Positions 1 to 64,000 of a DNA stretch of 64,000 nt are shown piece by piece. The stretch comes from Patescibacteria group bacterium. Lineage in GTDB: Bacteria; Patescibacteriota; Minisyncoccia; UBA6257; 2-01-FULL-56-20. The stretch covers positions 128,172-192,171 of the forward strand of contig JANLHI010000032.1 in assembly GCA_024654525.1 (NCBI GenBank). Direction: 5' to 3'. The notes under the pieces were generated by a model. The model saw only the letters and a list, made by a program, of their open reading frames with translations. It was not told where the DNA came from and did not search any database. The position numbers were made by a program, and so were the translations under genes. How positions within the stretch are numbered: position 1 is the stretch's first letter; every line of letters begins with the position of its first letter.

Positions 1-295
1 AGTACTCATAGATGCCGAGCTGGGTGAGGCGCTTCGGCGTAAGCCCTGTTTCCTGTTTCACTTTTCTCGCCGCGGCTTCGGCAAGGAGCTCATTTTTGAA
101 GATTCTTCCGCCGGGGAACCACCATGCGCCTTTTTCCGGTTCGTTCTTGCGCTTCACGAGGAGAAAATGTTTTTTCTTTGCGCCGCCGATCACCACCACG
201 TCCGTGCAAATCAAAGGGAGATAATGATGTATCTCTTTGTAGAGCGCCTCGGGGATTTTATCGGTGATAATTAAAAATCTTTTCTTATTGGTCAT
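1..295 (-). CDS. NUDIX hydrolase, partial (N-terminal part; C-terminus beyond window start)
   Basis: Reverse-strand translation from ATG at 295..293 gives MTNKKRFLIITDKIPEALYKEIHHYLPLICTDVVVIGG...GGRIFKNELLAEAAARKVKQETGL. This contains the Nudix box G-x5-E-x7-REUxEExGU. The ORF runs off the window edge, so it is absent from the ORF track. The plus-strand 12..224 ORF is antisense to it. Confidence 0.5.
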   Translation of the reverse strand, partial: MTNKKRFLIITDKIPEALYKEIHHYLPLICTDVVVIGGAKKKHFLLVKRKNEPEKGAWWFPGGRIFKNELLAEAAARKVKQETGLTPKRLTQLGIYEY

Positions 296-352
296 AGGCG
301 TAATGCTAATCTACTAATTCGTGCGAATGAAGCTAATAATGCTAATGAGAAT

Positions 353-763
353 TTATGAAAGTTTGGTTGTTGGTGTTTTATCAACACGGAGAACGCGAAG
401 CGGTTTTAGGTACTCACTTCTGAAATTTACCAATAAACCGAGCTTCACCTGTGTAACTTGGAGATATCTTTGTACTTGAAAATAATCTTCTTTGGTAACG
501 ATGCGCTTCGCCTTCGCTTCTAAGACTACTTTATCATCAATGAGAAAATCAACAAAATTCCCCGTATCGCCTATTGGAAACTCGCGGCGGTAGGGAATCC
601 CAGTCTCTTTAAGCTTTTCTTCGATTGCGTCGCAATACTGCTTTTCTCTTGCATAACGACCGTGCGTGTTGTGCACGTTAAAACAGATGCCAGTAATGGT
701 GTATGAGAGTTCCGGATGCACTAACCCATTCGCACTATTCGTAGCATTCGAATGAGTTTGCAT
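353..763 (-). CDS. GxxExxY family protein (PD-(D/E)xK-like, TIGR04256-type)
   Basis: 136 aa. The core ...HGRYAREKQYCDAIEEKLKETGIPYRREFPI...DFLIDDKVVLEAKAKRIV...LGLLVNF matches the GxxExxY family pattern (G..E..Y, GIP-F-RE, adL..d.vivElKa, GLLiNF). Confidence 0.6.
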   Translation of the reverse strand: MQTHSNATNSANGLVHPELSYTITGICFNVHNTHGRYAREKQYCDAIEEKLKETGIPYRREFPIGDTGNFVDFLIDDKVVLEAKAKRIVTKEDYFQVQRYLQVTQVKLGLLVNFRSEYLKPLRVLRVDKTPTTKLS

Positions 764-768
764 TAGTA

Positions 769-1965
769 TTACATTTCTATAACTCTAAACTTTGGAATGG
801 AAACGATAAACTTTCCGCCGCCCTTGAGCCACTCCTTCTCACGGGCGACAAAGGTATCCACAAACGCCCATGGGAAAATAAAGAAGTAGTCGGGTTTGGC
901 ATTGCGGGCTTCCGATTCATTTACAATAGGAATCATTGTCCCTACGGTATACTTTCCCCATTTCTCTTCACTCTTGTCTGCGATTGCTGTGACGAGTTTT
1001 GAGGTGAGTCCGTAATACTGAAGGATGGTGTTCCCCTTTGTGGATGCGCCGTAGCCGTATATCTTCTTCCCCTTCGCCACCTCTTTTCTTATAAATGCCA
1101 CTGTTTTATTTTTGTTTGCTTCAAGATCTTTTGCGAATTTTAAGTAGTTAAACTTCGGCTCCGGATAACGAATGCTTCCTTTATTCAATTTCCGCGCGTA
1201 GAGGCGATAGCTTCCGCCATTGATGGAATTTTCTTCCACTTTGAATATCTCAAGTCCATTTCTTTCGAAGAGGTACACGAGTGAAGGATAGGAATAATAT
1301 TCGAGGTGTTCGTGGCAGATGTTTCCAAGGTCGTTTTTTTCTATCATGGGTTTTAACGTCATAAGTTGCGCGATGAAGAGTCCATCGTCCGTCATTACGC
1401 GTGCGGCATCACGAACGAATTGATTCGGGTCTTCCATGTCGTAGAACATCCCGATTGCGGTCACAATTTTCGCTTTTGGTACGCCAAGCTTGTGGTACTC
1501 TTCTTCGCTCCAAAATTCATGAATTCTATGTGTTGCGGTTTTTTTAAGTTTTTCCTGCAGATTGTCCGCAGGTTCACAACCCACTCGCACGAGTTGTTTC
1601 GGATAGAAGCCGAGGAGCGTCCCGTCGTTCGCGCCGATGTCGAGAATCACATCTCCTTTCTTCGGTTTTGCTATTTTCATCGAAGTTTTCGCAATTTCCT
1701 TGAGGTCGGCAATGATGACGGGGGAGAGCCCGGATTGATACCAATAATGTCGCGCATACATAATTTCTTGTGGCGCGGTGTGTTTTAGTTGAAGCAGTTC
1801 GCACTTTTTATTTGCGCACAGCACAAGTTCAAGCGGGGCTTTGACACCCTTCTTGTGATTCTTTGGGACGAAGTCAGACACATAATGGTTACCGAGAGAA
1901 AGAATTTTCTTGAGTTTCTTTCCTCCGCAGAGTCTGCATGATTTTCTTGTGATTATTTTTTGCAT
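769..1965 (-). CDS. sugar C-methyltransferase (TylC3/NovU-like; zinc-ribbon + SAM MTase + C-methyltransferase C-terminal domain)
   Basis: N-terminal CxxC zinc-binding domain (MQKIITRKSCRLCGGKKL) and a SAM-binding GxGxG-like motif (VILDIGANDGTLL). The long C-terminal domain is typical of NDP-hexose C-methyltransferases. Start moved to the internal ATG at 1965 (M23 of the track ORF), which begins the zinc-ribbon. Confidence 0.6.
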   Translation of the reverse strand: MQKIITRKSCRLCGGKKLKKILSLGNHYVSDFVPKNHKKGVKAPLELVLCANKKCELLQLKHTAPQEIMYARHYWYQSGLSPVIIADLKEIAKTSMKIAKPKKGDVILDIGANDGTLLGFYPKQLVRVGCEPADNLQEKLKKTATHRIHEFWSEEEYHKLGVPKAKIVTAIGMFYDMEDPNQFVRDAARVMTDDGLFIAQLMTLKPMIEKNDLGNICHEHLEYYSYPSLVYLFERNGLEIFKVEENSINGGSYRLYARKLNKGSIRYPEPKFNYLKFAKDLEANKNKTVAFIRKEVAKGKKIYGYGASTKGNTILQYYGLTSKLVTAIADKSEEKWGKYTVGTMIPIVNESEARNAKPDYFFIFPWAFVDTFVAREKEWLKGGGKFIVSIPKFRVIEM

Positions 1966-2106
1966 ATTAAAGCTATAGTAAGACGGATTGATTTTTGGAG
2001 CAAGTAAGATATGATAAAAATCACAATGCAATTAATAAAAAACCTTTTCGTTTTTATAAATAAAAAATCAAGAATATTAGGCGGGTGGGGTCTGCGAAGG
2101 TTTAGA

Positions 2107-2883
2107 ATGGTGAACGCAATACACAATTACGTTGCGCGAAAAGCTTTCGGAGACAAGGCGGAGGTGAATGGATATTCTCTTTTTATTGACCCCGCCGAAG
2201 GGTTTGCGGTGTCGTCTGTGTGGGAAAAAGATACGACGGATGTTATAAAGAGCAAATTCCATCGGGGGGGGGTCTTCGTAGATGTTGGATCCGACATTGG
2301 TTATTACACGTGTCTGGCGGCGCAACTGGGTGCCGGACATATATATGCCATTGAGCCGAATCCTCACACTAGAATGTTGTTGGAAAAGAACATTGCGGTA
2401 AATGGTTTCAAAAATATTACTATAGTTGGCAAGGCGGCAAGCGACAAGTCGGGAGAAGAAAAGTTTTATACGCATGGGGCTCATAGTACGCTTGGCTACA
2501 ATTACAATAAAAACACATCAGAGCGGACAACGATAACTGTTGAAACGATGCCGTTGGATGTGGTCGTCGGTGATGGCACGGTGAATTTTATAAAGATGGA
2601 TATTGAGGGGTCGGAGCCAAAAGCACTTCGCGGCATGCGGAAATTGCTTGAAAGAAACAAACAGGTGCAGATTATCACCGAGTTTGCCCCGCAATTGATG
2701 GCATTGGCAGGAGAAGACCCTTTTGTATTTCTCAAGAGTTTACATAATCTCGGGTTTATCATTTACGATGTGGATAATATTAATAATCCTATGAGCCCGG
2801 AAGAACTAATGGCCGCATATCGGGAAAAATATAAAAAACTCGGAGATGCTCGTGCGATAACTAATCTGTATTGTGCGAGATGA
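2107..2883 (+). CDS. FkbM family methyltransferase
   Basis: VFVDVGSDIGYYTCLAA...YAIEPNP...NFIKMDIEGSEPKAL is the FkbM/Methyltransf_21 signature. Start chosen at ATG 2107 (MVNAIH), which has an AAGG Shine-Dalgarno 7 nt upstream and leaves an AT-rich divergent promoter region. The track ORF starts further upstream at 2011. Confidence 0.6.
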   Translation: MVNAIHNYVARKAFGDKAEVNGYSLFIDPAEGFAVSSVWEKDTTDVIKSKFHRGGVFVDVGSDIGYYTCLAAQLGAGHIYAIEPNPHTRMLLEKNIAVNGFKNITIVGKAASDKSGEEKFYTHGAHSTLGYNYNKNTSERTTITVETMPLDVVVGDGTVNFIKMDIEGSEPKALRGMRKLLERNKQVQIITEFAPQLMALAGEDPFVFLKSLHNLGFIIYDVDNINNPMSPEELMAAYREKYKKLGDARAITNLYCAR

Positions 2884-2973
2884 GTTTTTGCGCACGGGAT
2901 TTTATTGTATAGTTCAAACTAACATAGAATTGCCAATTGATTTCTGGAGCAAATAAAGGGTATTATATTCTGT

Positions 2974-4224
2974 ATGCGTATTGCAATTGTTACTTACAAC
3001 TTGAAGTGGGTGGGAGGGGGTCAGCGACTTACTTATGAATTGGCGCAGGAAATAGTAAAGCGCGGGCACTCGCTCGTGATTTATGTTCCCGATGCCGAAT
3101 ACAGCGAGATTGCATATCCGGATTTACAAAAGGGACTTTCTATTCGAACAGTTCCCGTTCCGAAGGGATATCTGTGGTCGCCGCAGAGCAAGTTGCTGGC
3201 GATGCGCCTTGTGTATAAAGTCATTAAAGAGCGATGGTTGAATTCTACCGGAAAACGAATGGCACAAGCACTGCTCGCGGATGGCGATAATTTTGATATT
3301 ATAAATGTCCATGATTTTGCGTATAAAGTTGCCTATTACTACAAGAAGCGGGGAGGAAAGGCAAAAGTGGTGGGGCAGGGAAATGACCCGGCATATCATT
3401 ATCTTCCGCATCCCGAGAGTTATATCTATGACCGCTTGAGCTATTACTTTAATAAATTGAAGGATTATCCTGAACGGAAATTTTTTAGGGCGCTTGATGC
3501 GACGGCGGTGCTCGATGTGTATGGGAAAGAGTGGTACGAGACGCGCGGCGTGCCGCGCGCCGAGGTGGTGCATCACGGCACGGATTTCAACGCGTTCTAT
3601 GCGCCGGTAAAAGACGTCTCGGAGAAATTCAAACAGAAGAAGGTACAGCTTATGGGATTGGGAATCCTCAATCCTTATCGTGGATATGCCTCGCTTATCG
3701 AAACCGTGCGTATATTGCGCGAGTGGGGATACGATGCAACTGCAAAAATCGTCTGTCGCGATTATTGGAAGCGTCCGCTGTGGCGGGAGAATTTGCTTTC
3801 GAGAATACGGGAAGGGCATCTTGAACAATATGTAAGCATTAATTTTGATGGGGTTTCTGACGCGGAATTAAAGAAGTTGTACGCGGAAAGTGATATTTTT
3901 TCATACCTCCTCTACCTTCCCGCACCGCGGAATGGATTCGGATTCTCTTCAAGTATTCCGGAAGCAGCCGCTTCGGGTATTCCCGCGATGACGTGGACTA
4001 CGACGACTTCACTTGAAGCGTTCAAGGACGGGGAAAGTATTATCGCCGCCGAACCGCTTCATGCTGAACAGCTTGCCGCAAAAGTAAAAGAGTTAGTGGA
4101 TAATCCAGAAAAGTATCGCGCGATGGCGTTTGCCGCGCAAAAACTGGTGCAAGAGGAGTTAAACTGGCAGAAATTTACGGAAGGCATTGTGCGTTTGTTT
4201 TCGGAAACGCAAAACACGCGGTGA
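2974..4224 (+). CDS. glycosyltransferase family 4 (GT-B fold, group 1)
   Basis: 416 aa. N-terminal MRIAIVTYNLKWVGGGQRL and a C-terminal E-x7-E-like region (SSSIPEAAASGIPAM) are typical of GT4 retaining transferases. Confidence 0.65.
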   Translation: MRIAIVTYNLKWVGGGQRLTYELAQEIVKRGHSLVIYVPDAEYSEIAYPDLQKGLSIRTVPVPKGYLWSPQSKLLAMRLVYKVIKERWLNSTGKRMAQALLADGDNFDIINVHDFAYKVAYYYKKRGGKAKVVGQGNDPAYHYLPHPESYIYDRLSYYFNKLKDYPERKFFRALDATAVLDVYGKEWYETRGVPRAEVVHHGTDFNAFYAPVKDVSEKFKQKKVQLMGLGILNPYRGYASLIETVRILREWGYDATAKIVCRDYWKRPLWRENLLSRIREGHLEQYVSINFDGVSDAELKKLYAESDIFSYLLYLPAPRNGFGFSSSIPEAAASGIPAMTWTTTTSLEAFKDGESIIAAEPLHAEQLAAKVKELVDNPEKYRAMAFAAQKLVQEELNWQKFTEGIVRLFSETQNTR

Positions 4225-4232
4225 GTTTTTCC

Positions 4233-5219
4233 ATGAAAAAAACGTTGGCGAATGTCTATATCTACTGCATCGCGCGGCTTTTTAAATGGGGGACGAGAAT
4301 TTTCGGGAGGAGGGGATTATACAAGGTGTGGCCTTTCGGAATGGTCTATGATTTGCTCTCCGGTGCTCTCCATGCGCATAAATGGCCCGAGGTTATTGAT
4401 GTTGATGGCCATGCTATATATGCACCCGAGGCGGAACGGTCTGTGGTGGCGATGTGGAAGGGAAGGGCGGACGAACTTGAATTCCGTTTGCTGGAACGGG
4501 AAATCCCGAAGGGAGGGACGGTAATCGATGTGGGGGCGAATATCGGGTATTACGCACTCATTCTTGCTCGCGCAGTGGGAAGTGAGGGGCGCGTGTTCGC
4601 ATTTGAGCCGGAAAAAGAGAATATTCGATTTTTAAAAAAAAATATTGAGGAAAATCATTATGGGAATGTGGAAATCGTTTCCGCTGCGGTGGGGGAGAAA
4701 AAAAGTTCCGTAATGTTATTTACATCAAATAGTAATCCTGGCGGGCATCAGATTTATGATTTTGCCGGACGTCTTAAAGAAAAAATAGCTCAAGGGAAGA
4801 ATCTTAATGAATCGGAAATACAAGCGTTGCATGAGCATGAAATGGAAATGCAACGCGGTTATGATGTGGACGTAGTGTCTCTTGATGAATATTTTAAAAA
4901 TTATACTCGCCCCATACATCTTATAAAGATTGATGTGGAAGGCGCCGAGGGGGGTGTGCTTGCGGGTATGCGGCACACCCTTCGGAAAAATCCGAATATC
5001 AAACTGTTTTTTGAATTTTGGCCGGTGGGTATGCGTACTTTCGGCAGTGATCCCCGTGCATTTCTCAATATTCTTGAAAATGAGGGATTTGATTTTTATG
5101 ATCTCAATAATTTCAAGCGATATAAGAACGAATCTGAAAAGATGGATGCTGCGGAACTTTTTAGTCGATACGAAAATTCGCAATCAACAAATGTGTTTGC
5201 GATAAAACACGAGCGTTAG
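4233..5219 (+). CDS. FkbM family methyltransferase (second copy)
   Basis: VIDVGANIGYYALILA...FAFEP...IHLIKIDVEGAEGGVLAGM is the FkbM signature. ATG at 4233; the track ORF begins at GTG 4221, which overlaps the GT4 stop. Confidence 0.6.
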   Translation: MKKTLANVYIYCIARLFKWGTRIFGRRGLYKVWPFGMVYDLLSGALHAHKWPEVIDVDGHAIYAPEAERSVVAMWKGRADELEFRLLEREIPKGGTVIDVGANIGYYALILARAVGSEGRVFAFEPEKENIRFLKKNIEENHYGNVEIVSAAVGEKKSSVMLFTSNSNPGGHQIYDFAGRLKEKIAQGKNLNESEIQALHEHEMEMQRGYDVDVVSLDEYFKNYTRPIHLIKIDVEGAEGGVLAGMRHTLRKNPNIKLFFEFWPVGMRTFGSDPRAFLNILENEGFDFYDLNNFKRYKNESEKMDAAELFSRYENSQSTNVFAIKHER

Positions 5220-5746
5220 ATGTAGCACCTTTTTTTCAGTATTTCCTTTATTTTTTTGAGGGATTGCATGGGGTTTTCGCGGTTGGTATGAAGTATGAGC
5301 TCGGGATTTTTCGGTTTCTCGTATATTGAGTGAATGCCGATGAAGTTTTTCATGGTGCCATTTTTCACGTTCCGGTAATGCCCTTTGGGGTCACGCCGCA
5401 TGCAGACCGAAACGGGACAGTCGCAAAAAATTTCTACAAAACGCGGAAATTTTTTTCTTGCCGTGGCGCGGACGCGTGCACTGGGGGATATGATGGAAAC
5501 GATAACGTTTTTGCCTTTTGTAAGATGAGATGTTACGAGCGAGCGTACCCTCCGATGATTTTTTCCAATGTCTCTTTTGCTAAAACCTAAATCTTGCGAA
5601 ATGGTTTTGCGTACTTCATCTCCGTCAACTATTACCGAAGGGATTCTTTTGCGCTGAAGAAAAGTATAGAGCTTTTTTGCAAGCGTGGTTTTTCCCGAGC
5701 CGGAAAGTCCAGTTAGCCACACCACAAAAGGAGGATCTTTCTGCAT
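5216..5746 (-). CDS. cysC: adenylylsulfate (APS) kinase
   Basis: VVWLTGLSGSGKTTLA P-loop with the APS-kinase-specific context. 176 aa, typical length. 4-nt overlap with the upstream gene in the operon. Confidence 0.85.
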   Translation of the reverse strand: MQKDPPFVVWLTGLSGSGKTTLAKKLYTFLQRKRIPSVIVDGDEVRKTISQDLGFSKRDIGKNHRRVRSLVTSHLTKGKNVIVSIISPSARVRATARKKFPRFVEIFCDCPVSVCMRRDPKGHYRNVKNGTMKNFIGIHSIYEKPKNPELILHTNRENPMQSLKKIKEILKKRCYI

Positions 5747-6829
5747 TTACAGATAGTTCAAATCTTGAAGGCGACCGATAACATCCGCAAGCGGAGCTTT
5801 TTCTTTATGATGTAGTATAAATTCTCCTTGCTGAATAAGTTTTTTGAGCGTCTTTACGATGAGCACCGGATTTTCCCCTATCGCGGTTTCCGATGAAAGT
5901 ACGAGTCCGTCCACGCCATCAAGCACCAAGTTGATAATATCGTTTGCTTCGCCGCGTGTCGGTTTATTCTTTTTAATCATAGATTCGAGAATGTGGGTTG
6001 CTACAAAGATTTCCATTCCGGCGCTTGCACATCGTTGCGTGATGAACTTTTGAATAAGAGGTATTTTTTCATAGCCTATTTCCGTTCCGAGGTCATTTCT
6101 GTCGATAAAGATTGCGTCGCTTGCTTTAATAAGCTCCTCAAGATTGCGCAATGCTTTTTCTGTTTCTATTTTAGAGGTTACGCGGATTTTTTTCTTTCCT
6201 ATAAATGTGCGTGCTTCTTGCACATCTTGTGCGTCATTTACGTACGACAACGAAACTTCCGAGATGCCGTAAGAAAGAGATTTTTTAATTGTTGCGCGAT
6301 CCATGTCTGTAAGCATTGATTTTGGCTCCATCTTTTTTTCGAGGCGTATGTTTTTAGGAACGCTTATTGTTCCGCCGGTTGTTACGATGTACGAGCGGAT
6401 TCCCTTACGAGTGTCGCGTTTTGTGTCGGGGGAGAGGACTATTTGATTGTCGTCCAAGAATATTTTTGATTTTTTAGGAATAAGCTCAAGAATCTCCAAG
6501 CGAGTGATCCAGAGAGATTTTTCTTTTACACGAATTCCGAATGGAACGATCGAAATACGCTCATTTTTTTTGAGTATAAGAGGCTTGCCGTCCGGAGCCA
6601 TAATCCTTGTTTCTTTTCCTTGAGTATCGATGATGATTGGAATCTTTTTCGAAATTGCGCGCATGCGTGCAAGGAGCTGTATCGCAAGAGGGAATGGGGT
6701 ATGGCTCAAATTGATACGCAAGGCATCCGCACCTGCGCGGATAAGCCCCCGCATTATTTTTTCAGATTGAGATGTGGGGCCAATAGTGCAAATGATTTGT
6801 ATGTGCGGTTTCTTTTTATATAGTTGCAT
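5747..6829 (-). CDS. pyruvate kinase family protein, A/B barrel domains only (no C-terminal domain)
   Basis: ICTIGPTS...LIRAGADALRINLSH, SKIETEKAL, FIDRNDLGTEIGYEKIP, ATHILESM, PTRGEANDIINLVLDGVDGLVLSSETAIG all match conserved pyruvate kinase motifs. At 360 aa it is too short to include the ~120-aa C-terminal allosteric domain. Confidence 0.6.
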   Translation of the reverse strand: MQLYKKKPHIQIICTIGPTSQSEKIMRGLIRAGADALRINLSHTPFPLAIQLLARMRAISKKIPIIIDTQGKETRIMAPDGKPLILKKNERISIVPFGIRVKEKSLWITRLEILELIPKKSKIFLDDNQIVLSPDTKRDTRKGIRSYIVTTGGTISVPKNIRLEKKMEPKSMLTDMDRATIKKSLSYGISEVSLSYVNDAQDVQEARTFIGKKKIRVTSKIETEKALRNLEELIKASDAIFIDRNDLGTEIGYEKIPLIQKFITQRCASAGMEIFVATHILESMIKKNKPTRGEANDIINLVLDGVDGLVLSSETAIGENPVLIVKTLKKLIQQGEFILHHKEKAPLADVIGRLQDLNYL

Positions 6830-6834
6830 TGATT

Positions 6835-8214
6835 TTATAATAAGGGTTTTCCGGGAAGATTTTTATGTTGCATTCCCAACGCTTTTAAAATGGTTGGTGC
6901 GATACGGAGTGCATCGACTGTTTCGATTTTTCCTTTTTCCTGCAGTAACGGCGATTTCATCACAAATACTCCTTCGGGAGAGTGTCCCGCATCATCAATA
7001 CCCACTGTGGTTTCTTGTGAATAAAGGCCGAAGTTTCCGATGTCGTTATTTACTCCATATCGCAAATTGTCGAAATATACAATAATGTCGGGAGCTTTCC
7101 CGTCTTTTTTCCGATATATGGTTTTGGTATCAAACACGCGGTTTTGAAGTTTTTCTCCACGTTCTCCCTTGATCGCGTTAAGCTTTTTTATAAGATATGA
7201 CTTCAATTTTACCTTTTCTTTTCCGAAGAGATATATTCTTCCCTGATATCCACCCGATGCAATTGCGCAAGTTTTTTTCCAATCAATTTCTTCGTGGCGG
7301 AGGCGTCGGGGAATTTCAAGCGGTGGGGATGTATTTTTTAAAATAAGAAGTTTTTCGCGACGGAGCCAATCATTTAAATTGATACGACATTCCATTCTAT
7401 CCATACCATGATCAGAAACAACGATGATGGTGGTGTGCTTGTCTATTTTTGATGAGGCGAGAAGCTTCCCTAATTCGCGATCTGTGTATTGATAATAATC
7501 ACGAATAACGTTTTTATATGGAGAGTTTTTCAGGTGGCGAGGATGATGTGGATCCATGTGGCGCCAGAACATATGATGAAGGCGATCGGTGCCAATGATA
7601 ACCATATTGAAGAGGTCCCAATCATAGTGTTTCATGCAGTATTGCGCAACGCGGAAATGTTGTGCGGACATGGTGTATGTTTTCTTGATGAGCATATCAA
7701 GGTCGAGTTTCTTATAGCCGGTGAATCCCGCAACGTCAAAAAGATATTCTTTTCCGCGCAGTAGTTTTGTGATTTTTGATTTCAGCGTGCGTGGATGAAC
7801 GCTGTGTTCGTCGAATGATGGAGTGAGAAAATCGGAAATCATGGCGCCATGAATAGGGCGCACGGGATAGGTGAGGGGAATATTAAGTGCAACCACAGTT
7901 TTCTTTTTTTTGTCGAGCATGTCCCAGAGCATGGGTACGCGGATGTTCTCCGAGGTGATAAGCGTATTCATTGATGCGGGACCGGGCGCCTCGGTGTAAC
8001 TATGCACGCCGGTTTCACTCGGGTCGCGTCCGGAATTGATGCTCGTCCACGCGACGATGGAAGTTGGAGGAATGGTGGTGCGCATGCGCGCATACATTCC
8101 CTCTTGCATGAGTCGGGCGATATTCGGTACATCTTTCTTATAGCGTCCGAAGACGAGCTCCGGCACCATGCCGTCCACGCCAAAAACGAACACTTTTTGC
8201 TTTGGTTTTTTCAT
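6835..8214 (-). CDS. alkaline phosphatase superfamily protein (nucleotide pyrophosphatase/phosphodiesterase-like)
   Basis: KVFVFGVDGMVPEL near the N-terminus (metal-ligand Asp, nucleophile-region pattern of NPP/type I phosphodiesterase family) and VVSDHGM (the conserved DHG metal-binding motif). Start moved to ATG 8214 (MKKPKQ), which leaves a 10-bp gap to the sat stop. Confidence 0.5.
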   Translation of the reverse strand: MKKPKQKVFVFGVDGMVPELVFGRYKKDVPNIARLMQEGMYARMRTTIPPTSIVAWTSINSGRDPSETGVHSYTEAPGPASMNTLITSENIRVPMLWDMLDKKKKTVVALNIPLTYPVRPIHGAMISDFLTPSFDEHSVHPRTLKSKITKLLRGKEYLFDVAGFTGYKKLDLDMLIKKTYTMSAQHFRVAQYCMKHYDWDLFNMVIIGTDRLHHMFWRHMDPHHPRHLKNSPYKNVIRDYYQYTDRELGKLLASSKIDKHTTIIVVSDHGMDRMECRINLNDWLRREKLLILKNTSPPLEIPRRLRHEEIDWKKTCAIASGGYQGRIYLFGKEKVKLKSYLIKKLNAIKGERGEKLQNRVFDTKTIYRKKDGKAPDIIVYFDNLRYGVNNDIGNFGLYSQETTVGIDDAGHSPEGVFVMKSPLLQEKGKIETVDALRIAPTILKALGMQHKNLPGKPLL

Positions 8215-8224
8215 AGGGTGGCGA

Positions 8225-9367
8225 CTACACAAATAAACTTTTTTCGCGAAGGAGAAGATTTACAATCTCCGGTCGCATCATTTCCTCCGGTGGATGACGT
8301 TTTGCAATAAGCGCTGCGCGCACTTTGGTGCCGCTTGGGCGTACGCGCTGATTCTCTCCGTGTAGGCATAAGTTTTCAAGTGTCATACCTTTGCAGTCAT
8401 GACAAAATAGCGCTTCTTTGAAGTGAAGAATAATAATGCCCATTTTTGCATTATATTTTGCAAGCGCTTTTTCATAGTCGCGTGGCGCGTAGTAATTTCC
8501 CACGCCAGTGTGATCGCGTCCGATAATAAAATGAGTGCAACCAAAGTTTTTCCGTAGCATTGCAGTGAGAAGCGCTTCGCGCGGTCCTGCATAGTAAGGA
8601 TTATGCTCTAATATACCGAGGAGTGATTTGCCACGAGGAAGAATGTGGCGAGAGAGATATGTATATGCTTTAAGCACCACTTCATTCCGGAAATCTCCGG
8701 ATTTTTTATATCCCACAAGAGGATTTACAAACACACCATCGGTAACTTTAAGCCCTTCACGTTGTACATGTTCGTGTCCGCGATGAGGTACATTTCGCGT
8801 GTGGAACCCCACAATTTTCTTCCAATTTTTTTTCACAAAAATCTCCCGTACTTTTTTTGGAGAGAGATTATAATGTGCAAATTCTCCGCGATCGTCGTGG
8901 AGAAGTATGATATTTCCCGCGATAAGATATTCCTTGCGCGAGAATATTTTTTTTACACCGGGATGTTTCATGTCTGTCGTTTTAAAAATTTGCTTACAGA
9001 AGGAGGTTTTCTTGAAAAGATAAATCTCTTTAACATCCATTACTGCGATTTTTTTTCCGTTTCCCGCGACGAGGAAAACACGCCGCGCATCTTTGATTTT
9101 TTTCCTTTCGGCAAAAGAAATATCCAGGATTATTGGGATAGGCCAGAATATTCCGTTTGTAAGATGCCACGAACTAAGAATGGAATTTACCTCTTTCTTA
9201 CCGAGAAATCCCGTGAGGGGGCTGTATACGCCGTGTGCGATATTGCGCACCTCGATAAAACGTTCTTCCGAGATGTGAAGTTCGGGGAGAGCGAGCTTAA
9301 GAAGGCACGCTCGTTGTCGCGGTGTCGCTATGCGATTAATAAGTTTTCCGCCAAGAGGGTTATTCAT
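8225..9367 (-). CDS. sat: sulfate adenylyltransferase (ATP sulfurylase)
   Basis: GFHTRNVPHRGHEHVQ (the QTRN/HxxH motif) and HFIIGRDHTGVGNYY (GRDHAG motif). 380 aa is typical for the bacterial/archaeal homo-oligomeric form. Confidence 0.8.
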   Translation of the reverse strand: MNNPLGGKLINRIATPRQRACLLKLALPELHISEERFIEVRNIAHGVYSPLTGFLGKKEVNSILSSWHLTNGIFWPIPIILDISFAERKKIKDARRVFLVAGNGKKIAVMDVKEIYLFKKTSFCKQIFKTTDMKHPGVKKIFSRKEYLIAGNIILLHDDRGEFAHYNLSPKKVREIFVKKNWKKIVGFHTRNVPHRGHEHVQREGLKVTDGVFVNPLVGYKKSGDFRNEVVLKAYTYLSRHILPRGKSLLGILEHNPYYAGPREALLTAMLRKNFGCTHFIIGRDHTGVGNYYAPRDYEKALAKYNAKMGIIILHFKEALFCHDCKGMTLENLCLHGENQRVRPSGTKVRAALIAKRHPPEEMMRPEIVNLLLREKSLFV

Positions 9368-9659
9368 TGTTAAGTGGGATGACCTCTTTTGTTTTACTCT
9401 CTGTGCGCCAGATTTTTACATAGACAACCATGGTCGCGGTAAGAAAAATAAGCGCAAGACCGTACTTTATCTGAAGAGGATTTTGATGAATTAAGAGTGC
9501 ATATATAAGTGCAACAATGTTTGCAATGAGAGATATGAAAAGGAGGAGGAAACTCAATCCCTCAACAGTTTTTGTTTGATGCGTTTTTATCATCTGCGGG
9601 ATATAGCAGATACTGAAAAGCACAGTGGCAGTCCATCCGAAAATAGCCGAAAGTTCCAT
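9360..9659 (-). CDS. PQ-loop repeat membrane protein (SemiSWEET-like, 3 TM)
   Basis: 99 aa with three hydrophobic segments. The first contains the PQ motif (ICYIPQMIKTHQTKTVEGLS). The stop overlaps the sat start by 8 nt. Confidence 0.45.
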   Translation of the reverse strand: MELSAIFGWTATVLFSICYIPQMIKTHQTKTVEGLSFLLLFISLIANIVALIYALLIHQNPLQIKYGLALIFLTATMVVYVKIWRTESKTKEVIPLNNE

Positions 9660-9668
9660 GACGATGGT

Positions 9669-9884
9669 CTAGAGATAGCCGAGTTTTTTCAGTCGTTCCC
9701 TTATTTTCGTTTCTTCGGCGAGAAGATGACCATCTCCTTTCTCGAGGAGAAGTTCGCGAAGAATGAAAGAAACGAAGGAGGATGCAGATGTGAATCCGGT
9801 TCCTTGTATCATTTTTTGCACTCGCTCATGGAGTGGGCGGGGGATGGATATGGTGGTGTAATCAGTGCGCTTTTTTTGAGCCAT
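9669..9884 (-). CDS. ribbon-helix-helix (CopG/Arc-like) DNA-binding protein, putative operon regulator
   Basis: 71 aa. The N-terminal YTTISIPRPLHERVQKMI is the beta-strand-helix pattern of RHH proteins. It is the first gene of the minus-strand sat/cysC operon, 10 bp from the next gene. Weak call. Confidence 0.35.
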   Translation of the reverse strand: MAQKKRTDYTTISIPRPLHERVQKMIQGTGFTSASSFVSFILRELLLEKGDGHLLAEETKIRERLKKLGYL

Positions 9885-9962
9885 ACATGTAATTATGGGT
9901 AATTACATATAGGTGTCAAGAGGTGATATTCACAAGCTCATTTTTTGTGATACTATCCGGTT

Positions 9963-10103
9963 ATGGCAAAAAAAGTGGAAAAAAAGAAAAATAAGGGGAA
10001 AAAAGAGGGAAGTATTGCTGACGTGAAAGAAAAAAAATCAGAGAAGCGCGAGAAGGAGCGCGAGAAGGTGATGGATCAACTTAAAGCGTTGGGGTATATT
10101 TAA
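9963..10103 (+). CDS. small Lys/Glu-rich hypothetical protein (46 aa)
   Basis: ATG 9963 to TAA 10101-10103: MAKKVEKKKNKGKKEGSIADVKEKKSEKREKEREKVMDQLKALGYI. Low complexity. Its C-terminal LKALGYI resembles the RHH protein C-terminus LKKLGYL. Could be non-coding. Confidence 0.2.
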   Translation: MAKKVEKKKNKGKKEGSIADVKEKKSEKREKEREKVMDQLKALGYI

Positions 10104-10122
10104 TTTTTAGTGCATCGGCTAT

Positions 10123-11502
10123 ATGGGGAAAAGTATGTATAATAAAAAACCTTCAGTGGTTTTTATTACTATTGATGCATTACGCATTGATGAGTTGGGG
10201 GTTTTCGGCTATCAGCGTCCTACGAGTCCTTTTCTCGACCAATTTACGGCGGAGGGAATTAATTTTAAGAATCATTTTTCCAACAGTTCGCAGTCGCCTC
10301 CCGGTTTCTTTTCGATGTTTGCGTCGCAGTATCCTTCGGCGCGGAATGATTGGACAACAACTGATGGAAACTTCGAATTTATAAGTGAAGTGTTTCAGAA
10401 GAATGGATATTATACTGCGGGATTCGCTACCGCGCCCTACATTTCTAATTTTTTTGGATATGATCGCGGATTCGATGAATTTTTTCAAATGGGGCCTGTT
10501 GAGGAAATCGATCCGGTAAAGCGCGCGGCACTTTCGGCATTGCCGAAGGGTTGGATTGCACCGCTCAAATCATTCATCAAGAATACAATAATCGGCAAGA
10601 TATTAAACCGCGTGCGGTACGCTTTCCTTCCTCAGCATGCCTATGCGGGTGCGGAGGCGGTAAATAAAAAGATTTTGGGTTTTCTCGAATCCTATCAAGG
10701 CACGAAACCTCTTTTTCTCTGGATTCATTACATGGATGTCCATAATCCATTTCTTCCCGCGCAAGAGGATATGAAAGCGGTAGGGGGAACGCTAAGTTGT
10801 TTTCGTATTGCGCGTCTTAACCGGAAACATCTCCAGCTTACGCGCTTCGATCCTTTCGAGGATGTGCTTCATATGACGCATCGTGAGCTTAGCGATTTGC
10901 GTATTTGCTATGATGCAAAACTTCGATATCTTGATAACAAGATTAAAGAACTTTTTGCAATGTTTGCGAATCATGGACTTGGCAAAGAGCATACAATTAC
11001 CGCAATCACCGCTGATCACGGAGAAGCATTCGGAGAACATTTCGGGATAGGACATACCGAACGACTTTATGATGAATTGCTCCATGTACCGTTTATTATT
11101 CGAGTACCGGAGTATCCGGCGAGGGATATAGTGTCGCTCACAAATGCGGTGGATATTCTTCCTACGCTTGCGGGGCTTGCGGGAGTGTCGTACCGCAAGA
11201 ATCGCGTTCGGGGAATGAATGTTTTAGACGAGACATTTGTAAATCGGGAATATGTAGTGAGTCATGTTGCGCCGAATGTAGGAGGTATGCTTGCGAATGT
11301 GGATTTTGCACGAAGCACTTTTGCGGTGCGCACAGACACGTGGAAATTCATAAAAGATTTCGGAAGAAAGAGAGAGGAGCTTTATAACCTTGCGGATGAT
11401 CCTCTGGAGTTAAAAAATATCGCTTCCGAAAATAACCCAATACGCGAGGAGTTAAGTCGAGTTCTTGATTCTCATATTGCCGAGTGTAACGCGATTCGAT
11501 AA
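10123..11502 (+). CDS. sulfatase-family (alkaline phosphatase superfamily) protein with non-canonical active-site motif
   Basis: The N-terminal VVFITIDALRIDELG and the C-terminal ITADHGEAFGEHFGIGH are classic sulfatase-fold motifs. At the position of the C/S-x-P-x-R formylglycine motif the sequence is S-P-P-G-F, so Arg is replaced by Phe. Confidence 0.55.
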   Translation: MGKSMYNKKPSVVFITIDALRIDELGVFGYQRPTSPFLDQFTAEGINFKNHFSNSSQSPPGFFSMFASQYPSARNDWTTTDGNFEFISEVFQKNGYYTAGFATAPYISNFFGYDRGFDEFFQMGPVEEIDPVKRAALSALPKGWIAPLKSFIKNTIIGKILNRVRYAFLPQHAYAGAEAVNKKILGFLESYQGTKPLFLWIHYMDVHNPFLPAQEDMKAVGGTLSCFRIARLNRKHLQLTRFDPFEDVLHMTHRELSDLRICYDAKLRYLDNKIKELFAMFANHGLGKEHTITAITADHGEAFGEHFGIGHTERLYDELLHVPFIIRVPEYPARDIVSLTNAVDILPTLAGLAGVSYRKNRVRGMNVLDETFVNREYVVSHVAPNVGGMLANVDFARSTFAVRTDTWKFIKDFGRKREELYNLADDPLELKNIASENNPIREELSRVLDSHIAECNAIR

Positions 11503-11509
11503 TTTTTTT

Positions 11510-12418
11510 ATGAAAATTCTTGTAACCGGAGGTACGGGGTTTGTCGGCTCGAACATTGTTCGTGCGCTTCTCGCGGAAGGACACGAGGTGTTTATCACGG
11601 GAAGCGATGCCGAGCAAAAAATACCGGGGTTCAAAGGGAAGTATCTTCAACCGGGACTGTTGGGAATTGATTGGGATGAGATAGGGAACATCGATGCTGT
11701 TTTTCACGAAGCGGCGATTAATGATACGACACATGATGACACGCGAGAGATGATGCGCGCAAATCTTGAGTCCTCGCGGGCGCTTTTTGAGTACGCCGCT
11801 ATGCATGAATGTCGGCACATTGTGTATGCCTCATCAACTGCGGTATACGGCGATGTATTTCCGCCATTTCGCGAGGATAGTCCGACACACCCCCTAAACC
11901 CTTACGCGGAGTCGAAACTTGCACTTGATGTGTACGCGCAGGAGTTCGCGCGAATGCATCCAGAGATTATTGTGGTGGGATTGCGGTATTGCAACGTGTA
12001 TGGTCCCGGTGAGAGCCATAAAGGCAAGCGCGCAAGCATGATTTATCAGTTGGCGCAGCAGATGCAAAAGAGAGCCCCCGTTCTTTTTAAAGATGGCGAG
12101 CAGAAGCGCGACTATGTGTATATAAAAGATGTGATTACTGCAAATCTAAAAGCGCTTGCCACAACGAAGAGCTGTGTGGTGAATTGCGGTTCGGGCGCGG
12201 CGACCTCATTCAACGAACTGGTGCGGATATTGAATGGCGTGCTTGATATGAATCTTGTCCCGGAATACATTGAAAATCCCTACGAGCGCACTTATCAAAA
12301 GTATACTTTGTGCGATATGAGTCGTGCGAAAGAACTATTGGGATTTGTTCCTCAATACGATATCGAAGACGGAATACGCGATTATTACGCGAGCGGTTTG
12401 TGCGATTCCCGGCCATAA
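11510..12418 (+). CDS. NAD-dependent epimerase/dehydratase (ADP-L-glycero-D-manno-heptose 6-epimerase-like)
   Basis: MKILVTGGTGFVGSNIV Rossmann motif and the YASSTAVYGD...NPYAESK catalytic Y-x3-K. About 300 aa, matching HldD-like short extended SDRs. Lies next to the RfaE-domain-II gene. Start at ATG 11510. Confidence 0.5.
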   Translation: MKILVTGGTGFVGSNIVRALLAEGHEVFITGSDAEQKIPGFKGKYLQPGLLGIDWDEIGNIDAVFHEAAINDTTHDDTREMMRANLESSRALFEYAAMHECRHIVYASSTAVYGDVFPPFREDSPTHPLNPYAESKLALDVYAQEFARMHPEIIVVGLRYCNVYGPGESHKGKRASMIYQLAQQMQKRAPVLFKDGEQKRDYVYIKDVITANLKALATTKSCVVNCGSGAATSFNELVRILNGVLDMNLVPEYIENPYERTYQKYTLCDMSRAKELLGFVPQYDIEDGIRDYYASGLCDSRP

Positions 12419-12894
12419 TAATCAAGGATGCGGGTAATAATTTTTGAAGTGGATCTTCCTTGCGTGACGGGGCAGAGTACCACTTTTCCTCCTTGTGCGA
12501 TAACGAGATTGCGTTCGGTTATCTCTTCTATCCGGCGATCTCCTCCTTTTATGTGGATATCAGGCTTGAGAATTTCCAGCCATTTGAAAGGAGTGGTTTC
12601 GCGAAATATAAATACATAGTCCACTGTATGGAGTGCCGCAATCATTTCCGCTCTTTCCCGTGCAGGGACTATGGGGCGAAGTTTCCCTTTCAGCGCTCTT
12701 ACTGATGCGTCTGAATTTACTCCCACAATCAAAATATCTCCCTTTGATTTTGCGAATGAGAGATTGCGTATGTGACCGATATGGAGAATGTCAAAACATC
12801 CGTTTGTAGTAACCACTTTCTTTTTTTTGGCACGTGCGTTTTTTGCAATGCGCGTTATTTCAACAAGTGCCTTGATCTTTTTTTGAGTTCGCAT
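12385..12894 (-). CDS. D-beta-D-heptose 1-phosphate adenylyltransferase-like (RfaE/HldE domain II, cytidylyltransferase fold)
   Basis: VVTTNGCFDILHIGHIRNLSFAKSKGDILIVGVNSDASVRALKG...IHIKGGD aligns closely with HldE domain II (NGCFDILHAGH...VNSDAS..RLKG...KGGD). Confidence 0.7.
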   Translation of the reverse strand: MRTQKKIKALVEITRIAKNARAKKKKVVTTNGCFDILHIGHIRNLSFAKSKGDILIVGVNSDASVRALKGKLRPIVPARERAEMIAALHTVDYVFIFRETTPFKWLEILKPDIHIKGGDRRIEEITERNLVIAQGGKVVLCPVTQGRSTSKIITRILDYYGRESHKPLA

Positions 12895-13004
12895 CTTCTA
12901 TATATAGCGCGCTATTTCGTTTCTTGCAAAAGTGCATACTCCGCCGTATCATCGAGAAGTTGATTTGATAACTTAACATTAACCTCAACCGAAAGGAGCG
13001 CGTT

Positions 13005-14843
13005 ATGCAGCTTCGAGAAAATGCGGCGACACCCCCGCGTGTCATCCTTGTGATGGAAAAGTGTGTCATCGAGCCCCTTGGGGTCGAGCATCTCGCCTCT
13101 CTTGCGGAAACGCTTGGCTGGCGGGCAGACGTGATTCTCTATGAGAACCGGGACGATGTTTTCGATTTCGAACCGCTCTATGCAGCGATTCGGAAGACAA
13201 AACCGTCTCTTGTAGGGTTTTCTATATGGACAGGATCGCATCTTCAATGCTTTGAGGCGGCGGACAGAATTCGGAAAGAGCTTGGCGTGAGAGTTGCCAT
13301 TGGCGGACCGCATGCGACTTACTTTCCGGAACAATGTGCGGCGCACGCCGATGTGGTGGCGAAGGGGAACGGCTTTCGGCTGTTCCGCCATATTCTTACC
13401 GGTGAAACACTCGAAGGAATCCGGGAAATCAGTCCCGGTATCATCTTCGATAGTTCGAAAAACGCGGAATTTCCGATTTCGTGCCGCGGGCGAGAAATTG
13501 TCTACGCACGATACCCGGAACTTGCGGGCGATCGGCCGGCGAAAATATACAGCATGATGGGAAGCACCGGCTGCGTGTTCCACTGTAGTTACTGCAATTC
13601 ACCGTTTCTCAACGAGCTTTATGGGGGATTCAAAAACGTGTTTATCACTCGTCCTATAGACGACTTGATTAACGAGGCGCAATGGATTCGAGACCATCAC
13701 GGCGCGGACACCATTTATTTCCAGGATGATATTTTCGGGTATCGTCTGGATTGGCTGAAGGAATTCAGTTCTCGGTGGAAAAGCGAAGTTGGAGTGCCTT
13801 GGCACTGTCAGATTCGTCTCGAGCTCACACAGGGGCACAATGGAGATGAACGCCTCCGGCTTTTTACCGAAGGAGGGTGCACGGGTATCACGCTTGCGAT
13901 CGAGTCGGGAAACGACTTCCTCCGCGAGTTCGTACTTTTTCGACCGATGGAATATAACCTCATTATTGAGGGATGCCGGAAGATTATGAGCTATGGTCTC
14001 ACTCTAAGAACGGAGCAGATTCTCCAGATTCCGTTTTCGAATCTCGAGACGGACTTGGGGACGCTTCGCCTGAACTGCGACATCGGTCCCACGATGGCAT
14101 GGAGTTCGATTCTCGTGCCATTCGGTGAAACCAACATGGGAAAAATCGCCAAGGCATTTGGGTTTTACCACGGAACAAACGACGACATCACGCCACGGTT
14201 TTACCGTGACGGCAGTAAGCTCCGGCATTCGGAGACCGCCCGCGAGTCCATTGAAGAGGTATCGCGGAGATTAAAACGGGAGCTGAAACTTGGGAGGTTT
14301 GAGAGCCCTCTCTTACAGATGAATGCAGTGCAGAATGGAGATCCATTCTCTGCGGACGTGTTGCACTCCGGTTCCAGAGTTTCCAAAATCCAGTACATGG
14401 ATGACACAGCGAATGCTCGCTACTGCGAGCAGGCGTTTCGTCTCCAGCGATTCTTCAACTGGTTCCCTCGGGTTCCCGAGGGACATCAGCTTGCGGCGAA
14501 ATGGACCGAGCTTCGGGAAACGGAAGCGTCTTTCGAAAAGCTTTGCGAGCTTACCGCGGAACATCTTGTTCAAAACGGACATAGCGATGCGCTACGCAGG
14601 TGGCGGCAGCGCTTTGTAAATTGCTTCGAGGGTGGTTTGCCTCCGCAACTCGAAAAAACATGGCTCTACTTCGCATTTTTCAGGTCGGGTCCCGAGTTCG
14701 CGAAGAGAGTGCTTGAGCAGGGTATTCTCGATCTTGGGCGAGGCACATGCCTCGACGCGCTTGGAAAAGTGGCACGGCATCGTATTTTCGATTGGGAACT
14801 CTACAAAGTTCACCAGTCGGAAGAGCCGATTGCTTTGAAGTAA
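13005..14843 (+). CDS. B12-binding domain radical SAM protein
   Basis: N-terminal cobalamin-binding-like Rossmann segment (RVILVMEKCVIEPLGV...VGFSIWTGSH) followed by the radical SAM cysteine triad CVFHCSYC (Cx3Cx2C). 612 aa. Region GC is visibly higher than its flanks. Confidence 0.65.
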   Translation: MQLRENAATPPRVILVMEKCVIEPLGVEHLASLAETLGWRADVILYENRDDVFDFEPLYAAIRKTKPSLVGFSIWTGSHLQCFEAADRIRKELGVRVAIGGPHATYFPEQCAAHADVVAKGNGFRLFRHILTGETLEGIREISPGIIFDSSKNAEFPISCRGREIVYARYPELAGDRPAKIYSMMGSTGCVFHCSYCNSPFLNELYGGFKNVFITRPIDDLINEAQWIRDHHGADTIYFQDDIFGYRLDWLKEFSSRWKSEVGVPWHCQIRLELTQGHNGDERLRLFTEGGCTGITLAIESGNDFLREFVLFRPMEYNLIIEGCRKIMSYGLTLRTEQILQIPFSNLETDLGTLRLNCDIGPTMAWSSILVPFGETNMGKIAKAFGFYHGTNDDITPRFYRDGSKLRHSETARESIEEVSRRLKRELKLGRFESPLLQMNAVQNGDPFSADVLHSGSRVSKIQYMDDTANARYCEQAFRLQRFFNWFPRVPEGHQLAAKWTELRETEASFEKLCELTAEHLVQNGHSDALRRWRQRFVNCFEGGLPPQLEKTWLYFAFFRSGPEFAKRVLEQGILDLGRGTCLDALGKVARHRIFDWELYKVHQSEEPIALK

Positions 14844-14851
14844 AAATCACG

Positions 14852-14891
14852 GATGCCTCGTTGCGAAAGCTACGAGGCATCTTTAGTTTTT
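14852..14891 (+). terminator. rho-independent terminator after radical SAM gene
   Basis: gatgcctcgt-tgcgaaagct-acgaggcatc gives a perfect 10-bp stem followed by tttagttttt. Confidence 0.65.
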
Positions 14892-14976
14892 ATGGAAGTA
14901 TTTTCATACTTGACAGTAATACGGTGGTGCGTGTAGAACGTTATTAGTTCGCATTCACAACAAAAAATTACTGTTT

Positions 14977-15468
14977 ATGGAAAAAAATGTTTTCGAAGGA
15001 AAGATCTTCAGGGTCACTACCGAAAAAGTTTCAGATCGTCTTTGTCTTGAGCGGATATATCAACGACATGGTGTTACCGTTTTCCCATGTATTAATGGTC
15101 GGATCCGGTTTGTAAGAAGGGTAATCATTAATACGGGTACAGTAGAGGTGCGTCCCATGTCGGGCTACATTGAAGACGGAGAAGATCCTCTTACATGCGC
15201 AAAGCGGGAGCTTTGGGAAGAGCTTGGTCTTACTGCCGGCACATGGAAGCATTTTGCTTCAATTGAGGACGAGGGAGGCGTGTATCAGACACAGCATTTT
15301 TATGTTGCTCGTCGCATCAATCTTGCCATGGGAGATGTCTCAAGGGATCCGGATGAGTTAATTCACGGCACTCTCGACCTTACTAAGCGGCAAATCCGAA
15401 GGTGGACTCTAAAGGGAAAGCTTGGAACACGCAACGCGTTTGCGTTGCTTAAATTCGTTTTGGAATAA
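14977..15468 (+). CDS. NUDIX hydrolase
   Basis: Nudix box GYIEDGEDPLTCAKRELWEELGL (G-x5-E-x7-REUxEExGU). Confidence 0.65.
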   Translation: MEKNVFEGKIFRVTTEKVSDRLCLERIYQRHGVTVFPCINGRIRFVRRVIINTGTVEVRPMSGYIEDGEDPLTCAKRELWEELGLTAGTWKHFASIEDEGGVYQTQHFYVARRINLAMGDVSRDPDELIHGTLDLTKRQIRRWTLKGKLGTRNAFALLKFVLE

Positions 15469-15472
15469 TGCG

Positions 15473-15517
15473 ATGCGGGGCTTGGCGTCTTTCGATGTCA
15501 GACCCCGCATTTTATTT
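15473..15517 (+). terminator. putative terminator after NUDIX gene
   Basis: atgcgggg...ccccgcat gives an 8-bp GC-rich stem with a large loop, followed by tttattt. Confidence 0.45.
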
Positions 15518-15748
15518 CGTCAACTCTTTTTAGAGGGGGCTTGGTTATATTGAAATCCCCACGATAGGACGCTATAGTTCCCATGCGTATATTTAAGTGG
15601 TTCCCTGTGGTAATTTTCATATTTTCACATGCTTCAATACACCGAGAGCAATGCAAAGTTTTTTTTGAAACGAAGCGTGAGTGCTATGCGTTCGATAGCG
15701 CTTGGTTTTTTTAGCGTTCCTGTTACAAAAGAAGGGTGGGAGGATAGG

Positions 15749-17977
15749 ATGTTAATTTCAAATCTTGAGGGTTTGGGGGATCTTATAATGTTTACTTCCG
15801 TTCTCAAACATTATAAAAAGCGTTTTCCCACAAAAAAGATTTATCTTCTTGTAAAACAAGGATTTGGCGTTGAGAATTTTTTTCGAGAGTATTACGTTGA
15901 TGAAGTAATTGCGCTTAATTATAGGCGATTTTCCATTAATCCTTGGTATGGTTTTCAGGTGATAAGGCGTTTGCGTCGTATCGGGTTTCATACCGTAGTG
16001 AATCATGATTTTAGTGCGGCGGAGATTATGGGAAAGATAATCTCTGTTTCGCTCGGAGCGAAAGAAGTTATCGGGTACGAAGGACAGATTATAGAGTTCG
16101 AGAAGCCGTATGATATTCAACAGGAAAAGCATTTAAAAAAAATCCGGAAAAAGATTCTCCCTCGGTATACGCGCATAATTCCGCCTATTCCGCAGGATAT
16201 CGGGAAGTACGGCCGAATACCCAGTGAGATTGAATATTATATCGCAATCTACGAGGCAGTAACCGGGGTTTGTGAGTCCGATTATGCACCGATGCTTCCA
16301 CGACCGAGTGATGCCATGATAGAATCAGTAGTCAAAAAATTTGATATCCCGAATATTCCCTATGTTGTGTTTAATGTGAATTCAAGCGTGTCGTGTAAAA
16401 TATGGCCATTTCACAATTTTGCGGAGGTAGCCGGTTATCTTGATAAAAAAGGGTATGCAGTGGTGTTGGTGGGTTCAAAGAAAGAATTCTTGCGTACACA
16501 AAAATTTAATTCTTGCACAAATGTTTTTTGTATCAATACTTCGGGAAAGACTTCGTTTGAAGAGTTACTTGCGCTTATCGCGGGATGTGCTTTTGTGTTC
16601 GGAAATGACACCTCTACCATTCATTTTGCGGTGGCCTTACAACGTCCTTCTCTTTGTGTTGTCGGAGGAGGGCAATTTGGTGTTGCGGTGAATTATGGGT
16701 ATCGAGATATGAATGTGTGGGCGTATGAGAAAACTTATTGTTATTTTGATAACTGGCGGTGCAGTAGGGGAGTAGCACATAACGATCCCTCTCCGTGTGT
16801 GGTTGCGATATCCGTTTCGCAAGTTCTCCAAAAACTCAATGGGATACTTGCATATAATGGCCGTCATTCGTGTGTATTTTCAGCGAATTTTGAAAAAGAT
16901 GCATATCAATCAATTTCACATAAAAAGGAAAAAATAAAGATTATTTATTCCGGAATTCAAGCGGAGAATTACAATCCCGCCCGGAAGATGAGTTTCGAAT
17001 ACTCCAATTTTTATAACACCCTGAAGGATCTTCCGAATGTTGAGGTGATTGAGTATCCGTATGATCCGATTATTGAAATAGGAAAAAAGAGATTTAATGA
17101 AAAATTACTGGACCTTGTGCGCCGCGAAAAGCCGGATTTATTTTTTGCGTTTATGTTCACGGATGAGCTTGATGTAGAAATGCTTGATGAGATAAAGGGA
17201 ATTACCACAAGTGTTGCATGGTTTGCGGACGACCATTGGCGGTTGTGGAATTATTCGCATCGCTACGCGTGGCATTTCTCATGGGTGGTGACAACATGGT
17301 CAAAGGCACCCGAGATATATCGCCGCTACGGCATTACGAATGTAATTCGCTCGCAGTGGGCGTGTAATCCGCACGCATGGAAACCTGTTGACATTGAGCG
17401 AGATATAGATGTGGCGTTTGTGGGACAATGGAATCCTTCGCGGGCGCACATTGTAGAACAACTCCGGAAAGCGGGTATTAACGTGTGGACTCGCGGGTGG
17501 GGATGGCCCGAAGGGCGTCTTTCTCACGAGGAAATGGTAAAGAGCCTTTCGCGGGCGAAAATAAATTTAAACTTCAACGTGCCGCCGTCCCATTGGAACC
17601 CAAAAATGCTTGCGCGGCTCCTTTTGCGGCGTTCGGTGGGGAGAATAGTTCCGGATGTGTTGAACCTCAAGGGGAATATTGAGTCGTGGTTTCACATGCC
17701 AATTCCCCAAATTAAAGCCCGCCCGTTTGAGATTCTCGCGTGTCGCACGTTTCTTATTTCCGGATATGCGGACGATATGGAAAATTATTACGAAAATAAG
17801 AAAGAAATTGTGTATTACAATGGACAGTTGGATGATCTTATCGGGAAAATTCGCTATTACCTTGCACATGATGACGAGCGAGAGAATATTGCGCACGCGG
17901 CGTACGAGAGAACGTTGCGTGAACATACGTACGAGAAACGTTTCCGGGAGATTTTTAAAAAAATTGGCTTAACATAA
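15749..17977 (+). CDS. bifunctional glycosyltransferase: N-terminal GT9 heptosyltransferase domain fused to C-terminal CgeB-like (DUF3880/Glyco_trans_1_2) domain
   Basis: The N-terminal part has MLISNLEGLGDLIMFTSVLKHYKKRFP and NTSGKTSFEELLALIAGCAFVFGNDTSTIHFAVAL, the GT9 (RfaF/RfaC-like) patterns. The C-terminal ~350 aa (VAWFADDHW...VAFVGQW...ARPFEILACRTFLISGY...YYNGQLDDLIGKIRYYLAHDDERENIAHAAYERTLREHTYEKRF) matches CgeB-family glycosyltransferases. Start set to ATG 15749, which is preceded by GGAGG. Confidence 0.55.
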   Translation: MLISNLEGLGDLIMFTSVLKHYKKRFPTKKIYLLVKQGFGVENFFREYYVDEVIALNYRRFSINPWYGFQVIRRLRRIGFHTVVNHDFSAAEIMGKIISVSLGAKEVIGYEGQIIEFEKPYDIQQEKHLKKIRKKILPRYTRIIPPIPQDIGKYGRIPSEIEYYIAIYEAVTGVCESDYAPMLPRPSDAMIESVVKKFDIPNIPYVVFNVNSSVSCKIWPFHNFAEVAGYLDKKGYAVVLVGSKKEFLRTQKFNSCTNVFCINTSGKTSFEELLALIAGCAFVFGNDTSTIHFAVALQRPSLCVVGGGQFGVAVNYGYRDMNVWAYEKTYCYFDNWRCSRGVAHNDPSPCVVAISVSQVLQKLNGILAYNGRHSCVFSANFEKDAYQSISHKKEKIKIIYSGIQAENYNPARKMSFEYSNFYNTLKDLPNVEVIEYPYDPIIEIGKKRFNEKLLDLVRREKPDLFFAFMFTDELDVEMLDEIKGITTSVAWFADDHWRLWNYSHRYAWHFSWVVTTWSKAPEIYRRYGITNVIRSQWACNPHAWKPVDIERDIDVAFVGQWNPSRAHIVEQLRKAGINVWTRGWGWPEGRLSHEEMVKSLSRAKINLNFNVPPSHWNPKMLARLLLRRSVGRIVPDVLNLKGNIESWFHMPIPQIKARPFEILACRTFLISGYADDMENYYENKKEIVYYNGQLDDLIGKIRYYLAHDDERENIAHAAYERTLREHTYEKRFREIFKKIGLT

Positions 17978-17985
17978 AGTATCTT

Positions 17986-18981
17986 ATGACCGAGAATCAA
18001 AAGCTTGTTTCAATTATTATTCCCGCATACAACGCCGCGGAATATGTAGAGGAGGCGGTGCGCTCGGCGCTCGCACAGACATATTCTCCATGCGAGGTGA
18101 TTGTGGTGGACGACGGTTCAACCGATAGCACTGCTGATATTGTTACTCCCTATGCGGAACGGGGAGAAGTTATTTTTATACCACAAACAAACAAAGGACT
18201 TGCCAGTGCGAGAAACACGGGTATCCGCAATGCGCACGGTGCGTACATTGCGCTTCTCGATAGTGACGATATGTTTTTGCCGGAGAAAATTACGCAACAG
18301 GTTGCCGCGCTTGAAGAACATCCCGAATACGGCGTGTGTTACTCCGACCTTCTTCACTTTGTTGATCCGCCTGCGGGCGCGCGAACAGGCAGTATGTTTC
18401 GAAAATTTTATCACCATCGTTACTCATACCCTTCGGGAGATATATTCGAGCCGTTGCTTCATCGGCAGTTTATCAATCCGCTTACGGTGATGGTGCGACG
18501 AGAGGTGATTGAGAAACATGGGATGTTTGATGAATCATTGCGCCGTTCGGAGGACTGGGATTTATGGCTTCGTTGGGCGTATGCGGGGGTGAAATTTTTA
18601 TATCTTAATAATCCATTGGCACACTACCGCATTGTTCAAAGTGGCAGTAATCTATCGTCTGTGAAGAGCGAACCCGAAATGAAGGAAAAGAACCTCGATA
18701 TTTTTGTGCGAATAGGGGAACGACTTTCCGAAGATGAAAGGCGTCGTTATCGGTTTAATACAATCCTCTCTGCGATTAAAAAGAAAGTGGTGTTTGCGTA
18801 TCTTATGACGGGTGATAAAAAAACTGCATTGCGTCGTGCAAAAGAATTAACACCCTCGTGGTGGTGGCTGGTGCGTTGTGCGCCGAGGCGTAGCACTGCG
18901 TTGTGCATGGGGATTTTCCGAAAATTCAAACATCGCACATTGCTGAAAAAATCCAAATCATCAATAATTACTAATCAATGA
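17986..18981 (+). CDS. glycosyltransferase family 2
   Basis: VSIIIPAYNAAEYVEEAVRSALAQTY...VIVVDDGSTDST...DSDD is the GT-A signature. Confidence 0.7.
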   Translation: MTENQKLVSIIIPAYNAAEYVEEAVRSALAQTYSPCEVIVVDDGSTDSTADIVTPYAERGEVIFIPQTNKGLASARNTGIRNAHGAYIALLDSDDMFLPEKITQQVAALEEHPEYGVCYSDLLHFVDPPAGARTGSMFRKFYHHRYSYPSGDIFEPLLHRQFINPLTVMVRREVIEKHGMFDESLRRSEDWDLWLRWAYAGVKFLYLNNPLAHYRIVQSGSNLSSVKSEPEMKEKNLDIFVRIGERLSEDERRRYRFNTILSAIKKKVVFAYLMTGDKKTALRRAKELTPSWWWLVRCAPRRSTALCMGIFRKFKHRTLLKKSKSSIITNQ

Positions 18982-20054
18982 CCAACAAGCTTGTTCTTAT
19001 AACCGGAGGTGCGGGGTTTATAGGGTCGCACACCGCCGATCTCCTCAAAGAAAAAGGATATCGTGTGCGTATTATGGATAATTTGGCGCGTCAGGTGCAT
19101 GGGGGAAAATGGCCTCGTTATGTGCAAGAAAAGGGTTTTGAGCTTCAACGGGGAGACGTGACGAAGAAGAAGGATTGGGAGGAGGCGCTTCAGGGTGTTT
19201 CGTATGTGTTCCACCTCGCGGCATATCAGGATCAGCGTCCCGATTTTGGTGAGTTTTTCCGTGTGAATACGGTGGGTACCGCACTACTCTATGAAACGGC
19301 GGTCGCGGAAAAAATAAAATTAAAGAGAGTGGTGCTCGCGAGTTCGCAATTCGCGTACGGCGACGGCGCATATCGGTGCAAGCATCAAAAAGAAGTGTTC
19401 TATCCCGAATTGAGGAGCGAAGCGGATTTGAAAAAGAAGCGGTTTGATATCACGTGTCCTCATGGCGGTGTGGCGCATTTCGCTTCCTTTCGGGAAGACC
19501 AGCAACTCACTCCCATAAACTCCTACGGGCTTTCCAAGGAGTCTTTAGAGCGCCTTGGTATGAGGCTTGGGAAAACCTACGGCGTTCCCACGGTGGCATT
19601 GCGGTATTCCATTGTACAGGGTGCACGGCAGTCGCCTCGGAATTTATATTCCGGTGCGCTCCGAATATTTACACTTCAAGCGCTTCGTAATGAGCCGATC
19701 ACCGTGTATGAGGATGGGAATCAATTGCGCGATTTCGTAAATGTGAAAGATGTTGCCCAAGCGAATTTGCTCGCACTTACAAAAAAAGATTCGGTATTCG
19801 GGATATTTAATGTGGGAGGAGGGAAGGGATATTGTGTGTCGGATTTTGCGCAAATAGTCAAAAATATTACCGGTTCATCTTCTCGTATTGTAATAGGAGG
19901 ATATAGGAGGACGGATAGTCGCCATGCGGTTTCCGATATTGGAAAAATGAAACGTCTCGGATGGATCCCATCTGCAACGCCGGAGGATTCGGTGCGTGAA
20001 TATGTTGCGTGGCTTCGCAATGAAGTCGCATACCGTTCTTTATTCCTCCGATAA
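18978..20054 (+). CDS. NAD-dependent epimerase/dehydratase family protein (extended SDR) with Cys-containing insertion
   Basis: LVLITGGAGFIGSHTAD Rossmann motif and YGLSKESLE, the Y-x3-K catalytic pair. An unusual ~40-aa insertion (YRCKHQKEVFYPELRSEADLKKKRFDITCPHGG) is present. Overlaps the previous gene by 4 nt. Confidence 0.6.
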   Translation: MTNKLVLITGGAGFIGSHTADLLKEKGYRVRIMDNLARQVHGGKWPRYVQEKGFELQRGDVTKKKDWEEALQGVSYVFHLAAYQDQRPDFGEFFRVNTVGTALLYETAVAEKIKLKRVVLASSQFAYGDGAYRCKHQKEVFYPELRSEADLKKKRFDITCPHGGVAHFASFREDQQLTPINSYGLSKESLERLGMRLGKTYGVPTVALRYSIVQGARQSPRNLYSGALRIFTLQALRNEPITVYEDGNQLRDFVNVKDVAQANLLALTKKDSVFGIFNVGGGKGYCVSDFAQIVKNITGSSSRIVIGGYRRTDSRHAVSDIGKMKRLGWIPSATPEDSVREYVAWLRNEVAYRSLFLR

Positions 20055-21356
20055 ATTTGAGTGCGGTGTGTTATGAGGGGGAAGAAACAATGCAAGCGAG
20101 AGCAGTATCCACATAAGGCGAAATGTAGACATGTTATCGAAGAATGATGCGATGAAAAGTCCGATAAGCGATGCGAAGAGGTAAAGGGGGATATGTTCAA
20201 ATCGCATCGCGCGTCCAGCGATGTTTTTAATTCCTGCTCCCAAGAGCATTAGCCATCCTGCGAGTCCGAGAGGTCCCGTAAGTGCCAAGAGTTCAAGGGG
20301 GGTATTGTGTGGTCCTTGAGGTCCCGCGCCGATGTCTATTGGAGTATAAGAGATTCCGAGTCCCCATGGACGATCCAAAAGCATATTCCAATATATAGTC
20401 CAGAGTTTTGTGCGGTGATTATCGGATAGCTGTACGGAAAAATTTTTTTGTTGTAGCGCGGTTATTTCGGTAATGGCGCTTTGATCGGGTTGGCAAATAT
20501 TTGTTTCGTTATCAAGGAAATATGCTCTAAAGTCAGGAGAAATTCTTCCGATTACAAGATTTCTGCTGTAGCAGGGGAGAATAGCGAAACTTAGTATCGG
20601 GATTATAATAAAAAGTATGGCTATTGTTATGCTGGCGCGGGACATGATATTTGCGCGGTGACGGAATGCCCATGTGCCCATTATGAGTATTAACACAAGT
20701 GTTATTCCCACCCAGCTTGCGCGGGATTGAGTCCATAACATAATTGCCACTAAGACGACCGTGCCAAGATATGTGAGTATTGCAGTCTTTCGTTTTTTTT
20801 CTTCGAACGCGATGAGCCACCATATGAATAGCATGGTGATACTCGCGATAAGATAGTAGCCGATGTTTGATGGCCAGTTTTCAAAAAGCTGGAAGCGATA
20901 CATCTCGGTTGCGAAATAATCAGGAGAGAAAAAAACGATTGCGTAGGTAAGTGTGCTGAGTTGCACTACGGCTGCTTTTTTTGCAAATAAAGAATTGCGA
21001 GAGAGAAGTACTCCCGAAAGAAACAGTATGGAAATTACTTCTCCAAAGCGAAATATTTCTAGAATATTTTCTCCGGATAACGATGCGGAGTGAGAAGCGA
21101 GTGTGATAATTTCTGCGAGTGCACCGCCTCCACACAGTAATAGTATTCCCCATACGATTGTTTTTGAGAATTTCGGCAAAGGAGCTCTGGGAGGAATACG
21201 GTATGCGACTAGCGTTGCCAGAATGCTTATAAAAATGAATATGTCACTTGCCCGTTTTAGTACCCATGGGTATTCATTGTTTCGTACGATAAGGAATGCG
21301 ATTGCGGCGAGGAAACACCATTCCGCCATGGCAAAGATTCTTTGTTTTGTAAACAT
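20040..21356 (-). CDS. O-antigen ligase/polymerase-like membrane protein (Wzy_C family)
   Basis: 438 aa polytopic membrane protein. The central WTQSRASWVGITLVLILIMG segment resembles the Wzy_C/O-antigen ligase signature region. There is a large periplasmic-like loop near the C-terminus. Confidence 0.45.
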   Translation of the reverse strand: MFTKQRIFAMAEWCFLAAIAFLIVRNNEYPWVLKRASDIFIFISILATLVAYRIPPRAPLPKFSKTIVWGILLLCGGGALAEIITLASHSASLSGENILEIFRFGEVISILFLSGVLLSRNSLFAKKAAVVQLSTLTYAIVFFSPDYFATEMYRFQLFENWPSNIGYYLIASITMLFIWWLIAFEEKKRKTAILTYLGTVVLVAIMLWTQSRASWVGITLVLILIMGTWAFRHRANIMSRASITIAILFIIIPILSFAILPCYSRNLVIGRISPDFRAYFLDNETNICQPDQSAITEITALQQKNFSVQLSDNHRTKLWTIYWNMLLDRPWGLGISYTPIDIGAGPQGPHNTPLELLALTGPLGLAGWLMLLGAGIKNIAGRAMRFEHIPLYLFASLIGLFIASFFDNMSTFRLMWILLSLALFLPPHNTPHSNLSEE

Positions 21357-21411
21357 GTCAGAATTGTAGTCTATTTTGACCGTTTGGGTAATTTATTGTA
21401 GAGTAAGACCC

Positions 21412-22431
21412 ATGATTGTGGTACGCGCACCGCTTCGATTGAGTTTTGTGGGAGGAGGAACCGACCAGCCGGGTTTCTATAAACGCGCACCCGGACGCGT
21501 TGTTTCGACAACGATTGATAAGTTTGTGTATCTTGTGATTAATCGTACTCCGCTTATCAAAAAAGTGTCAGCGCGTTACTCGGCCTCGGAAACGGTGAAT
21601 CATCCCTCGGAACTTCAGCATACTCGTATTCGTGCCGCACTTACTGATCTTGGTATTGAGTCGGGGATAGAGGTGGGGTCGTTTGCGTCACTTCCGGCGA
21701 AGACGGGGCTTGGGTCCTCTTCGAGTTTCACCGTGGCGCTCCTTAAAGGACTCCACGCATTCAAAGGAAGTAAGCTTGATTCTCGCGAAGTTGCGGAAGC
21801 CGCATCGCGTCTTGAGATGGAGCTTATACAAGAGCCTATCGGAAAGCAGGATCAATATGCGGCGGCATTTGGTGGTTTCAACATGTTTCAATTCAATGCG
21901 GATAATTCGGTGGAGGTAACATCGATGTTCTTGAGCTATAAAAATCATTTAGGACTTGAACAACACCTCCTTCTTTTTTTCACGGGACTTACGCGCGCGG
22001 CATCAAGTGTGCTTACCGAACAAAGGGAGAAGCTTGATGCGAAATTCGAAACATATAGAACTATGGCGGATTCGGTGTCGGAATTTGCGGAGCGTCTTGC
22101 GGCGGCGGATTTTAAGGGACTGGGCGGCATGCTCCATGACGGGTGGCAAAAAAAGAAAAGCTTAGCATCCGGAGTTTCAAGTTCTGTAATCGATCGACTC
22201 TATGATGCGGGTATGAATGCCGGCGCATGGGGAGGAAAAGTGGCAGGCGCGGGTGGTGGAGGGTGTGTGATGTTTCTTGCTTCTCCGGAAACGCATACTA
22301 CTATACGTGCATCGGTGGCGAAGGTTGCACATGAAAATAATCTTCAGGATTTTCAGGAAATCCCCGTCCATTTTTCAAAATCTGGCGCGGAGATTCTTTA
22401 CAACGGCGACTGGGCGGTGCATTTGGGTTAA
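21412..22431 (+). CDS. hddA: D-glycero-alpha-D-manno-heptose 7-phosphate kinase (GHMP kinase)
   Basis: MIVVRAPLRLSFVGGGTD N-terminus and the PAKTGLGSSSSFTVALLKGL GHMP ATP-binding motif. Sits immediately upstream of gmhA/gmhB/hddC homologs. Start at ATG 21412. Confidence 0.65.
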   Translation: MIVVRAPLRLSFVGGGTDQPGFYKRAPGRVVSTTIDKFVYLVINRTPLIKKVSARYSASETVNHPSELQHTRIRAALTDLGIESGIEVGSFASLPAKTGLGSSSSFTVALLKGLHAFKGSKLDSREVAEAASRLEMELIQEPIGKQDQYAAAFGGFNMFQFNADNSVEVTSMFLSYKNHLGLEQHLLLFFTGLTRAASSVLTEQREKLDAKFETYRTMADSVSEFAERLAAADFKGLGGMLHDGWQKKKSLASGVSSSVIDRLYDAGMNAGAWGGKVAGAGGGGCVMFLASPETHTTIRASVAKVAHENNLQDFQEIPVHFSKSGAEILYNGDWAVHLG

Positions 22432-22440
22432 TTTCTATTC

Positions 22441-23037
22441 ATGCAACACTATATCAAAGAATATCTCGAACGCGAGATTGAAATGCTTCGTAATCTTCCT
22501 CATGAAGAAATTGCAAAAGCGATTGACGTGCTCCACGCGTGCTACGAGCGCGATGGGCGCATCTATATTTTTGGAAACGGGGGTTCGCTCGCGATAGCGA
22601 CGCATTGGGTGAGCGATTTTAATAAAACCGTATTCAGTCACAATCTCAAACATTCTGCGCGACGGTTTCAGGCAATTCGTGTGCCGACGACGGAGTCCGA
22701 GCTCACCGCATGGGCGAACGATGTGGGGTACGACATGGTGTTTGCCGGACCGCTTCAAAATTATCTTCAAGACTCGGATGTGGTGGTGGCAATTTCAAGT
22801 TCGGGAAATTCCGAAAATATTATCAAAGCGGTAGAGCTTGCGAAATCGCGCAAAATTCCGGTAATAGGCCTTTCGGGATTTGATGGGGGAAAATTGAATG
22901 AGTTGTCGGATATCAAAGTCCTTGTTTCGAGTTCTCAAGGAGAGTATGAGCTGGTGGAAGGAGCGCACATGGTGATATTCCACCTTATGACAAAATATTT
23001 TAAGGATTACCTTGACCATGCAAGCAAAAAGCAATGA
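22441..23037 (+). CDS. gmhA: phosphoheptose (sedoheptulose-7-phosphate) isomerase, SIS domain
   Basis: RIYIFGNGGSLAIATHWVSDF and VVVAISSSGNSENIIKAVELAK...VIGLSGFDGGKL match GmhA SIS-domain motifs. 198 aa. Confidence 0.75.
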   Translation: MQHYIKEYLEREIEMLRNLPHEEIAKAIDVLHACYERDGRIYIFGNGGSLAIATHWVSDFNKTVFSHNLKHSARRFQAIRVPTTESELTAWANDVGYDMVFAGPLQNYLQDSDVVVAISSSGNSENIIKAVELAKSRKIPVIGLSGFDGGKLNELSDIKVLVSSSQGEYELVEGAHMVIFHLMTKYFKDYLDHASKKQ

Positions 23038-23665
23038 TACCACTCACAAGAAAGAGGAGCGGGCTTGCCCGCCAAAGCCCCGCCTGCCGACAGGCGGGTT
23101 CGCGCGAAGGCGGGCCGTTTTCCTCGATCGCGACGGGGTAATCAATCACGAAGTGAATTATCTCGCGCGCGTGGAAGACCTTCGTCTTATCCGCGGCGCG
23201 GCGGCGGCAATCAGGCGGTTGAATACACTCGGCATCCTCGCGGTGGTAATCACCAATCAGGGCGGAATTGCAAAGGGCTTATTTACCGAGAAAGACCTCC
23301 ACAGAATCCACAAAGAAATACACCGGCGACTCGGGCGGCAGGGGGCTCGCCTCGACGGCGTTTTTTATTGCCCGCATCGTCCGGAAGGGGTGGTGAAGGA
23401 GTATGTAACCGTGTGCCTGTGTCGGAAACCCGGGACGCTTATGGTGGAAAAAGCGGTGAAGGAATTGGATATTGATTTTAAAAAAAGTTTTTTTGTGGGC
23501 GACGCGACGCTTGATATCCTTACGGGGAAAAATGCGGGTGTGACGACAATTTTGGTGGAAACCGGTTATGGAGGAAGTGACAAAAAACACGAAGTGACGC
23601 CGGATTTTACCGCAAAAGACCTGTCGCATGCGGTAAAAATTATAGAGAAACACGGTAAGAAATAA
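23012..23665 (+). CDS. gmhB: D,D-heptose 1,7-bisphosphate phosphatase (HAD superfamily)
   Basis: AVFLDRDGVINHE (HAD motif I), VVITNQGGIAKG (motif II), and the CPHRPE...CLCRKP zinc-binding insertion typical of GmhB. The N-terminal ~30 aa overlap the gmhA end and may not be translated. Confidence 0.7.
   Translation: MTMQAKSNDTTHKKEERACPPKPRLPTGGFARRRAVFLDRDGVINHEVNYLARVEDLRLIRGAAAAIRRLNTLGILAVVITNQGGIAKGLFTEKDLHRIHKEIHRRLGRQGARLDGVFYCPHRPEGVVKEYVTVCLCRKPGTLMVEKAVKELDIDFKKSFFVGDATLDILTGKNAGVTTILVETGYGGSDKKHEVTPDFTAKDLSHAVKIIEKHGKK
23079..23098 (+). repeat. GC-rich hairpin motif copy (cccgcctg-ccga-caggcggg), inside the gmhA/gmhB overlap
   Basis: The surrounding sequence gcctgccgacaggcgggttcgcg matches 20 of 22 positions with 39362-39383 (cctgccggcaggcaggttcgcg). 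Confidence 0.4.
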
Positions 23666-24447
23666 TGAGTAATCAACAATCAATGTTTATTAAACAAGCC
23701 GTCATTCTTTCCGCGGGGCTTGGCACGCGCCTCCGTCCGCTCACGGACAATATCCCGAAAGTGATGATTCCTCTCGCGGGGAAGCCCCTGCTTCACTGGC
23801 ACATCGAGCAGTTCAAAAAACACGGTGTTACGGATTTTTTCATCAATCTTCATTATTTGCCCGACACGATACGGGATTATTTTGGTGACGGTTCGCAGTT
23901 TGGAGTAAAAATCATCTATGTATACGAGCCCGAGATCATGGGTACTGCAGGCGGGATGAAAAATTTTGATGGAACCCTTGATGATGTTTTTTTCTTAATG
24001 TATGGCGACATGGCAAGTTTTCTCGATTATAGAAAGATGGCGGATGCTTTTTTTGCAAAGCCTGCTGATGCACTTGGCATGATGGTGGTGGGGCACAACA
24101 ATCATCCGCAGGACTCCGACCTTGTAGTGGCGGATAAAACGCTCAAATTTGAAAATATTTATATCAAACCGCACAAGGAAATGCCCGCCTCGCCGACAAG
24201 CGAACCGCTGCCTTTTTATACAATGGACGCGGCATTCGTATTTCGGAAAGAAATTTTAAAATACATTCCCGCGAAGACTCGCTATCAGATTGACCACGAC
24301 TTACTTCCCAAAATTCTCGCGGAAGGAAAGTCATTTTATGGCTACGAAACGAATGAGTATCTCTACGATGTGGGCACGATGGAGCGCTATCGCGCGGCGG
24401 AGGAATATGCAAAGAAGATTACCAACCCCAACCACTCTATTGAGTAG
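23665..24447 (+). CDS. hddC: sugar-1-phosphate nucleotidyltransferase (D-glycero-alpha-D-manno-heptose 1-phosphate guanylyltransferase-like)
   Basis: AVILSAGLGTRLRPLTDNIPKVMIPLAGKPLL is the G-x-G-T-R-x-x-P-x-T-x-x-x-P-K nucleotidyltransferase motif. Completes the hddA-gmhA-gmhB-hddC set. Confidence 0.6.
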   Translation: MSNQQSMFIKQAVILSAGLGTRLRPLTDNIPKVMIPLAGKPLLHWHIEQFKKHGVTDFFINLHYLPDTIRDYFGDGSQFGVKIIYVYEPEIMGTAGGMKNFDGTLDDVFFLMYGDMASFLDYRKMADAFFAKPADALGMMVVGHNNHPQDSDLVVADKTLKFENIYIKPHKEMPASPTSEPLPFYTMDAAFVFRKEILKYIPAKTRYQIDHDLLPKILAEGKSFYGYETNEYLYDVGTMERYRAAEEYAKKITNPNHSIE

Positions 24448-24467
24448 CGGAAGTTCTATAGTGTTTT

Positions 24468-24510
24468 AAAACCTTACATCACTCACGATCGTGAGTGATG
24501 TAAGGTTTTT
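24468..24510. terminator. bidirectional rho-independent terminator (perfect 20-bp palindrome)
   Basis: aaaccttacatcactcacgatcgtgagtgatgtaaggttt is a perfect inverted repeat centred on gatc. It is flanked by ttttaaa upstream and ttttt downstream. Lies between convergent hddC (+) and the GalT-like gene (-). Confidence 0.7.
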
Positions 24511-24540
24511 CTCAATACGTTTCTTAATGGTGTAAAAACT

Positions 24541-24580
24541 AAACACCGCGCAAACCCCATGGGGTCTGCGCGGTGCGCGA
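24541..24580 (-). terminator. putative terminator hairpin for minus-strand GalT-like gene
   Basis: GC-rich imperfect inverted repeat cgcgcaaacccca/tggggtctgcgcg. On the minus strand it is followed by a T-rich run. Confidence 0.35.
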
Positions 24581-24622
24581 AATTGCTACTGTTTCCGAAT
24601 TTCTATCAGTACTGCCTCGCGT

Positions 24623-25442
24623 TTAGTCCGCGAGGAGGAAATCCCGGGTTGCCTCGTGCGGCCAGGGGAGGGTGAACGGCGTCCTGTGGTCGAGCGCCAT
24701 CCATTCCGACCCGCCCCATTGGTTCAGAATGGGGATGTAGCGGGCAAACCACTCTCCCGGATCATTAAAGGCGACGAGGAAGCAATAATCCGGATTGTTG
24801 AATTTCTGGTTGAATTTCAGGATAAGGCGGAGCGCATCCTCCGCGAGGCGTTCGGGGAAGGCGTCGCGCTTGGTATAGTCAGGCCTTGGATAAATAAGTG
24901 CTTCGCCTGCGCGTACTCCTGTGAGTACGGTTACGAATGCTTCGCTTTCCCAAAGATCAATCATGTCGTTTCCAATTCTGAGTTCTTTTGGCTCGGTGCC
25001 GGGTTGGAGTACATGCCAGTGATGATGCGGGAAGTTTTGCCCCGCGCCGTACCCGACATGGGTAAAAATCCACGTGGGGAACGGGTCGGTTCTTCCACAT
25101 ATCATTTCATCTCGGGCGAACCGAAGTGCGGTAGAAAGCAGCTTTCCCCCCCCCTAAACTCCACAGCGTTATCGCATCCCAACATTCATCGGGAGTGATG
25201 AGACGATGGAATGAGAAAGGGCTGTTGTTGTTCTGAAATCCTTTCCATCTTCGCGAGAGAGAATGCTCGTCAATCTGTGGTTGTGTACAAAGGGGGCAAT
25301 CCTCCCTTTTATGGGGATATTGTGGGCAGTTCATAGGAACTTGCCACGGTCGAACTGTTTTTACTGCCGTCCGTGTCCCGCCGCACAGAGTGAGATGTCC
25401 GCCAATCGTGGTTTGTACCACGCCCTCAAGAGGGATTTTCAT
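24623..25442 (-). pseudogene. galactose-1-phosphate uridylyltransferase-like HIT-family gene, frameshifted at a C9/G9 homopolymer
   Basis: The upstream ORF (25442..25107) carries GalT N-terminal motifs (KTVRPWQ, CPLC). The downstream ORF (25105..24623) carries the HIT/GalT active-site GQNFPHHHWHVLQ (HxHxQ). The two are in different frames, separated by stop - 1 nt - ATG. Extending the downstream frame back shows both frames encode ...GGGK... across the 25146-25154 C9 run, which locates the shift there. Confidence 0.5.
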
Positions 25443-25588
25443 GGTTGATTCCTTTCGTTTCAGTCGTTATTTATTTGCCAAATTTGCAGCTTCCCCATGT
25501 CCGCAAACCGGCCATGAGAAGTGGGGATATAATGTCATTTTAAATAGTGTTTGTCAACAATAACAACTTTTGTTACGCTATATGCACT

Positions 25589-26410
25589 ATGCCTCGCGTA
25601 AGTATCATTATGGCGACGTACAATCGTGCCGCGCTTTTACATAAAGCAGTGGAGAGTGTGATGCGTCAAACTATGAAGGATTGGGAGCTGATTATTATCA
25701 ACGACGCGTCTTCGGATGACACGCAGAATAAACTCGCGGAGCTTCGCGCTCGCGACAAGAGAATCATCACGCTCGCGAACGAAGTGAATCTCGGCATTTC
25801 CAAAACCTATAACAAAGGATTTCGTGTTGCGAAAGGGGAGTTTATTGCAATGATTGATGACGATGACGCGTGGATTCCCGATAATAAATTAGAAAAACAA
25901 GTGCGATTTCTCGGTTCACATTCCGACTACGTGGGGTGTGGCGGTGGTGTGATTGCAGTAGCTACGGAAGGAAAGGAATTATATCGGTATTTAAAACCCG
26001 AACGCGACGAGGAAATTCGGCGTTACATGCTTTTTTCCAATCCGATGGCGAACAGTACCACGGTATTTCGCCGTGAGGTTGGTGAGAAGGTGGGGTGGTA
26101 CGACGAATCCATCCGTTATGCGGGTGATCGGGATTTTTGGTTGAAAATGGGGCTTCAAGGAAAGCTTTGCAATGTGCCCGATTATTTTTCTTATTACACC
26201 AAAGGAACTGCGAATACCTCTATCGCAAGAATGCGCCCACATCTCAAGACTGCATTTATGGTGATGCGGCGCTATAAGGGGAAATATCCTCGATATACTG
26301 CGGCATTTTGCGCAAATCTTATTCAGTATTGGTATGCCTTTCTCCCTGCGGGAATACGGAATGCGTCCCATACGACTGCGGCGCGCGTGAAACGGATGCT
26401 GTTCAAGTAA
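25589..26410 (+). CDS. glycosyltransferase family 2
   Basis: MPRVSIIMATYNRAALLHKAVESVMRQTMKDWELIIINDASSDDT...IDDDD is the GT-A signature. Start at ATG 25589. Confidence 0.7.
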   Translation: MPRVSIIMATYNRAALLHKAVESVMRQTMKDWELIIINDASSDDTQNKLAELRARDKRIITLANEVNLGISKTYNKGFRVAKGEFIAMIDDDDAWIPDNKLEKQVRFLGSHSDYVGCGGGVIAVATEGKELYRYLKPERDEEIRRYMLFSNPMANSTTVFRREVGEKVGWYDESIRYAGDRDFWLKMGLQGKLCNVPDYFSYYTKGTANTSIARMRPHLKTAFMVMRRYKGKYPRYTAAFCANLIQYWYAFLPAGIRNASHTTAARVKRMLFK

Positions 26411-26414
26411 ATAA

Positions 26415-27881
26415 TTACCCGCCGAGTATCGCGTGTCGGGCTTCCTTGAGCAATGGTTCTTTAAGGAGGTAGAGCGCAAGTGCGTACACAATCCCTCCGA
26501 GCGCGATTATTCCGATTACATGCACGCCGATGAAAGCGAAGAGAAGAGTGATTGCCGTCATCGCGAGTGTGGATACGATTGCGATGGGCAGGTAAGTGAA
26601 TACCGCGAAAGGAACATGGGTGCGGAGCGTGCCCCAAAGGTACGCGGTACTTGCTATTTGTGCAATGAAGGTTGCCCACGCGCATCCGGCGATGCCGAAT
26701 TGCGGGATGAGGAGGAGATTCAGTGCTACGTTCGAGAGCCCGCCGATCGTGGCATATACGGTAAGCGCTTTCGAGCGGTGATAGGCGAAAAGTGCGTTTG
26801 AGAGAATCACCACGGGGAAATCAACAATGAGCGTGAGGAGAAGAATCCGGAACGCATCGGTGCCGGGGAGGAACTCCGTGCCGAAAAGAAAAGAAATAAT
26901 ATGAGGCGCGAGGACAATGCCGCCCGCGGCGAGCGGAAGTGCGATGAGAAATATGGCGGTAAGCGTTTTCTCAAGTGCGGCTTTCATAAGTGGCGGCGCG
27001 GTTGTAGCAAGACGTGAAAACGCAGGAAATGCGCTTACCGCGAGAATGGAGGGGATGATATAGAGGAGTTGTACGATGCGGTACACTGCCGAATAAAATC
27101 CGACATCTTCCGCCGAGCGGAGCCAGCCTACCATAAGTACGTCGGTGTTGAGCATAAGGAGCCCGAGGAGCGCCGCAAGCGACAGCGGCCACGCGGAAGA
27201 AAAGATGGGCTTTACGAGCTCGGGGGCGAATTGGGAAAAGAATCGGGGCGGGAACTGGCGACGGAGCGCAAAAAATGTTGCGACGGTGCCCGCGGCGATG
27301 CCAAGCGCGTAGGCATACGTGAATGACGCGGGAGTGGGAACGACGGCGAGGAATACGAATCCGAATATGACTATCGCGGTGTTGGTGAGGAGAAAAAGCC
27401 CCGCTTCCCATTCCATCCGTTCCATTGCGCGGATGACGGAGGCGCCGAACTCTCGGAGTGCGTCGAATGCAAGGAGAAATGCAATGATGGGTAGGAGTGG
27501 CTTCGCCGCCGCGATGGTGGTAAAGAGCGGCGCGCCGAAAAGTACAATGGCGACTCCTGCCACGATAAGAACGAATTTAAGGAAAAGTGTAGTGGAGAGG
27601 ATGCGTGCGCGATGCACAGGGTCTGGGTTTTTTGCGGTTTCACGGATGAGTACCTGGCTTATGCCCACGTCGGTAAATGGCGTGAGAAAGGCGGCGAGCG
27701 TTACGCCGTAAGAAAACACTCCCCATCCCTCGGCGCCCAAGAGGCGCGCGGCATAAATAATAACCACGGCGCGGATGAGGCGTCCTCCGAAGTTTGAAAC
27801 GGAAAGCCAGAATGTGTTTTTTGCAATGCGCTGGCGCGTGGAGGCGTTTTTAAAGAGGAAAGACTTTACCCGTGCAAGCAT
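26415..27881 (-). CDS. wzx: oligosaccharide flippase (Wzx / polysaccharide biosynthesis protein family)
   Basis: 488 aa with ~12-14 hydrophobic segments. The N-terminal NTFWLSVSNFGGRLIRAVVIIYAARLLGAEGWGVFSY is typical of the PF01943 family. The GC-rich gene body produces many spurious overlapping ORFs on both strands. Confidence 0.65.
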   Translation of the reverse strand: MLARVKSFLFKNASTRQRIAKNTFWLSVSNFGGRLIRAVVIIYAARLLGAEGWGVFSYGVTLAAFLTPFTDVGISQVLIRETAKNPDPVHRARILSTTLFLKFVLIVAGVAIVLFGAPLFTTIAAAKPLLPIIAFLLAFDALREFGASVIRAMERMEWEAGLFLLTNTAIVIFGFVFLAVVPTPASFTYAYALGIAAGTVATFFALRRQFPPRFFSQFAPELVKPIFSSAWPLSLAALLGLLMLNTDVLMVGWLRSAEDVGFYSAVYRIVQLLYIIPSILAVSAFPAFSRLATTAPPLMKAALEKTLTAIFLIALPLAAGGIVLAPHIISFLFGTEFLPGTDAFRILLLTLIVDFPVVILSNALFAYHRSKALTVYATIGGLSNVALNLLLIPQFGIAGCAWATFIAQIASTAYLWGTLRTHVPFAVFTYLPIAIVSTLAMTAITLLFAFIGVHVIGIIALGGIVYALALYLLKEPLLKEARHAILGG

Positions 27882-27912
27882 TTAGGGTATATTTTAGCGC
27901 ATATAACATGCC

Positions 27913-28371
27913 ATGGCGAACACTCTCAAAAGTAAAAAAATAGTTGCGGTAAGTGGAGGATTCGATCCTATTCATGTGGGGCACGTTCGTCTTTTTGAAG
28001 AAGCGAAAAAATTAGGGGATTATTTGGTGGTGATTTTGAACAATGACAATTGGCTTCGGAAAAAGAAAATCCATATTTTCATGTCCGAAAAGGAACGCGC
28101 CGAAATTATTTCCGGACTTCGCGTAGTGGATGAGGTGGTACTTACCGAACATCCGGAAAATCCGGAGGATGCAAGTGTGTGCGATGCGTTGCGGAAAATC
28201 CGCCCTCATATATTTGCAAATGGGGGAGACAGGACCCATAGTAATATTCCCGAGGTTTCGGTGTGTGAGGAAATCGGGTGCGAGATGATATTCAACGTGG
28301 GTCCGGGTGGGAAGGTGCAATCGAGTTCGTGGTTGCTTTCCGATTATGTGAAGAAAACTACGCAGGAGTAG
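27913..28371 (+). CDS. cytidylyltransferase-fold nucleotidyltransferase (RfaE domain II / TagD-like)
   Basis: KKIVAVSGGFDPIHVGHVRLFEEAKKLGDYLVVILNND is the H-x-G-H nucleotidyltransferase motif. 152 aa. Confidence 0.5.
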   Translation: MANTLKSKKIVAVSGGFDPIHVGHVRLFEEAKKLGDYLVVILNNDNWLRKKKIHIFMSEKERAEIISGLRVVDEVVLTEHPENPEDASVCDALRKIRPHIFANGGDRTHSNIPEVSVCEEIGCEMIFNVGPGGKVQSSSWLLSDYVKKTTQE

Positions 28372-28384
28372 ATAACACGCGAAA

Positions 28385-28420
28385 TAAAAAAAACACCGCG
28401 GGGTGTGCGGTGTTTTTTTA
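28385..28420. terminator. bidirectional rho-independent terminator
   Basis: aaaaaaaaacaccgcggggtgtgcggtgttttttt: 7-bp stem acaccgc/gcggtgt with an A-run upstream and a T-run downstream. Lies between convergent genes. Confidence 0.6.
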
Positions 28421-28426
28421 TAGCGA

Positions 28427-29344
28427 TTATAATTCCCGTATTGTGCGTTCTATTCCTTCACGAAGAGTGATCGCCGGTTTCCAACCGAGGATTTTTTTGG
28501 CGCGTGACGCATCAAGCGCGATCTGGTACACCTCGCCTTTGCGGTAGGGAGCGTAGTTCGGTTTCTTTTCAAACCCCGTTGCACGCGCAACTTCGGCGAA
28601 AATCATATTGTCGGATATTTTCTTGCCCCAGCCGAGGTTTACGGTAATATTCGTGCCTTTGCGGAGGGCGATAACGTTTGCGTCCGCGAGGTCGCCTACA
28701 TAGGTATAATCGCGGCATTTTGTGCCGTCACCGAAAATAACAGGGGATTCCCCTCCCTTCATAAGTCCTCCGAATATCGCAATGACTCCCGCTTCTCCTT
28801 TCGGGTTTTGGCGGGGACCATATACATTCGGATAGCGGAAAATAAGGTAGGTAAGCCCGTATTGACGCGCATAGAATTTGATAAGTTCTTCGCCGAGTGA
28901 TTTTGACAATCCGTATGGCGAAAGGGGGACGGATGCCGTCGATTCATCCGCGGGAATCTTTTTTGGTTCGCCATAGATTGCGCCTCCCGTGGAGGAGAAA
29001 ATAAATTTCTTTTTCCCCTTCCCATATTCTCCAAAAGCGAGAAGTACATTTGTCGTGCCGAGTACGTTTACCTCAAGCGTGGGAATCGGGTTGCGGAGCG
29101 ACTTTACCACTTCCGCGATTGCGGCGTGATGGTTCACCACTTCCGGCTTCTCGCGCGCAAAAATCTTTTTCATCCGCGCAAGGTCGCGGATGTCGGCTTC
29201 ATAAAACGTCGCTTTTTTGGGGACGTTGCGGCGGAATCCGGTGGCGAGATTGTCTATTATTGCCACGCGGTGCCCTTTCGCGATGTAGGCATCGGCAACG
29301 TGGCTTGCAATAAATCCCGCCCCTCCTGTGATGATTATTTTCAT
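28427..29344 (-). CDS. NAD-dependent sugar epimerase (UDP-glucose 4-epimerase/GalE-like)
   Basis: MKIIITGGAGFIASHVAD Rossmann motif and SPYGLSKSLGE, the Y-x3-K pair. 305 aa. Confidence 0.65.
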   Translation of the reverse strand: MKIIITGGAGFIASHVADAYIAKGHRVAIIDNLATGFRRNVPKKATFYEADIRDLARMKKIFAREKPEVVNHHAAIAEVVKSLRNPIPTLEVNVLGTTNVLLAFGEYGKGKKKFIFSSTGGAIYGEPKKIPADESTASVPLSPYGLSKSLGEELIKFYARQYGLTYLIFRYPNVYGPRQNPKGEAGVIAIFGGLMKGGESPVIFGDGTKCRDYTYVGDLADANVIALRKGTNITVNLGWGKKISDNMIFAEVARATGFEKKPNYAPYRKGEVYQIALDASRAKKILGWKPAITLREGIERTIREL

Positions 29345-29365
29345 AATGTTATGTTTTTTTCTGCA

Positions 29366-30718
29366 TCATTTTGGTGTGACGAACAACGTTTTGAAAGTTT
29401 TGAGTATGATCACCACATCGAGAAGGAATGATCTATTTTTTATATAGTATATATCATACTGTAATTTTTCCACGACATCTTCCTCATTCGTATCGCTTCC
29501 GTGGTGAATTTGTGCCCATCCCGTGATGCCGGGTTTTATGAGTAGGCGCGCTTCATAATATGGAATTTTTTCTTTGAGTATTTGCACAAATTCTGGACGT
29601 TCGGGTCTCGGGCCCACGAAGGATATCTCTCCTCTCAATACGTTCCAAAGTTGCGGCATTTCATCAAGGTGCATGAGACGAATTATTTTTCCAAAGGGAG
29701 TTATGCGAGCATCATTTGACGTTGCCCATTGAGCGCCTTGTGTCTCTGCCTGTCCGTCTGGAGAGAGTGCCACCATACTTCTAAACTTAACGAGGATGAA
29801 TTCTTTGCCGAGCTTCCCAATTCTTTTTTGACGTATCAGTATGGGGCCTCGCGATGTTGTCGCGATGATGCATGCGATGAGTATTCCAAGCGGAAGAAGA
29901 ATAATACTTAGTAATAATGCCGCGCAAAATTCTACACCTTGCCGAAAAGAAGCATATGCGTGATGTGTTGCCGTAATATTGTCGAGTACCCATCGTTCCT
30001 CGATGTCTCGAATGGGTATTTTCTTCATAAGAAGCTCGTAGAAAGAGGGGAGATCTTGAATTTCTATCGTGGTATTTATAACTCCATAAAGCTCTTTCGC
30101 AAAAATTTGAGAATGTTTCAAATTGGTATCGATTATTATTAAATTTGCGTGATGATGCAATATTGTTTCGCGAAGGTTCCCTTGCGCAGAGAATCGGGAT
30201 TCGGGATCGGGTATCCATTCCGCAATGCGATAACCGAGTTGGGGGTTGCGTCCTATATATTCGTGGAGCTCTGTCGCGCTTCTTCCCGTGCCGATAAGTA
30301 TCACGGTGTTTGGAGCGGTTCCCATTATTGCCAGCGCGTTCCATGTGCGTCTCCAAATAAGTTCCAATATTGTAAAGAATACCAGTACCAATAGAAGATT
30401 TGTTTTGGGAGCGATTTCAAAAAACGGAATAAGATAGAAAAGGGCAATTGCAACTATCGCGTTTGTGACAAGCGCGAAGCCAAGTGTCTTAAAAAATTCT
30501 ACACTGTTGCGCAGTTTACGAATATCATAAAGACCTGCGATATAAAAAATCAATATCCATGTTGCGAATATGATAGAGAAGGGGACTGCTTGTCGATTGG
30601 AGAGTTCTTGCGAAAAAAATTCTCCGTAGCGAATGATGAGTGTAATCACCAAGCTCACATAGAGAGTCGCAAGGTCTCCAATTGGAAGTAATAGCGTTTT
30701 TATATGGTTTGCCGACAT
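29366..30718 (-). CDS. polyprenyl-phosphate hexose-1-phosphate transferase (bacterial sugar transferase, WbaP/WcaJ-like initiating enzyme)
   Basis: N-terminal TM segments plus the C-terminal catalytic domain ...ILVKFRSMVALSPDGQ...ARITPFGKIIRLMHLDEMPQLWNVLRGEISFVGPRPERPEF (PF02397 signature). Start at ATG 30718 (MSANHIK). Confidence 0.75.
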   Translation of the reverse strand: MSANHIKTLLLPIGDLATLYVSLVITLIIRYGEFFSQELSNRQAVPFSIIFATWILIFYIAGLYDIRKLRNSVEFFKTLGFALVTNAIVAIALFYLIPFFEIAPKTNLLLVLVFFTILELIWRRTWNALAIMGTAPNTVILIGTGRSATELHEYIGRNPQLGYRIAEWIPDPESRFSAQGNLRETILHHHANLIIIDTNLKHSQIFAKELYGVINTTIEIQDLPSFYELLMKKIPIRDIEERWVLDNITATHHAYASFRQGVEFCAALLLSIILLPLGILIACIIATTSRGPILIRQKRIGKLGKEFILVKFRSMVALSPDGQAETQGAQWATSNDARITPFGKIIRLMHLDEMPQLWNVLRGEISFVGPRPERPEFVQILKEKIPYYEARLLIKPGITGWAQIHHGSDTNEEDVVEKLQYDIYYIKNRSFLLDVVIILKTFKTLFVTPK

Positions 30719-30737
30719 TTGGAGTGGTGGGGAAATC

Positions 30738-31508
30738 CTACGAGCGTTTTGGACGCACGTCAATGGATTTTTTTGTATAGGGTTTTTTAAAGAACGTAAT
30801 CCAAAAATAATTCATCGTATATCGGATGCCTACTTTTACAATTCCTTCGTGTGTAAGACGACGTCCAGAGCTTTTGGCGCGGAGAAATGGTGTGAATTTT
30901 ACCTTCCCAATTTTACTTAAGCGATGCGCGGTATCGGTATCATCACCATAAAAAGAAATTGCGGTATTATAGCCGCCGATTGTGGTAAGGGCGGCACGAC
31001 GGGCAATAAAATTTCCACCGAACGTCATTGATCCTCCTCCGAAAATATGACGGTTGGTAAAATATACTACAAACGCCAGTGTGTAAAATGCGTAAACAAG
31101 TATGCGTGCATGAAAAGGAAGGTCATAATAAGCGTAGGGGCCGGAAAGTGCCACAAGCCGCGGATTTTTTTTAAATTCCCGAATTACTTTGGTGAGCCAT
31201 CCTTTTGAAATCATGGTGTCGGCATCGATATTCGCAATGAATGTGCCGTGTGCGTGAGTAAATCCGGTATGGCGCGCATATCCCGTTCCTTTGCGGGGCT
31301 CGTCGATTACAAGCGCGCCGGCATTTTTTGCTACAGACCTTGTGGTATCGGTTGATGCATTGTTTATCACGATGATTTCTGCGGAAATAGGCGAGCGCGC
31401 AAGCTCTGCTTTAATTGATTCGATACAGTCACTGATCCCGCTTTCTTCATTGTGAGCGGGGATTATGAAGCTTATTGTCACTTCTTTTTTTCTTTGAGTA
31501 TTTGGCAT
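30738..31508 (-). CDS. glycosyltransferase family 2
   Basis: VTISFIIPAHNEESGISDCIESI...IIVINNASTDTT...DAD is the GT-A signature. Start at ATG 31508 avoids overlap with the upstream gene. Confidence 0.65.
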   Translation of the reverse strand: MPNTQRKKEVTISFIIPAHNEESGISDCIESIKAELARSPISAEIIVINNASTDTTRSVAKNAGALVIDEPRKGTGYARHTGFTHAHGTFIANIDADTMISKGWLTKVIREFKKNPRLVALSGPYAYYDLPFHARILVYAFYTLAFVVYFTNRHIFGGGSMTFGGNFIARRAALTTIGGYNTAISFYGDDTDTAHRLSKIGKVKFTPFLRAKSSGRRLTHEGIVKVGIRYTMNYFWITFFKKPYTKKSIDVRPKRS

Positions 31509-31516
31509 TAGTAATG

Positions 31517-32236
31517 CTAGCGTATTTCTTCCCACTCTTTATCGGCGGGTTTTTTCCGTATCCAAAACGAAATAATGTTTTTCATCCATCGGAAAACCGT
31601 GTTCCATGCGCCAAGTTGGTGAAAGCGGCGTCCGGGGTGATATACGACAAGATCCCATGCAATGCGGGTGTGTCCTTGTTTTGCAAGACGCTGAAAAAGT
31701 TCAATGTCTTCCGCGGCGAAGAGTTGTTCGTTGAAACCTCCCGTTTCCCGAAATATGTTTGTGCGAATCATCTGGAATTTTCCCGCTGCCGCTCCTATGC
31801 CGACTATGTTATTGAGGGTAAGAAAATAAAGATTCGTTACTATGAGTATGAACCAGTCGCTCCATGTGCGGACGCGTGGATCAATTTCAATACGTCCCGA
31901 GATTCCCGCAAGTCGAAGATCGGCGTTGAAACGGGCGAGTGCGCGAGTGAAAAATGCTTGCGGGTTGGGAATATACGTCTCGCTGTCGAGAAATACGAGG
32001 AATTCTCCGCGTGCTTCGCGTGCGCCGTTATTTCTCCCTTTTGATACGGATGCTTTTTCGTCGGGAGATAGTACGAGTACTTTGTCCGCGCATTCTTTTG
32101 CGATTGCTACCGTGTTGTCCGTGCTTAATGTGTCGGATACGATTATTTCATGGGGGAGTGTAAGGTTTTTGAACTGAACAACGGTTTCTCGAATCCCTTT
32201 CTCCTCGTTACGCGTGGGAATGATAATGGATATCAT
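31517..32236 (-). CDS. glycosyltransferase family 2
   Basis: MISIIIPTRNEEKGIRETV...IIVSDTLSTDNT...LDSE is the GT-A signature. Confidence 0.7.
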   Translation of the reverse strand: MISIIIPTRNEEKGIRETVVQFKNLTLPHEIIVSDTLSTDNTVAIAKECADKVLVLSPDEKASVSKGRNNGAREARGEFLVFLDSETYIPNPQAFFTRALARFNADLRLAGISGRIEIDPRVRTWSDWFILIVTNLYFLTLNNIVGIGAAAGKFQMIRTNIFRETGGFNEQLFAAEDIELFQRLAKQGHTRIAWDLVVYHPGRRFHQLGAWNTVFRWMKNIISFWIRKKPADKEWEEIR

Positions 32237-32242
32237 AGTATG

Positions 32243-32860
32243 TCAGATGTCTTTGAATCGTTGACGTATCGCTTTCGTGATGCCATATGCAACAAGAAGA
32301 AGCGTGAGTGTTACGCCGACGAGGAATCCCCACTGTAGACTTGTATCAATCAGTGTGTAGAGGTGTCCGAAAAAATAACCAACTCCCATAAGAAAGCCAA
32401 TCCATACAAATCCTCCCAGCGTGTTGATTGTCATGTATTTATAAAATGGAACTCGTGCGGCTCCTGCGGCAATAAGTGTGGCGATTGCAAATCCGAAGCC
32501 AGTAGTAATCTTTGAAATGAATAAGATTTTAATTTGATGGCGATGAAAGAAGCGCTCTGCGTGTGCCACTTTTTCTTGAGTAATGCTCATCCAATGTCCA
32601 TATTTCGCAATAAGTTTTCGTGCTCCGCGATGCCCCACCCAATACCATACAACATCTCCGGTGAGGTCTCCCGCAAGGATAAGGAAATAGAGAGGCCAAA
32701 ACGTAAATGTTCCGAGTTTCAAAAGAAATCCGGCGATGAGTACTACGGGAGGTCCAAAACCAACGGTGAGGGGATATACAATCGCATATTTATAGGCAAG
32801 AAGCCATGATGCAATAAGAGAATCTGCTGGCATAGATGTGGAAGAATCCGCTTTTTTCAA
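32243..32860 (-). CDS. DedA/VTT-domain family membrane protein
   Basis: KILFISKITTGFGFAIATLIAAGAARVPFYKYMTINTLGG matches the DedA conserved region ([F/Y]xxx[R/K] ... G-rich re-entrant loops). Confidence 0.6.
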   Translation of the reverse strand: MKKADSSTSMPADSLIASWLLAYKYAIVYPLTVGFGPPVVLIAGFLLKLGTFTFWPLYFLILAGDLTGDVVWYWVGHRGARKLIAKYGHWMSITQEKVAHAERFFHRHQIKILFISKITTGFGFAIATLIAAGAARVPFYKYMTINTLGGFVWIGFLMGVGYFFGHLYTLIDTSLQWGFLVGVTLTLLLVAYGITKAIRQRFKDI

Positions 32861-32925
32861 TATTACTCTTTATATGTGAGAGAAGCGAGAGGGGGAAATG
32901 GTATACTTTTTGCACACACTGATTT

Positions 32926-33591
32926 ATGAAACAGTTTTTCTTGAGACATAGAAGTTTTTGGCATCAAGACCGACGGCGTTCTCTGTATTTAGGACTCTTC
33001 CTCTTGGCGGTGAGTCTCATGCTTCATGTTCAATCGGGGCATTACTCCGCGCGTTCCGCGGCACTTTCCAATTCCGTAGGGGATATTTTTTTGGATAATA
33101 TTCCTCCTCTTGATATTGATTTCTTAGTAGTGCAGGGCGCACTGTTGTTTTGGGTGATTGTTTTTTCGCTACTTTTTACGCGGCCGCAGTATCTTTTGTT
33201 TGGGATAAAGGCAATTGCGTTGTTTATCATATTCCGTTCTTTTTTTGTGAGCCTTACTCATATCGGCGTATATCCCGGGCAGATTCCGCTTGATACCGGA
33301 ATAGGGTCGCGATTTTATAACCTCCTCACGTTCCAAGGGAATTTCTTTTTCTCGGGGCATACCGGGCTTCCGTTTCTTCTTGCATTGGTTTTTTGGAATG
33401 AACGTCCGTGGAAAATATTTTTCCTCATTGCAACCGTAGTGTTCGGTGCTTCCGTATTAATTGCGCATGTGCATTATTCGATTGATGTATTTTCTGCGCC
33501 GTTAATCACCTATGCGATTTTTATAATAGGGAAGAGCTTTTTTCCGCGTGACTATGCGTTGATTGATTCGGCGACATTCATGCGGCGTTAG
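32926..33591 (+). CDS. PAP2-like membrane phosphatase (possible polyprenyl-diphosphate phosphatase)
   Basis: Polytopic membrane protein with FSGHTGLPF (PSGH-like motif 2) and SVLIAHVHYSIDV (SRxxxxxHxxxD-like motif 3). Motif 1 is not clear. Confidence 0.4.
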   Translation: MKQFFLRHRSFWHQDRRRSLYLGLFLLAVSLMLHVQSGHYSARSAALSNSVGDIFLDNIPPLDIDFLVVQGALLFWVIVFSLLFTRPQYLLFGIKAIALFIIFRSFFVSLTHIGVYPGQIPLDTGIGSRFYNLLTFQGNFFFSGHTGLPFLLALVFWNERPWKIFFLIATVVFGASVLIAHVHYSIDVFSAPLITYAIFIIGKSFFPRDYALIDSATFMRR

Positions 33592-33643
33592 GTTTTTTGG
33601 AAAAGTTTGACAGGTACGATATGACGGCTAGACTGTAGGGTAT

Positions 33644-34351
33644 ATGAACGAACAATCTTCAGCTCCTTCACGGGATATTCTTGTGCCGATTAGTATTCTT
33701 GTCGCAGGAATTCTCATTGCGGGCTCGGTAATATATGTTGCGGGTCTCAATAATGCTCCTGTGGCACCGGTTACTACGCAGGGGGCGAACGCTTTCGCCG
33801 CAATCCTTACTCCTTTGCCGGATGATGCGGTGTTGGGAGATGAGGATGCTCCGGTGACGATGATTGAATATGGGGATTATCAATGCCCCTACTGCGGAGT
33901 TTTTTTTAACGATATTGAACCCAAGATTCGCGATGAATATGTAAAGACTGGCAAGGTGAAGCTTATATTCCGCAATTTTCAGTTTCTCGGGCCGGAATCG
34001 TATGCCGCAGGGGAAGCTGCGGAATGTGCTCGCGCACAGGGGAAGTTTTGGACGTATCACGATGCATTATATCGCGTGGAAATAGCGGACGAGCATGAAA
34101 ACAATGGGAATTTGACGCGAGATTTGTTTATGCGACTTGCGGAAGAGACCGGATTAGATAGTGTTTCGTTTGGCACCTGTATCGATTCCCATACCTACGC
34201 ATCATTAGTTGAAAGTGAAGTTGAGGGGGGGCGTGCCGTAGGAGTGAATGCCACGCCTACTTCCTTTGTGAATGGCACGTTGATTCGTGGTCTTGCGCAA
34301 AACGATACGCGCGTTATCGATGCAATCAATGCGGCACTCAAAGGTCAATAA
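33644..34351 (+). CDS. DsbA-family thiol:disulfide oxidoreductase (membrane-anchored)
   Basis: N-terminal TM helix, the CPYC active site and a thioredoxin-fold context (MIEYGDYQCPYCGVFF). Confidence 0.6.
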   Translation: MNEQSSAPSRDILVPISILVAGILIAGSVIYVAGLNNAPVAPVTTQGANAFAAILTPLPDDAVLGDEDAPVTMIEYGDYQCPYCGVFFNDIEPKIRDEYVKTGKVKLIFRNFQFLGPESYAAGEAAECARAQGKFWTYHDALYRVEIADEHENNGNLTRDLFMRLAEETGLDSVSFGTCIDSHTYASLVESEVEGGRAVGVNATPTSFVNGTLIRGLAQNDTRVIDAINAALKGQ

Positions 34352-34372
34352 TTTAAAGATTATTAATTATTT

Positions 34373-34609
34373 ATGTCCAACGTAACAATTTACACCACTC
34401 CATCCTGCATTTATTGCAAGATGGCAAAGGATTTTTTCACAAAAAATAATGTTTCGTATAAAGAGCTTAACGTGGCGGAAGACGAGAAGGGACGTGAAGA
34501 GATGATCTCAAAATCTCATCAGCTCGGTGTTCCGGTTATCGATGTTGACGGAGAGATTTTTGTGGGGTTTGATCGTGAGGGGCTCGCAAGAGCATTAAAG
34601 ATTCAGTAG
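34373..34609 (+). CDS. glutaredoxin/NrdH-like redoxin
   Basis: 78 aa with the VTIYTTPSCIYCKMAK CxxC motif and the glutaredoxin-fold ending GVPVIDVDGEIFVGFD. Confidence 0.6.
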   Translation: MSNVTIYTTPSCIYCKMAKDFFTKNNVSYKELNVAEDEKGREEMISKSHQLGVPVIDVDGEIFVGFDREGLARALKIQ

Positions 34610-34684
34610 AAATATAGTGAAGAAGTATGAAGTGGGAAGTATGAATTTTTATTTTTCATTTCCCACTTCGTGTTTTATTGCATC

Positions 34685-35605
34685 ATGTACGATCTTCTTA
34701 TAATTGGTGGCGGACCCGGCGGTGTTGCCGCAGGAATATACGCTGCAAGAAAAAAAATAAAGTCAGTGCTTATTACCGACTCGTTCGGTGGGCAATCGCT
34801 TGTTTCCGCGGATATCCAAAACTGGATAGGAACTAAATCGATATCGGGTTTTGATTTGGCAAAAATGTTTGAGGATCATCTTCGCGCGCAAGAAGATATC
34901 GATGTTATTGATGGTGATTTTATCACTGAAATAAAAGATAGTGGTGATGTGTTTACTGTGTCTACAAAAAAGGGAAACACGTTCGAGGGGCGGCGTCTTC
35001 TCATTACTTCTGGAAGTAGGAGAAGGAAGCTTGGCATTCCCGGGGAGAAAGAGTTTGATGGGAAGGGAGTCGTGTATTGTTCAACATGCGATGCGCCGGT
35101 GTTTAAAGGGAAGACGGTTGCGGTTATTGGTGGTGGTAATTCCGGTCTTGAGGCGACATTGGATTTGTTGCCGTACGCACAAAAAATTTATCTCTTGGGA
35201 AGGAGAGATCATCTAAAAGGGGATCCAGTAACGCTTGAACGTGTGCAAAAGAGCGAGAAAGTAACGATTCTCACCATGGTGGAGTCGCAGGAGATTCTCG
35301 GAGATTTGTTTGTAAAAGGGTTGAGATACATGGATAAGAGAACAAACGAAACAAAAGAGATTGCGCTTGAGGGTGTATTTGTTGAAGTCGGTGCCGTGCC
35401 GAATTCCGAGTTTGTAAAAGGACTGGTTGAAGTGAATGCATTCGGTGAAGTGGTAGTGGATCATAAAACACAACGCACGTCTCACCCGCGAATTTGGGCG
35501 GCGGGGGATGTGTCGGATGTACTCTATAAGCAAAATAATATTTCTGCGGGAGATGCGGTGAAAGCAGTACTGAATATTTATGAAGAATTACAGAAGCAGG
35601 TTTGA
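34685..35605 (+). CDS. trxB: thioredoxin-disulfide reductase
   Basis: YDLLIIGGGPGGVAAGIYAAR FAD GxGxxG motif, the CSTCD redox-active disulfide (CxxC) and the VAVIGGGNSGLEA NADPH site. Start at ATG 34685. Confidence 0.8.
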   Translation: MYDLLIIGGGPGGVAAGIYAARKKIKSVLITDSFGGQSLVSADIQNWIGTKSISGFDLAKMFEDHLRAQEDIDVIDGDFITEIKDSGDVFTVSTKKGNTFEGRRLLITSGSRRRKLGIPGEKEFDGKGVVYCSTCDAPVFKGKTVAVIGGGNSGLEATLDLLPYAQKIYLLGRRDHLKGDPVTLERVQKSEKVTILTMVESQEILGDLFVKGLRYMDKRTNETKEIALEGVFVEVGAVPNSEFVKGLVEVNAFGEVVVDHKTQRTSHPRIWAAGDVSDVLYKQNNISAGDAVKAVLNIYEELQKQV

Positions 35606-35832
35606 CTTTCCACTTAGGCGGGATAGAGCAGAAATATGGTTCTTATTACCATTGAAGAAAAAAATAGAACAGGCGGTGGAGCGCGCGGTATAACGCGCCT
35701 TGCGCGAAGTGCTGATTGACCCCGATAAGGGGCTCAAGGTGCGCTCCTTGTTCGGGAAAAACATCCGAACGTTGCGGAGAAATTGCGCGGCAAGGTCCGC
35801 GATTTTGACGAGGTCGTGCGCTCGCTCTAATT

Positions 35833-36252
35833 ATGGCATGTATGGTGGCTCTGGACTGGAAGTTTGCGTTTACTTCCGCAGGAGAGCGGGACTTGCGGGC
35901 GCTCGATGTACCCATACGAAAAAGAGTTGTGGAGAAACTGGAATGGTTTCGCGATAATTTTTCTTTGGTTATACTTGAGTCCCTTGGCAGTGAGTGGCGC
36001 GGCTATTTCAAGTTACGGGTAGGGGATTGACGGGTGGTGTACGACGTTGATTATGAGCTTTACGCCGTCACGGTTCATCGGATTCAACTTCGTGATAAGG
36101 CGTATAAAAAACAAAGATGGGAGCTCGCACGATTTGCGTTCTTCTTTGCAAAATGGTATAATTTCGCCACGTTCTTTGAAAGTTTACATCGCGGTGAAAA
36201 CCAAGTAGCAGCGAGCTTTGAAAGAACGCCCGCGTCGAGTCCACATTTTTGA
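35833..36252 (+). pseudogene. RelE/ParE-family toxin gene disrupted by in-frame TGA (W/Y codon to stop), with degenerate upstream antitoxin remnants
   Basis: ORF 35833..36030 ends ...EWRGYFKLRVGD, then TGA, then the same frame continues RVVYDVDYELYAVTVHRIQLRDKAY. This is the conserved RelE/ParE C-terminal core (rlRvGdYRviY...hRkdiY) with a stop at the conserved aromatic position. The upstream antitoxin is only readable as pieces in three frames (35636..35830). Confidence 0.55.
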
Positions 36253-36293
36253 ATGGCGGATAGGACGTACATCGAAAGAGAGGAGCTGTCAGT

Positions 36294-37004
36294 ATGACAC
36301 TCTTGTTAAATAAAGTTGCGGATGAACAGAAACGGAAACCCACAGGTCAGGAAAAAGACCAGTTCCTAAAACAGGCTGGCGATTTCCAACGGCGGTTTAT
36401 GGATGGTTCACTTGTGCCCAATCGTGCGCTTGAGACTTGGCAACAAGTTTCGGAGGGATGGGTACTCGGGGAATCAGGGGTACCCGAACCAAAACCCGCC
36501 GAACTTTTCCTCGACAAACCGATCCAGCATCCCCACCTCTCATTCGTCAGCGAGTTCGAGGTGGAAGTCCCCGCGGACTTCGCGCTCGACAGTGTCCCGC
36601 GCACGGCATACTGCCCGAACGGATGGAATGCAAACATCACTGATATCAATTTCCCTCGTATGTCGCTCGTCAAAGGCAAACGATATATGGCGGAAATCTA
36701 TCAGTTGCGGTGCAATAAGAGCTCGGAGTCCATCGTGAAAATTGCGGATGAGCGAAAGCGAGTCCTGCCAGGAGCCTTGGGCGGCGCAGTCCTTACGAGT
36801 CGCTATGGAGAAAAACTCCCGAAAGATTTTTGGGTCGTGTGTTTGGATAAAATCAAAAACCTTTGGCGCGATGGGCACGGTCTCCATGTTCCGATCTTCA
36901 ACTGGAACGACTTCGGCTGGGACTTCAACTTGGACATCTGGAACGGCGACTGGTTTCAGGGCTTCTACATCGTGTTTTTCCGCGAGTTTGTTTCAAATCC
37001 TTAG
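36294..37004 (+). CDS. DGR target (variable) protein; C-terminal ~40 aa encoded by VR
   Basis: 236 aa with no signal peptide or TM. The C-terminal WRDGHGLHVPIFNWNDFGWDFNLDIWNGDWFQGFYIVFFREF is encoded by the VR. The variable codons correspond to TR AAC/AAT/GAT/TAC codons. Confidence 0.6.
   Translation: MTLLLNKVADEQKRKPTGQEKDQFLKQAGDFQRRFMDGSLVPNRALETWQQVSEGWVLGESGVPEPKPAELFLDKPIQHPHLSFVSEFEVEVPADFALDSVPRTAYCPNGWNANITDINFPRMSLVKGKRYMAEIYQLRCNKSSESIVKIADERKRVLPGALGGAVLTSRYGEKLPKDFWVVCLDKIKNLWRDGHGLHVPIFNWNDFGWDFNLDIWNGDWFQGFYIVFFREFVSNP
36860..36983 (+). repeat. DGR variable repeat (VR)
   Basis: Aligns without gaps to 37346-37469. The 13 mismatches are VR c,g,t,t,g,g,t,t,t,t (plus c,t,t at the 5' edge), all against TR a. 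Homology ends at ...tttttccgc. Confidence 0.75.
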
Positions 37005-37174
37005 GTTTTGGCTCTCCGAACCTTTGGATATTAATCCTTAGACCCTTGAGTGCTTTGCGCTTGGGGGTCTTTGCGTTTTGGTATACTGTTTTCGGATACT
37101 AGGCGAATATGCGCGCGGTTACGGCTTCGCGCTGCCGAATTCTCGATATGCGCATGGAGAGTTGCGCCGGGTAC

Positions 37175-37196
37175 GCCTGCCTACCGGCAGGCAGGC
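37175..37196 (+). repeat. GC-rich hairpin motif copy (gcctgcc-taccggca-ggcaggc) between DGR VR and TR
   Basis: Shares the cctgcc...ggcaggcagg core with 39361-39378. Confidence 0.45.
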
Positions 37197-37345
37197 TTTG
37201 TGCGAGAGGCATGTGCAATTCGTAAAAAAATTGAAACACTCGGTGCGCCTCGCTAGGTGATTAAAGCAAGAAGTTTAATATCACGAATTCGATACAACTC
37301 CGAGATATGCATTCAAGGAGTGGTGGCGCAGGCGGTGCGGCGCAC

Positions 37346-37469
37346 ACAATGGCGCGATGGGAACGATCTCCATGTTCCGAACTTCAACTGGAACGACTAC
37401 GGCTGGAACTTCAACTTGAACATCTGGAACGGCGACTGGAATCAGGGCAACTACATCGTGTTTTTCCGC
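37346..37469 (+). repeat. DGR template repeat (TR)
   Basis: Non-coding copy of the VR. The core (37351-37469) carries 30 adenines, 10 of which correspond to substituted positions in the VR (3 more at the 5' edge). No non-A position differs. AAC-rich when read in the VR frame (aac x7). Confidence 0.75.
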
Positions 37470-37476
37470 TACTGTT

Positions 37477-37830
37477 TCATTTCTCCTCCCGTACGGAGGA
37501 GTTTTGCTTTATAAGTTGATTATGCCACCCGCCGAGCATCCGTCCCGCTTCCGCAAGCGGTGCGGATAATGCAATATATTTCTTTTCGTCGAGGGCATGG
37601 ATTTCCCACGCGAGCAAAAGGAGGCACTTTCCCGTATCAAGCGCCGTGATTGCATGCTTTACTTCTGGTAGCTTTTCCGTCTTTGGGAGAAAGCAGGCGG
37701 TTACCGTATGCTCGATTGTGGCGATGAGAAGCGCGTCAATCCGCGCGGCAAGCGTGTAACGCGAAGCTTTCGGTATGTGCGGTAGATACTCATGCCAAAG
37801 CTTGTATGCGGAAGTAATTTTGTGAAGCAC
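37477..37830 (-). CDS. Avd-like accessory variability determinant (four-helix-bundle protein), opposite strand
   Basis: 117 aa, basic, predicted all-helical. ...RYTLAARIDALLIATIEHTVTAC...KHAITALDTGKCLLLLAWEIHALDEKKYIALSAPLAEAGRMLGGWHNQL resembles the four-helix-bundle (PF05635/TIGR02436) family to which DGR Avd proteins belong. Sits between TR and RT. Confidence 0.5.
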   Translation of the reverse strand: MLHKITSAYKLWHEYLPHIPKASRYTLAARIDALLIATIEHTVTACFLPKTEKLPEVKHAITALDTGKCLLLLAWEIHALDEKKYIALSAPLAEAGRMLGGWHNQLIKQNSSVREEK

Positions 37831-37868
37831 GATTGGACTCCGTGGGGGGGGGGCTTATAAAGAATCAT

Positions 37869-38915
37869 ATGTTTGAACAGATTATTGCAGTCGAAAACTT
37901 GCTCGCGGCGTGGAAAGAATTTTTGCGCGGCAAACGGACGAAACCCGATATGCAGGAATTCTCCTTGATGCTAATGGACAATATCCTAGCTCTTCACGAG
38001 AAACTACGCAACGGCACCTATCGCCACGGGGAGTACAAACATTTCCGCATTACCGACCCTAAGCCACGTGACATTCACAAAGCCACCGTCCGGGACCGGT
38101 TGCTCCACCACGCTATCCATAGGGTGCTCTATCCCTTTTTCGACCGCACATTCATCGCCGACTCGTTCTCATGCAGGAATGGAAAAGGGACGCATCGCGC
38201 GATGAACCGTTTCCGCATGTTTGCCTATCAAGCGAGCAGGAATCACACTCGCACGTGCTGGGTGCTGAAGTGCGATATCCGCAAATTCTTCGCTTCAGTT
38301 GACCACCATATGCTCATGGAAATTCTCCGTTCCCGGATAACAGATAAAAAGACTCTTTGGTTACTCGGGGACATTGTGGGAAGTTTTTCAAACACAAAAA
38401 TCCCTCGGTTCGCGAACTCGCCACTCCCTTCCCTCTTTCGTTCGCAAGCTTCGGTGGGCTCAGTACGAACGGGAGAACCAGGAGGAATAGGGCTTCCGCT
38501 CGGAAACCTCACGTCCCAGCTTCTCGTGAATGTTTACATGAATGAGTTTGACCAGTTTGTGAAACATCGCTTGCGAGTAAAGTATTACGTCCGTTATGCG
38601 GACGATTTTATAATTATGTCCCAAAATAAGATGTGGCTCGAAACTATCTTGCCAGAAATGGAATCTTTTCTTTGGGGTTGGCTGAAACTTCGCCTGCATC
38701 CCGGCAAGGTGTCCGTTTCCACGATCGCCTCGGGCGTGGATTTCCTCGGCTGGGTGCATTTCCCAAGCCATCGCGTGCTACGAACGGCGACGAAAAAGAG
38801 AATGATGAAAAGAATCTTTGCGCATCCCACGAGCGAAACCTTCGAATCTTATAAAAGCCTTTTATCTCATGGCAACGCATTCGGATTGGAGAAAAAATTT
38901 ATATCAAGCTCTTGA
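37869..38915 (+). CDS. DGR-type reverse transcriptase
   Basis: RT domains are present: RITDPKPRDIHKATVRDRLLHHAI (1-2), SFSCRNGKGTHRA (3), GLPLGNLTSQLLVNVYMNEFD (4, with the DGR-specific [I/L]GxxxSQ motif replacing the group II QGxxxSP), YVRYADDFII (5, YxDD) and LRLHPGKVSV...VDFLGW (6-7). The track ORF starts at TTG 37833. ATG 37869 is preferred; a G10 run lies between them. Confidence 0.8.
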   Translation: MFEQIIAVENLLAAWKEFLRGKRTKPDMQEFSLMLMDNILALHEKLRNGTYRHGEYKHFRITDPKPRDIHKATVRDRLLHHAIHRVLYPFFDRTFIADSFSCRNGKGTHRAMNRFRMFAYQASRNHTRTCWVLKCDIRKFFASVDHHMLMEILRSRITDKKTLWLLGDIVGSFSNTKIPRFANSPLPSLFRSQASVGSVRTGEPGGIGLPLGNLTSQLLVNVYMNEFDQFVKHRLRVKYYVRYADDFIIMSQNKMWLETILPEMESFLWGWLKLRLHPGKVSVSTIASGVDFLGWVHFPSHRVLRTATKKRMMKRIFAHPTSETFESYKSLLSHGNAFGLEKKFISSS

Positions 38916-38939
38916 CAGCCCTTCGCGCGGGGCTATAAT
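38912..38939 (+). promoter_or_regulatory. near-consensus sigma70-type promoter for groES-groEL
   Basis: TTGACA (38912-38917) - 16 nt - TATAAT (38934-38939). Confidence 0.55.
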
Positions 38940-38946
38940 ACTTCCA

Positions 38947-38973
38947 TTAGCACTCTTTAGTCGGGAGTGCCAG
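38947..38973 (+). promoter_or_regulatory. CIRCE-like HrcA operator
   Basis: ttagcactc-tttagtcgg-gagtgccag against the consensus TTAGCACTC-N9-GAGTGCTAA. The left arm is perfect and the right arm has 2 mismatches. Lies between the promoter and the groES start. Confidence 0.6.
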
Positions 38974-38992
38974 ATTAACTTAATATAAGTTT

Positions 38993-39283
38993 ATGCAATT
39001 TAAACCATTGTCTCACCACGTATTCCTTGAGCCTCTTGAGGAAGAAAAGGTGACGAAGTCTGGTATTGTGCTTCCGGAGACGGCTGAGAAAGAAAAGCCG
39101 ATGAGGGGGAAGGTGCTTGCGACGGGTCCGGGTAAGTTGAACGAAAAAGGTGAGCGTGTGCCAATGTCGGTCAAGGTCGGCGACACTGTCCTCTTTAAAA
39201 AATATGGTCCTGACGAGATAGAGATAGAAGGAAAAAAATATTTAGTAGGGGATGAGGATGATATCTTGGCAATTATAGAATAA
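38993..39283 (+). CDS. groES: co-chaperonin GroES
   Basis: 96 aa. ...RGKVLATGPGK...VKVGDTVLFKKYG...IEIEGKKYLV is the canonical Hsp10 sequence. Confidence 0.9.
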   Translation: MQFKPLSHHVFLEPLEEEKVTKSGIVLPETAEKEKPMRGKVLATGPGKLNEKGERVPMSVKVGDTVLFKKYGPDEIEIEGKKYLVGDEDDILAIIE

Positions 39284-39321
39284 CTGAAGTAATCGTTAAT
39301 AACGCGAATTGAGGCAAATAA

Positions 39322-41067
<1,746 letters not shown>

Positions 41068-41118
41068 AGCCGAGTAAGTTAGCCCGCCTCCGTTGAAACT
41101 ACGGCGAGACGGAAGTAG

Positions 41119-41145
41119 GCAATGCCCCGCAGTGCGGGGCATTGC
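41119..41145 (+). terminator. putative terminator hairpin after groEL
   Basis: gcaatgccccgc-agt-gcggggcattgc is a perfect 12-bp stem. The downstream T-run is weak (gatttgtgg). Confidence 0.45.
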
Positions 41146-41166
41146 GATTTGTGGTAGGGTAAATGT

Positions 41167-41802
41167 ATGAAAATTTCAAAGATATATATCATTGTGGTGG
41201 CATTCATTCTTATTGTGGGGTATGGGGTGTATCGGAATTCTTTGGAATCTAAGAAGTATCATAACGAAATTTCCATCAAACAGGATCAAATTGATAAGGA
41301 GGTGGGGGAGTGGAGTGTATATCGCAACGACGAATATGGATTTGAGTTTAAGTACCCTGCGCGGTTCACTGTGGCGCCCGAGTCCGCTCCGTGGAGTACT
41401 TACAATGCGAATTTCACCCTAGTTGCATTTGAGTCAATTGATCCCGAAATTTCGTTTCCGAACGAGTTGTTTATTGTGAGTAGATTTCCTATCCCTTCAG
41501 GGAAGTCATTCAGAGATGTTTTCTTTGACAATACATTTTTTGATCCAAGTGGATTGCGTCCTGTTTCGCTTTCGGAGTTTACGAAAAAAACCATCAACGG
41601 ACGTGAATTTTATGCTATTCGTACTTCACGGTTTGAGGGAACGCTGGCGTTCGCGTATTACCTCGTAGAGCCATCATTTGTGTATCGTTTTGATGCGCTT
41701 GAGCAGGGGGTGGATTGGATGAACCCGGATTTAGATGAGGAGAATAATGTGACGCATACGACATTGAGAAAAGTTTTGAATACTCTTTCTTTGATTCAAT
41801 AA
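41167..41802 (+). CDS. hypothetical protein with N-terminal transmembrane anchor
   Basis: 211 aa. N-terminal hydrophobic helix (IYIIVVAFILIVGYGVY). No recognisable domain. Confidence 0.4.
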   Translation: MKISKIYIIVVAFILIVGYGVYRNSLESKKYHNEISIKQDQIDKEVGEWSVYRNDEYGFEFKYPARFTVAPESAPWSTYNANFTLVAFESIDPEISFPNELFIVSRFPIPSGKSFRDVFFDNTFFDPSGLRPVSLSEFTKKTINGREFYAIRTSRFEGTLAFAYYLVEPSFVYRFDALEQGVDWMNPDLDEENNVTHTTLRKVLNTLSLIQ

Positions 41803-41843
41803 AAACCTTTTTCTTTCCCCTTGTTTCTGCTATTCTCTAGGGA

Positions 41844-43541
41844 ATGAATTTCCAAGAAAACCTTGACGCATACACGCCGGATTTTACTCCATATGACTGG
41901 ACTCCGGAGGATAGGGATCTTTTAGCTCCTTTCGTTACCAATCTCGACGGACTTGTAACGGTGTTGCGCAATTTACCTCCTGAAATTGCGGGAGCGCTTT
42001 GTTCACGAGCAAGCCGTGCGACAAAATCGCTCGTGGAGGTGCTTCTGAAAGAATATCTCCATCCCATTTTGCAAGGTGAAGACAAAAAGCTTGCCGAGGA
42101 ATTGAAGGAAACCATCTCGTTTCTTCGCAATCATGGGTTTAAGAATATTTTGAACAATCAGCGGGCGCAGGCGTTTTATGCAAAATGGCTTTCTCAATAT
42201 GGAGATGATTCAATCGCCCAGCTTACCGGTACGCATGTGGTGTTGTGGGGCATCTCACAAGTTGCGTTGAAATTTGTGGAGGACCAGCGCATAGGAATTG
42301 AACCGCTTGAAAAGTCCACGCGTTATGTGAGTTACGGGAATAAAGTGGGAGGGCGATATTTATATTACATTCCGAAGCCCGATCTTGAACGGCTGGGGAT
42401 GATGAAAGAGTATGCGGAGACGCTCGATAATCTTTTTGATACGTACGGACGTCTTCTTCCCGAGTTGATTGTGTGGCTCAGGGAAAATTATGAAGAGAAA
42501 GAATCGATCCTTGAAAAAAAGGCATTCGACACGCTTCGCGGATTGCTCCCTATGGCGACATTGTCGCAAGTGGCATTTCGGGGGAATGCACAGGCATTGG
42601 AGTATCTTATCAGTCGTATGGCGCGGTATCCTCTGGGAGAATTTCGGTGGCTTTCCTCCGCGCTCAAAACAGAACTCGATAAAGAAATTCCTTCGCTCCT
42701 CTTGCGGCTTGGTGATGAGAGGTCACAGGAATACCAGCATTATTTGAGCGAGCGTTACGGTGCGGTAAGGAGTTTTGTAAAAAAAGAATTGCACGAAACA
42801 TACAAAGATGCGTTTTTCCGTGCAGGAACAAAACCGGAGGTACAACTTGTCGAATATGACCCGGATGCGGAAATAAAAATCCTCGCCGGCATCCTTTTCA
42901 AAGAAGCGCATGGCGGGTGGGATGAGGCGTTGCAAGTGGTAAAAAGCATGAATCAAGAAGCCAAGCGCGAGTTATTCAAGCGATATCTCTTGAACCGGAC
43001 TGCGCGTTGGTGGAAAACGGGAAGAGCATTTGAGAATTCTTATCTTCGCTTTGAGATTGTTATGGATGCGGGTGCATATAGGGATCTTCAGCGTCATCGC
43101 ATGCTTACACAAGAGCGTCAACGTTTTTCCGCGCATCATGGGTATAATGTACCGAAGGAGCTGATAGAGTCAGGGCTTGCGCCACGATTTGAAAAGGCGC
43201 TTGTGAAGGCGGGGGAGTTGTTTGCGACGCTTGAGGCGCATGATGCGGAGCTTGCGCAATATGTGGTGCCGATGGCGTACCGTATGCGTTTTTATCAGTG
43301 GCAGAATTTCCGTTCTTTTTTTTGGGAGACGGAGTTGCGTACCATTTCACAAGGACATCCGGATTATCGTTATATTGAACATGAGAAATATCGCCTCGTA
43401 AAAGAAAAATTTCCGCTTCTTGCGGAATTTATGCTGGTGGATACGAACGCCTATTCAATTGCCCGTCGTGGTACTGAAGAGAGGATTGCGAAAAAAGAGA
43501 AAGAGATAATCGAAAAACTGGGAAAGAGGAGCGCTCAGTAA
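41844..43541 (+). CDS. thyX: FAD-dependent thymidylate synthase ThyX-like, tandem (pseudo-dimeric) form
   Basis: The C-terminal half has FEIVMDAGAYRDLQRHRMLTQERQRFS (RHR motif region) and VPMAYRMRFYQWQNFRSFFWETELR (compare ThyX vP.a.rt.f...N.Rsl.hf..LR). The N-terminal half has a degenerate second copy (LTGTHVVLWGISQVALKFVEDQRIGIEPLEKSTRYVSY). 565 aa against ~220-250 for a single-domain ThyX. Confidence 0.5.
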   Translation: MNFQENLDAYTPDFTPYDWTPEDRDLLAPFVTNLDGLVTVLRNLPPEIAGALCSRASRATKSLVEVLLKEYLHPILQGEDKKLAEELKETISFLRNHGFKNILNNQRAQAFYAKWLSQYGDDSIAQLTGTHVVLWGISQVALKFVEDQRIGIEPLEKSTRYVSYGNKVGGRYLYYIPKPDLERLGMMKEYAETLDNLFDTYGRLLPELIVWLRENYEEKESILEKKAFDTLRGLLPMATLSQVAFRGNAQALEYLISRMARYPLGEFRWLSSALKTELDKEIPSLLLRLGDERSQEYQHYLSERYGAVRSFVKKELHETYKDAFFRAGTKPEVQLVEYDPDAEIKILAGILFKEAHGGWDEALQVVKSMNQEAKRELFKRYLLNRTARWWKTGRAFENSYLRFEIVMDAGAYRDLQRHRMLTQERQRFSAHHGYNVPKELIESGLAPRFEKALVKAGELFATLEAHDAELAQYVVPMAYRMRFYQWQNFRSFFWETELRTISQGHPDYRYIEHEKYRLVKEKFPLLAEFMLVDTNAYSIARRGTEERIAKKEKEIIEKLGKRSAQ

Positions 43542-43564
43542 ATTGGGTATGGTACGGTAAAGTC

Positions 43565-43702
43565 ATGAAACAAAACGACATGCCTAATTTGTCGGTGGGA
43601 ATCATAACCGTGCTTGCGGTGTGGTGGATTACTTATACCGCGATAACCACGCCGGGAGTTCCATCTCAAAACAGGACGGATACCGCGGGATGGAATACGT
43701 AA
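43565..43702 (+). CDS. small hypothetical membrane protein (45 aa)
   Basis: ATG 43565: MKQNDMPNLSVGIITVLAVWWITYTAITTPGVPSQNRTDTAGWNT, with one hydrophobic helix. Below the ORF-track size cutoff. Low confidence. Confidence 0.2.
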   Translation: MKQNDMPNLSVGIITVLAVWWITYTAITTPGVPSQNRTDTAGWNT

Positions 43703-43711
43703 TATCGCTCA

Positions 43712-44179
43712 ATGGCATCAATCCAAAAGTTCGAAGACCTTATTTGTTGGCAAAAAGCGCGATTGCTTGCAAACTTCGTGTTTGATATCACTGATGAACC
43801 GAAGTTTAGAGACGTAGATTTAAAACGCCAAATCCGGCGCGCGGCGGTTTCCCCGATGTCAAACATTGCCGAGGGATTCTGCCGTGGCACGCAGGCGGAA
43901 TTTGTGGACGCGTTCTTTATTGCAAAAGGAGAGGTGGGAGAAGTGCAAAGTCAGTTGTATTTGGCATATGACAGGCAATATATTGATATATCGAAATTTC
44001 GAGAGGGATTACAACTTGCCGATGAATGCGCGCGACTCGTCCATAGTTTTTCAGAAAAAGTGAAAGGTGGTGCGCGTCGTGGATTGCAGTTTAAACATGT
44101 ATCAAAACCTGACGATTCGAAAGATTTGATTAAACAGTATGCTCCGGAAGCGTATAAACGGATGTACGGCGAAGGGTGA
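43712..44179 (+). CDS. four-helix-bundle protein (23S rRNA intervening sequence protein family, TIGR02436)
   Basis: FEDLICWQKARLLANFVFDIT...LKRQIRRAAVSPMSNIAEGFCRGTQAEFVDAFFIAKGEVGEVQSQLYLA matches the family consensus (fedLevWqka..l...iy.lt...e...L.sQlrRAavSi.sNIAEG..r.s.kef..fl.iA.GS..El.tqL.la). Confidence 0.6.
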   Translation: MASIQKFEDLICWQKARLLANFVFDITDEPKFRDVDLKRQIRRAAVSPMSNIAEGFCRGTQAEFVDAFFIAKGEVGEVQSQLYLAYDRQYIDISKFREGLQLADECARLVHSFSEKVKGGARRGLQFKHVSKPDDSKDLIKQYAPEAYKRMYGEG

Positions 44180-44236
44180 TACGCAAAAATTTGGACATAT
44201 CAATATGTCCAAACAGTACTATATCGAAATTTTACT

Positions 44237-45127
44237 CTACCATCCTCCGCTTGAGCCACCGCCACCCGAACTTCCTCCGCCGAATCCTCCAAATCCACCG
44301 CCACCTCGTCCTCCGCCAATCCACCATGGCGGGAGATGGTGTGTACTCATACTTTGCGCATATTTATGAGAAACTACGTAGTCAAAAAGAAGTCCGAGGG
44401 GAATGAATGCGGCGATGGCGATAATCCCGAAGTAAAGAAATCCATAGATGAGTCCAAATACTACGCCGACCGCACCTCCGAGTATGCCCCCGAGCCACCA
44501 TGATTTCGAGCGTCCGAGGATGCTTGCTAACCACATGGGGACAAAGAAAATTATCCAAAACCAATCTACCGAGGATTTTTTGGTGTTGCGTGACTGTTGC
44601 GCAGAAGGGATTATTTCTCCGCGTGTTGCGTCGATTATTTTTCCTATCGCGCTATTTATTCCTCCCGCATAATCTCCCTGTTTAAACGCAGGGGTAAGAA
44701 TATTTTGAAGTATCCAATAACTTTGTGCATCGGTGAGCGCTCCCTCAAGTCCATATCCCACTTCGATTCTGAATTTTCTGTCATCGCGTGCGATAAGGAG
44801 AAGTATTCCATTGTCTGCATCTTTGTTGCCAACCCCCCAATTTTTGAAAAGTTTTTCTGCAAAATTTTCTATGGTGTCGCCGTTGAGTGTGGGGATAGTA
44901 GCCACGGAAATTTCATGTCCCGTTTCTTGCGCGAATGAGGAAAGTTTTACTTCGAGCGCCGAGCGTGTGCCGGCATCAAGCATTTCCGCAAAATCATTCA
45001 CAAACCCCACGGGATTTCCGGGATTTACGTAGGCGTGCGCGAAAGGGGTAACCGTCAGCGAGTAGCCGGTAGCAAGTAGAAGAAATAGAAAAATTGCTGT
45101 TTTATACATGAATTCCAAAAATAACAT
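44237..45127 (-). CDS. TPM-domain protein (YgcG/TLP18.3-like) with C-terminal TM segments and Gly-rich tail
   Basis: Signal peptide followed by YVNDFAEMLDAGTRSALEVKLSSFAQETGHEISVATIPTLNGDTIENFAEKLFKNWGVGNKDADNGILLLIARDDRKFRIEVGYGLEG, the TPM phosphatase domain (PF04536) pattern. The tail is GGGRGGGGFGGFGGGSSGGGG. Confidence 0.6.
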   Translation of the reverse strand: MLFLEFMYKTAIFLFLLLATGYSLTVTPFAHAYVNPGNPVGFVNDFAEMLDAGTRSALEVKLSSFAQETGHEISVATIPTLNGDTIENFAEKLFKNWGVGNKDADNGILLLIARDDRKFRIEVGYGLEGALTDAQSYWILQNILTPAFKQGDYAGGINSAIGKIIDATRGEIIPSAQQSRNTKKSSVDWFWIIFFVPMWLASILGRSKSWWLGGILGGAVGVVFGLIYGFLYFGIIAIAAFIPLGLLFDYVVSHKYAQSMSTHHLPPWWIGGGRGGGGFGGFGGGSSGGGGSSGGW

Positions 45128-45175
45128 CGCAGTATATTGCGTGTTTACTTTCCGCTCTATACTGCGCGCTAGTCG

Positions 45176-45730
45176 CTAGAACTGTACTGCCGGTGCATTC
45201 TCGGTACCCGCAGCAGCTTCAAAGTACGTGCGTTCGGGGAATCCCGCTATTCCGGCAATGATATTTGAAGGGAATCGTTTTACGGTTACATTAAGAATTC
45301 GCACGGCATCGTTGAAGCGCCCGCGTTCCGTACTGACACGATTTTCGGTACCTTCAAGTTGTGCCATAAGAGTTTGGACGTTGTCCGAAGATTTGAGCTG
45401 GGGATAATTTTCCACGATAGCAAGAAGTCTACCCAGTGCGCTTTCCACTTGTCCCGCGGCTTGAGCCTTTGCATCAATAGTGGTTGCTCCCGAATAACGC
45501 GTACGTGCATCGGCGAGTGCCGTGAAAATCGTTTGCTCTTGTTGCATTACTCCTTTTACCGATTCAACGAGATTCGGAATCAGATCAAACCTTCGTTGAT
45601 ATTGTGTTTCGACTTGCGCCCATTGTCCGTCAATCGCCTCGTTTTTCCCGATGAGCGAGTTATACGTGCCGACTCCATAAAGTATGACGATAACCACGAC
45701 TCCTATCACCACCCACCATATTTTTTTCAT
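45176..45730 (-). CDS. lemA: LemA family protein
   Basis: N-terminal TM plus YNSLIGKNEAIDGQWAQVETQYQRRFDLIPNLVESVKG...ENYPQLKSSDNVQTLMAQLEGTENRV...GRFNDAVRILNVTVKRFPSNIIAGIAGF is highly characteristic of LemA. Confidence 0.75.
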   Translation of the reverse strand: MKKIWWVVIGVVVIVILYGVGTYNSLIGKNEAIDGQWAQVETQYQRRFDLIPNLVESVKGVMQQEQTIFTALADARTRYSGATTIDAKAQAAGQVESALGRLLAIVENYPQLKSSDNVQTLMAQLEGTENRVSTERGRFNDAVRILNVTVKRFPSNIIAGIAGFPERTYFEAAAGTENAPAVQF

Positions 45731-45841
45731 AGTTAATTAGTATATGAATTAGATACTGCGACTTCCTCATAGTATACCAGATATATACGAGGGTATAAAG
45801 AGGATATAAATGTCTTGCGATGCGGGAGGATATATCGTATT

Positions 45842-46720
45842 ATGGGGGCAATGCGTTTTTGGGAGACCATAAAAAACAGCGTATATTCGCCGGAATTCTA
45901 CCGCACACTACGCGGGAAGAATCTTTCTTTTTCGCTTAAATACTTTTTTTCTTTTGCCGCAGTGGTGGCGGTGGTCACTGCGTCAGTTGTTTCTTTTCGA
46001 ATTATTCCCCAAGCTCAGTTTGCATTTACGGTACTCGGAACGAAAGTAACGAGTTATTTTCCCGAAGAATTGGAAATTGTGATTGCCGAAGGAGAGGCGT
46101 CGGTCAATGTTGCGGAACCGTATCTTGTGAAAACTCCGGATGATTTTTTGCAGAGCACTTCAACCGCGAAATATGAAAATCTTTTTGTAGCGGACACGGT
46201 TTCGCCGCTCTCGGTTGATGTATTCCGTTCTTATAGCACGCTCGTATTGCTCACTAAACACGATTTTATGGTTTCCGGAAATCATGGAGAAGTGCGTGTG
46301 TATCCGCTTGAGGGAATTCCGGATATGAAAATTAACAAGAAATCGGTAACTAATTTTGTGGGAGATTTTATGCCCTTGCTTAAATTCTTGGGGCCGATTA
46401 TCGCGATTTTATCTTTCCTTTTCTTTATGGGATATGCAAGTGTGCAGCTGATATATCTTTTCTTCGGTGCATTGCTGGTGTGGGCATTGCTTTGGCTTAA
46501 GGGAATAAAAGTGGGGTATAGAGAAGCGTATCGCACAGGGATACATGCAATGACCCTCGGTGTTCTTGTGTATTCTCTATCGTTTATCATCCCGATGCAT
46601 ATTGCCGTTCCATTCCTTTTTACGATTCTCATGCTGATAGTGGTTGCGGTAAATTGCAAGAAAGAGGAAGGGGAGCATACGGAACTTTCTGAGATGCCGC
46701 CTGTTTCTTCGGCATCATAA
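45842..46720 (+). CDS. DUF1189-like polytopic membrane protein
   Basis: N-terminal MGAMRFWETIKNSVYSPEFYRTL followed by TM, a soluble loop and 4 C-terminal TM helices. The architecture and N-terminal motif resemble DUF1189. Weak. Confidence 0.35.
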   Translation: MGAMRFWETIKNSVYSPEFYRTLRGKNLSFSLKYFFSFAAVVAVVTASVVSFRIIPQAQFAFTVLGTKVTSYFPEELEIVIAEGEASVNVAEPYLVKTPDDFLQSTSTAKYENLFVADTVSPLSVDVFRSYSTLVLLTKHDFMVSGNHGEVRVYPLEGIPDMKINKKSVTNFVGDFMPLLKFLGPIIAILSFLFFMGYASVQLIYLFFGALLVWALLWLKGIKVGYREAYRTGIHAMTLGVLVYSLSFIIPMHIAVPFLFTILMLIVVAVNCKKEEGEHTELSEMPPVSSAS

Positions 46721-46723
46721 TAT

Positions 46724-47413
46724 ATGAAACATACATTTGGGGAAATTATCGTACTCTCGCTTGGTGGTTCGGTAATATGTCCCGATGATATCAACTCCCG
46801 TTTTATACGGGAGTTTAAATATCTTGTGGAACGATTTGTAAAAAAGGGGATTAAGTTTGTAATTACTCCGGGCGGCGGGGGGGTGTGTCGTGTATATCAA
46901 AAAGCAGCGGGAGAGGTTACGCGAGTTACCGATGATGATAAGGATTGGATTGGGATTCACGCCACGCGATTAAATGCGGCACTTATCCGTACGACATTTC
47001 GGAAGATTGCGAATCCCGTGGTACTCGACTCGCGCGGGAAGATAAAAAAACTTACGTATCCGGTCACGGTTGCGGCGGGATGGCGTCCGGGGTGGTCAAC
47101 CGATTATGTTGCGGCGGCGCTTGCACATGATTTCAGGGCAAAAGAAATGGTGAATATCGGAAAGCCGGCGTTCGTGTATGATAAAAATCCCGATACTCAT
47201 AAAAACGCAAAGCCGATTTATGAAATGACATGGAAGGAGTATCGAACAAAAGCGCCAAAGAAGTGGTCTCCGGGGCTTCATGCTCCCGTAGATCCTGTTG
47301 CCGCGAAATTATGTGAGAAGAGCGCGATCGCAATGTTTGTGGTGGGACCCGATCTCAAAAATCTTTCTTGCTTGCTTGAAGGAAAAGAATTTGAGGGTAC
47401 ATATATTCAGTAG
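46724..47413 (+). CDS. pyrH: UMP kinase (amino-acid-kinase fold, archaeal-type PyrH)
   Basis: IVLSLGGSVI N-terminal glycine-rich motif and VITPGGGGVCRVYQKAAGE. 229 aa, matching the short PyrH form. Confidence 0.55.
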   Translation: MKHTFGEIIVLSLGGSVICPDDINSRFIREFKYLVERFVKKGIKFVITPGGGGVCRVYQKAAGEVTRVTDDDKDWIGIHATRLNAALIRTTFRKIANPVVLDSRGKIKKLTYPVTVAAGWRPGWSTDYVAAALAHDFRAKEMVNIGKPAFVYDKNPDTHKNAKPIYEMTWKEYRTKAPKKWSPGLHAPVDPVAAKLCEKSAIAMFVVGPDLKNLSCLLEGKEFEGTYIQ

Positions 47414-47438
47414 GCGGGGATTTTGGTAAAGTAAAAGT

Positions 47439-48098
47439 ATGATAAAGCGTGCTCGCGAGCATGATGGTGTATCGCGACCTATGGAGAGGGTCGTGGGGCG
47501 TGTTTTTGGAGAGGGAACCGCAAAGCTGGATTATCTTTCTCAACCAACACGGATCGATCGTGTGTTTGAGATAACACTTCTTAAATTAGTGCCACGTCGA
47601 GTAAGTCCGAATCAAATTACCGTATTTCGTTTTGTGGTTACCCCTCTAATCATTATTCTCCTTCTTTCAAAGGCGTATGTGTTAGGGACAATTCTTTTTT
47701 TTCTTGCAGCGTTTTCTGATGCGGTGGATGGTGCGCTTGCCCGAACCACTGATCGTGTAACTCCTTGGGGAATTGTGTTTGATCCTGTGGCGGACAAATT
47801 GCTTATTGGGAGTGTGGCGCTTGTCCTTGTTGTTACAGAAATAGGTGCGGGGCTTGCATGGGCGATGATTGGTATAGAAGCGGCGCTTATCGCGTCGGTA
47901 TATATTCGTTATGGCGGTGCGGTGGTTCCCGCACGCGCTATGGGGAAGATAAAGATGATACTCCAGTGCACGGGGTTAGGGATGCTTTTATTTTATGTAA
48001 ATCTCGGTATTCCTGTGCTTCTTATAATTGCTTCGTGGATTCTTTACGCTTCGCTTGTGTTCGCATTACTTTCGCTTTTTGCATACCGATCAGTGTGA
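47439..48098 (+). CDS. CDP-alcohol phosphatidyltransferase family protein
   Basis: [27 protein letters not shown] matches D-G-x2-A-R-x8-G-x3-D-x3-D. Multiple TM helices. The true start may be an internal Met. Confidence 0.65.
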
Positions 48099-48201
48099 TT
48101 GTTTTTCGCGGTGCGGTTGAAACAAGAGGAGTTCGAGAGTACAATCATCGCGGATTGGTAGGGAGCAGGTGGCATATAAAAAGCAGAGGATAAACAATAA
48201 T

Positions 48202-48288
48202 GGAGAGGTGCGTGAGTGGTTGAAACGGCAGTCCTGGAAAGACTGTGTACTGGAAACGGTATCGAGGGTTCGAATCCCTCCCTCTCCG
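48202..48288 (+). tRNA. tRNA-Ser (anticodon GGA), class II with long variable arm
   Basis: GGAGAGG...acceptor pairs with CCTCTCC. D-arm GTGCGTGAGTGGTTGAAACGGC. Anticodon stem-loop CAGTC-CTGGAAA-GACTG (GGA). Long variable arm TGTGTACTGGAAACGGTATC. T-arm GAGGGTTCGAATCCCTC. Discriminator G, then CC. Confidence 0.85.
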
Positions 48289-48368
48289 CCTTCGCCTCGC
48301 TGAAGCTCGGCTTCGGCGGACGCAGTCCGCAATAAGACGAGCGAAAGCGGGAAGTAATTTATTTTTTT

Positions 48369-48617
48369 ATGTACTACGTATATACATTAAAATGTGTTGA
48401 TAAACATTTGTATACAGGTTGTACAGAAAATATAGAAGAACGATTTAATCGCCATAATTCTGGCCATGTTCCAGCTACAGCCGGAAGACTGCCGGTAGAA
48501 TTAATTACGTACACAGTATTCAAAAATAAATATAAAGCATTTGAATTTGAAAAGTATCTGAAGTCAGGATCAGGTCGAGCTTTTATGAATAAACATTTAA
48601 TCGATGACAATATCTAA
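48369..48617 (+). CDS. GIY-YIG nuclease domain protein (UPF0213/YhbQ-like, 82 aa)
   Basis: [31 protein letters not shown] gives the GIY...YIG motifs with the conserved Arg/His and Asn. The region is AT-rich and sits directly 3' of tRNA-Ser. Confidence 0.6.
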
Positions 48618-48656
48618 TAAAATGTAAGAACCCTGAAGGGATTTGAACTATCTACA

Positions 48657-49184
48657 ATGAATTATTTATATCATTCCGTACCAAAAGATTTGCAGGGCAA
48701 TATTTTATACCCACTTAATGTGTTGAAAGAAAAATATCCTGAGATATATGCACAGCAAGTGAGTAAATATATTGGTCGTGAACATATAATTCAGCAACAA
48801 ATTCCAGTACTAGATTGTTTATGGAATGACGTTTTGCATTTCTCTGCTATCAATCCGATAGAGATTAAGCAAGCCCTCATCGAAGCTGGACATAAAGATA
48901 TCACGATGAACTACTATCAGGTTGATCCGAAATTGATCGACACAAAAAATACAATCGTATACCTATATGCTCACACCGACAATAAGGACAAAATGAATGA
49001 AGCAAATTTTGCTCCGTATGATCCCAAAGAAGTGCAACAATTTGCTGTTATGCCACAAATGACTAAGGATTATTATAGGGAAATGATCAGTAAAGGAGAG
49101 CGACCTCTGCTATACCATCGGGTTCCGCATATTCTATACAAAGGAGATCTTAATATAACAGGTCTTCCTGTTATTGCAGTTTAA
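48657..49184 (+). CDS. hypothetical protein
   Basis: 175 aa with no recognisable motif. AT-rich codon usage like its neighbours. Confidence 0.35.
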   Translation: MNYLYHSVPKDLQGNILYPLNVLKEKYPEIYAQQVSKYIGREHIIQQQIPVLDCLWNDVLHFSAINPIEIKQALIEAGHKDITMNYYQVDPKLIDTKNTIVYLYAHTDNKDKMNEANFAPYDPKEVQQFAVMPQMTKDYYREMISKGERPLLYHRVPHILYKGDLNITGLPVIAV

Positions 49185-49371
49185 TTTTATGAATTCCATG
49201 ACAAAACCTAAAACTATTAAAAAGAACCTCGGTATCTCGCCAGAATGTCTGGCGGAACTACGTCGCGCGACTCTCATAGCTTCTGCCGGCTCATCCACTC
49301 GTCTTGAAGGCTCAAAGCTGTCTGATAAGGAAGTAGCGCAAGTGGCTAATATTGTTTTTGGGAAAAAATAG
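49174..49371 (+). pseudogene. Fic-family N-terminal fragment (no Fic core motif)
   Basis: ...ELRRATLIASAGSSTRLEGSKLSDKEVAQV matches the conserved N-terminal S-x-x-IEGN-x-LT-x-x-EV region of Fic/Doc proteins. The ORF ends after 65 aa with no HPFx[D/E]GNGR motif. Confidence 0.35.
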
Positions 49372-49790
49372 GAATATCAAATAGGGCCGGATTTTCTTTG
49401 TAGATTCGCCTTAAATCTCGTACAATTTTATCAACACTCCTGAAATCAAGCCGTTTCGATTCTAATTTCGGGACATCGTCTCCGCCAAAATTCGGAATCA
49501 GAAGAAACGGACTGCGGATGTCGAAAAAGAAATTGCTTACTGTAAAGAAAATAACATTCCTTATAAAGCAATCAGAGATGGCGAGGTAGTTATTCTCGAT
49601 TAGATATGGCAAAAACGAAAAACATTAAGAAAAAGAAAAGAGAGTTCCTGTTGCGGCGGCGATTCAGACAAAAAGCGCTGTGACGGCGGAACGTGCGACA
49701 GCACTCCGGCGGCAAAGTGATTTTTTCACTCGGAAATGACACAAAAAATGCCGCAAGGCGCTTTTTGTTTGTACGGACTCACGTTATACT

Positions 49791-50126
49791 GTGTGCATGC
49801 AAACTCGCGGTGTACTCACCACAGTGTCAATTTGCCTCGTTCTTTTCTTGTGTATTCTCCTGTTTTCGGAAAATCCCTTACTTCTCTTCTGCATTTTTGC
49901 GGGTGGAAGTATCGCCCTTCTCGCACTGGATACGCGTGAGTGGCGACTATTTACCCTCGCGATTATCACCGCACTCATTGTCGAACCGTTTGTAGTGCGC
50001 TCCGGAGTGTGGACGTATAAGATAGGGTTTGATTTTCTCGGCGTACCCCTTTGGATTTTCCTTGTATGGGGTGTTGTCGCCGTGAGTTTTTATCGCGTAG
50101 GCAGAGGACTTCGTTCAGCATCATGA
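49791..50126 (+). CDS. hypothetical small membrane protein
   Basis: 111 aa with 3-4 hydrophobic helices. Its stop overlaps (ATGA) the duplicated monooxygenase start fragment. Confidence 0.3.
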   Translation: MCMQTRGVLTTVSICLVLFLCILLFSENPLLLFCIFAGGSIALLALDTREWRLFTLAIITALIVEPFVVRSGVWTYKIGFDFLGVPLWIFLVWGVVAVSFYRVGRGLRSAS

Positions 50127-50155
50127 AAGTACTTGTCGTCGGAGGGGGACTCGCG
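50119..50155 (+). repeat. duplicated copy of the FAD-monooxygenase gene start (remnant MKVLVVGGGLA...)
   Basis: catcatgaaagtacttgtcgtcggagggggactcgcg matches 51772-51817, where a 9-nt ataggggga is inserted between two ggggga units. It encodes a 35-aa truncated ORF. Confidence 0.7.
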
Positions 50156-50453
50156 ACAACCATGATTTTCTATAAAAATATGAAAATCATTTTTATACAT
50201 GGCAAAGATGCCGATCTGAGCATGAAGTGATACCCGTGGTTCGGGGAGGAAGTGAAAAATATGGGATACGAATTTGCGGCACCGGTGTTGCCTCATTCTG
50301 CTCCGGAGTTATTGAAAGAAATTATAAGTTAGAAATTTTCGGAACTTATTGGGAGGGTTGCGTGAGATTTGGCTTTGTGGTTTGCTGTAGCTTGGTGGGA
50401 TTTTAAGAATTTAATAAGGAATTGATTTTTCTGATTATTATGAAAGGAATTAT

Positions 50454-51119
50454 ATGACAACGTCAATACGAAAGAGTAATTTGCCGGATAATAGTATTTG
50501 GCGAGGGCGTTCGATGGATGACTATTATGATGAAGAGCTGGTTGCGGCGAACTTTCTGACGGGAAATGGAGTAAGTCGTGCAATTTCTCTTATTTATGAC
50601 GACCCGGAATTACGAGGGTTGCCTTGGGATTCTCCTGATGGACTCACATTATTTGTCCCGCATGAGAGTATTGATTTATTGCGCCGCAAAGGACTCGAAT
50701 TCACATTGTCCGATTTGAAGGATCAGGAGTTCATTATGGAAAATCCTCCTCAGGCGCGCGTGGAATCAAAAACGCGAGTTACGTTTTTCCTTCCATCGAA
50801 GATGCCTGGCGAGAAGATTGCGATACTTGCGCTCCAACGACATCTCGAAAAACAACATTTAAACAAAGATTTGCGGGTTACCGGATACACTCGGAGCAAT
50901 ATTCGTTCGCCGTCACTTCAGGGATCTTGGTATGACGATGGATGGTGTAGAGATTCGGTAATCATGTTTGTTATTGATTATCCCTGCGAATCCCATGACC
51001 CATCTCTTGATAGGCAACTAAAGCGTTTGCGAAGAGTCGTGCAATTCTTTTATTGGAAAGTAAAAAGACCTCAACGAGCTGTTTGGATTATCACCCAAAC
51101 CGCTAGGTGCTATGTTTAG
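50454..51119 (+). CDS. hypothetical protein
   Basis: 221 aa, no recognisable motifs. Lies in the segment between the duplicated monooxygenase starts. Confidence 0.35.
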   Translation: MTTSIRKSNLPDNSIWRGRSMDDYYDEELVAANFLTGNGVSRAISLIYDDPELRGLPWDSPDGLTLFVPHESIDLLRRKGLEFTLSDLKDQEFIMENPPQARVESKTRVTFFLPSKMPGEKIAILALQRHLEKQHLNKDLRVTGYTRSNIRSPSLQGSWYDDGWCRDSVIMFVIDYPCESHDPSLDRQLKRLRRVVQFFYWKVKRPQRAVWIITQTARCYV

Positions 51120-51293
51120 TGCTTAATGATGGCGATGTGATGCAAGCCGCCCCGAAACAGGAGCGGTCTTTTTTTGGAGTAGGATATGGATTGCCTTGTT
51201 TCTCATAATATATTTTTAAATAATGGCTGACTGTGCGGTATGCGCCGCGAGAATTCTCGAGTTACGCAAGCGTTGGTATGATAGAGTTACACT

Positions 51294-51779
51294 ATGACTC
51301 GCGAGGATACCTATTCCGCACTGGTGCGCAAGGAGAGTACACAGGTGTTTCTTTTTACGTCTCCTACGAATTTGCCGTTTAGTTTCGCGTCCCATCCATG
51401 GTTTGTCATCAATACACACGGTGTTCTTTCGCGGTGGGAAGTGCTTTTTAGGAAAACCGATTGGAAAACAAGCTGGGGACATTTGCACAAGGATTTTTTC
51501 CGTCCGTTTCAGGGGATTGAAGTGTTCCCGTATATCGAGGGTTTATTCTGGAATGCAAAGTTGCTAAAAGAAGTGGAGGGAGATGTTGCGTTGCGGATGG
51601 CAGAGTATATTGAAAGTTCTCCTGATATGTATCCATACAACACTCGTTACTTTTTAACCGGTCCGAACAGCAACACTTATACCCAGTGGGTTCTCAATCA
51701 TTTTCCCGAGCTGGACGTTACGCTCCCTTGGAATTCTTTCGGAAAAGGATATGCAATAAAAAACTCAATCACATCATGA
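51294..51779 (+). CDS. hypothetical protein
   Basis: 161 aa. Its stop overlaps the monooxygenase start (ATGA). Confidence 0.35.
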   Translation: MTREDTYSALVRKESTQVFLFTSPTNLPFSFASHPWFVINTHGVLSRWEVLFRKTDWKTSWGHLHKDFFRPFQGIEVFPYIEGLFWNAKLLKEVEGDVALRMAEYIESSPDMYPYNTRYFLTGPNSNTYTQWVLNHFPELDVTLPWNSFGKGYAIKNSITS

Positions 51780-51817
51780 AAGTACTTGTCGTCGGAGGGG
51801 GAATAGGGGGACTCGCG
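51772..51817 (+). repeat. second copy of the duplicated segment (authentic monooxygenase start)
   Basis: See 50119-50155. Confidence 0.7.
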
Positions 51818-52930
51818 GTGGCCGTGCTTCTGGAGCGGCGCGGGATTGACGTGACCCTCGTCGAGCAGGCTCCCGAATTCAGGCATATTGGTTTCGGGAT
51901 GACGATTTTTAGCAATGGCCGGAAAGTGCTTCGCGAGCTCGGTCTCGGCGATGAAGTCAGTAGGCACGGCTACAAAGTTCCGTGGATTATGAGTGCCGAC
52001 CCGAACGGGCGCGTTATCGGAGAACGCATCAACTTTAGTTCCGATCTCGCCAAATTCGGAGAGCCATCGGTGACGATAGCGCGCGCGGTGCTTCATGATG
52101 CGCTTGTCAAAAGCCTTTTACGCACCAAGCTTCGTCTCGGAACGAAAATAGAAACATTCAAAAATACGGCGAAGGGCGTTTTAGTGACGTTGCACAGCGG
52201 CGAGAAAGAGGAGTTCGACCTTCTTGTTGCCGCAGACGGGATTCACTCGCATATACGGGAAACGATCTTCGGTCGCGGCGAATCGAAGTTCTATGGCTGG
52301 TCACTCCGCTTTTTCTGGGCTCCGAAGGATGTTCCCGTGTTGCATGGTGCGCTCTGTCTCACTAAGGAAAAAATCACCCTCGCGATCTACCCACTTAAGG
52401 GCAAAAGTTGCGTGGGCATCTACGAATACAATCCGAAGCGGGACAAACACCAGCCGCTCGATTTGCATGATTTCCTTCCGTACCTCTCGCGTCACGGATG
52501 GACGCATGAGGACATCGCGCAGGTGGAGAAGGAAGCCCGTGAAGGTCATCAATACTACGACCACCTCCGCCACGTTTCGCTCGGCAAATGGTATAAAAAG
52601 CGAGTTGTGCTTCTCGGTGACGCGCGTCATGGATTTTCGCCCATCACCGGCATGGGGGCCTCGATGGCGCTTGAAGACGCATTCGTCCTTGCCGACGAGC
52701 TTGCCAAAGTTGAAAGCACACACCTAGATGTCGCACTCAAGAATTACTCAAGGAGACGAACATTTCATTTAAAAAAAATGGTAGCACTGTGTAAAATGGG
52801 GGAGCGCTTCTTTTTTATCACCAATCGTTTCCAGCGGTGGATACGCAACCTCGTGTCCACTCTGTTTACGCGTCCCATTTTGAGTCAAATCAAGAAAAAA
52901 TTGGAAGAAGTCGTGAATACTCCTCTGTAA
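51776..52930 (+). CDS. FAD-dependent monooxygenase (UbiH/salicylate hydroxylase-like)
   Basis: MKVLVVGGGIGGLAVAVLLERRGIDVTLVEQ (GxGxxG FAD site), ...LLVAADGIHSHIR (DG motif) and VVLLGDARHGFSPITGMGASMALEDA (GD motif). Start at ATG 51776; the track ORF extends upstream from an alternative start. Confidence 0.7.
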   Translation: MKVLVVGGGIGGLAVAVLLERRGIDVTLVEQAPEFRHIGFGMTIFSNGRKVLRELGLGDEVSRHGYKVPWIMSADPNGRVIGERINFSSDLAKFGEPSVTIARAVLHDALVKSLLRTKLRLGTKIETFKNTAKGVLVTLHSGEKEEFDLLVAADGIHSHIRETIFGRGESKFYGWSLRFFWAPKDVPVLHGALCLTKEKITLAIYPLKGKSCVGIYEYNPKRDKHQPLDLHDFLPYLSRHGWTHEDIAQVEKEAREGHQYYDHLRHVSLGKWYKKRVVLLGDARHGFSPITGMGASMALEDAFVLADELAKVESTHLDVALKNYSRRRTFHLKKMVALCKMGERFFFITNRFQRWIRNLVSTLFTRPILSQIKKKLEEVVNTPL

Positions 52931-52980
52931 CAAAACAAGACGTGAACGCCATTATCCCATTATTCATTTTGTAATCATTT

Positions 52981-53376
52981 ATGACCTACGGAATGCCAAA
53001 TTTTTTTTATTGCAGAACAGAACCGTGGCGTTTTGAAGATGTGCTTGATTTTATTCGCTCAAACTTTGAAGTAAGGGGAAATTTTGCATTCCGTGTGGGC
53101 AACAAGTCCAATACCGCCGATGAAAACCAACGTGCAGGCTTGGTTGTGGCATACGCGCAACTCATGGACTATACTTTTAATCAAGTGAAGGCATTATTTT
53201 CTGAACATGATCATTTTGCTATTGCCATGCCAGAAACTAGACAAGGACGAAATATCTCGGAATTAAACAAGATTTTTGCGGACTTATTACAAAAAGGTAA
53301 TAGCATGGATGCGAAGATAAATGATTTCCCAGAGTTATTCGATATTCCGAAGGACGTTCTGACCATAAAGGAATAA
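52981..53376 (+). CDS. hypothetical protein
   Basis: 131 aa, no recognisable motif. Confidence 0.3.
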   Translation: MTYGMPNFFYCRTEPWRFEDVLDFIRSNFEVRGNFAFRVGNKSNTADENQRAGLVVAYAQLMDYTFNQVKALFSEHDHFAIAMPETRQGRNISELNKIFADLLQKGNSMDAKINDFPELFDIPKDVLTIKE

Positions 53377-53583
53377 AATTTATATCCGAGAATATGGCAT
53401 ATCCGGTTCCGCTTTGCTTCAGGGATAACGGATACAGTCATTATTTTATCCGAAAAAATGGTGAAATTATTATGACATATGAAAATACAAACAATGGCGG
53501 CGTCCCTATTTCCTGCTTATCATTATCAAGTTTGAATCTTACTATTTTGTCGATGTATCTATTATTAGTTATGGAATTTAGAT

Positions 53584-53886
53584 ATGAAATTCAATCTTGA
53601 TTCCCTATGCAAGACCATCACGAAACCGTGGACTCCGGTAGATGTGGCAGTGTGTGACGACAAAGTTCTGCGAGTTGCATTGTTTGAGGGAGAATATCAT
53701 AAACACTCGCATGAGTACGATGAATTTTTTATGGTGCATCGGGGCGCGATTACTATTTGGACGGAGAAGGGGACTATTGAGCTCGAAGAAGGGGAAGGGT
53801 ACACGGTTCCCAAGAATACGAAACACAAACCAAGTGCCAAAACGCCCTCATATGTGTTGATGGTTGATTCGGAAGCAGACAAATAA
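53584..53886 (+). CDS. cupin domain protein
   Basis: 100 aa. GEYHKHSHEYDEFFMVHRGAITIWTEKGTIELEEGEGYTVPKNTKHK gives the two cupin motifs (G(x)5HxH... and G(x)5PxGxxH-like). Confidence 0.5.
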   Translation: MKFNLDSLCKTITKPWTPVDVAVCDDKVLRVALFEGEYHKHSHEYDEFFMVHRGAITIWTEKGTIELEEGEGYTVPKNTKHKPSAKTPSYVLMVDSEADK

Positions 53887-53914
53887 AACTTCTCAAACTA
53901 CTATTCAAGGAGTT

Positions 53915-54505
53915 TTATACAGGATTGTATAACAACTTCAGCTTTTCGAGTCCGCGGTGCAGCTGCACGGCAAGTGTGTTTTTTGTTTGTCCGGTGATGA
54001 GAGACATCTCTTTAAGCGACAAATCTTGTGTGTACCGCATGCGCATCACTTTTCTGTATTTCTCGGGCAGGCGTTGCATCAAAAGAAGCCCGGCTTTTCC
54101 ATCTAAAATATTAAGAAGGCGCCCCGGGTCTCCCGCGCTTGGTTCGAATCCTTTTTCGAGAAGAACATCGAGCGAGGTGGCGGTGCGTTTCCGGTATTGG
54201 TCGACAATCAAATTGTTAAGGACGTGATAGAGGAACGCTTTCATAAGATCTATTTTTCCGCCTTTCACAAGATACATCCATGTTTTTGTAAACGTGTCTT
54301 GTACCAAATCCCTGCCCATCGCACGGTCGCTCACCTTGAAGAATGCATGCGCATTAAGCCCCTTCTCGTAGTCGTGGTGTGCTTGGGTAAGTATCCTTTG
54401 CCGTTGTGTGTTTTGTTTTGGAGTCATTACGTGTATATGCCGTTCGCGCACCTTTTCCATTACATGGGTATTACCGCAGTATTGTAATAACGAGGATTGC
54501 TTCAT
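53915..54505 (-). CDS. RNA polymerase sigma factor, ECF (sigma-70 group 4) family
   Basis: Region 2 (DLVQDTFTKTWMYL...DQYRKR) and region 4 (LPEKYRKVMRMRYTQDLSLKEMSLITGQTKNTLAVQLHRGLEKLK). The true start is possibly an internal Met (about 170 aa). Confidence 0.7.
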   Translation of the reverse strand: MKQSSLLQYCGNTHVMEKVRERHIHVMTPKQNTQRQRILTQAHHDYEKGLNAHAFFKVSDRAMGRDLVQDTFTKTWMYLVKGGKIDLMKAFLYHVLNNLIVDQYRKRTATSLDVLLEKGFEPSAGDPGRLLNILDGKAGLLLMQRLPEKYRKVMRMRYTQDLSLKEMSLITGQTKNTLAVQLHRGLEKLKLLYNPV

Positions 54506-54784
54506 ATCCCAGCGGTCTATATGTGGCTGGATGTAACGGTATTACATTACACCGGCATTACGACAATTGTGCGCAGAGGAGGACTGACGAGAATCTAAAA
54601 ATACCACGTTTTATGTCTTATGGCAAGGAATGTGTGATGAGAAAAGTGTATGCATTCTTTGTCTTTGGAATCATTCCGCACTTTTGCAATAATTCAGGAT
54701 TTCCGGCGGCATTATTCACATATGACGCAGAACAACAAAGTGGGTGTACGGAAAAATATAAATGTGTGGAGAGTTTCTAAAATC

Positions 54785-55198
54785 ATGATGGTTTCGATTG
54801 TGCCAATTTTTTTGCTGGGTCTTTTTTGGTACCAAGCGTATGCGCAGTCCTCTGTGCGCCACCCCGATGCATATGTGAAAGAAAGCGCGGTGTCGGACAT
54901 ACCTTCTCAGAAAAAAACAACAATGTTTGAAATCCACATTGCGAGTAATGGTGCGATGTTTTTACAGGGCGCTCGGGTAATTTCAATTACAAGCGATGGT
55001 ATGCATGTCATTACCGAATGGGATTCGGGGGATTTCACGTGGGGGGTTCAGACTAATTTTTTTACAAAATTTACAACATCAAAAGGTGAGAAGATGACAT
55101 CCGAAAGTATACACGTGGGTGATGTGCTCACGGTCAGTGGAAAATTAATCAAAGGAGGAAGTAGCCCGATTATTGCTGCGGATTTTGTGAGGGAATAG
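54785..55198 (+). CDS. hypothetical secreted/membrane-anchored protein downstream of ECF sigma (possible anti-sigma or regulon member)
   Basis: Start at ATG 54785 gives MMVSIVPIFLLGLFWYQAYAQSS..., a signal-anchor, and a ~110-aa soluble domain. Anti-sigma function is a guess from position only. Confidence 0.3.
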   Translation: MMVSIVPIFLLGLFWYQAYAQSSVRHPDAYVKESAVSDIPSQKKTTMFEIHIASNGAMFLQGARVISITSDGMHVITEWDSGDFTWGVQTNFFTKFTTSKGEKMTSESIHVGDVLTVSGKLIKGGSSPIIAADFVRE

Positions 55199-55416
55199 GA
55201 AAGTTATTGCATTTGGCATCTCCTCCATTTGCAATCCGCTCGTTAATTGTAATCATTGCAACTCTCGAGCGGCTTTTTCCCAATGGCAATTACCATCCAA
55301 ATTATCAGGTAATTCCTCAAAAATAAGACCGAATCAACCCCGAGAGCCGCAGTCAAGTTAGGAAAATATGACAATAGAGACTAAGCTGATAAGCAGACAG
55401 CTATCCAAAGAAAATC

Positions 55417-55800
55417 ATGCAAGCCCCAAAAACAGTATTAATAGTAGAAGATGAGAAAAGTCTCCGCGAGGCCATCGTGGACATTCTCCGTCTCAAAAAT
55501 TTTCTGCCTCTTGAGGCGAGAAACGGCAGGGAAGGGTTAGAGCTTGCGTTTTCAAAACACCCAGACCTTATTTTACTTGATCTTATTATGCCGGAGATGG
55601 ATGGTATGACTGTGATAAAGAAAATTAGAGAAGACGCTTGGGGAAAAAAAGTCCTCATCATCATTCTTACGAACTTAAGTGCGATCAATGGACACATGGT
55701 AGCCGATGCGATGGCACATAGGCCAACACATTATCTCATCAAGTCGGATTGGAAACTTCATGATATTGTAAGAAAGATTGAGACGATATTGGCAGCCTAA
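55417..55800 (+). CDS. response regulator receiver (stand-alone REC domain)
   Basis: TVLIVEDEKSLREAIVDILRLKNFLPLEARNGREGLELAFSKHPDLILLDLIMPEMDGMTVIKKIRED is the CheY-like pattern with the phospho-acceptor Asp. Confidence 0.75.
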   Translation: MQAPKTVLIVEDEKSLREAIVDILRLKNFLPLEARNGREGLELAFSKHPDLILLDLIMPEMDGMTVIKKIREDAWGKKVLIIILTNLSAINGHMVADAMAHRPTHYLIKSDWKLHDIVRKIETILAA

Positions 55801-55818
55801 TATACTCTTATCTATACT

Positions 55819-57573
55819 ATGAGAAAAAAGACTATTATTTCCGCATCCGATAACATAATCCTCAATCTCAAAGTTTTGGCCGAGGAAAAAGAAGGCGTCA
55901 GACTCAAGCTTGTGGTGACGGCGGCAAAGCTTGCCGCGACCGCCGAGAAGCTTGCCGCGATTGCCAAGAAAAAAGAAGGCGTCAGACTCAAGCTTGTGGT
56001 GACGGCGGCAAAGCTTGCCGCGACCGCCGAGAAGCTCGCTATTACCGCTAAGAAAAGGGAGGGTATTAGAAGGCGCAAACTTGCAGTGACGGCGGCAAAG
56101 CTTGCCGCGACCGCAGAGAAACTTGCAGTTACCGCCAAAGAGAAAGAGGGTGTCCGACACAGGCTTGCAGTGACGGCGGCAAAGCTTGCCGCGACCGCCG
56201 AGAAGCTTGCGATCACCGCCAAGGAGAAAGAGAACGTTCGACGCAAGCTTACCGTAATCGCCAGTGAGCTCGCCGCGGCCGCCAAAGAGAAAGAGAGCGT
56301 TCGACGCAAGTTGGTAGTGACTGCTAAAGAAAAAGAAATTGTCAGACTTAAGCTGGTGGTCACCGCAGAGAAGCTCAAACGGTCGTATGAAATGCTCGAG
56401 AGGAAAGTTTTTGAACGTACCAAAGACCTTGAAATGGCACGAGCCAAAGAAGAGGCTATTTTACTTTCAATCGGCGACGGACTTCTTGTGACCGATGAAA
56501 AAGGAAATGTGATTATTATAAATAAAACAGCTGAAAAACTTTTCAGTAAGAACAGTAAAGAAGTTGTGGGGAGAGTTTTTTCTGACGTTATCTTCTTAGA
56601 AGATGAAAAAGGCGCCAGCATCCCTTCAGAGAAGCATCCCGTAAACGTTGCTCTTGCAACGAGTGCAGCTACTGCTACGGGTCCCACTTACTATTGCGTG
56701 CGAGAGGATAAGACAAAATTTCCTATGGCGATTATGGCAACGCCCGTCGTGCTTAATGGGAAGGTTATCGGAGCAATCAAAATCTTTCGAGATATCACCA
56801 ACGAGCGAGAAATTGATAAAGCAAAGACTGAATTCGTTTCACTTGCCTCACATCAGCTCCGTACACCGCTTTCTGCGGTCAATTGGTACACGGAAATGCT
56901 TTTGGCGGGAGATGTGGGAGAGTTGAATGAAAAACAAAAAAAGTATTTAGACGAGGTATACCGCAGTAATCAACGGATGGTTGAGTTGGTGAATGCCCTT
57001 TTGGATGTTTCTTCTCTTGAGCTCGGCACATTCGTGATGGAGCCCGAATCAACCGACATAATAAAACTCGCGCAGAGCGTAATAGATGAACAAAAACCGC
57101 AGATTCATGCGAAGAGAATACATTTTTCTTTTTTATCTAAAAGAAAAGTTTCACCCATGCAAGTCGATCCGAAGCTTCTGCGAATGGTACTGCAAAATAT
57201 TTTATCAAATGCGGTGAAATATACCCCCGGAGGCGGAAAGATACGATTATCAATTTCATTGGTCGATAAAAAGAATATTCTTCTCAAAGTTTCTGACACA
57301 GGCTATGGCATCCCGAATAACCAGCAGGATAAAATATTTACCAAACTTTTCCGGGCGGATAATGTGAGAGACAAAGACACAGATGGAACAGGTCTCGGGC
57401 TTTACATCGCAAAATCAATTGTTGAAAATGCTGGCGGGAAAATTTGGTTTACATCCTCTGGTGAGGTGGCTGGTGTTCGGGCAAGCCGCATGGCAGGCGG
57501 AGAAGAAAATAATGGCACTACGTTTTATGTATCCCTTCCTTTAGATGCGGCGCAGAGAGAAAGTACCAAATAA
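55819..57573 (+). CDS. sensor histidine kinase with N-terminal tandem coiled-coil repeats, PAS domain, HisKA and HATPase_c
   Basis: About 5.8 copies of a 28-aa repeat (KEGVRLKLVVTAAKLAATAEKLAAIAKK), then a PAS-like domain (ILLSIGDGLLVTDEKGNVIIINKTAEKLF), the H-box (EFVSLASHQLRTPLSAVNWYTEMLL) and the G-boxes (DTGYGIP...GTGLGLYIAKSIVENAGGKIW). No TM segment. Confidence 0.8.
   Translation: MRKKTIISASDNIILNLKVLAEEKEGVRLKLVVTAAKLAATAEKLAAIAKKKEGVRLKLVVTAAKLAATAEKLAITAKKREGIRRRKLAVTAAKLAATAEKLAVTAKEKEGVRHRLAVTAAKLAATAEKLAITAKEKENVRRKLTVIASELAAAAKEKESVRRKLVVTAKEKEIVRLKLVVTAEKLKRSYEMLERKVFERTKDLEMARAKEEAILLSIGDGLLVTDEKGNVIIINKTAEKLFSKNSKEVVGRVFSDVIFLEDEKGASIPSEKHPVNVALATSAATATGPTYYCVREDKTKFPMAIMATPVVLNGKVIGAIKIFRDITNEREIDKAKTEFVSLASHQLRTPLSAVNWYTEMLLAGDVGELNEKQKKYLDEVYRSNQRMVELVNALLDVSSLELGTFVMEPESTDIIKLAQSVIDEQKPQIHAKRIHFSFLSKRKVSPMQVDPKLLRMVLQNILSNAVKYTPGGGKIRLSISLVDKKNILLKVSDTGYGIPNNQQDKIFTKLFRADNVRDKDTDGTGLGLYIAKSIVENAGGKIWFTSSGEVAGVRASRMAGGEENNGTTFYVSLPLDAAQRESTK
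55888..56376 (+). repeat. 84-bp tandem repeats (about 5.8 copies) within the histidine kinase gene
   Basis: Units 55888-55971 and 55972-56055 are near-identical. Later units diverge progressively. This explains the spurious long antisense ORFs in this interval. Confidence 0.7.
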
Positions 57574-57616
57574 AGTTATTAGTATCTCACGTAACCACAT
57601 ACTATAAAATCTAAAT

Positions 57617-58123
57617 ATGGCAAAAAAATTAATAAAGGACATTCACATTAAAGGGCAGCTCGCTATGGGGCAAAGGAAAACAATTTTAGTTATTGAGGAC
57701 GAGCGGCCCCTACTTGATGCAATAAATGCCAAGCTTGAGAAAAATGGTTTTGGCGTTATTACGGCGCGTAGCGTCGAGCAGACATTTAATGCAAAGTTAG
57801 AGAAGAAAGGTTTAGGTAGTATCACTGTCCAGAGCATTGAACAAGCTCTTAGATATCTCGAAAGCTTGGAACGAGTTGATGCAATCTGGCTTGACCACCA
57901 CCTCTTAGGTAAAGAAGATGGCCTTGATTTTGTGAAAAAATTCAAAGCGAATGGGGGACGATGGAATACCATCCCTATTTTTGTGGTCTCGAATGCTGCA
58001 AGCCCTAACACGGTACGGTCATATATCGATGCGGGCGTTACAAAATACTATGTGAAATCCGACCATCGACTCGATGAAATTATCAAGGATATAAGGTCAT
58101 TTTTAGACCATCCGGAAAAATAA
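57617..58123 (+). CDS. response regulator receiver domain protein with internal 22-aa duplication
   Basis: KTILVIEDERPLLDAINAKLEKNGFGVITARSVEQTF then NAKLEKKGLGSITVQSIEQAL (duplicated helix-strand unit), ...VDAIWLDHHL...IPIFVVS... Confidence 0.55.
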   Translation: MAKKLIKDIHIKGQLAMGQRKTILVIEDERPLLDAINAKLEKNGFGVITARSVEQTFNAKLEKKGLGSITVQSIEQALRYLESLERVDAIWLDHHLLGKEDGLDFVKKFKANGGRWNTIPIFVVSNAASPNTVRSYIDAGVTKYYVKSDHRLDEIIKDIRSFLDHPEK

Positions 58124-58325
58124 GCAATACAATTAAAGAATTCGGAGATAATAGAAACACTTCTCATTGAAAAGAGGTTTTTTGGTGTTGCGAGATGAAA
58201 AATATCTTTTTCGAAAGTTGTTTGAAATTTTCACTCGGCTTCTCGTTCGTTGTAACAAGTCCAGTTTCTGAGCGGCTTACTTATTGCAAAGGTTGAATCA
58301 AAATAATTAATCAACCAAAAACAGT

Positions 58326-58625
58326 ATGAAGAAAGAAAACATTGTTACCGGAGTTGTGGTATCGGTTATTATCGTAGCCGGTGGGATATTCTTATTTTCG
58401 AAATATGCGGGGCCGTCGGCGGTGATCCCGGGCATCTCGGGCGCAAATCAAAGCACGCTTGCGGCAGTGCAGGTCAGTCTTACTCCACCTTCCGAGGATC
58501 AGAATGTTCCAAACGAATCCAATCCAACGCCCGATGACGTCGCGAAGATCGCGGAAATAGTGGATGTTTCCACTATCAGTCTTCCTGATGCGGGGATTCC
58601 CCTGGAAGAGGAAAGTGTTCAATAA
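58326..58625 (+). CDS. hypothetical small secreted protein
   Basis: 99 aa with an N-terminal hydrophobic anchor. Confidence 0.3.
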   Translation: MKKENIVTGVVVSVIIVAGGIFLFSKYAGPSAVIPGISGANQSTLAAVQVSLTPPSEDQNVPNESNPTPDDVAKIAEIVDVSTISLPDAGIPLEEESVQ

Positions 58626-58643
58626 ACGACGCATATAGAGAAT

Positions 58644-58922
58644 ATGGAAACAGCACTCATGTTTGCGGAAACGGTTTTCTATCTTACGGTGTCTGTGACA
58701 ATCATTGTACTCGGCGTGTGGTGTGCTCTTCTTGCGCGTCACTTTATACGTATAGCTCGGGAGCTCGGAGAGTTTTTTCGCAATCTTCATGATGTCTCGA
58801 GCGAGGTGGGGGAGCGGATACGCGATAGTATCGACAGGATTTCGGACGTGCCGATTCTTTCCTATTTTCTCAAAAAGCATTCCACCGCGCATGAAAGGAA
58901 AGGTCGGAGTAAGTCGGTTTGA
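58644..58922 (+). CDS. hypothetical membrane protein
   Basis: 92 aa with one TM helix. Confidence 0.3.
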   Translation: METALMFAETVFYLTVSVTIIVLGVWCALLARHFIRIARELGEFFRNLHDVSSEVGERIRDSIDRISDVPILSYFLKKHSTAHERKGRSKSV

Positions 58923-58937
58923 AAACGAAACAACACT

Positions 58938-59255
58938 ATGAAGAAAAACGGAGAAATGATGTTGGGAGGTGCCCTAGTGGGAGCCGTGCTTGGCGTTGCG
59001 GCGGGAGTGCTTCTTGCGCCGGAGTCGGGAAAGAAGATGAGAAGGGATATCAGAAAACTTTCGGGAGATTTTTATCGCTATCTCGCGCCGCAGATAAAGA
59101 GACTGAAAAAGGTGAGCGAGACACAGTATCACGCGTTTGTGACCGAGGGAGTGAAGAAATATGCCGATGCGAAGAAACTTTCGCTCGCAGAAGTAAAGAT
59201 CATCGCTTCGGAAGCGAAACGCTCCTGGGGGCACATGAAGAAAAATCTTAGGTAA
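58938..59255 (+). CDS. YtxH-domain (DUF948-like) protein
   Basis: GALVGAVLGVAAGVLLAPESGKKMRRDI is the N-terminal glycine-zipper/TM and APxSG motif typical of YtxH. Confidence 0.5.
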   Translation: MKKNGEMMLGGALVGAVLGVAAGVLLAPESGKKMRRDIRKLSGDFYRYLAPQIKRLKKVSETQYHAFVTEGVKKYADAKKLSLAEVKIIASEAKRSWGHMKKNLR

Positions 59256-59374
59256 TGAGGCGCGGGGTAGATGGGGGAGTAATATCCATGTAATCGAGTG
59301 TAATGTTCTTGTCGTCAAAACGGCGTCATATATACAAAGTCGATTCTGGAAATAAATTGGTAGTACATAATCAC

Positions 59375-59518
59375 ATGCTTCTCACTATCGGTTTTGCGCT
59401 CGTAGCTTTATGGCTTATCGGTGTTATCGCGTTTCCCGTGATAGGTTGGTTTATCCATGTGCTTCTTGTCATAGCCATTATGGTAATTCTTATACGGATT
59501 ATTAAAGGTAATCAATAA
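59375..59518 (+). CDS. lmo0937-family small membrane protein
   Basis: MLLTIGFALVALWLIGVIAFPVIGWFIHVLLVIAIMVILIRIIKG follows the family pattern LW..G......G..IH.LLV.A..V..I..I. Start at the internal ATG. Confidence 0.45.
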   Translation: MLLTIGFALVALWLIGVIAFPVIGWFIHVLLVIAIMVILIRIIKGNQ

Positions 59519-59530
59519 TCGCCAAAATAT

Positions 59531-61522
59531 ATGAAACAGCGCATCGTCATAACCACCGTCGCATTATTCATTTTTGCACTATTCGGTTTTGTGGGACCGA
59601 TTGCCGCACTCGCGGCGGGCCCGGCAACGGTCAATCTTTTGTCGGCGGGCAATTTTACGATTCTCACGGAAACGGGGATTACCAACACCGGAACTCACGG
59701 TTCCGTCATTACGGGGAACATCGGTTCGAGCCCCATTACCGCCGCGGCAATGAACGGCGTATTTTGTTCGGAAATAACGGGAACCATATATGGCGTGAAT
59801 GCGGCATATATAGGTAGTGGCAGTCAGGTGTGTTTTGCGGGTAATCCTCCGTTGGCGAATAAAACATTCGTGGATACCGCAGTGAGTGACATGGAAGCCG
59901 CGTACACGAATGCCGCGGGAAGAATAACGCCGGACGGTACCAATTTATACGCGGGAAATCTCGGCGGGCAGACTTTTGCACCGGGACTCTATACATGGAC
60001 CACCGACGTCACTATACCGACTAACGTCACGCTTTCGGGTGGCGCGAATGACGTATGGATTTTCCAGATAGCGGGGAATCTCGATGTTTCTTCCGCGGGA
60101 AGTATTCCCGCCGGTATCAAGGTGTTGCTCTCGGGCGGCGCTCAGGCCTCGAATGTATTCTGGCAGGTTGGCGGAGGTACCGGCGCAACGCTCGGAACGT
60201 ACGCGACATTCAACGGAACAATATTGAGCGCGAAGCAAATTATTATGCAGACGGGCGCGGTGCTGACCGGCAGGGCGCTGGCGCAAACGCAAGTGACGCT
60301 TGATGCCAATGCCGTTACGATTCCTGCCGGTTCGGTTTCCGCCACATTGCATGTCATTAAACTGGTAGTGAACGACAACGGTGGTACGGCGATTCCCTCA
60401 GCCTTTACCGTACATGTGAAACTTTCCGGCACTGATATTGCGGGAAGTCCGGCGTCCGGTACCGAGGCTCCCGGAACCGCCTATTCGCTTTCCGCAGGTA
60501 CGTATGTAGTGAGTGAAAATGCACACGCTTTGTATACGCAAAGCTTCAGTGGGGCGTGCGATGCGAATGGGATCGTCACGCTTTCCGCGGGAGAGGATAA
60601 AACATGTACGATTGTGAATACGAATATTCCTCCGCCGGCGCCGGTTATCGGTGTAGCGGGGAGAATCATACCTCTCATAGGCATTCTCAAAGTTCCGAGC
60701 TTACTCGCGACGTCCACGGGGTCCGGCATGGTCACTTATGCTTACACCGCGTGGAATGTTGGGGGACAACAGGCGTTGATGGATGTCACGGTGACGGATA
60801 ATAAGTGTGGTCCGGTAATCTTTCTTTCCGGCGACACGAACAGTAATGGCAAACTTGATCCGAGGGAATACTGGAAATACAACTGTACCGCCACACTCCC
60901 GAGTACCACTACGGGTACTGCGGTTGCAACCGGGTATAGTAATGACGGTTTCCATCAGGCTACTATTGCCACTGCACTCACTACCGTGGCAGTCGGTATT
61001 CCGTTGCCGCCGCCGCTTATCAGTATAGTGAAGGTACCGAGTCGCTTAACTTCGTTTCCGTTCGGAGGAGGGAATGTCATGTACTCCTATACCGTGACAA
61101 ACCCGGGTGTGGTTCCCATGAATAATGTAGTGGTGACTGATGATAAATGCGCTCCTGTATCCGGTCCTTTTGGTGACGCAAACGGCAATAATCTGCTTGA
61201 CCCGGGTGAAGGATGGGCATATGCCTGTCAGACGCACATTTCGGTTTCAACCAGGAACGTCGCGACGGCTGAAGGCAGGGCAAACAGTTTTACCGCCCTC
61301 GGATATGCGTTCGCCACGGTGCTTGTAGATGACGTCGCTCCCGTTTCCGTTTCTGATCCCGATCCCGATCCCGTTGTTACTTCTATTCTTATTCCGGGTT
61401 TTCCCGATACGGGATTTCCCTCCGATGAGGAAAGTATGCCATGGGATATGGTTATTGTGATGGGTATCCTTGTAATAACTTCGACTTCACTCGCGTTCTT
61501 ATTTGGGAGATACAAGAGTTAG
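59531..61522 (+). CDS. cell-surface protein: signal peptide, ice-binding-like (DUF3494) beta-helix domain, two Ig-like repeat domains, FPDTG sortase motif + TM + RYKS tail
   Basis: N-terminal signal, then LLSAGNFTILTETGITNTGTHGSVITGNIGSSPIT... (DUF3494 pattern). Two repeats follow: ...VTYAYTAWNVGGQQALMDVTVTDNKCGPV...LDPREYWKYNC and ...VMYSYTVTNPGVVPMNNVVVTDDKCAPV...LDPGEGWAYAC. The C-terminus is PGFPDTG-FPSDEESMPWDMVIVMGILVITSTSLAFLFG-RYKS. The gene is GC-rich. Confidence 0.6.
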   Translation: MKQRIVITTVALFIFALFGFVGPIAALAAGPATVNLLSAGNFTILTETGITNTGTHGSVITGNIGSSPITAAAMNGVFCSEITGTIYGVNAAYIGSGSQVCFAGNPPLANKTFVDTAVSDMEAAYTNAAGRITPDGTNLYAGNLGGQTFAPGLYTWTTDVTIPTNVTLSGGANDVWIFQIAGNLDVSSAGSIPAGIKVLLSGGAQASNVFWQVGGGTGATLGTYATFNGTILSAKQIIMQTGAVLTGRALAQTQVTLDANAVTIPAGSVSATLHVIKLVVNDNGGTAIPSAFTVHVKLSGTDIAGSPASGTEAPGTAYSLSAGTYVVSENAHALYTQSFSGACDANGIVTLSAGEDKTCTIVNTNIPPPAPVIGVAGRIIPLIGILKVPSLLATSTGSGMVTYAYTAWNVGGQQALMDVTVTDNKCGPVIFLSGDTNSNGKLDPREYWKYNCTATLPSTTTGTAVATGYSNDGFHQATIATALTTVAVGIPLPPPLISIVKVPSRLTSFPFGGGNVMYSYTVTNPGVVPMNNVVVTDDKCAPVSGPFGDANGNNLLDPGEGWAYACQTHISVSTRNVATAEGRANSFTALGYAFATVLVDDVAPVSVSDPDPDPVVTSILIPGFPDTGFPSDEESMPWDMVIVMGILVITSTSLAFLFGRYKS

Positions 61523-61574
61523 TCTGGCGGAAGTTTATCCAAAAGAAAATTTTCCATACAACATAATTTATACT

Positions 61575-61910
61575 ATGCAATACCAAAAATCATTCACCAT
61601 TACTGAACAAAATATACTTCCGCGTGTGAGGAGTGCGTTGTTTGCAAAAGGATTCAGAGTGGTCAACGAAAGTGATACGTCCTTGCAGGTTGAACGCGGA
61701 TCCGACTTTGCGCAATTATATTCTTTCGACATCAGGAAATATAAAACTTCTTTGATTGTCGAAGTTGATTCGGCGAATAATCTGACTTTCAAGTATTACG
61801 TGAAAAGGGGTTTGAACATACCAATGCCCGACGACCAGCAAAGTCTTAATCATGAGATCGAGGAGATTTTGATTGGTATCAGTAAATCGGAGATTCAGCA
61901 GAAAGCATAG
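61575..61910 (+). CDS. hypothetical protein
   Basis: Start at the internal ATG to avoid overlapping the upstream gene. No motifs. Confidence 0.3.
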   Translation: MQYQKSFTITEQNILPRVRSALFAKGFRVVNESDTSLQVERGSDFAQLYSFDIRKYKTSLIVEVDSANNLTFKYYVKRGLNIPMPDDQQSLNHEIEEILIGISKSEIQQKA

Positions 61911-61974
61911 CTAATGGGAGCTTTGTACGGTCTTATCGTCGCGTCGCTCATCAAGAGATTGCAAAAATAACTAT

Positions 61975-62469
61975 ATGAAAAATTTTATCAAAACTTTCTT
62001 TTTGACTGGATTTTTCTTCGGATTAGGTATGGGTGTACTACATGGTCTTCTTCGTGCCGATATTTCAGATGGAATTTTTAGGGGAATAATTTTAGGCATA
62101 GCCTTCGGTTTAAGTATGGCTATTTCCGAGAGTTTCCTATCAAGGAAATTAAAGAAAATGGAGCAAACTATTCCTAATCTGATATTTTCTGCCGGTGCTA
62201 GCCATTTTGCGAAGGGCGGAACAGCCGGAGGATGGTTGTTCTTAACAACTACACAACTTATATTCAAATCGCATAAATTTAATTTTAATCCACACGAATT
62301 AATTTTTGAATTAAAAGACATCACTTCGGTTCAACCTTCACTAACACTCGGAATTATTCCTAACAGATTGCTTATTTTGACCGCAACAAATAAAGATCGT
62401 TTTGGGATTGGGATGTACGAAATGAAAAATTGGGTAGACAAAATTATGAAGGCAAAAGCAGACCTTTAG
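61975..62469 (+). CDS. membrane protein with C-terminal bacterial PH-like domain
   Basis: Two N-terminal TM helices, then about 80 aa resembling bPH/GRAM-like folds (WLFLTTTQLIFKSH...ELKDITSVQP...LLILTA). Weak. Confidence 0.3.
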   Translation: MKNFIKTFFLTGFFFGLGMGVLHGLLRADISDGIFRGIILGIAFGLSMAISESFLSRKLKKMEQTIPNLIFSAGASHFAKGGTAGGWLFLTTTQLIFKSHKFNFNPHELIFELKDITSVQPSLTLGIIPNRLLILTATNKDRFGIGMYEMKNWVDKIMKAKADL

Positions 62470-62505
62470 GTGGTTGCTATTCAAACTTTAAATTCACGAA
62501 ATAAT

Positions 62506-63963
62506 ATGAAAAACACACAAAACCTCGATAAAAATCAGTCCAGAAAAGGATTTGCCGTGCCGGCACTTCTCGCGATTGTGGCATTATTGGTGCTTGGTGG
62601 CGGCTACGCCATAGTGAAAACCAATCCGGGAATCGCTCAAAAATTTGGTTTTGAAAAACAAGCGGAGAAAAAGGAACTGATTGCTGACATGAAAGATGCA
62701 AAAAAAGATGAGACGATTAAGGGACTTTCGTTTAGTTTTGCTAATGGGCCAACAAAGTGTGATGGGTATGCTCAAAAAAATAATGCCGATGGTAATCCCG
62801 CTCAATTTCAAACTTCTGCTCCTCGCGATACTAAAAGTAACGTCGAAAGTGGCTATGATATTGGAATCCGAAATAAGTTTGGAACAAGTAAAGATGTGTA
62901 CGATTACACCATCTCTATTCAACAGCCCGACGCCACGATAGCTACGGTAAGTGGGCGAATGACGAGTGACAAGTCTGATTCAGTAAATTTTCCAAATAAT
63001 TTTGCCGGTTCTAAGGTAATGGAAGGCGTGTACAGTATTGTTTTTAAGATAGAAAATAAAGTTGTCGCGTGTGACGGGTTTAAGATCGTCGCTTCTGATT
63101 GGAAAACCTACACAAACGAAAAATATGGGTTTGAGATGAAATATCCTACCGATTGGGGGGTCAATGACCACAGCGCCCTGGGAGGCGGTATTCGAGAAGA
63201 GGGCGAGGTAAAGTTTTCTTTTATGAGTCCGGACTTTTCTCTTACCACAGGGGAAGTGTTTTCCTTTTCGGTCATGCCGACTTCTTTTAAAAACAATCGA
63301 GAGTTTTTGCTTTGGCAAAATAGTGGAAATGAAAATAATCCAAACACGAAGGGTAAGTGGATAGCCAAAGAAATTAATCTCCCAGGCATCGGACAAGCAA
63401 CCGAATCGCTCACCGTCGATATTGAGATTCACATCGTTAAGGCGCCATACCTGTACTCATTCCCTGATTTTCGCGCACATACCCTGTTTTCCACTATGAT
63501 GAGTACGTTTAAATTCATCTCGCCTTCTGATACGGCGATAAAGGATTGCGGGAAAAACTTCGACTGTATTATTGATGCCGCAAAGACGTGCATACTCGCG
63601 AAAGCAGACATTACAAACACGGTAGATATTTCAAAAATGTTCGGAGTTCCTGATTCCGCAGGACAATCTCGTATGGTACAGACGCAAAGGAACAGTCATG
63701 AAATTAAAGGGATGGTCGGCGGTAAGTGTGTTTATTCCATGAAACTTCTTGACATCCAGAATCCGCAGATGCCCGCGGAGGTCAGAGCGCAGGCCCTGCG
63801 CGAAGGTGCGATGACGTGTTCGTATGATACTGCGGACCTTGTGGTGAGACTTACCAATATACAGCAGGGAACATCGGCTTTTTCTTTTTCGACGGAAGAT
63901 ACTCCGGCGCAGAAAGCAGAGAAGCAGTGTGAAAACTATGGGGCTTCGTCATCAGAAGAATAA
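62506..63963 (+). CDS. hypothetical secreted protein
   Basis: Start at ATG 62506 (MKNTQN..., then a hydrophobic signal-anchor AVPALLAIVALLVLGGG). 485 aa, Cys-containing, no recognisable domain. Confidence 0.4.
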   Translation: MKNTQNLDKNQSRKGFAVPALLAIVALLVLGGGYAIVKTNPGIAQKFGFEKQAEKKELIADMKDAKKDETIKGLSFSFANGPTKCDGYAQKNNADGNPAQFQTSAPRDTKSNVESGYDIGIRNKFGTSKDVYDYTISIQQPDATIATVSGRMTSDKSDSVNFPNNFAGSKVMEGVYSIVFKIENKVVACDGFKIVASDWKTYTNEKYGFEMKYPTDWGVNDHSALGGGIREEGEVKFSFMSPDFSLTTGEVFSFSVMPTSFKNNREFLLWQNSGNENNPNTKGKWIAKEINLPGIGQATESLTVDIEIHIVKAPYLYSFPDFRAHTLFSTMMSTFKFISPSDTAIKDCGKNFDCIIDAAKTCILAKADITNTVDISKMFGVPDSAGQSRMVQTQRNSHEIKGMVGGKCVYSMKLLDIQNPQMPAEVRAQALREGAMTCSYDTADLVVRLTNIQQGTSAFSFSTEDTPAQKAEKQCENYGASSSEE

Positions 63964-64000
63964 CTTTTACGGCGAACAGGATTTAGTTAAAGTGTGACAA

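What the first reader, a model, noticed from the sequence alone, without database searches (positions are those of the whole stretch)
5216..9884. PAPS-synthesis operon with unusual partners, embedded in the glycan locus; no recognisable sulfotransferase
Six minus-strand genes with gaps or overlaps of 10 nt or less form an operon: RHH regulator, PQ-loop membrane protein, ATP sulfurylase, AlkP/NPP-like enzyme, truncated pyruvate-kinase paralog, APS kinase. sat plus cysC make PAPS, which in a surface-glycan locus implies a sulfated glycan or a sulfated tailoring step. Yet no PAPS-dependent sulfotransferase (5'-PSB/3'-PB motifs) is recognisable in the 64 kb. Candidate non-canonical players are the two AlkP-superfamily proteins (6835-8214 and 10123-11502). 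Alternatively the sulfotransferase lies outside the window.
Basis: partly seen in the sequence, partly recalled or inferred. Interest (0 to 1): 0.7.

Follow-up and report, generated by a model that had tools for sequence, protein, structure and literature searches.

The report
Sulfation module using alkaline-phosphatase-fold enzymes
A candidate-phyla-radiation bacterium carries a compact gene set for activated sulfate (PAPS) inside a surface-sugar locus, and the missing sulfate-transferring step is probably done by two alkaline-phosphatase-fold enzymes, tied to their partners by a short C-terminal peptide motif that I did not find described.

Summary
Six tightly packed minus-strand genes (5216-9884) encode APS kinase, a pyruvate kinase lacking its C-domain, an NPP-like AlkP-superfamily enzyme (NPPL), ATP sulfurylase, a PQ-loop protein and a small weakly RHH-like protein. 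They sit in a heptose-glycan locus of a Patescibacteria MAG. None of about 66 window proteins scanned hits a sulfotransferase Pfam family.

New evidence:
- NPPL lies next to Sat or APS kinase in 15 of 81 related loci across bacteria and archaea.
- NPPL is fused to them as Sat-NPPL, NPPL-APSK, APSK-NPPL, NPPL-PK and NPPL-PK-Sat.
- The divergent sulfatase-like gene (10123-11502) belongs to a sulfatase-fold subfamily without the formylglycine motif. Haloarchaeal members lie in AglB N-glycosylation clusters. Sulfatase-fold AlkP proteins (Agl30/Agl31) were shown in 2025 to be archaeal glycan sulfotransferases.
- A C-terminal tail (~RLxxLGY[LI]) ends the truncated PK, the RHH-like protein and an unannotated 46-aa ORF (9963-10103). 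Elsewhere it ends APS kinases, a CysH-like protein, NPPL paralogues and haloarchaeal AlkP-like proteins.

Best reading: a PAPS-making, PEP-driven sulfation module whose transferases are AlkP-fold enzymes. Whether NPPL is a sulfotransferase or a PPi/pAp hydrolase is unresolved.

The parts
5216..5746 (-). APS kinase (CysC), 176 aa
   Evidence: PF01583 3.5e-46; TIGR00455 168.8 bits, cut-off 138.7. P-loop GLSGSGKTT read directly from the translation.
5747..6829 (-). Pyruvate kinase A+B domains only (PKL), 360 aa. The C-terminal allosteric domain is replaced by a tail ending ...VIGRLQDLNYL.
   Evidence: PF00224 2.6e-62, below the full-length PK cut-offs. Alignment to PKM2 keeps the catalytic residues. 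The tail is conserved in all PKL homologues. PKL is fused to Sat in L014 and to NPPL in P0350 and P0353.
5750..5788 (-). C-terminal tail motif of PKL (ADVIGRLQDLNYL)
6835..8214 (-). NPPL: NPP-like alkaline-phosphatase-superfamily enzyme, 459 aa. It has a full two-metal site and a Ser52 nucleophile.
   Evidence: PF01663 7.9e-34. Invariant D14, D210/H214, D268/H269, D407/H411 and a Ser/Thr at position 52. AF2 model pLDDT 93; nearest folds are ENPP1/3 and Xac NPP at TM 0.54-0.61. Adjacent or fused to Sat/APSK in many lineages.
8225..9367 (-). ATP sulfurylase (Sat), 380 aa
   Evidence: PUA_2 1.9e-45 plus ATP-sulfurylase 1.9e-71; NF003166 418 bits, cut-off 387.
9360..9659 (-). PQ-loop / SemiSWEET-like 3-TM membrane protein, 99 aa; substrate unknown
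   Evidence: PF04193 4.1e-16; SemiSWEET_2 34 bits, below cut-off 80. Conserved at the same position in L007 (72% identity) and next to an NPPL paralogue in L027.
9669..9884 (-). 71-aa protein: RHH-like N-terminal part plus tail (...EETKIRERLKKLGYL)
   Evidence: RHH_1 E=0.081, sub-threshold. The family profile weakly hits the NikR RHH domain (E=0.29) and Arc (E=1.2). Counterparts were found in 32 loci, usually directly upstream of NPPL.
9887..9908 (.). Perfect palindrome ATGTAATTA-tggg-TAATTACAT overlapping the best promoter-like site (TTGACA-16-CATAAT, minus strand 9919-9892); candidate operator
   Evidence: The overall count of promoter-like sites is not above chance; only the position is suggestive.
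9963..10103 (+). Unannotated 46-aa Lys-rich ORF ending in the tail (...KVMDQLKALGYI), 19 nt upstream of the sulfatase-like gene
   Evidence: Translation. A homologous 42-aa gene was called at the same position in Liptonbacteria (L003 2362-2490). The tail HMM scores it at 5.5e-7.
10123..11502 (+). Sulfatase-fold AlkP-superfamily protein without the formylglycine motif (S-P-P-G-F instead of C/S-x-P-x-R); candidate Agl31-like glycan sulfotransferase

Best explanation
The locus encodes a self-contained glycan-sulfation module with no classical sulfotransferase.

Shown by homology: Sat makes APS and APS kinase makes PAPS.

Inferred:
1. The C-domain-less pyruvate kinase regenerates ATP from PEP at the site of sulfate activation.
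2. Sulfuryl transfer to the heptose-containing glycan is done by alkaline-phosphatase-superfamily enzymes that use a Ser/Thr nucleophile and a two-metal site.
3. One such enzyme is the formylglycine-less sulfatase-fold protein (10123-11502), analogous to Halobacterium Agl30/Agl31.
4. Most likely NPPL is another. NPPL has a nucleotide-pyrophosphatase fold and is the gene most tightly coupled to Sat and APS kinase in evolution. It would take the sulfuryl group from APS or PAPS onto Ser52 and pass it on.
5. The components are held together or co-regulated through a shared C-terminal tail (~RLxxL[G/N/H]Y[L/I]). The tail is present on PKL, on the RHH-like protein and on a 46-aa peptide here. In other lineages it is on APS kinase, a CysH-like protein, NPPL paralogues and sulfatase-like proteins. 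It probably docks onto the AlkP-fold enzymes.
6. The RHH-like protein probably autoregulates the divergent promoter region through the palindrome at 9887-9908.
7. The role of the PQ-loop protein is unknown; sulfate or sugar transport is possible.
For: Domain identities. No sulfotransferase family hit in the window proteins scanned.

The same six-gene order occurs in a Saccharibacteria MAG (L007). Sat-NPPL-PK plus a sulfatase-like gene occur in Liptonbacteria (L001). NPPL-PK-Sat-APSK occurs in a Diapherotrites archaeon (L004).

Sat or APSK lies within 10 kb of NPPL, mostly adjacent, in 15 of 81 distinct loci: CPR, DPANN, Thaumarchaeota, Nitrospinota, Actinomycetes, Anaerolineae, Hydrogenedentales, Verrucomicrobia and Omnitrophota. 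These loci fall in 10 of 19 NPPL clusters at 55% identity.

Fusions: Sat-NPPL (L053, P0375), NPPL-APSK (L068, and L082 by tblastn), APSK-NPPL-tail (P0393), PK-Sat (L014), NPPL-PK-tail (P0350) and NPPL-PK-Sat (P0353).

Neighbours of NPPL are glycan genes (GT1/GT4, epimerases, DegT, Wzx, methyltransferases). No Sulfotransfer family appears among the 25 most frequent families in 285 neighbours.

NPPL keeps all metal ligands and the nucleophile. PKL keeps the PK catalytic residues.

The sulfatase-like protein lacks C/S-x-P-x-R. Its haloarchaeal relative lies between GTs beside AglB.

Experimental precedent for sulfatase-fold sulfotransferases: PMC11980604.

Tail motif.

In L018 a PHP-APS kinase fusion sits between two NPPL copies. 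If PHP is the pAp phosphatase there, NPPL need not be.
Against: No biochemical data exist for NPPL, for this sulfatase-like subfamily or for the tail.

The PAPS + PK + pyrophosphatase recipe used in vitro (PMC9885120) fits NPPL equally well as a pyrophosphatase. Sat-NPPL and NPPL-PK-Sat fusions are also what a PPi-removing partner would give.

Most NPPL loci (66 of 81) have no Sat or APSK within 10 kb.

Direct sequence comparison with Agl30/Agl31 was not possible. Those authors did not identify the sulfate donor.

Haloarchaeal AglB clusters carry tail-bearing AlkP-like proteins but no type-1 NPPL in the 20 kb seen, so NPPL cannot be the universal tail receptor.

The other ~129 kb of the contig was not inspected for a canonical sulfotransferase.
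Confidence: 0.5

Rival explanations
1. Optimised PAPS factory with one transferase. NPPL is an accessory hydrolase, either a pyrophosphatase that pulls the unfavourable Sat reaction or a pAp 3'-phosphatase that removes the inhibitory product. PK regenerates ATP. The sulfatase-like protein, or an enzyme elsewhere, is the only sulfotransferase.
For: The operon composition mirrors the in-vitro PAPS cascade of PAPS synthase + PK/PEP + pyrophosphatase (PMC9885120). The Sat-NPPL and NPPL-PK-Sat fusions fit a PPi-removing partner. In DPANN, NPPL is also fused to a putative nucleotidyltransferase, another PPi-releasing enzyme. No cysQ-like or ppa-like gene was seen in the window.
Against: NPP-fold enzymes are diesterases and nucleotide pyrophosphatases, and the closest folds are ENPP1/3 and Xac NPP. 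By my manual alignment, the Asn that contacts the transferred phosphoryl group in NPP is Tyr/Phe in NPPL, and no invariant Lys or Arg other than R211 is present; this is an inference. NPPL often has a second, divergent PF01663 paralogue in the same locus (29 loci), and it sits in glycan loci without Sat. That looks like an acceptor-specific tailoring enzyme rather than a housekeeping hydrolase. APSK-NPPL fusions without Sat are less natural for a pyrophosphatase. PHP, a candidate pAp phosphatase, co-occurs with NPPL.
Confidence: 0.3
2. Ordinary explanation. A canonical PAPS-dependent sulfotransferase lies elsewhere in the genome. The two AlkP-superfamily proteins do unrelated chemistry on the glycan, such as phosphodiester substituent transfer or trimming, or desulfation.
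Against: The fusions of NPPL with Sat, APSK and PK tie it to sulfate activation. No Sulfotransfer family appears among the frequent neighbour families in 81 related loci, and a motif regex found no convincing candidate. The sulfatase-like protein cannot form formylglycine, so a hydrolytic sulfatase role is unlikely.
Confidence: 0.12
3. The operon feeds sulfite or sulfide formation (assimilation, or a sulfonated sugar such as sulfoquinovose) rather than O-sulfation.
For: In Saccharibacteria L009 the NPPL-PK pair is followed by a PAPS_reduct (CysH-like) protein that carries the tail. SDR 'Epimerase' genes, the family of UDP-sulfoquinovose synthase, flank the window operon.
Against: No PAPS_reduct or sulfite reductase hit was found in the window. 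The operon is embedded in a glycan locus and paired with a sulfatase-fold enzyme. L009 also continues into a Wzx-like flippase gene.
Confidence: 0.05

Closest known systems
Agl30 (VNG1056C) and Agl31 (VNG1057C), N-glycan sulfotransferases of Halobacterium salinarum (Zaretsky et al. 2025, PMC11980604)
   Same: They are alkaline-phosphatase-superfamily, sulfatase-fold proteins encoded inside a glycan-assembly cluster, and they replace classical sulfotransferases. Agl31 is soluble, as the window's 455/459-aa protein appears to be. The two PDB structures reported as closest to them (5G2U, 6HHM) rank 6 and 8 for the window protein's model. Haloarchaeal members of the window protein's subfamily lie in AglB clusters.
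   Different: Direct sequence relatedness could not be tested. The window protein is bacterial (CPR) and lacks the C-terminal tail that its haloarchaeal relatives carry; a separate 46-aa peptide carries it. It sits beside a complete Sat/APS-kinase operon, whereas the sulfate donor of Agl30/31 was not addressed. NPPL (PF01663) is a different AlkP family from Agl30/31.
Bifunctional PAPS synthase (Sat-APS kinase fusion), and enzymatic PAPS-generation cascades with PK/PEP and pyrophosphatase
   Same: Sat and APS kinase act consecutively. Pyruvate kinase removes ADP and regenerates ATP (PMC9885120). Fusion of consecutive enzymes is seen here too, for example the L077 Sat-APSK fusion.
   Different: Here PK is a dedicated, C-domain-less paralogue encoded in the operon and in places fused to Sat or NPPL. 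An NPP-fold enzyme sits where a pyrophosphatase would be in the cascade, if it is one at all.
Nucleotide pyrophosphatase/phosphodiesterases (Xac NPP, ENPP1/3; PF01663)
   Same: Same fold (Foldseek E about 1e-18, TM 0.54-0.61). Same two-metal site and the same Ser/Thr nucleophile position.
   Different: Only 12-14% identity. The motif after the nucleophile is x-x-A-W instead of F-P-N-H. There is an extra beta-rich insertion at about residues 270-400. NPPL appears to be cytoplasmic. Its genomic coupling is to sulfate activation and glycan genes.
Type I (formylglycine) sulfatases, S1 family
   Different: The C/S-x-P-x-R maturation motif is absent. A Ser/Thr sits at the nucleophile position and Phe replaces Arg throughout the subfamily. 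No maturase was identified in the window, and no signal peptide was evident to me (not tested with a predictor).
Classical PAPS-dependent sulfotransferases (Sulfotransfer_1/2/3, Stf0, NodH)
   Same: The presumed overall reaction: PAPS + glycan-OH gives glycan-O-SO3 + pAp.
   Different: No such domain occurs in the window or among the frequent neighbour families of related loci. The proposed mechanism is ping-pong through a covalent sulfo-Ser/Thr on a metallo-enzyme, not direct in-line transfer.

Membership tests
Classical PAPS-dependent sulfotransferases (Pfam Sulfotransfer_1/2/3/4, Sulphotransf, Gal-3-O_sulfotr) and aryl-sulfate sulfotransferase | Match to a family HMM, or the 5'-PSB / 3'-PB motifs | tested here: not met
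   About 66 window proteins were scanned against Pfam and none hit. A regex for the PSB/PB motifs on 1,229 ORFs of related loci gave no convincing candidate.
ATP sulfurylase (Sat) | PUA_2 plus ATP-sulfurylase domains above curated cut-offs | tested here: met
   NF003166 418.3 bits, cut-off 387; TIGR00339 327.9 bits, cut-off 322.95.
APS kinase (CysC) | PF01583 / TIGR00455 above cut-off; P-loop | tested here: met
   TIGR00455 168.8 bits, cut-off 138.7. GLSGSGKTT is present in the translation.
Pyruvate kinase | Catalytic A/B-domain residues: the R/N/S K+ site, the Lys-Glu of SKIE, the Asp of xDLG, and the Thr of ATxxLESM | tested here: met
   Alignment to PKM2. These residues are invariant in seven PKL sequences.
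Pyruvate kinase | C-terminal alpha/beta (allosteric and tetramer) domain; full-length equivalog score | tested here: not met
   The 360-aa protein ends after the barrel. TIGR01064 258.8 bits, below cut-off 306.4; the match covers profile positions 4-344 of 476. A 13-aa tail replaces the C-domain.
NPP / type I phosphodiesterase (PF01663), AlkP superfamily | Domain match, two-metal ligands and a Ser/Thr nucleophile | tested here: met
   118.2 bits, cut-off 23. D14, S/T52, D210, H214, D268, H269, D407 and H411 are invariant. Fold match to NPPs.
NPP / type I phosphodiesterase (PF01663), AlkP superfamily | Phosphoryl-contacting Asn (N111 of Xac NPP) and the aromatic nucleotide sandwich after the nucleophile | tested here: inconclusive
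   My manual alignment places Tyr73 at the Asn position and Ile53 at the Phe position. No structural superposition was available.
Formylglycine-dependent (S1) sulfatases | C/S-x-P-x-R motif for formylglycine maturation | tested here: not met
   The window protein has S-P-P-G-F. The subfamily consensus is [ST]-[PR]-x-[SGA]-F with an invariant Phe.
Formylglycine-dependent (S1) sulfatases | Sulfatase fold and PF00884 match | tested here: met
Agl30/Agl31-type sulfatase-fold sulfotransferases | AlkP-superfamily sulfatase-like protein encoded in a glycan-assembly cluster | tested here: met
   Haloarchaeal subfamily members lie beside AglB.
Agl30/Agl31-type sulfatase-fold sulfotransferases | Sequence relatedness to Q9HQQ2 / Q9HQQ3 | not testable with these tools
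   The sequences could not be obtained. The afdb50 library was unavailable. Halobacterium was not among the 120 hits listed.
Agl30/Agl31-type sulfatase-fold sulfotransferases | Sulfotransferase activity on a glycan | not testable with these tools
   Needs genetics or biochemistry.
Ribbon-helix-helix (CopG/Arc/MetJ) regulators | RHH_1 HMM match above cut-off | tested here: inconclusive
   13.4 bits, cut-off 20.5, E=0.081. The family profile gave NikR RHH E=0.29 and Arc E=1.2. A palindrome overlaps the promoter-like site.
PQ-loop / SemiSWEET | PQ-loop repeat; SemiSWEET subfamily score | tested here: inconclusive
   PF04193 58.9 bits is met. NF037968 SemiSWEET_2 34.1 bits is below cut-off 80.

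The most novel reading that the evidence does not exclude
NPPL founds a previously unrecognised class of sulfonucleotide-dependent sulfuryl transferases with an NPP fold. It is widespread: 1,370 clusters at 50% identity score E<=1e-30. Together with formylglycine-less sulfatase-fold enzymes it forms a 'sulfation metabolon' in CPR bacteria, DPANN, Thaumarchaeota, Verrucomicrobia and haloarchaea. The metabolon would be assembled through a shared C-terminal RLxxLGY tail. In the boldest version, the invariant tail tyrosine is itself a sulfuryl (aryl-sulfate) carrier between the PAPS-side enzyme and the sulfatase-fold transferases.
Probability: 0.3. Interest if true: 0.85.

Novelty: new variant of a known kind. 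Interest (0 to 1): 0.72.

Why it matters
Sulfated surface glycans are known in archaea and some bacteria. In many of these organisms no sulfotransferase can be found by homology. The only experimental lead (Agl30/Agl31, 2025) left the sulfate donor and the reach of the family open.

This locus and its relatives link AlkP-fold enzymes physically to Sat, APS kinase and a dedicated pyruvate kinase, through operons and gene fusions. They extend the idea to bacteria with minimal genomes. They nominate a second, much larger AlkP family (NPPL). They also reveal a shared peptide tail that could be a handle for finding further components.

All of this can be tested directly with a few recombinant proteins. 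If confirmed, thousands of proteins now annotated 'alkaline phosphatase family protein' or 'sulfatase' would need new names.

Tried and rejected
- Fetching the window's own contig to look beyond the 64 kb failed. The exact products are not in the index.
- An alignment of 28 NPPL homologues was too diverse for the locus scan. A narrower one worked.
- The metagenome scan with PKL returned one 1.6-kb contig and told nothing.
- The afdb50 fold library was unavailable, so I could not look for Q9HQQ2/Q9HQQ3 among structural neighbours. A homologue search from the Halorubrum relative listed only hits of at least 51% identity and no Halobacterium protein.
- I followed Hfx. volcanii Agl7 (HVO_2046, 'contributes to sulfation') as a lead. 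Its family is not stated in the accessible text, and the supplement is not held.
- Literature searches for 'COG3379', for AlkP superfamily + sulfotransferase + PAPS, and for the tail sequence found nothing relevant.
- Sequence searches of the RHH-like protein and of the DPANN partners X1 and X3 against PDB and Pfam gave no significant hit. My reading of X1/X2 as Pol-beta-type nucleotidyltransferases (NTP_transf_2 E=0.022) and of X3 as HIT-like is therefore only a lead.
- L069 looked like a Sat-NPPL fusion in my ORF calling. Pfam shows only the NPPL domain in that ORF, so the two genes are adjacent, not fused.
- Single-linkage clustering of neighbours was spoiled by the fusion proteins.
- I considered the tail as a proteasome-type HbYX motif or a membrane anchor. 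I rejected both: the Tyr position varies relative to the C-terminus, and the helix is highly charged.

Full report
**1. What is in the window**

Mechanical ORF listing gives six minus-strand ORFs:
- 5216-5746
- 5747-6829
- 6835-8232. The ATG at 8214 gives the 459-aa product that NCBI annotates, and P0001 is 100% identical to it.
- 8225-9367
- 9360-9659
- 9669-9884

Spacings are 0, 5, 10, -8 and 9 nt. The source is a Patescibacteria (CPR) MAG contig of 193 kb.

Pfam and NCBIfam identify them as follows:
- APS kinase: TIGR00455 168.8 bits, cut-off 138.7.
- Pyruvate kinase barrel without the C-domain: PF00224 2.6e-62; TIGR01064 258.8 bits, below 306.4.
- A PF01663 'Phosphodiest' AlkP-superfamily protein, here called NPPL: 7.9e-34.
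- ATP sulfurylase: NF003166 418 bits, above 387.
- A PQ-loop protein.
- A 71-aa protein with no significant family. At E<=1 it hits RHH_1 with 13.4 bits. A family profile weakly finds the NikR RHH domain and Arc.

Divergently, 10123-11502 encodes a PF00884 sulfatase-family protein.

The surroundings, about 350-33600, form a glycan locus. It holds the ADP-heptose pathway genes, GT2/GT4/GT9, Wzy, Wzx, an initiating Bac_transf, methyltransferases and a B12-radical-SAM enzyme.

I scanned about 66 window proteins against Pfam and none matched a sulfotransferase family.

**2. The module is conserved, and NPPL is its core**

- A Saccharibacteria MAG (L007) has the same six genes in the same order.
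- A Liptonbacteria MAG (L001) has small protein-Sat-NPPL-PK, with the sulfatase-like gene divergent.
- A Diapherotrites archaeon (L004) has NPPL-PK-Sat-APSK beside a GT4.

I fetched 80 genomic loci with NPPL relatives and searched them with the window proteins. Sat and/or APS kinase lie within 10 kb of NPPL, mostly directly adjacent, in 15 of 81 distinct loci. These come from CPR, DPANN, Thaumarchaeota, Nitrospinota, Actinomycetes, Anaerolineae, Hydrogenedentales, Verrucomicrobia and Omnitrophota. A rough chance expectation for one or two genes per genome is 1-2 loci. The linked loci fall in 10 of 19 NPPL sequence clusters at 55% identity, so the link is not a single inherited accident.

Gene fusions confirm it:
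- L053: PUA_2 + ATP-sulfurylase + Phosphodiest in one 923-aa ORF.
- L068: Phosphodiest + APS_kinase. L082 has an ORF of the same length with the same tblastn pattern.
- L014: PK + Sat.
- L077: Sat + APSK (all four by Pfam).
- In an unbiased library of 1.84 billion representatives: NPPL-PK-Sat (P0353, 1151 aa), NPPL-PK (P0350), Sat-NPPL (P0375) and APSK-NPPL (P0393).

The family is large: 1,370 50%-identity clusters at E<=1e-30.

**3. What NPPL looks like**

All AlkP-superfamily metal ligands are invariant (D14, D210/H214, D268/H269, D407/H411). So is a Ser/Thr at position 52, in the motif P-[PA]-x-[ST]-x-x-A-W. An AlphaFold model (pLDDT 93) is closest to ENPP1/3 and Xanthomonas NPP (TM 0.54-0.61, 12-14% identity). 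NPPL is therefore built to bind a nucleotide-linked group and to form a covalent intermediate.

Its neighbours in 285 sampled genes are glycosyltransferases, sugar epimerases and dehydratases, aminotransferases, flippases and methyltransferases. PHP phosphoesterases recur in DPANN. No sulfotransferase family is among the 25 most frequent families. Twenty-nine loci carry more than one PF01663 gene, nearly always a distant paralogue (NPPL2).

**4. The sulfatase-like protein**

Alignment to solved sulfatases puts a Ser at the formylglycine position. The maturation motif C/S-x-P-x-R reads S-P-P-G-F. The same holds for the whole subfamily, which includes CPR, Chloroflexi, Asgard and many haloarchaea. 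There the motif is [ST]-[PR]-x-[SGA]-F with an invariant Phe in place of Arg. The protein cannot become a formylglycine sulfatase, and it keeps a Ser/Thr nucleophile like the transferases of the superfamily.

This connects to the only experimental precedent I found. Halobacterium salinarum Agl30 and Agl31 are AlkP-superfamily, sulfatase-like proteins. Deletion and transfer into Haloferax showed that they are the N-glycan sulfotransferases (PMC11980604). The PDB entries those authors report as closest (5G2U, 6HHM) rank 6 and 8 for the window protein's model. I could not compare sequences directly.

**5. An unexpected shared tail**

The 71-aa protein ends in ...IRERLKKLGYL. An unannotated 46-aa Lys-rich ORF at 9963-10103, 19 nt upstream of the sulfatase-like gene, ends in ...VMDQLKALGYI. 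A 42-aa homologue is called at the same place in Liptonbacteria. The truncated pyruvate kinase ends in ...VIGRLQDLNYL, as do all its homologues. In the L014 PK-Sat fusion the motif sits in the linker.

The same motif ends:
- the RHH-like proteins, which usually lie directly upstream of NPPL (32 loci);
- NPPL2 paralogues (11 loci);
- APS kinases of L062 and L063;
- the CysH-like protein of L009;
- the haloarchaeal sulfatase-like proteins;
- two small proteins in the Halorubrum AglB cluster that have no Pfam hit but look like minimal AlkP cores by eye;
- 25 of 150 NPPL-family representatives.

Only 72 of 25,687 ORFs in the material carry it. The tyrosine is invariant.

One pattern stands out. 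An AlkP-fold enzyme either carries the tail itself or has a small tail-bearing gene immediately upstream. Sulfate-activation enzymes carry it in some lineages. This points to a docking peptide that binds AlkP-fold enzymes, but nothing was tested.

**6. Mechanism**

Shown by homology: sulfate + ATP gives APS (Sat), and APS + ATP gives PAPS (APS kinase).

Inferred: PKL keeps every catalytic residue of pyruvate kinase and most simply regenerates ATP from PEP and the ADP that APS kinase releases. This is the trick used in enzymatic PAPS synthesis (PMC9885120).

Also inferred: the sulfatase-fold protein transfers sulfate to the glycan through a sulfo-Ser intermediate.

For NPPL I favour a sulfuryl-transferase role using APS or PAPS, for four reasons:
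- It is fused to both Sat and APS kinase.
- It occurs as acceptor-specific-looking paralogues in glycan loci.
- It co-occurs with a separate candidate pAp phosphatase (the PHP-APSK fusion in L018).
- By my manual alignment it lacks the Asn and the cationic residues that stabilise a phosphoryl group.

The main rival is a pyrophosphatase or pAp phosphatase that makes the operon an optimised PAPS factory. The NPPL-PK-Sat fusion fits that rival as well. I put the two at roughly 0.45 versus 0.3-0.35 for NPPL itself.

The palindrome ATGTAATTA-tggg-TAATTACAT (9887-9908) overlaps the best promoter-like site. It is a plausible operator for the RHH-like protein.

**7. Comparison and novelty**

The Sat and APS kinase genes are ordinary. 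Sulfatase-fold sulfotransferases have been a known kind since 2025. To my knowledge and in the searches run, four things are not described:
- the coupling of AlkP-fold enzymes to a PAPS operon;
- the NPP-fold family NPPL as the conserved partner, including the fusions;
- the dedicated C-domain-less pyruvate kinase;
- the shared tail.

I rate it a new variant of a known kind. It could become a new class of sulfotransferase if NPPL is shown to transfer sulfate.

**8. Limits**

- Everything about function beyond Sat, APS kinase and PK chemistry is inference from context.
- ORFs in related loci were called by my own simple script.
- Some MAG taxonomic labels (for example 'Methanosarcinales' or 'Gammaproteobacteria' bins that carry DPANN-type operons) may be wrong.
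- The rest of the contig was not seen.

Noticed in passing
window 37477-38915: Divergent pair of a bAvd-like gene (37477-37830, minus; 37.7 bits, just under the Pfam cut-off of 40) and a reverse transcriptase (37833-38915, plus; RVT_1 4.7e-24). This looks like a diversity-generating retroelement core. The template and variable repeats were not searched for.
   Followed up: no
window 9963-10103 (+): Unannotated 46-aa Lys-rich ORF with the RLxxLGY-type tail in the divergent intergenic region. It is conserved in Liptonbacteria.
   Followed up: yes
L010-L013, L017-L021, L024-L028, L030, L032-L035, L039 (DPANN loci): Conserved operon: RHH-tail protein - NPPL - X1 (~366 aa) - X2 (~370 aa, a paralogue of X1) - X3 (~198 aa), often followed by a PHP phosphoesterase. 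X1 is fused to NPPL in L025-27 and L030, and X2-X3 are fused in L021, L025 and L027. No significant Pfam or PDB match. By eye, X1/X2 carry a Pol-beta nucleotidyltransferase motif (NTP_transf_2 E=0.022) and X3 a CxxC plus H-I-H-I-K histidine-triad-like motif.
   Followed up: partly
L018 14155-15564: PHP domain fused to APS kinase (469 aa), flanked by two type-1 NPPL genes. PHP may be a pAp phosphatase.
   Followed up: partly
L088 7951-8904 (-) and 12487-13407 (+) (Halorubrum AglB cluster): Two proteins of 317 and 306 aa have no Pfam hit on record. By eye they are minimal AlkP-superfamily cores (LDACR, VTSDHGN, YGHP) and end in the tail motif. With the 451-aa sulfatase-like protein, that makes three tail-bearing AlkP-like proteins beside AglB.
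   Followed up: partly
L068 7226-8512, L082 11952-13241 (Thaumarchaeota): The NPPL-APS kinase fusion is followed by two small proteins. One has a PIG-L/LmbE-type deacetylase motif (HPDD), and a distant NPPL paralogue lies nearby. This recalls deacetylation followed by sulfation.
   Followed up: no
L009 4196-4930: A PAPS_reduct (CysH-like) protein carrying the tail follows NPPL-PK in a Saccharibacteria contig, ahead of a Wzx-like gene.
   Followed up: partly
window 15629-17977: 782-aa protein that combines a GT9 heptosyltransferase domain with a C-terminal Glyco_trans_1_2 domain.
   Followed up: no
window 59531-61522: 663-aa protein with an Ice_binding-like domain (5.2e-60) plus SpaA-like and DUF7507 domains, probably a surface protein.
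   Followed up: no
window 41844-43541 and 43712-44179: ThyX domain within a 565-aa protein that has a ~330-aa N-terminal extension without a Pfam hit, followed by a 23S-rRNA-intervening-sequence protein gene.
   Followed up: no
window 9892-9919 (minus strand): The -10 hexamer of the best promoter-like site ends 7 nt before the ATG of the RHH-like gene (9884). The operon mRNA may therefore be leaderless.
   Followed up: no
L091 211-4057 (cyanobacterium Chroogloeocystis): A 512-aa Sulfatase/Phosphodiest protein, an LGT-like membrane protein and NPPL lie in a row. This is again a pair of AlkP-fold enzymes, here without Sat or APSK nearby.
   Followed up: no

Follow-up and report, generated by a model that had tools for sequence, protein, structure and literature searches.

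The pair of short open reading frames at positions 24623-25442 of this patescibacterial contig poses two linked questions: whether they represent two genes or one and, if one, whether the interruption belongs to the organism or to the assembly. Both lie on the minus strand of the window, by which we mean the whole 64-kb stretch of DNA that was analysed. The first-pass annotation took them for the halves of a GalT-like gene of the HIT family, split by a frameshift within a run of nine identical bases and situated in a glycan locus, and allowed for a sequencing or assembly indel, a genuine pseudogene or a phase-variable switch.

One gene in two reading frames

The upstream ORF (25107-25442, minus strand; NUV53_05160, MCR4328862.1) encodes 111 residues, among which are the sequences GGTRT, KTVRPWQ and CPLC along with His79. 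These are followed by 11 out-of-frame residues and a stop codon, the C-terminus reading ...LWSLGGGKAAFYRTSVRPR*. The downstream ORF (24623-25105, minus strand; NUV53_05155, MCR4328861.1) encodes 160 residues, containing the stretch GQNFPHHHWHVLQ with its H139-x-H141-x-H143 triad and the second lobe of the fold described below. The junction between the two is AGA TGA A ATG, a stop codon and a start codon separated by a single nucleotide; the gene is present as two halves in different frames. The ATG is not a real start: it is the codon for an internal methionine, Met113, of the restored protein.

The C9 run at 25146-25154 of the plus strand is G9 on the coding minus strand. The earlier observation that both frames read GGGK across it is borne out, and the downstream frame is open from *GGGKLLSTALRFARDEM..., its opening stop codon immediately preceding the run. 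Because that frame opens there, and because the alignment with homologues holds on either side of the tract, the shift is placed inside the tract or immediately next to it. The tract encodes the invariant L96-G97-G98 plus G99, its nine bases forming codons 97-99 of 272 in the first 36% of the ORF. A tract of eight G residues gives a protein of 272 amino acids and one of eleven a protein of 273, while nine and ten are both out of frame. We define the whole disrupted gene as 24623-25442 on the minus strand, encoding, with G8, a 272-residue, GalT-like, two-lobed protein of the HIT superfamily, an assignment drawn from homologue alignment, AlphaFold2 modelling and Foldseek comparison.

A plus-strand ORF of 180 residues (24656-25198) also crosses the region. 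It was taken as an antisense shadow, the minus-strand gene being backed by 24 full-length homologues. As to base composition, the region had been described as GC-rich relative to its neighbours. This is modestly true of the gene (0.537) measured against the whole window (0.458), but the neighbouring flippase gene is similar (0.557). Close orthologues are likewise raised in GC, at 0.55-0.56 against 0.45.

The gene in related genomes

The restored 272-residue protein aligns with 24 intact single-ORF homologues from MAGs of Patescibacteria (Paceibacterota and Liptonbacteria), which are 251-293 residues long, 31-54% identical and aligned at 90-99% coverage. This, with the position of the tract at an invariant LGG, upholds the reading of one gene broken in a homopolymer. 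The closest orthologue is 54% identical; the sole 100% match is the 160-residue fragment itself, NUV53_05155, on its 193-kb contig. L96, G97 and G98 are each invariant in 25 of the 25 aligned sequences, and the orthologues encode them as CTC or CTG, then GGC, then GGT, GGA or GGG, followed by A or G, without forming a run. No G/C run of six or more was found anywhere in the orthologue genes compared. As LGG is encoded elsewhere without a run, the tract is specific to this lineage.

An exhaustive profile search of 1.84 billion proteins recovered 225 representative clusters at E≤0.001, 131 of them at E≤1e-30. Among the 150 matches listed, about 110 are 245-340 residues long and match nearly the whole profile, the others being shorter fragments. 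It had been suggested that the combined fragments were short for GalT; that is so, although about 270 residues is a normal length here, the whole family measuring roughly 250-310. Related loci retrieved by a search with a 10-sequence alignment numbered six. When eleven related loci, representing seven distinct genomes, were compared by tblastn, a single HSP covered the whole gene each time. Comparison with orthologues, proposed at the outset as the means of deciding whether the split arrangement is a stable one, thus found the gene intact throughout: neither among the 24 homologues, nor in the family listing, nor in the seven genomes is any orthologue split at the tract site.

The short family members that do occur in databases are cut off at contig ends or frameshifted at other positions. 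Three of them (P0157, P0160 and P0170) run into unrelated Arg/Ser-rich sequence 10-40 residues past the LGG, and judging by these sequences they look like frameshifts elsewhere in the gene, either assembly errors or pseudogenes of other metagenomes.

These comparisons bear on whether G9 might itself be functional, with full-length protein made through transcriptional slippage, one G being lost, or through +1 ribosomal frameshifting on GGG GGG GGG A. Established mechanisms would allow such recoding: a nine-nucleotide homopolymer fills the RNA:DNA hybrid and permits realignment, and at any point along the tract the P-site tRNA-Gly could shift its pairing to the +1 frame. We nonetheless consider it very improbable. 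Known efficient transcriptional slippage in bacteria uses A or T runs; the tract is followed by neither a stalling stop nor a rare codon, the next codon being AAA and the 0-frame stop lying 11 codons on; and in the orthologues the site shows neither a frameshift nor a run, so that it is not a conserved signal. A recoding site shared by the family was ruled out, since its frameshifted members break at other positions.

A compact GalT-like protein of the HIT superfamily

The restored protein matches no Pfam or NCBIfam model at E≤1. When a profile of the family was compared with the PDB, the matches were HIT proteins (4EGU, E=1.3e-7; 4ZGL, 2.6e-5; 5UVM, 4.9e-5) aligned over positions 38-146, an interval that runs across the break point. 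Weak matches to the HIT model PF01230 were obtained for 13 of 25 family members (best E=5.5e-4), and the GalT models PF01087 and PF02744 were matched by none of the 25. Structure prediction with AlphaFold2, from the 25-sequence alignment, gave a model of pLDDT 91.4 and pTM 0.89. Foldseek assigns this predicted structure a probability of 1.00 to GalT-like and Hint structures, indicating an alpha+beta HIT fold. The best whole-chain match in the PDB is the GalT-like ADP-glucose phosphorylase At5g18200 of Arabidopsis (E=2e-11, TMq 0.61-0.68), followed by the E. coli and human GalT enzymes (TMq up to 0.72) and then by DUF4931 and the Ap4A phosphorylase Apa2. The alignments to 1Z84, 2H39, 1HXQ, 1GUP and 5IN3 are full-length (TMq 0.61-0.72), and predict two tandem HIT-like lobes per chain.

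The GalT branch, comprising GalT (galactose-1-phosphate uridylyltransferase, EC 2.7.7.12; E. coli 1HXQ/1GUP and human 5IN3) and ADP-glucose phosphorylase (1Z84/2H39), supplies the best whole-chain matches overall, with E values of 2e-11 to 6e-8 and TMq of 0.61-0.72. Like the members of that branch, the protein combines a pair of HIT-like lobes within a single chain, has N-terminal R-P-W-Q and C-x-x-C motifs ahead of the first lobe, and carries its His motif where lobe 1 ends. The present protein differs in being only 13-17% identical to members of that branch, in matching neither GalP_UDP_transf nor any other Pfam or NCBIfam model, in its length (about 270 residues against 300-350), and in its triad, which is H-x-H-x-H, as in Hint and Fhit, where GalT has H-x-H-x-Q and uses the second His as its nucleophile. 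Small HIT proteins of the Hint type (4EGU, 4ZGL and 5UVM; PF01230) are matched by the family profile at E values of 1.3e-7 to 5e-5 and resemble it in the motif G-Q-N-x-x-H-x-H-W-H. They are, however, single-domain homodimers of 110-150 residues, whereas the present protein has, fused in one chain, an extra N-terminal segment and a second lobe that is His-less. DUF4931 (4QVU) and Apa2 (4I5T) are also compact GalT-like HIT folds (Foldseek E of 2e-5 and 1e-4, respectively), but fit worse than GalT and ADP-glucose phosphorylase and give no match at the sequence level.

Invariant residues of the family include R31-P32-W33-Q34, C49, N71, H128, G134-Q135 and H139-x-H141-x-H143. The three His residues of the triad are invariant in 25 of 25 aligned members, the sequence in the window being PHHHWHVLQ. 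At the putative counterpart of the N-terminal zinc site of GalT (C-x-x-C plus His residues), C49 is invariant and H79 nearly so, while C52 is present in close members but gives way to other residues in P0020, P0023 and P0025. As a lead only, an hhalign comparison with E. coli GalT, weak at E=0.024 and a reported probability of 2%, places H139 and H141 on H164 and H166 of GalT, and H143 on Q168.

By its modelled structure the protein belongs, then, to the HIT superfamily, as a compact GalT-like form with two lobes that lies outside the curated GalT family, and the enzyme is a new subfamily, lacking a Pfam model, of a known fold. The original GalT-like HIT label is upheld, with two corrections: the profile match at E=1.3e-7, the model of pLDDT 91 and TM scores of up to 0.72 sustain it, while the curated GalT Pfam models and the H-x-H-x-H triad set the protein apart from GalT proper. 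From the predicted fold and the genomic neighbourhood we infer a GalT-like or NDP-sugar-phosphorylase-like enzyme. The fold and the conserved neighbourhood together suggest that it would act on an NDP-heptose or a related sugar-1-phosphate by way of a covalent nucleotidyl-His141 intermediate. A literature search for HIT enzymes acting in heptose pathways found nothing.

Genomic neighbourhood

On one side the HIT-like gene is met by a converging plus-strand operon (21376-24447) whose products are, by Pfam, a GHMP kinase, a SIS isomerase, a HAD phosphatase and an NTP_transferase. By domain content this is the predicted enzyme set of a GDP-glycero-manno-heptose-type pathway. On the other side lies a divergent plus-strand gene for a GT2 glycosyltransferase (25547-26410), followed by a minus-strand gene for a Wzx-type flippase (26415-27881), both likewise assigned by Pfam. 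The order Wzx, GT2, HIT-like, HAD-NTP_transferase-SIS-GHMP recurs in related genomes, where the HIT-like gene always sits between the two blocks, and its position is kept in at least five other distinct genomes. The glycan-locus setting put forward earlier is thus well founded, with GT2 and Wzx genes on one flank, an operon of GDP-heptose type on the other, and conservation of both in related loci.

Candidate expression signals accompany the gene. A promoter-like site (TTGACA, a 17-nt spacer and TG-CATTAT; 25529-25557, minus strand) precedes the start codon at 25442 by 87 nt; it is a consensus match, and the count of such sites in the region is about that expected from shuffled sequence. An SD-like AAGGA is also present. 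Downstream of the stop at 24623 is a terminator-like hairpin of 15 pairs, 10 of them G-C, with a T tail (24543-24576, minus strand). Beyond it, between the convergent nucleotidyltransferase and HIT-like genes, stands a perfect 42-nt palindrome, AAAACCTTACATCACTCACGA|TCGTGAGTGATGTAAGGTTTT (24468-24509), bordered by one run of A and one of T. It was missed by a simple terminator scan and read directly from the sequence, and is probably a bidirectional intrinsic terminator.

Two further observations concern the wider glycan region and its relatives. At 12385-12894 on the minus strand a small ORF encodes a cytidylyltransferase-like product whose motif, TTNGCFDILHIGH, seems to resemble the adenylyltransferase domain of RfaE/HldE; an orthologous locus (L004) carries a CTP_transf_like gene at 5043-5540. 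The glycan region may encode a second activation route, of ADP-heptose type. Separately, in a Liptonbacteria MAG (locus L008, JAZDEB010000037.1) tblastn recovers the GT2 orthologue beside the HIT-like gene in two pieces that adjoin (5413-5015 and 5823-5410), a pattern that suggests a frameshift in the GT2 gene.

The G9 allele and the absence of further decay

In the AlphaFold2 model a long helix, residues 99-116, directly follows the tract. In the G9 state the first product swaps this helix for 11 out-of-frame residues and the second ORF resumes only from Met113, so that both lack residues 100-112 and with them the greater part of the central HIT helix. The G9 state also parts the N-terminal RPWQ and CxxC motifs from the His triad. 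Since the helix residues are lost and the conserved motifs and triad are separated, the G9 allele is a null allele on the evidence of the model and of the HIT profile alignment, which spans the break.

The same considerations weigh on the reading that the two ORFs form a stable arrangement of two separately functional proteins, which NCBI's annotation of two hypothetical proteins, NUV53_05160 and NUV53_05155, might seem to favour. With no homologue split at the site, a second ORF that starts at an internal Met within helix 99-116, and 13 residues of the conserved fold absent from both products, we regard such an arrangement as barely credible.

Apart from the frameshift the gene is well preserved. 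The restored protein keeps all 22 of the 22 invariant columns and deviates at 2 of the 58 strongly conserved ones; for comparison, 23 of 24 other family members show 0-7 such deviations. The gene bears a single lesion, and its promoter-like, SD-like and terminator-like sites are kept. A decayed pseudogene is ruled out by these observations of one lesion only and every invariant column retained, and because no other decay is seen in the gene, the shift is recent, reversible or artefactual.

Another reading is a very young pseudogene: the lineage would have dispensed with the enzyme, the null allele would be fixed, and the tract would no longer be usefully switching. Destruction of the HIT core by the frameshift accords with such a loss, accessory glycan genes are among those that episymbionts with reduced genomes lose, and the codon-aware null described below gives no sign of selection on the tract. 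Set against these points, there is neither a second lesion nor any excess of substitutions at conserved columns, the remainder of the locus is intact, and the gene is kept in a fixed position in the at least five other genomes already mentioned. Moreover, a G9 tract would be expected to revert often, making fixation hard to sustain. We judge a fixed pseudogene to be improbable.

Homopolymers in the window

The window contains three G/C tracts of nine or more, at 2264-2272, 25146-25154 and 37844-37853. Whether this number is unusual depends on the null model. Dinucleotide shuffling predicts 0.24-0.25 G/C runs of at least nine, against the three tracts (four pattern matches) observed. Resampling of synonymous codons at the usage of the window, on the other hand, predicts 0.75 coding runs of at least nine against two observed (P=0.17), and 2.2 runs of at least eight against three observed. 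GGG makes up 22% of the Gly codons in the window, so that GGG-GGG-GGA could arise by chance. Poly-G enrichment, strong under the dinucleotide null and not significant under the codon-aware one, was therefore set aside as evidence for a contingency locus.

Eleven related loci (L001-L011; 117.5 kb, or about 80 kb without duplicates) contain no G/C run of seven or more. In the 64-kb window there are five such runs, three of them of nine or more. Relatives seem to avoid long G/C runs, which this genome does not. A search for the exact flanks of the tract with a variable gap between them found no other copy in the genome and metagenome contig collections, and an exact-protein look-up of the 160-residue fragment and two neighbouring genes returned no contigs in the gene-position index.

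The second G9, at 2264-2272, is in frame within a gene for an FkbM-family methyltransferase (2011-2883; PF05050). It forms codons R84-G85-G86, just before the VDVG SAM-binding motif, and its homologues, of no more than 37% identity, all retain G86. A one-base change here would cut the protein short about 29% of the way along.

The longest G/C run in the window, a G10 tract at 37844-37853, is associated with a complete diversity-generating retroelement (DGR) at approximately 36.3-38.9 kb (36294-38915). The variable repeat (VR; 36864-36983) is at the 3' end of an ORF at 36294-37004, and the template repeat (TR; 37350-37469) is 92% identical to it over 120 nt, with 10 of 10 mismatches falling at TR adenines. 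An RVT_1 reverse transcriptase is encoded at 37869-38915. On the opposite strand, an unusual orientation, is a bAvd-like ORF (37477-37830, minus strand) that scores 37.7 bits against PF22296, narrowly short of the cutoff of 40. The bAvd-like gene and the reverse transcriptase gene are 38 nt apart; the G10 tract falls in this interval, its end 15 nt short of the reverse transcriptase ATG (37869). From its position it could be an SD-like element, or a length-variable element affecting expression of the reverse transcriptase.

Some 90 other homopolymers in the window (A/T runs of at least seven, G/C runs of at least six) were tested for coincidence with a broken gene. None breaks one, and they include an A9, thirteen T8 runs and the in-frame G9. 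Apparent broken genes flagged at 12878, 17957 and 30768 proved to be ordinary gene boundaries.

Artefact or slip mutation

That the organism carries G8 and an intact gene, the extra G being a homopolymer-call artefact introduced in sequencing, consensus calling or assembly, is a serious explanation. The gene is otherwise perfectly preserved and all its orthologues are intact. Technical lesions most commonly take the form of single-base errors in G/C runs of the longest class, and long G runs are where consensus indel errors concentrate. Such lesions are common in MAG data, as witness P0157, P0160 and P0170, which look frameshifted elsewhere in the gene, and the split GT2 orthologue in L008. 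The absence of any other gene-breaking homopolymer in 64 kb, with A9, thirteen T8 runs and another G9 among those tested, argues the other way. So does the 193-kb length of the source contig, which suggests good coverage, in which case the consensus would normally report the majority tract. On balance we think an artefact possible, if rather unlikely.

The explanation that we tentatively prefer, while putting its chances at somewhat short of even, is that a hypermutable tract has undergone a real slip mutation and that ON and OFF variants probably exist side by side in the population. Slipped-strand mispairing would have expanded the tract by one base, from G8 to G9, and so have knocked out the compact GalT-like HIT nucleotidyltransferase or phosphorylase gene of the heptose-glycan locus. 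A 9-nt G tract being intrinsically hypermutable, cells with G8 (ON) and with G9 or G10 (OFF) would probably coexist and interconvert, and the assembly would have captured the OFF state as that of the majority. Switching of this kind would toggle an NDP-sugar step, probably involving GDP-heptose or a related sugar-1-phosphate, through the putative covalent His141-nucleotidyl intermediate. On this explanation the tract may be either a selected contingency switch or an accidental weak spot.

The phase-variable poly-G/C glycan genes of Campylobacter, Haemophilus, Neisseria and Helicobacter likewise have a G8-G10 tract early in a surface-glycan ORF, as here within the first 36%, and in them too a change of one base toggles the reading frame. 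The second G9 of the present window, in the FkbM methyltransferase gene of the same glycan region, extends the likeness. Unlike in those known contingency loci, the excess of tracts here is not significant under the codon-aware null. Full-text literature searches yielded no report of tract-mediated phase variation or of homopolymer switches in Patescibacteria/CPR. A stronger proposal would be that the poly-G tracts are true contingency loci (G8/G9 in the HIT-like gene, G9 in the FkbM gene and perhaps the G10 upstream of the DGR reverse transcriptase), producing phase variation of a heptose surface glycan alongside protein diversification by the DGR. We hold this to be doubtful, and unlikely on the evidence assembled here.

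Implications

Homopolymer frameshifts are a familiar, ordinary kind of lesion in genes from MAGs, and if the organism carries G8 the present case would amount to an assembly error only. At the level of annotation, NUV53_05155 and NUV53_05160 should be recorded as the two halves of one gene. Their restored product belongs to a compact, GalT-like HIT family as yet unmodelled in Pfam, with members of about 270 residues, an H-x-H-x-H triad and 225 representative clusters. Its conserved place in Patescibacteria, next to a GDP-heptose-type operon, a GT2 gene and a Wzx flippase gene, makes it reasonable to propose the family as a candidate for some step of NDP-heptose metabolism or editing that has gone unrecognised.

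Were the tracts to be true contingency loci, they would constitute the first simple-sequence phase variation in the candidate phyla radiation, and would offer a testable role for an uncharacterised GalT-like family that accompanies GDP-heptose operons. Mixed tract lengths would mean that CPR episymbionts vary their surface glycans by simple-sequence switches, and such switching, if real, would matter for how these bacteria attach to hosts and evade phages, in a group for which there is no genetic system.

Follow-up and report, generated by a model that had tools for sequence, protein, structure and literature searches.

The region at positions 36294 to 38915 of the 64,000-nt stretch of Patescibacteria DNA that was analysed (hereafter the window) contains a reverse transcriptase (RT) gene and a pair of closely similar repeats, VR and TR. 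It raises the question of whether these elements form a working diversity-generating retroelement (DGR), and of how such an element would be organized in this group of bacteria. The first-pass annotation had proposed an apparently complete DGR. The region is very probably a complete chromosomal DGR of the Patescibacteria (CPR), in the order target-VR, TR, avd (on the reverse strand) and RT. The adenine footprint, a DGR-type RT, Avd and the characteristic TR design are all present and intact. The protein genes and repeats are as follows.

36294..37004, + strand: target (variable-protein) gene, 236 aa; N-terminal helical region followed by a predicted C-type-lectin-fold domain (residues ~80-231)
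36864-36983, + strand: solid core of VR, 120 bp, differing from TR at 10 positions, each an adenine in TR; outermost possible start 36860
37350-37469, + strand: solid core of TR; start in the first-pass annotation 37346
37477..37830, - strand: avd (accessory variability determinant), 117 aa, pI 8.9, GTG start
37844..37853, unstranded: G10 homopolymer inside the 38-nt divergent intergenic region between avd and the RT gene
37869..38915, + strand: DGR reverse transcriptase of 348 aa; motif 4 is LGNLTSQ and motif 5 is YADD
38391..38489, + strand: loop between RT motifs 3 and 4, ~27 aa longer than that of most relatives

VR and TR align without gaps at an offset of 486. Between 36860-36983 and 37346-37469, originally described as a 124-bp repeat pair, there are 13 mismatches. 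TR has adenine at 13 of 13, and no other TR position differs, so the reported restriction to TR adenines is borne out on realignment (also 10/10 in the core). The probability that 13 of 13 mismatches fall by chance on the 33 adenines among 124 positions is 4e-9. The coordinates first given and the ungapped alignment hold, but the first four positions are not solid. The ragged 5' edge (36860-36863) contributes three of the 13 mismatches and a single match, and in a sister locus (L001) the VR/TR homology requires an indel at the matching 5' edge; the solid repeat is therefore 120 bp rather than 124. For the 10 adenine-only mismatches of this core, P = 2.6e-7. The RNA model described below would nonetheless set the start of the template at 37346. 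At their 3' ends, the usual place of IMH/IMH* and, after VR, of a GC-rich inverted repeat, VR and TR part ways after ..TTTTTCCGC, then share TGTTTCA again with a 3-nt offset, and a 14-bp hairpin lies 56 nt 3' of VR.

TR contains 30 adenines in its core (33 counted from 37346), and 10 of the 30 are substituted in VR, towards the bottom of the 5-30 seen across the clade. Nine AAC codons and one AAT are among its codons, 21 codons are variable, 31 of 32 in-frame adenines occupy codon positions 1 or 2, and no stop codon can be reached. This codon design is typical of DGRs. The open reading frame list agrees with the earlier placement of VR at the 3' end of the 36294-37004 gene and of TR in non-coding sequence: TR is intergenic between the target gene and avd, and the reading frames that overlap it are mechanical and non-conserved only. 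A scan of both strands of the 64-kb window found no further VR-like copy templated by TR.

VR encodes residues ~190-230 of the target, in keeping with the C-terminal ~40 residues first proposed as its variable part, and these form the last strands of the predicted variable domain. The first-pass annotation left the fold of the target open and suggested structure prediction. A confident AlphaFold model has a C-type-lectin fold, which settles the question at the level of prediction. Comparable DGR variable proteins with this fold are the solved Treponema TvpA (2y3c) and Mtd (1yu0), and further examples in the literature are Thermus TaqVP and nanoarchaeal AvpA. The target is small, has VR at its extreme C-terminus, and carries no transmembrane segment, no Pfam domain and, as noted before, no signal peptide. 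Neither its single sequence nor a profile built from 121 sequences gave a meaningful match in Pfam, NCBIfam, PHROGs or PDB sequences, and a Foldseek comparison of the model with viral structures returned none with E < 0.5.

The target subfamily, with the pattern LW.D..G.HVP.F.W..GW.F.L..W.GDW..GFYIVFFRE, is rare. Five close homologues were found in 5.8 billion proteins, the subfamily profile matches the targets of only 13 of 71 related loci, and the protein cluster of the target has one member. The model adds one more predicted C-type-lectin variable protein, and supports the proposal of Roux et al. 2021 (PMC8144416) that CPR VR domains lacking annotation adopt divergent CLec folds. Two homologues, P0004 and P0005, have neither TR nor RT in the flanks examined. 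P0004 adjoins sortase/SecDF genes and P0005 lies on a phage-like contig that carries a terminase; either may be a remote or orphan target.

By its motifs and its profile and PDB matches the RT is of DGR type, as first described. LGNLTSQ stands in the context LPLGNLTSQ. Among solved structures the Bordetella phage DGR RT (8ub7) ranks first with E = 2.4e-41, whereas the top group II intron RT reaches 6e-18, and the match to PHROG 1423 has E = 1.8e-109. Relatives 56-67% identical occur in at least 565 GTDB loci. Motifs 3 and 4 are 67 aa apart, compared with a clade mode of 40, and the range of 35-98 suggests a loop that tolerates insertions. The long loop was considered as a mark of inactivation, but need not be one, because loop length varies across the clade.

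The small gene between TR and the RT gene had been called Avd-like. Its position and identity stand; its location on the minus strand, where it reads towards TR and away from the RT gene, had gone unmentioned. Three independent profile libraries name it as Avd: NCBIfam (DivGenRetAVD, E = 1e-14) and Pfam (bAvd, E = 3.3e-9), with scores under the curated cutoffs (54.7 bits against 80 and 37.7 against 40), and PHROG 3206, 'Avd protein of DGR' (E = 6.5e-12). The position and strand of avd are kept in 76 of 80 related loci.

The order target-VR, TR, (avd), RT recurs in 71 of the 80 related Patescibacteria loci, and TR adenines account for 80-100% of the mismatches in each of the 71 VR/TR pairs. Architecture B3, TR-(avd)-RT, dominates CPR DGRs (Wu et al. 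2018, PMC5758913), and these CPR/DPANN DGRs correspond to DGR clade 2 of Roux et al. 2021 (PMC8144416). The cassette shares with the CPR B3 DGRs its host group, gene order, inverted avd and a target of ~200-250 aa; as to the host group, a Patescibacteria MAG has the identical protein in its annotation. The target subfamily is rare, but nothing essential differs, and the locus therefore belongs to this class. DGRs of the CPR and DPANN are reportedly the subject of Paul et al. 2017, Nat Microbiol 2:17045. The kind of DGR is already known and the locus adds one more CPR example to what is probably the most numerous DGR class in nature. Elements of this type appear to be active in nature. The sister locus L001 has a VR/TR pair with 23 adenine-only differences, and 17 residues distinguish P0002 from P0154, both database variants of the sister target. 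Of the 17, 16 lie in VR at TR codons containing adenine, so that the variation is essentially confined to VR.

In contrast to the Bordetella phage BPP-1 DGR (mtd-avd-TR-brt), avd is here inverted between TR and the RT gene, with a G tract between avd and RT. The element is chromosomal rather than phage-borne, and its target is a small soluble protein rather than a tail fibre. A further difference concerns the RNA, for which comparison of the spacers between target gene and TR suggests the following elements.

37040..37070, + strand: terminator-like 14-bp hairpin and T run after the stop codon of the target gene; position conserved in the 71-locus spacer alignment
37079..37087, + strand: extended -10-like box TGGTATACT, consensus TGnTAnnnT; candidate promoter of the TR RNA
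37094..37345, + strand: structured 5' leader of the TR RNA, ~250 nt, start approximate
37111-37119 / 37124-37132: leader helix H1
37153-37172 / 37195-37213: leader helix H2
37175..37196, unstranded: 22-nt perfect palindrome GCCTGCCTACCGGCAGGCAGGC, an insert in the H2 apical loop
37232..37243, + strand: leader strand TGAAACA..CGG, predicted to pair with the TR 3' end and flank; abuts H3; proposed 'primer strand'
37243-37254 / 37334-37345: leader helix H3, long-range
37258-37261 / 37280-37283: leader helix H4
37284-37296: conserved single strand of the leader, CGAATTCGATACA
37297-37305 / 37313-37321: leader helix H5
37466..37479, + strand: TR 3' end CCG (37466-37468) and flank TGTTTCA (37473-37479), complementary to leader 37232-37243
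37483..37510, + strand: hairpin CTCCTCC-cgtac-GGAGGAG followed by TTTTGCTTT, overlapping the last avd codons of the opposite strand

The leader shows extensive covariation. RNAalifold applied to 61 loci yields 45 pairs, 40 of them with compensatory changes. Pairing is found in 95.4% of cells compared with 38-53% in slid controls, and the covariation score of 0.814 (versus 0.13-0.21) was reached by 0 of 500 shuffles. The consensus TGnTAnnnT occurs in 52 of 71 spacers versus 23 of 71 shuffled spacers, and ~45 of the boxes lie at a conserved distance of 226-272 nt 5' of TR. The palindrome is absent from most relatives; it occurs elsewhere in the leader of L007 and at the same position in L053. 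Rfam 15 has no match to 35500-39500 at E <= 1, and this includes the covariance models of the RT-associated motifs RT-1 to RT-19 (Weinberg 2017, PMC5737381).

The predicted leader:flank duplexes have a mean energy of -6.9 kcal/mol for cognate and -4.1 for non-cognate pairs (z = -12.5, 0 of 20000 permutations). The 3' strand of H3 stops 1-5 nt short of TR. Just after TR, 63 of 71 loci have a hairpin and T tract, the stems being unrelated in sequence; in the window this hairpin (37483-37510) may end the TR RNA in the manner of an intrinsic terminator, correspond to the Avd-binding stem-loop, or both. None of the helices is disrupted in the window, nor is the leader:flank duplex.

Because a leader segment pairs with the 3' flank of TR, the B3-type RNA resembles the Bordetella phage DGR RNA in circularly permuted form, the phage RNA being known from the bRT-Avd-RNA complex (Handa et al., bioRxiv 10.1101/2023.10.23.563531; PDB 8ub7 series). 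The ~250-nt leader would house the priming strand, the stop strand, a thumb-ring-like single strand and an RT-binding-like hairpin, all 5' of TR, with the terminator directly after TR. In BPP-1, by contrast, the accessory RNA lies 3' of TR, whereas here the RNA appears to end just after it; the leader also has two extra 5' hairpins, H1 and H2, with RRYYACGGYTT-like loops. This arrangement suggests that CPR-type DGRs use a rearranged helper RNA.

The leader might instead lie outside the RT machinery: it could serve the target gene as a regulatory 3' UTR or terminator-promoter region, or be a small RNA in its own right, with the functional Sp-like elements 3' of TR in antisense avd as in Bordetella phage. 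The link between leader and cDNA synthesis is drawn from sequence comparison, putative Avd-binding stem-loops have been placed just 3' of TR in many DGRs including those of CPR (Handa et al., bioRxiv 10.1101/2023.10.23.563531), and a hairpin indeed sits there. However, the T tract that follows it in 63 of 71 loci implies that most transcripts should end at this point, and the sequence beyond is constrained by avd coding. The position of H3 immediately before TR, the covariation of the adjacent leader strand with the TR 3' flank, and an order of elements that matches the permuted Bordetella phage RNA also argue against this explanation, which we regard as unlikely.

The second class-wide feature is the G tract. 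It is present in 73 of 78 loci with a length of 6-13 (mode 10), and three of the five remaining loci have (GT)n, (CT)n or (GA)n in its place. What is conserved at this site is a repeat and not a sequence, as is characteristic of contingency loci. Only eight other G/C runs of at least 7 occur in 628 kb of the same loci, an enrichment of ~700-fold per nucleotide over the flanks. A poly-G sequencing artefact was considered and rejected, since the tracts lie inside contigs, in conserved synteny, in 73 MAGs that come from many studies.

Simple-sequence-repeat contingency promoters include those of Neisseria porA and opc (poly-G/C spacers), Bordetella fim (poly-C) and Haemophilus hifA/hifB, where (TA)n lies between divergent promoters. 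Like these, the avd-RT site has a long homopolymer in a very short divergent intergenic region, varying from 6 to 13 between loci and interchangeable with dinucleotide repeats, which suggests slippage-controlled expression. Unlike them, the repeat would govern a mutagenesis machine rather than a surface antigen, its length variation is known between loci only, and its promoter geometry is clear in only a minority of loci. In a subset the tract has -35-like and -10-like boxes on either side with a total spacer of 16-18 nt, and a hypothetical RT promoter of the form -35 / G tract / -10 / leaderless ATG fits ~10-18 of 73 loci by crude patterns. The RT frame is open across the tract in 55 of 73 loci, with an in-frame upstream start in only 29. 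In the window a mechanical reading frame from TTG 37833 traverses the tract and was considered as an N-terminal extension of the RT.

A diversifier under a slippage-prone repeat would amount to a hypermutation machine gated by a contingency repeat. We give roughly even chances to the combined proposal that the B3 class works with a circularly permuted DGR RNA and that its diversifier is controlled by a G tract or dinucleotide repeat, prone to slippage, in the avd-RT intergenic region.

The window could also hold a fossil DGR, once active and leaving its footprint, whose target is no longer diversified in this strain; the off-switch might be the 27-aa loop insertion in the RT or the present length of the G tract. 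The 10 substitutions, compared with 15-25 in most relatives, the unusually long loop, the single database sequence of the target and in-frame-stop decay in a neighbouring ParE-like gene are consistent with this. However, the three reading frames, the RNA helices and the leader:flank duplex are all intact, loop lengths of 35-98 aa are found clade-wide, and the complete absence of non-adenine VR/TR drift over 120 bp argues for recent homing, so that a fossil element seems rather improbable. An RT of group II intron, retron or defence type beside an ordinary 120-bp duplication with differences at adenines by chance is effectively refuted: the top-scoring NCBIfam model is group_II_RT_mat (144 bits), with weaker Drt and retron matches, but these scores are far under the curated cutoffs (TIGR04416, 144 versus 300 bits; NF038233, 50 versus 235), no group II intron or retron RNA is found in Rfam at E <= 1 (35500-39500), among solved structures the DGR bRT matches best by a wide margin, the SQ signature of motif 4 and Avd are present, and the adenine restriction (P = 4e-9) recurs in 71 independent loci.

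For a complete DGR with a permuted RNA we propose the following sequence of events, in which the transcript ends, the priming site and the effect of the G tract derive from sequence comparison. The RNA would start at the extended -10 promoter near 37079-37087, span the ~250-nt leader and TR, and end at the hairpin and U tract at 37483-37510. H3 would close the 5' side of TR and the leader:flank duplex (37232-37243 with 37466-37479) its 3' side. RT-Avd would begin cDNA adjoining this duplex, probably from an internal 2'-OH near G37242 by analogy with the Bordetella phage element, misincorporate opposite adenines and halt at H3. The cDNA would then replace VR and recode up to 21 codons, enough for ~3e18 protein variants. 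The changes would fall on the ligand-binding face of the target, a small 236-aa protein that would be cytoplasmic or unanchored. The length of G10 may modulate expression of RT and/or Avd.

The comparative by-products, the RNA model and the G tract, weigh more than the cassette itself. Neither the leader RNA, the leader:flank duplex nor the G tract is described in Rfam 15 or in the accessible portion of the CPR and open-access DGR literature, and these class-wide features are, to that extent, apparently undescribed. The RNA model makes cDNA synthesis in DGRs with an inverted avd testable, and specifies where the template would begin and end (37346-37465), which nucleotide is the candidate for branching and which helix would stop synthesis. 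An RNA of ~420 nt with two small proteins would lend itself to in vitro reconstitution or to engineering. For the organisms themselves, the conserved slippage tract suggests that CPR cells stochastically switch or tune targeted hypermutation.

The target gene, which encodes a 236-aa variable protein, ends in one copy of a direct repeat of 120–124 bp (the variable repeat, VR); the second copy, the non-coding template repeat (TR), is offset by 486 nt and aligns without gaps. No further copy was found on either strand of the whole 64-kb window. Between 36860-36983 and 37346-37469 there are 13 mismatches, all 13 at adenines of the downstream copy, and none of the 91 non-adenine TR positions differs (P = 4e-9 for all 13 falling on adenines, with 33 A among 124 positions). 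This realignment agrees with the adenine-only divergence reported in the first-pass annotation. The repeat length of 124 bp given there holds for 120 bp, and the first four positions are ragged. Since three of the 13 mismatches fall within these four positions, which can be aligned in the sister locus only with an indel, the conservative repeat is 36864-36983 / 37350-37469, with 10 differences, again only at adenines (P = 2.6e-7). The TR contains nine AAC codons and one AAT, and 31 of 32 in-frame adenines occupy codon positions 1 or 2. Its 21 variable codons could give about 3e18 possible proteins, and stop codons are not among the outcomes.

Genes of the cassette and its upstream neighbor in the window:
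35833-36120, ParE/RelE-like toxin gene with an in-frame TGA (36031-36033) at the conserved GD[W/Y]R position
36294-37004, target gene, with the upstream repeat copy (VR) as its 3' end
37477-37830, minus strand, avd ORF (accessory variability determinant; 117 aa, basic, pI 8.9), between TR and the RT gene
37869-38915, reverse transcriptase (RT) ORF with motifs LPLGNLTSQ and YADD

The RT motifs and the sequence matches bear out the assignment to the diversity-generating retroelement (DGR) type. Among solved structures, the RT is closest to that of the Bordetella phage DGR (8ub7, E = 2.4e-41); group II intron RTs trail well behind (6e-18). The match to PHROG 1423 is 1.8e-109. Group II, retron or Drt identity was rejected, as NCBIfam scores for all are far under cutoffs. 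The 117-aa ORF is named Avd by NCBIfam (1e-14) and Pfam bAvd (3.3e-9), both under the curated cutoffs, and by PHROG 3206 (6.5e-12). An Avd-like gene is thus located between TR and RT as first annotated, but on the minus strand. The DGR interpretation is otherwise correct, save for the fold of the target.

Between its motifs 3 and 4 the RT has a loop (38391-38489) that exceeds the clade mode by 27 aa, in a range of 35–98 aa among relatives. Within the clade this loop is an insertion hot spot, with insertions of 10–58 aa, unrelated in sequence, sharing one insertion point in L035, L051, L061, L077 and L027. The sister avd (L001 7195-7551, minus strand) has an intact frame with 81% identity to that of the window. 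It carries ATT where the window avd has its GTG start, with no ATG, GTG or TTG there.

We identified at least 565 RT relatives in GTDB species genomes and compared the best 80 (56–67% identity). Nearly all are from Patescibacteria/CPR or unclassified bacterial MAGs, and one is a short contig binned with an archaeon. In 76 of the 80 loci, avd immediately precedes the RT gene and is encoded on the other strand. An A-bias repeat finder recovered the order VR(+), TR(+) 385–730 nt downstream, avd(-) and RT(+) in 71 loci, each with 5–30 VR/TR differences, 80–100% of them at TR adenines. The window element is a new, ordinary member of this CPR DGR class, already known and well populated, with the B3 order of Wu et al. 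2018 (PMC5758913).

The closest relative (L001/L007), from a Candidatus Liptonbacteria MAG, is 88% identical in nucleotide sequence over the stretch running from VR up to the start of RT, non-coding regions included; its VR/TR pair has 23 differences, all at adenines. P0002 and P0154, two database variants of the sister target, are distinguished by 17 residues, 16 of them within VR at A-containing TR codons, which shows that this type of element diversifies in nature. The window strain is represented by one sequence only. Its VR has few substitutions (10 of 30 core adenines), and the lack of any non-adenine drift across the 120 bp speaks for homing in the recent past.

The target has no match in Pfam, NCBIfam, PHROGs or PDB sequences. 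Only five homologues were found among 5.8 billion proteins, one of them identical and from a Patescibacteria MAG. Searching 1.8 billion cluster representatives with a profile added 292 more distant relatives, all of 160–270 aa, with no meaningful Pfam match among them. The variable domain, left open in the first-pass annotation, is predicted to be a C-type-lectin fold, the conventional answer for DGRs; the known folds named under it are animal CTLDs, FGE/SUMF2 and EgtB. Its last beta-strands (residues about 190–230) are VR-encoded. Roux et al. 2021 (PMC8144416) expected CPR VR domains that lack annotation to be divergent CLec folds, and the predicted fold fits this view. Two homologues without a nearby TR or RT (L006 1963-2538, on a Logan SRR8426594 contig, and L004 6001-6762) retain a VR-like W/F/L scaffold. 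One is on a phage-like contig with a large terminase; the other is chromosomal in a CPR genome, with a sortase-adjacent gene on one side and secDF on the other. These homologues may represent remote or orphan DGR targets, or may be evidence that the family travels on phages.

The cassette is flanked by chromosomal housekeeping genes, with no adjacent phage genes. Upstream are genes for a PAP2-family protein, a DsbA-like thioredoxin, a glutaredoxin and a thioredoxin-reductase-like oxidoreductase; downstream are groES, groEL and thyX. The ParE-like gene immediately upstream scores 23.4 bits with W replacing the TGA (Pfam ParE_toxin cutoff 23). An antitoxin-like frame preceding it, a possible remnant (35637-35830), also looks broken, and the two appear to be a decayed toxin-antitoxin module beside the DGR target. 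Two further long homopolymers lie in coding sequence, G9 at 2264-2272 (ORF 2011-2883, plus strand, methyltransferase-like by eye) and C9 at 25146-25154 (ORF 25107-25442, minus strand). These ORFs may be further slippage-prone (phase-variable) genes.

The spacer between VR and TR (257–612 nt) shows strong conservation across 71 loci. RNAalifold on 61 aligned leaders predicts 45 pairs, 40 with compensatory double changes. Pairing cells reach 95.4%, compared with 38–53% when the 3' partners are slid by 1–3 columns, and the covariation score is 0.814 compared with 0.13–0.21 in these controls. None of 500 shuffles equalled the observed values. Rfam 15, whose models include the RT-associated motifs that Weinberg et al. 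2017 described (PMC5737381), gave no match at E <= 1 in 35500-39500.

Predicted leader elements in the window:
37111-37119 / 37124-37132, helix H1
37153-37172 / 37195-37213, helix H2
37243-37254 / 37334-37345, 12-bp long-range helix H3
37258-37261 / 37280-37283, helix H4
37284-37296, conserved single strand of 13 nt between H4 and H5
37297-37305 / 37313-37321, helix H5

Upstream, about 45 loci have an extended -10-like TGnTAnnnT whose distance from TR is conserved (37079-37087 in the window). In 63 of 71 loci a hairpin with a T tract behind it occurs 10–15 nt past the TR end (37483-37510 in the window), its stems unrelated in sequence between loci. The H1 and H2 apices (37117-37126 and 37169-37198; A4 columns 143-153 and 201-231) share the motif G-G/A-Y-Y-A-C-G-G-Y-T-T in nearly all loci, which suggests two putative, equivalent protein-binding sites. 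Leaders of several genomes carry a perfect palindrome of 22 nt, GCCTGCCTRCCGGYAGGCAGGC, as an insertion whose position varies: the H2 loop in the window (37175-37196) and in L053, and H1 in L007 (about 3228-3250). A shorter copy lies between groES and groEL (39362-39377). The palindrome looks like a small mobile REP/MITE-like element tolerated in hairpin tips.

Just 5' of H3, a leader strand (consensus AAATGAAGA-TAC-TTG; window TGAAACA..CGG at 37232-37243) can pair with the TR 3' end and its flank (consensus CAA-CTC-TCTTCATTT; window CCG 37466-37468 and TGTTTCA 37473-37479). The two strands covary between loci. In an alignment-free duplex test, cognate pairs averaged -6.9 and non-cognate pairs -4.1 kcal/mol (z = -12.5; 0 of 20000 permutations), with the cognate flank at a median rank of 2 of 61. 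Because the H3 3' strand ends 1–5 nt before TR (at 37345), a helix closes off the template on either side, and the leader strands of these two helices adjoin each other.

The CPR RNA order is a primer-type strand, a stop-type strand (H3 5' side), the H4 stem-loop, the conserved single strand, the H5 stem-loop, the stop partner (H3 3' side), TR, the primer partner and a stem-loop. The solved Bordetella phage RNA runs from an avd segment through TR, an Avd-binding stem-loop, a priming strand with A56, a stop strand, a stem-loop and a thumb ring to a bRT-binding stem-loop (Handa et al., bioRxiv 10.1101/2023.10.23.563531). The CPR order corresponds to a circular permutation of this phage RNA. The sequence-level support is strong and suggests, as a hypothesis, a permuted DGR RNA throughout this class of CPR DGRs. 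An internal 2'-OH near G37242 would prime cDNA synthesis, H3 would stop it, and the RNA would end at the terminator-like hairpin (37483-37510), which may also serve as the Avd-binding stem-loop. Only 40 nt upstream of TR were examined by Handa et al. (bioRxiv 10.1101/2023.10.23.563531), and the leader would therefore have escaped them.

The avd and RT genes diverge from a very short intergenic region (median 63.5 nt; window, 38 nt), and in 73 of 78 loci this region includes a G tract. The window has G10 at 37844-37853. Across loci the tract is 6–13 nt long (mode 10), and in most of them 11–19 nt separate it from the start of avd. Of the five loci lacking it, three carry (GT)n, (CT)n or (GA)n in its position, and 628 kb of the same loci hold only eight other G/C runs of at least 7. 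The conserved feature is thus a simple-sequence repeat, and slipped-strand control of RT and/or avd expression is suggested as the most economical hypothesis. Read by eye, the window has a -35 TTGGAC (37833-37838), a 17-nt spacer holding the tract and a -10 TATAAA (37856-37861). The RT ATG follows 7 nt past the -10, a spacing that would imply a leaderless RT mRNA. A similar promoter geometry is seen in a subset of loci only.

The palindrome CTTATAAG directly past the tract (37854-37861), absent from the sister locus L007, offers a -10-like TATAAG on either strand and might serve both divergent genes. In L042 the avd-RT gap has an assembly break (N run) beside a very long poly-C near the tract, consistent with a tract that is hard to assemble or hypervariable.

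Strong sequence-level support likewise suggests, as a hypothesis, that the G tract is a contingency tract class-wide. We found no paper linking DGRs to homopolymer tracts or phase variation, and in the accessible parts of the literature both the permuted RNA and the contingency tract are apparently undescribed. As a member of a well-populated, known class the window element is itself an ordinary find; what the comparison adds is a pair of hypotheses for the class as a whole, the permuted RNA and the contingency tract, each directly testable.
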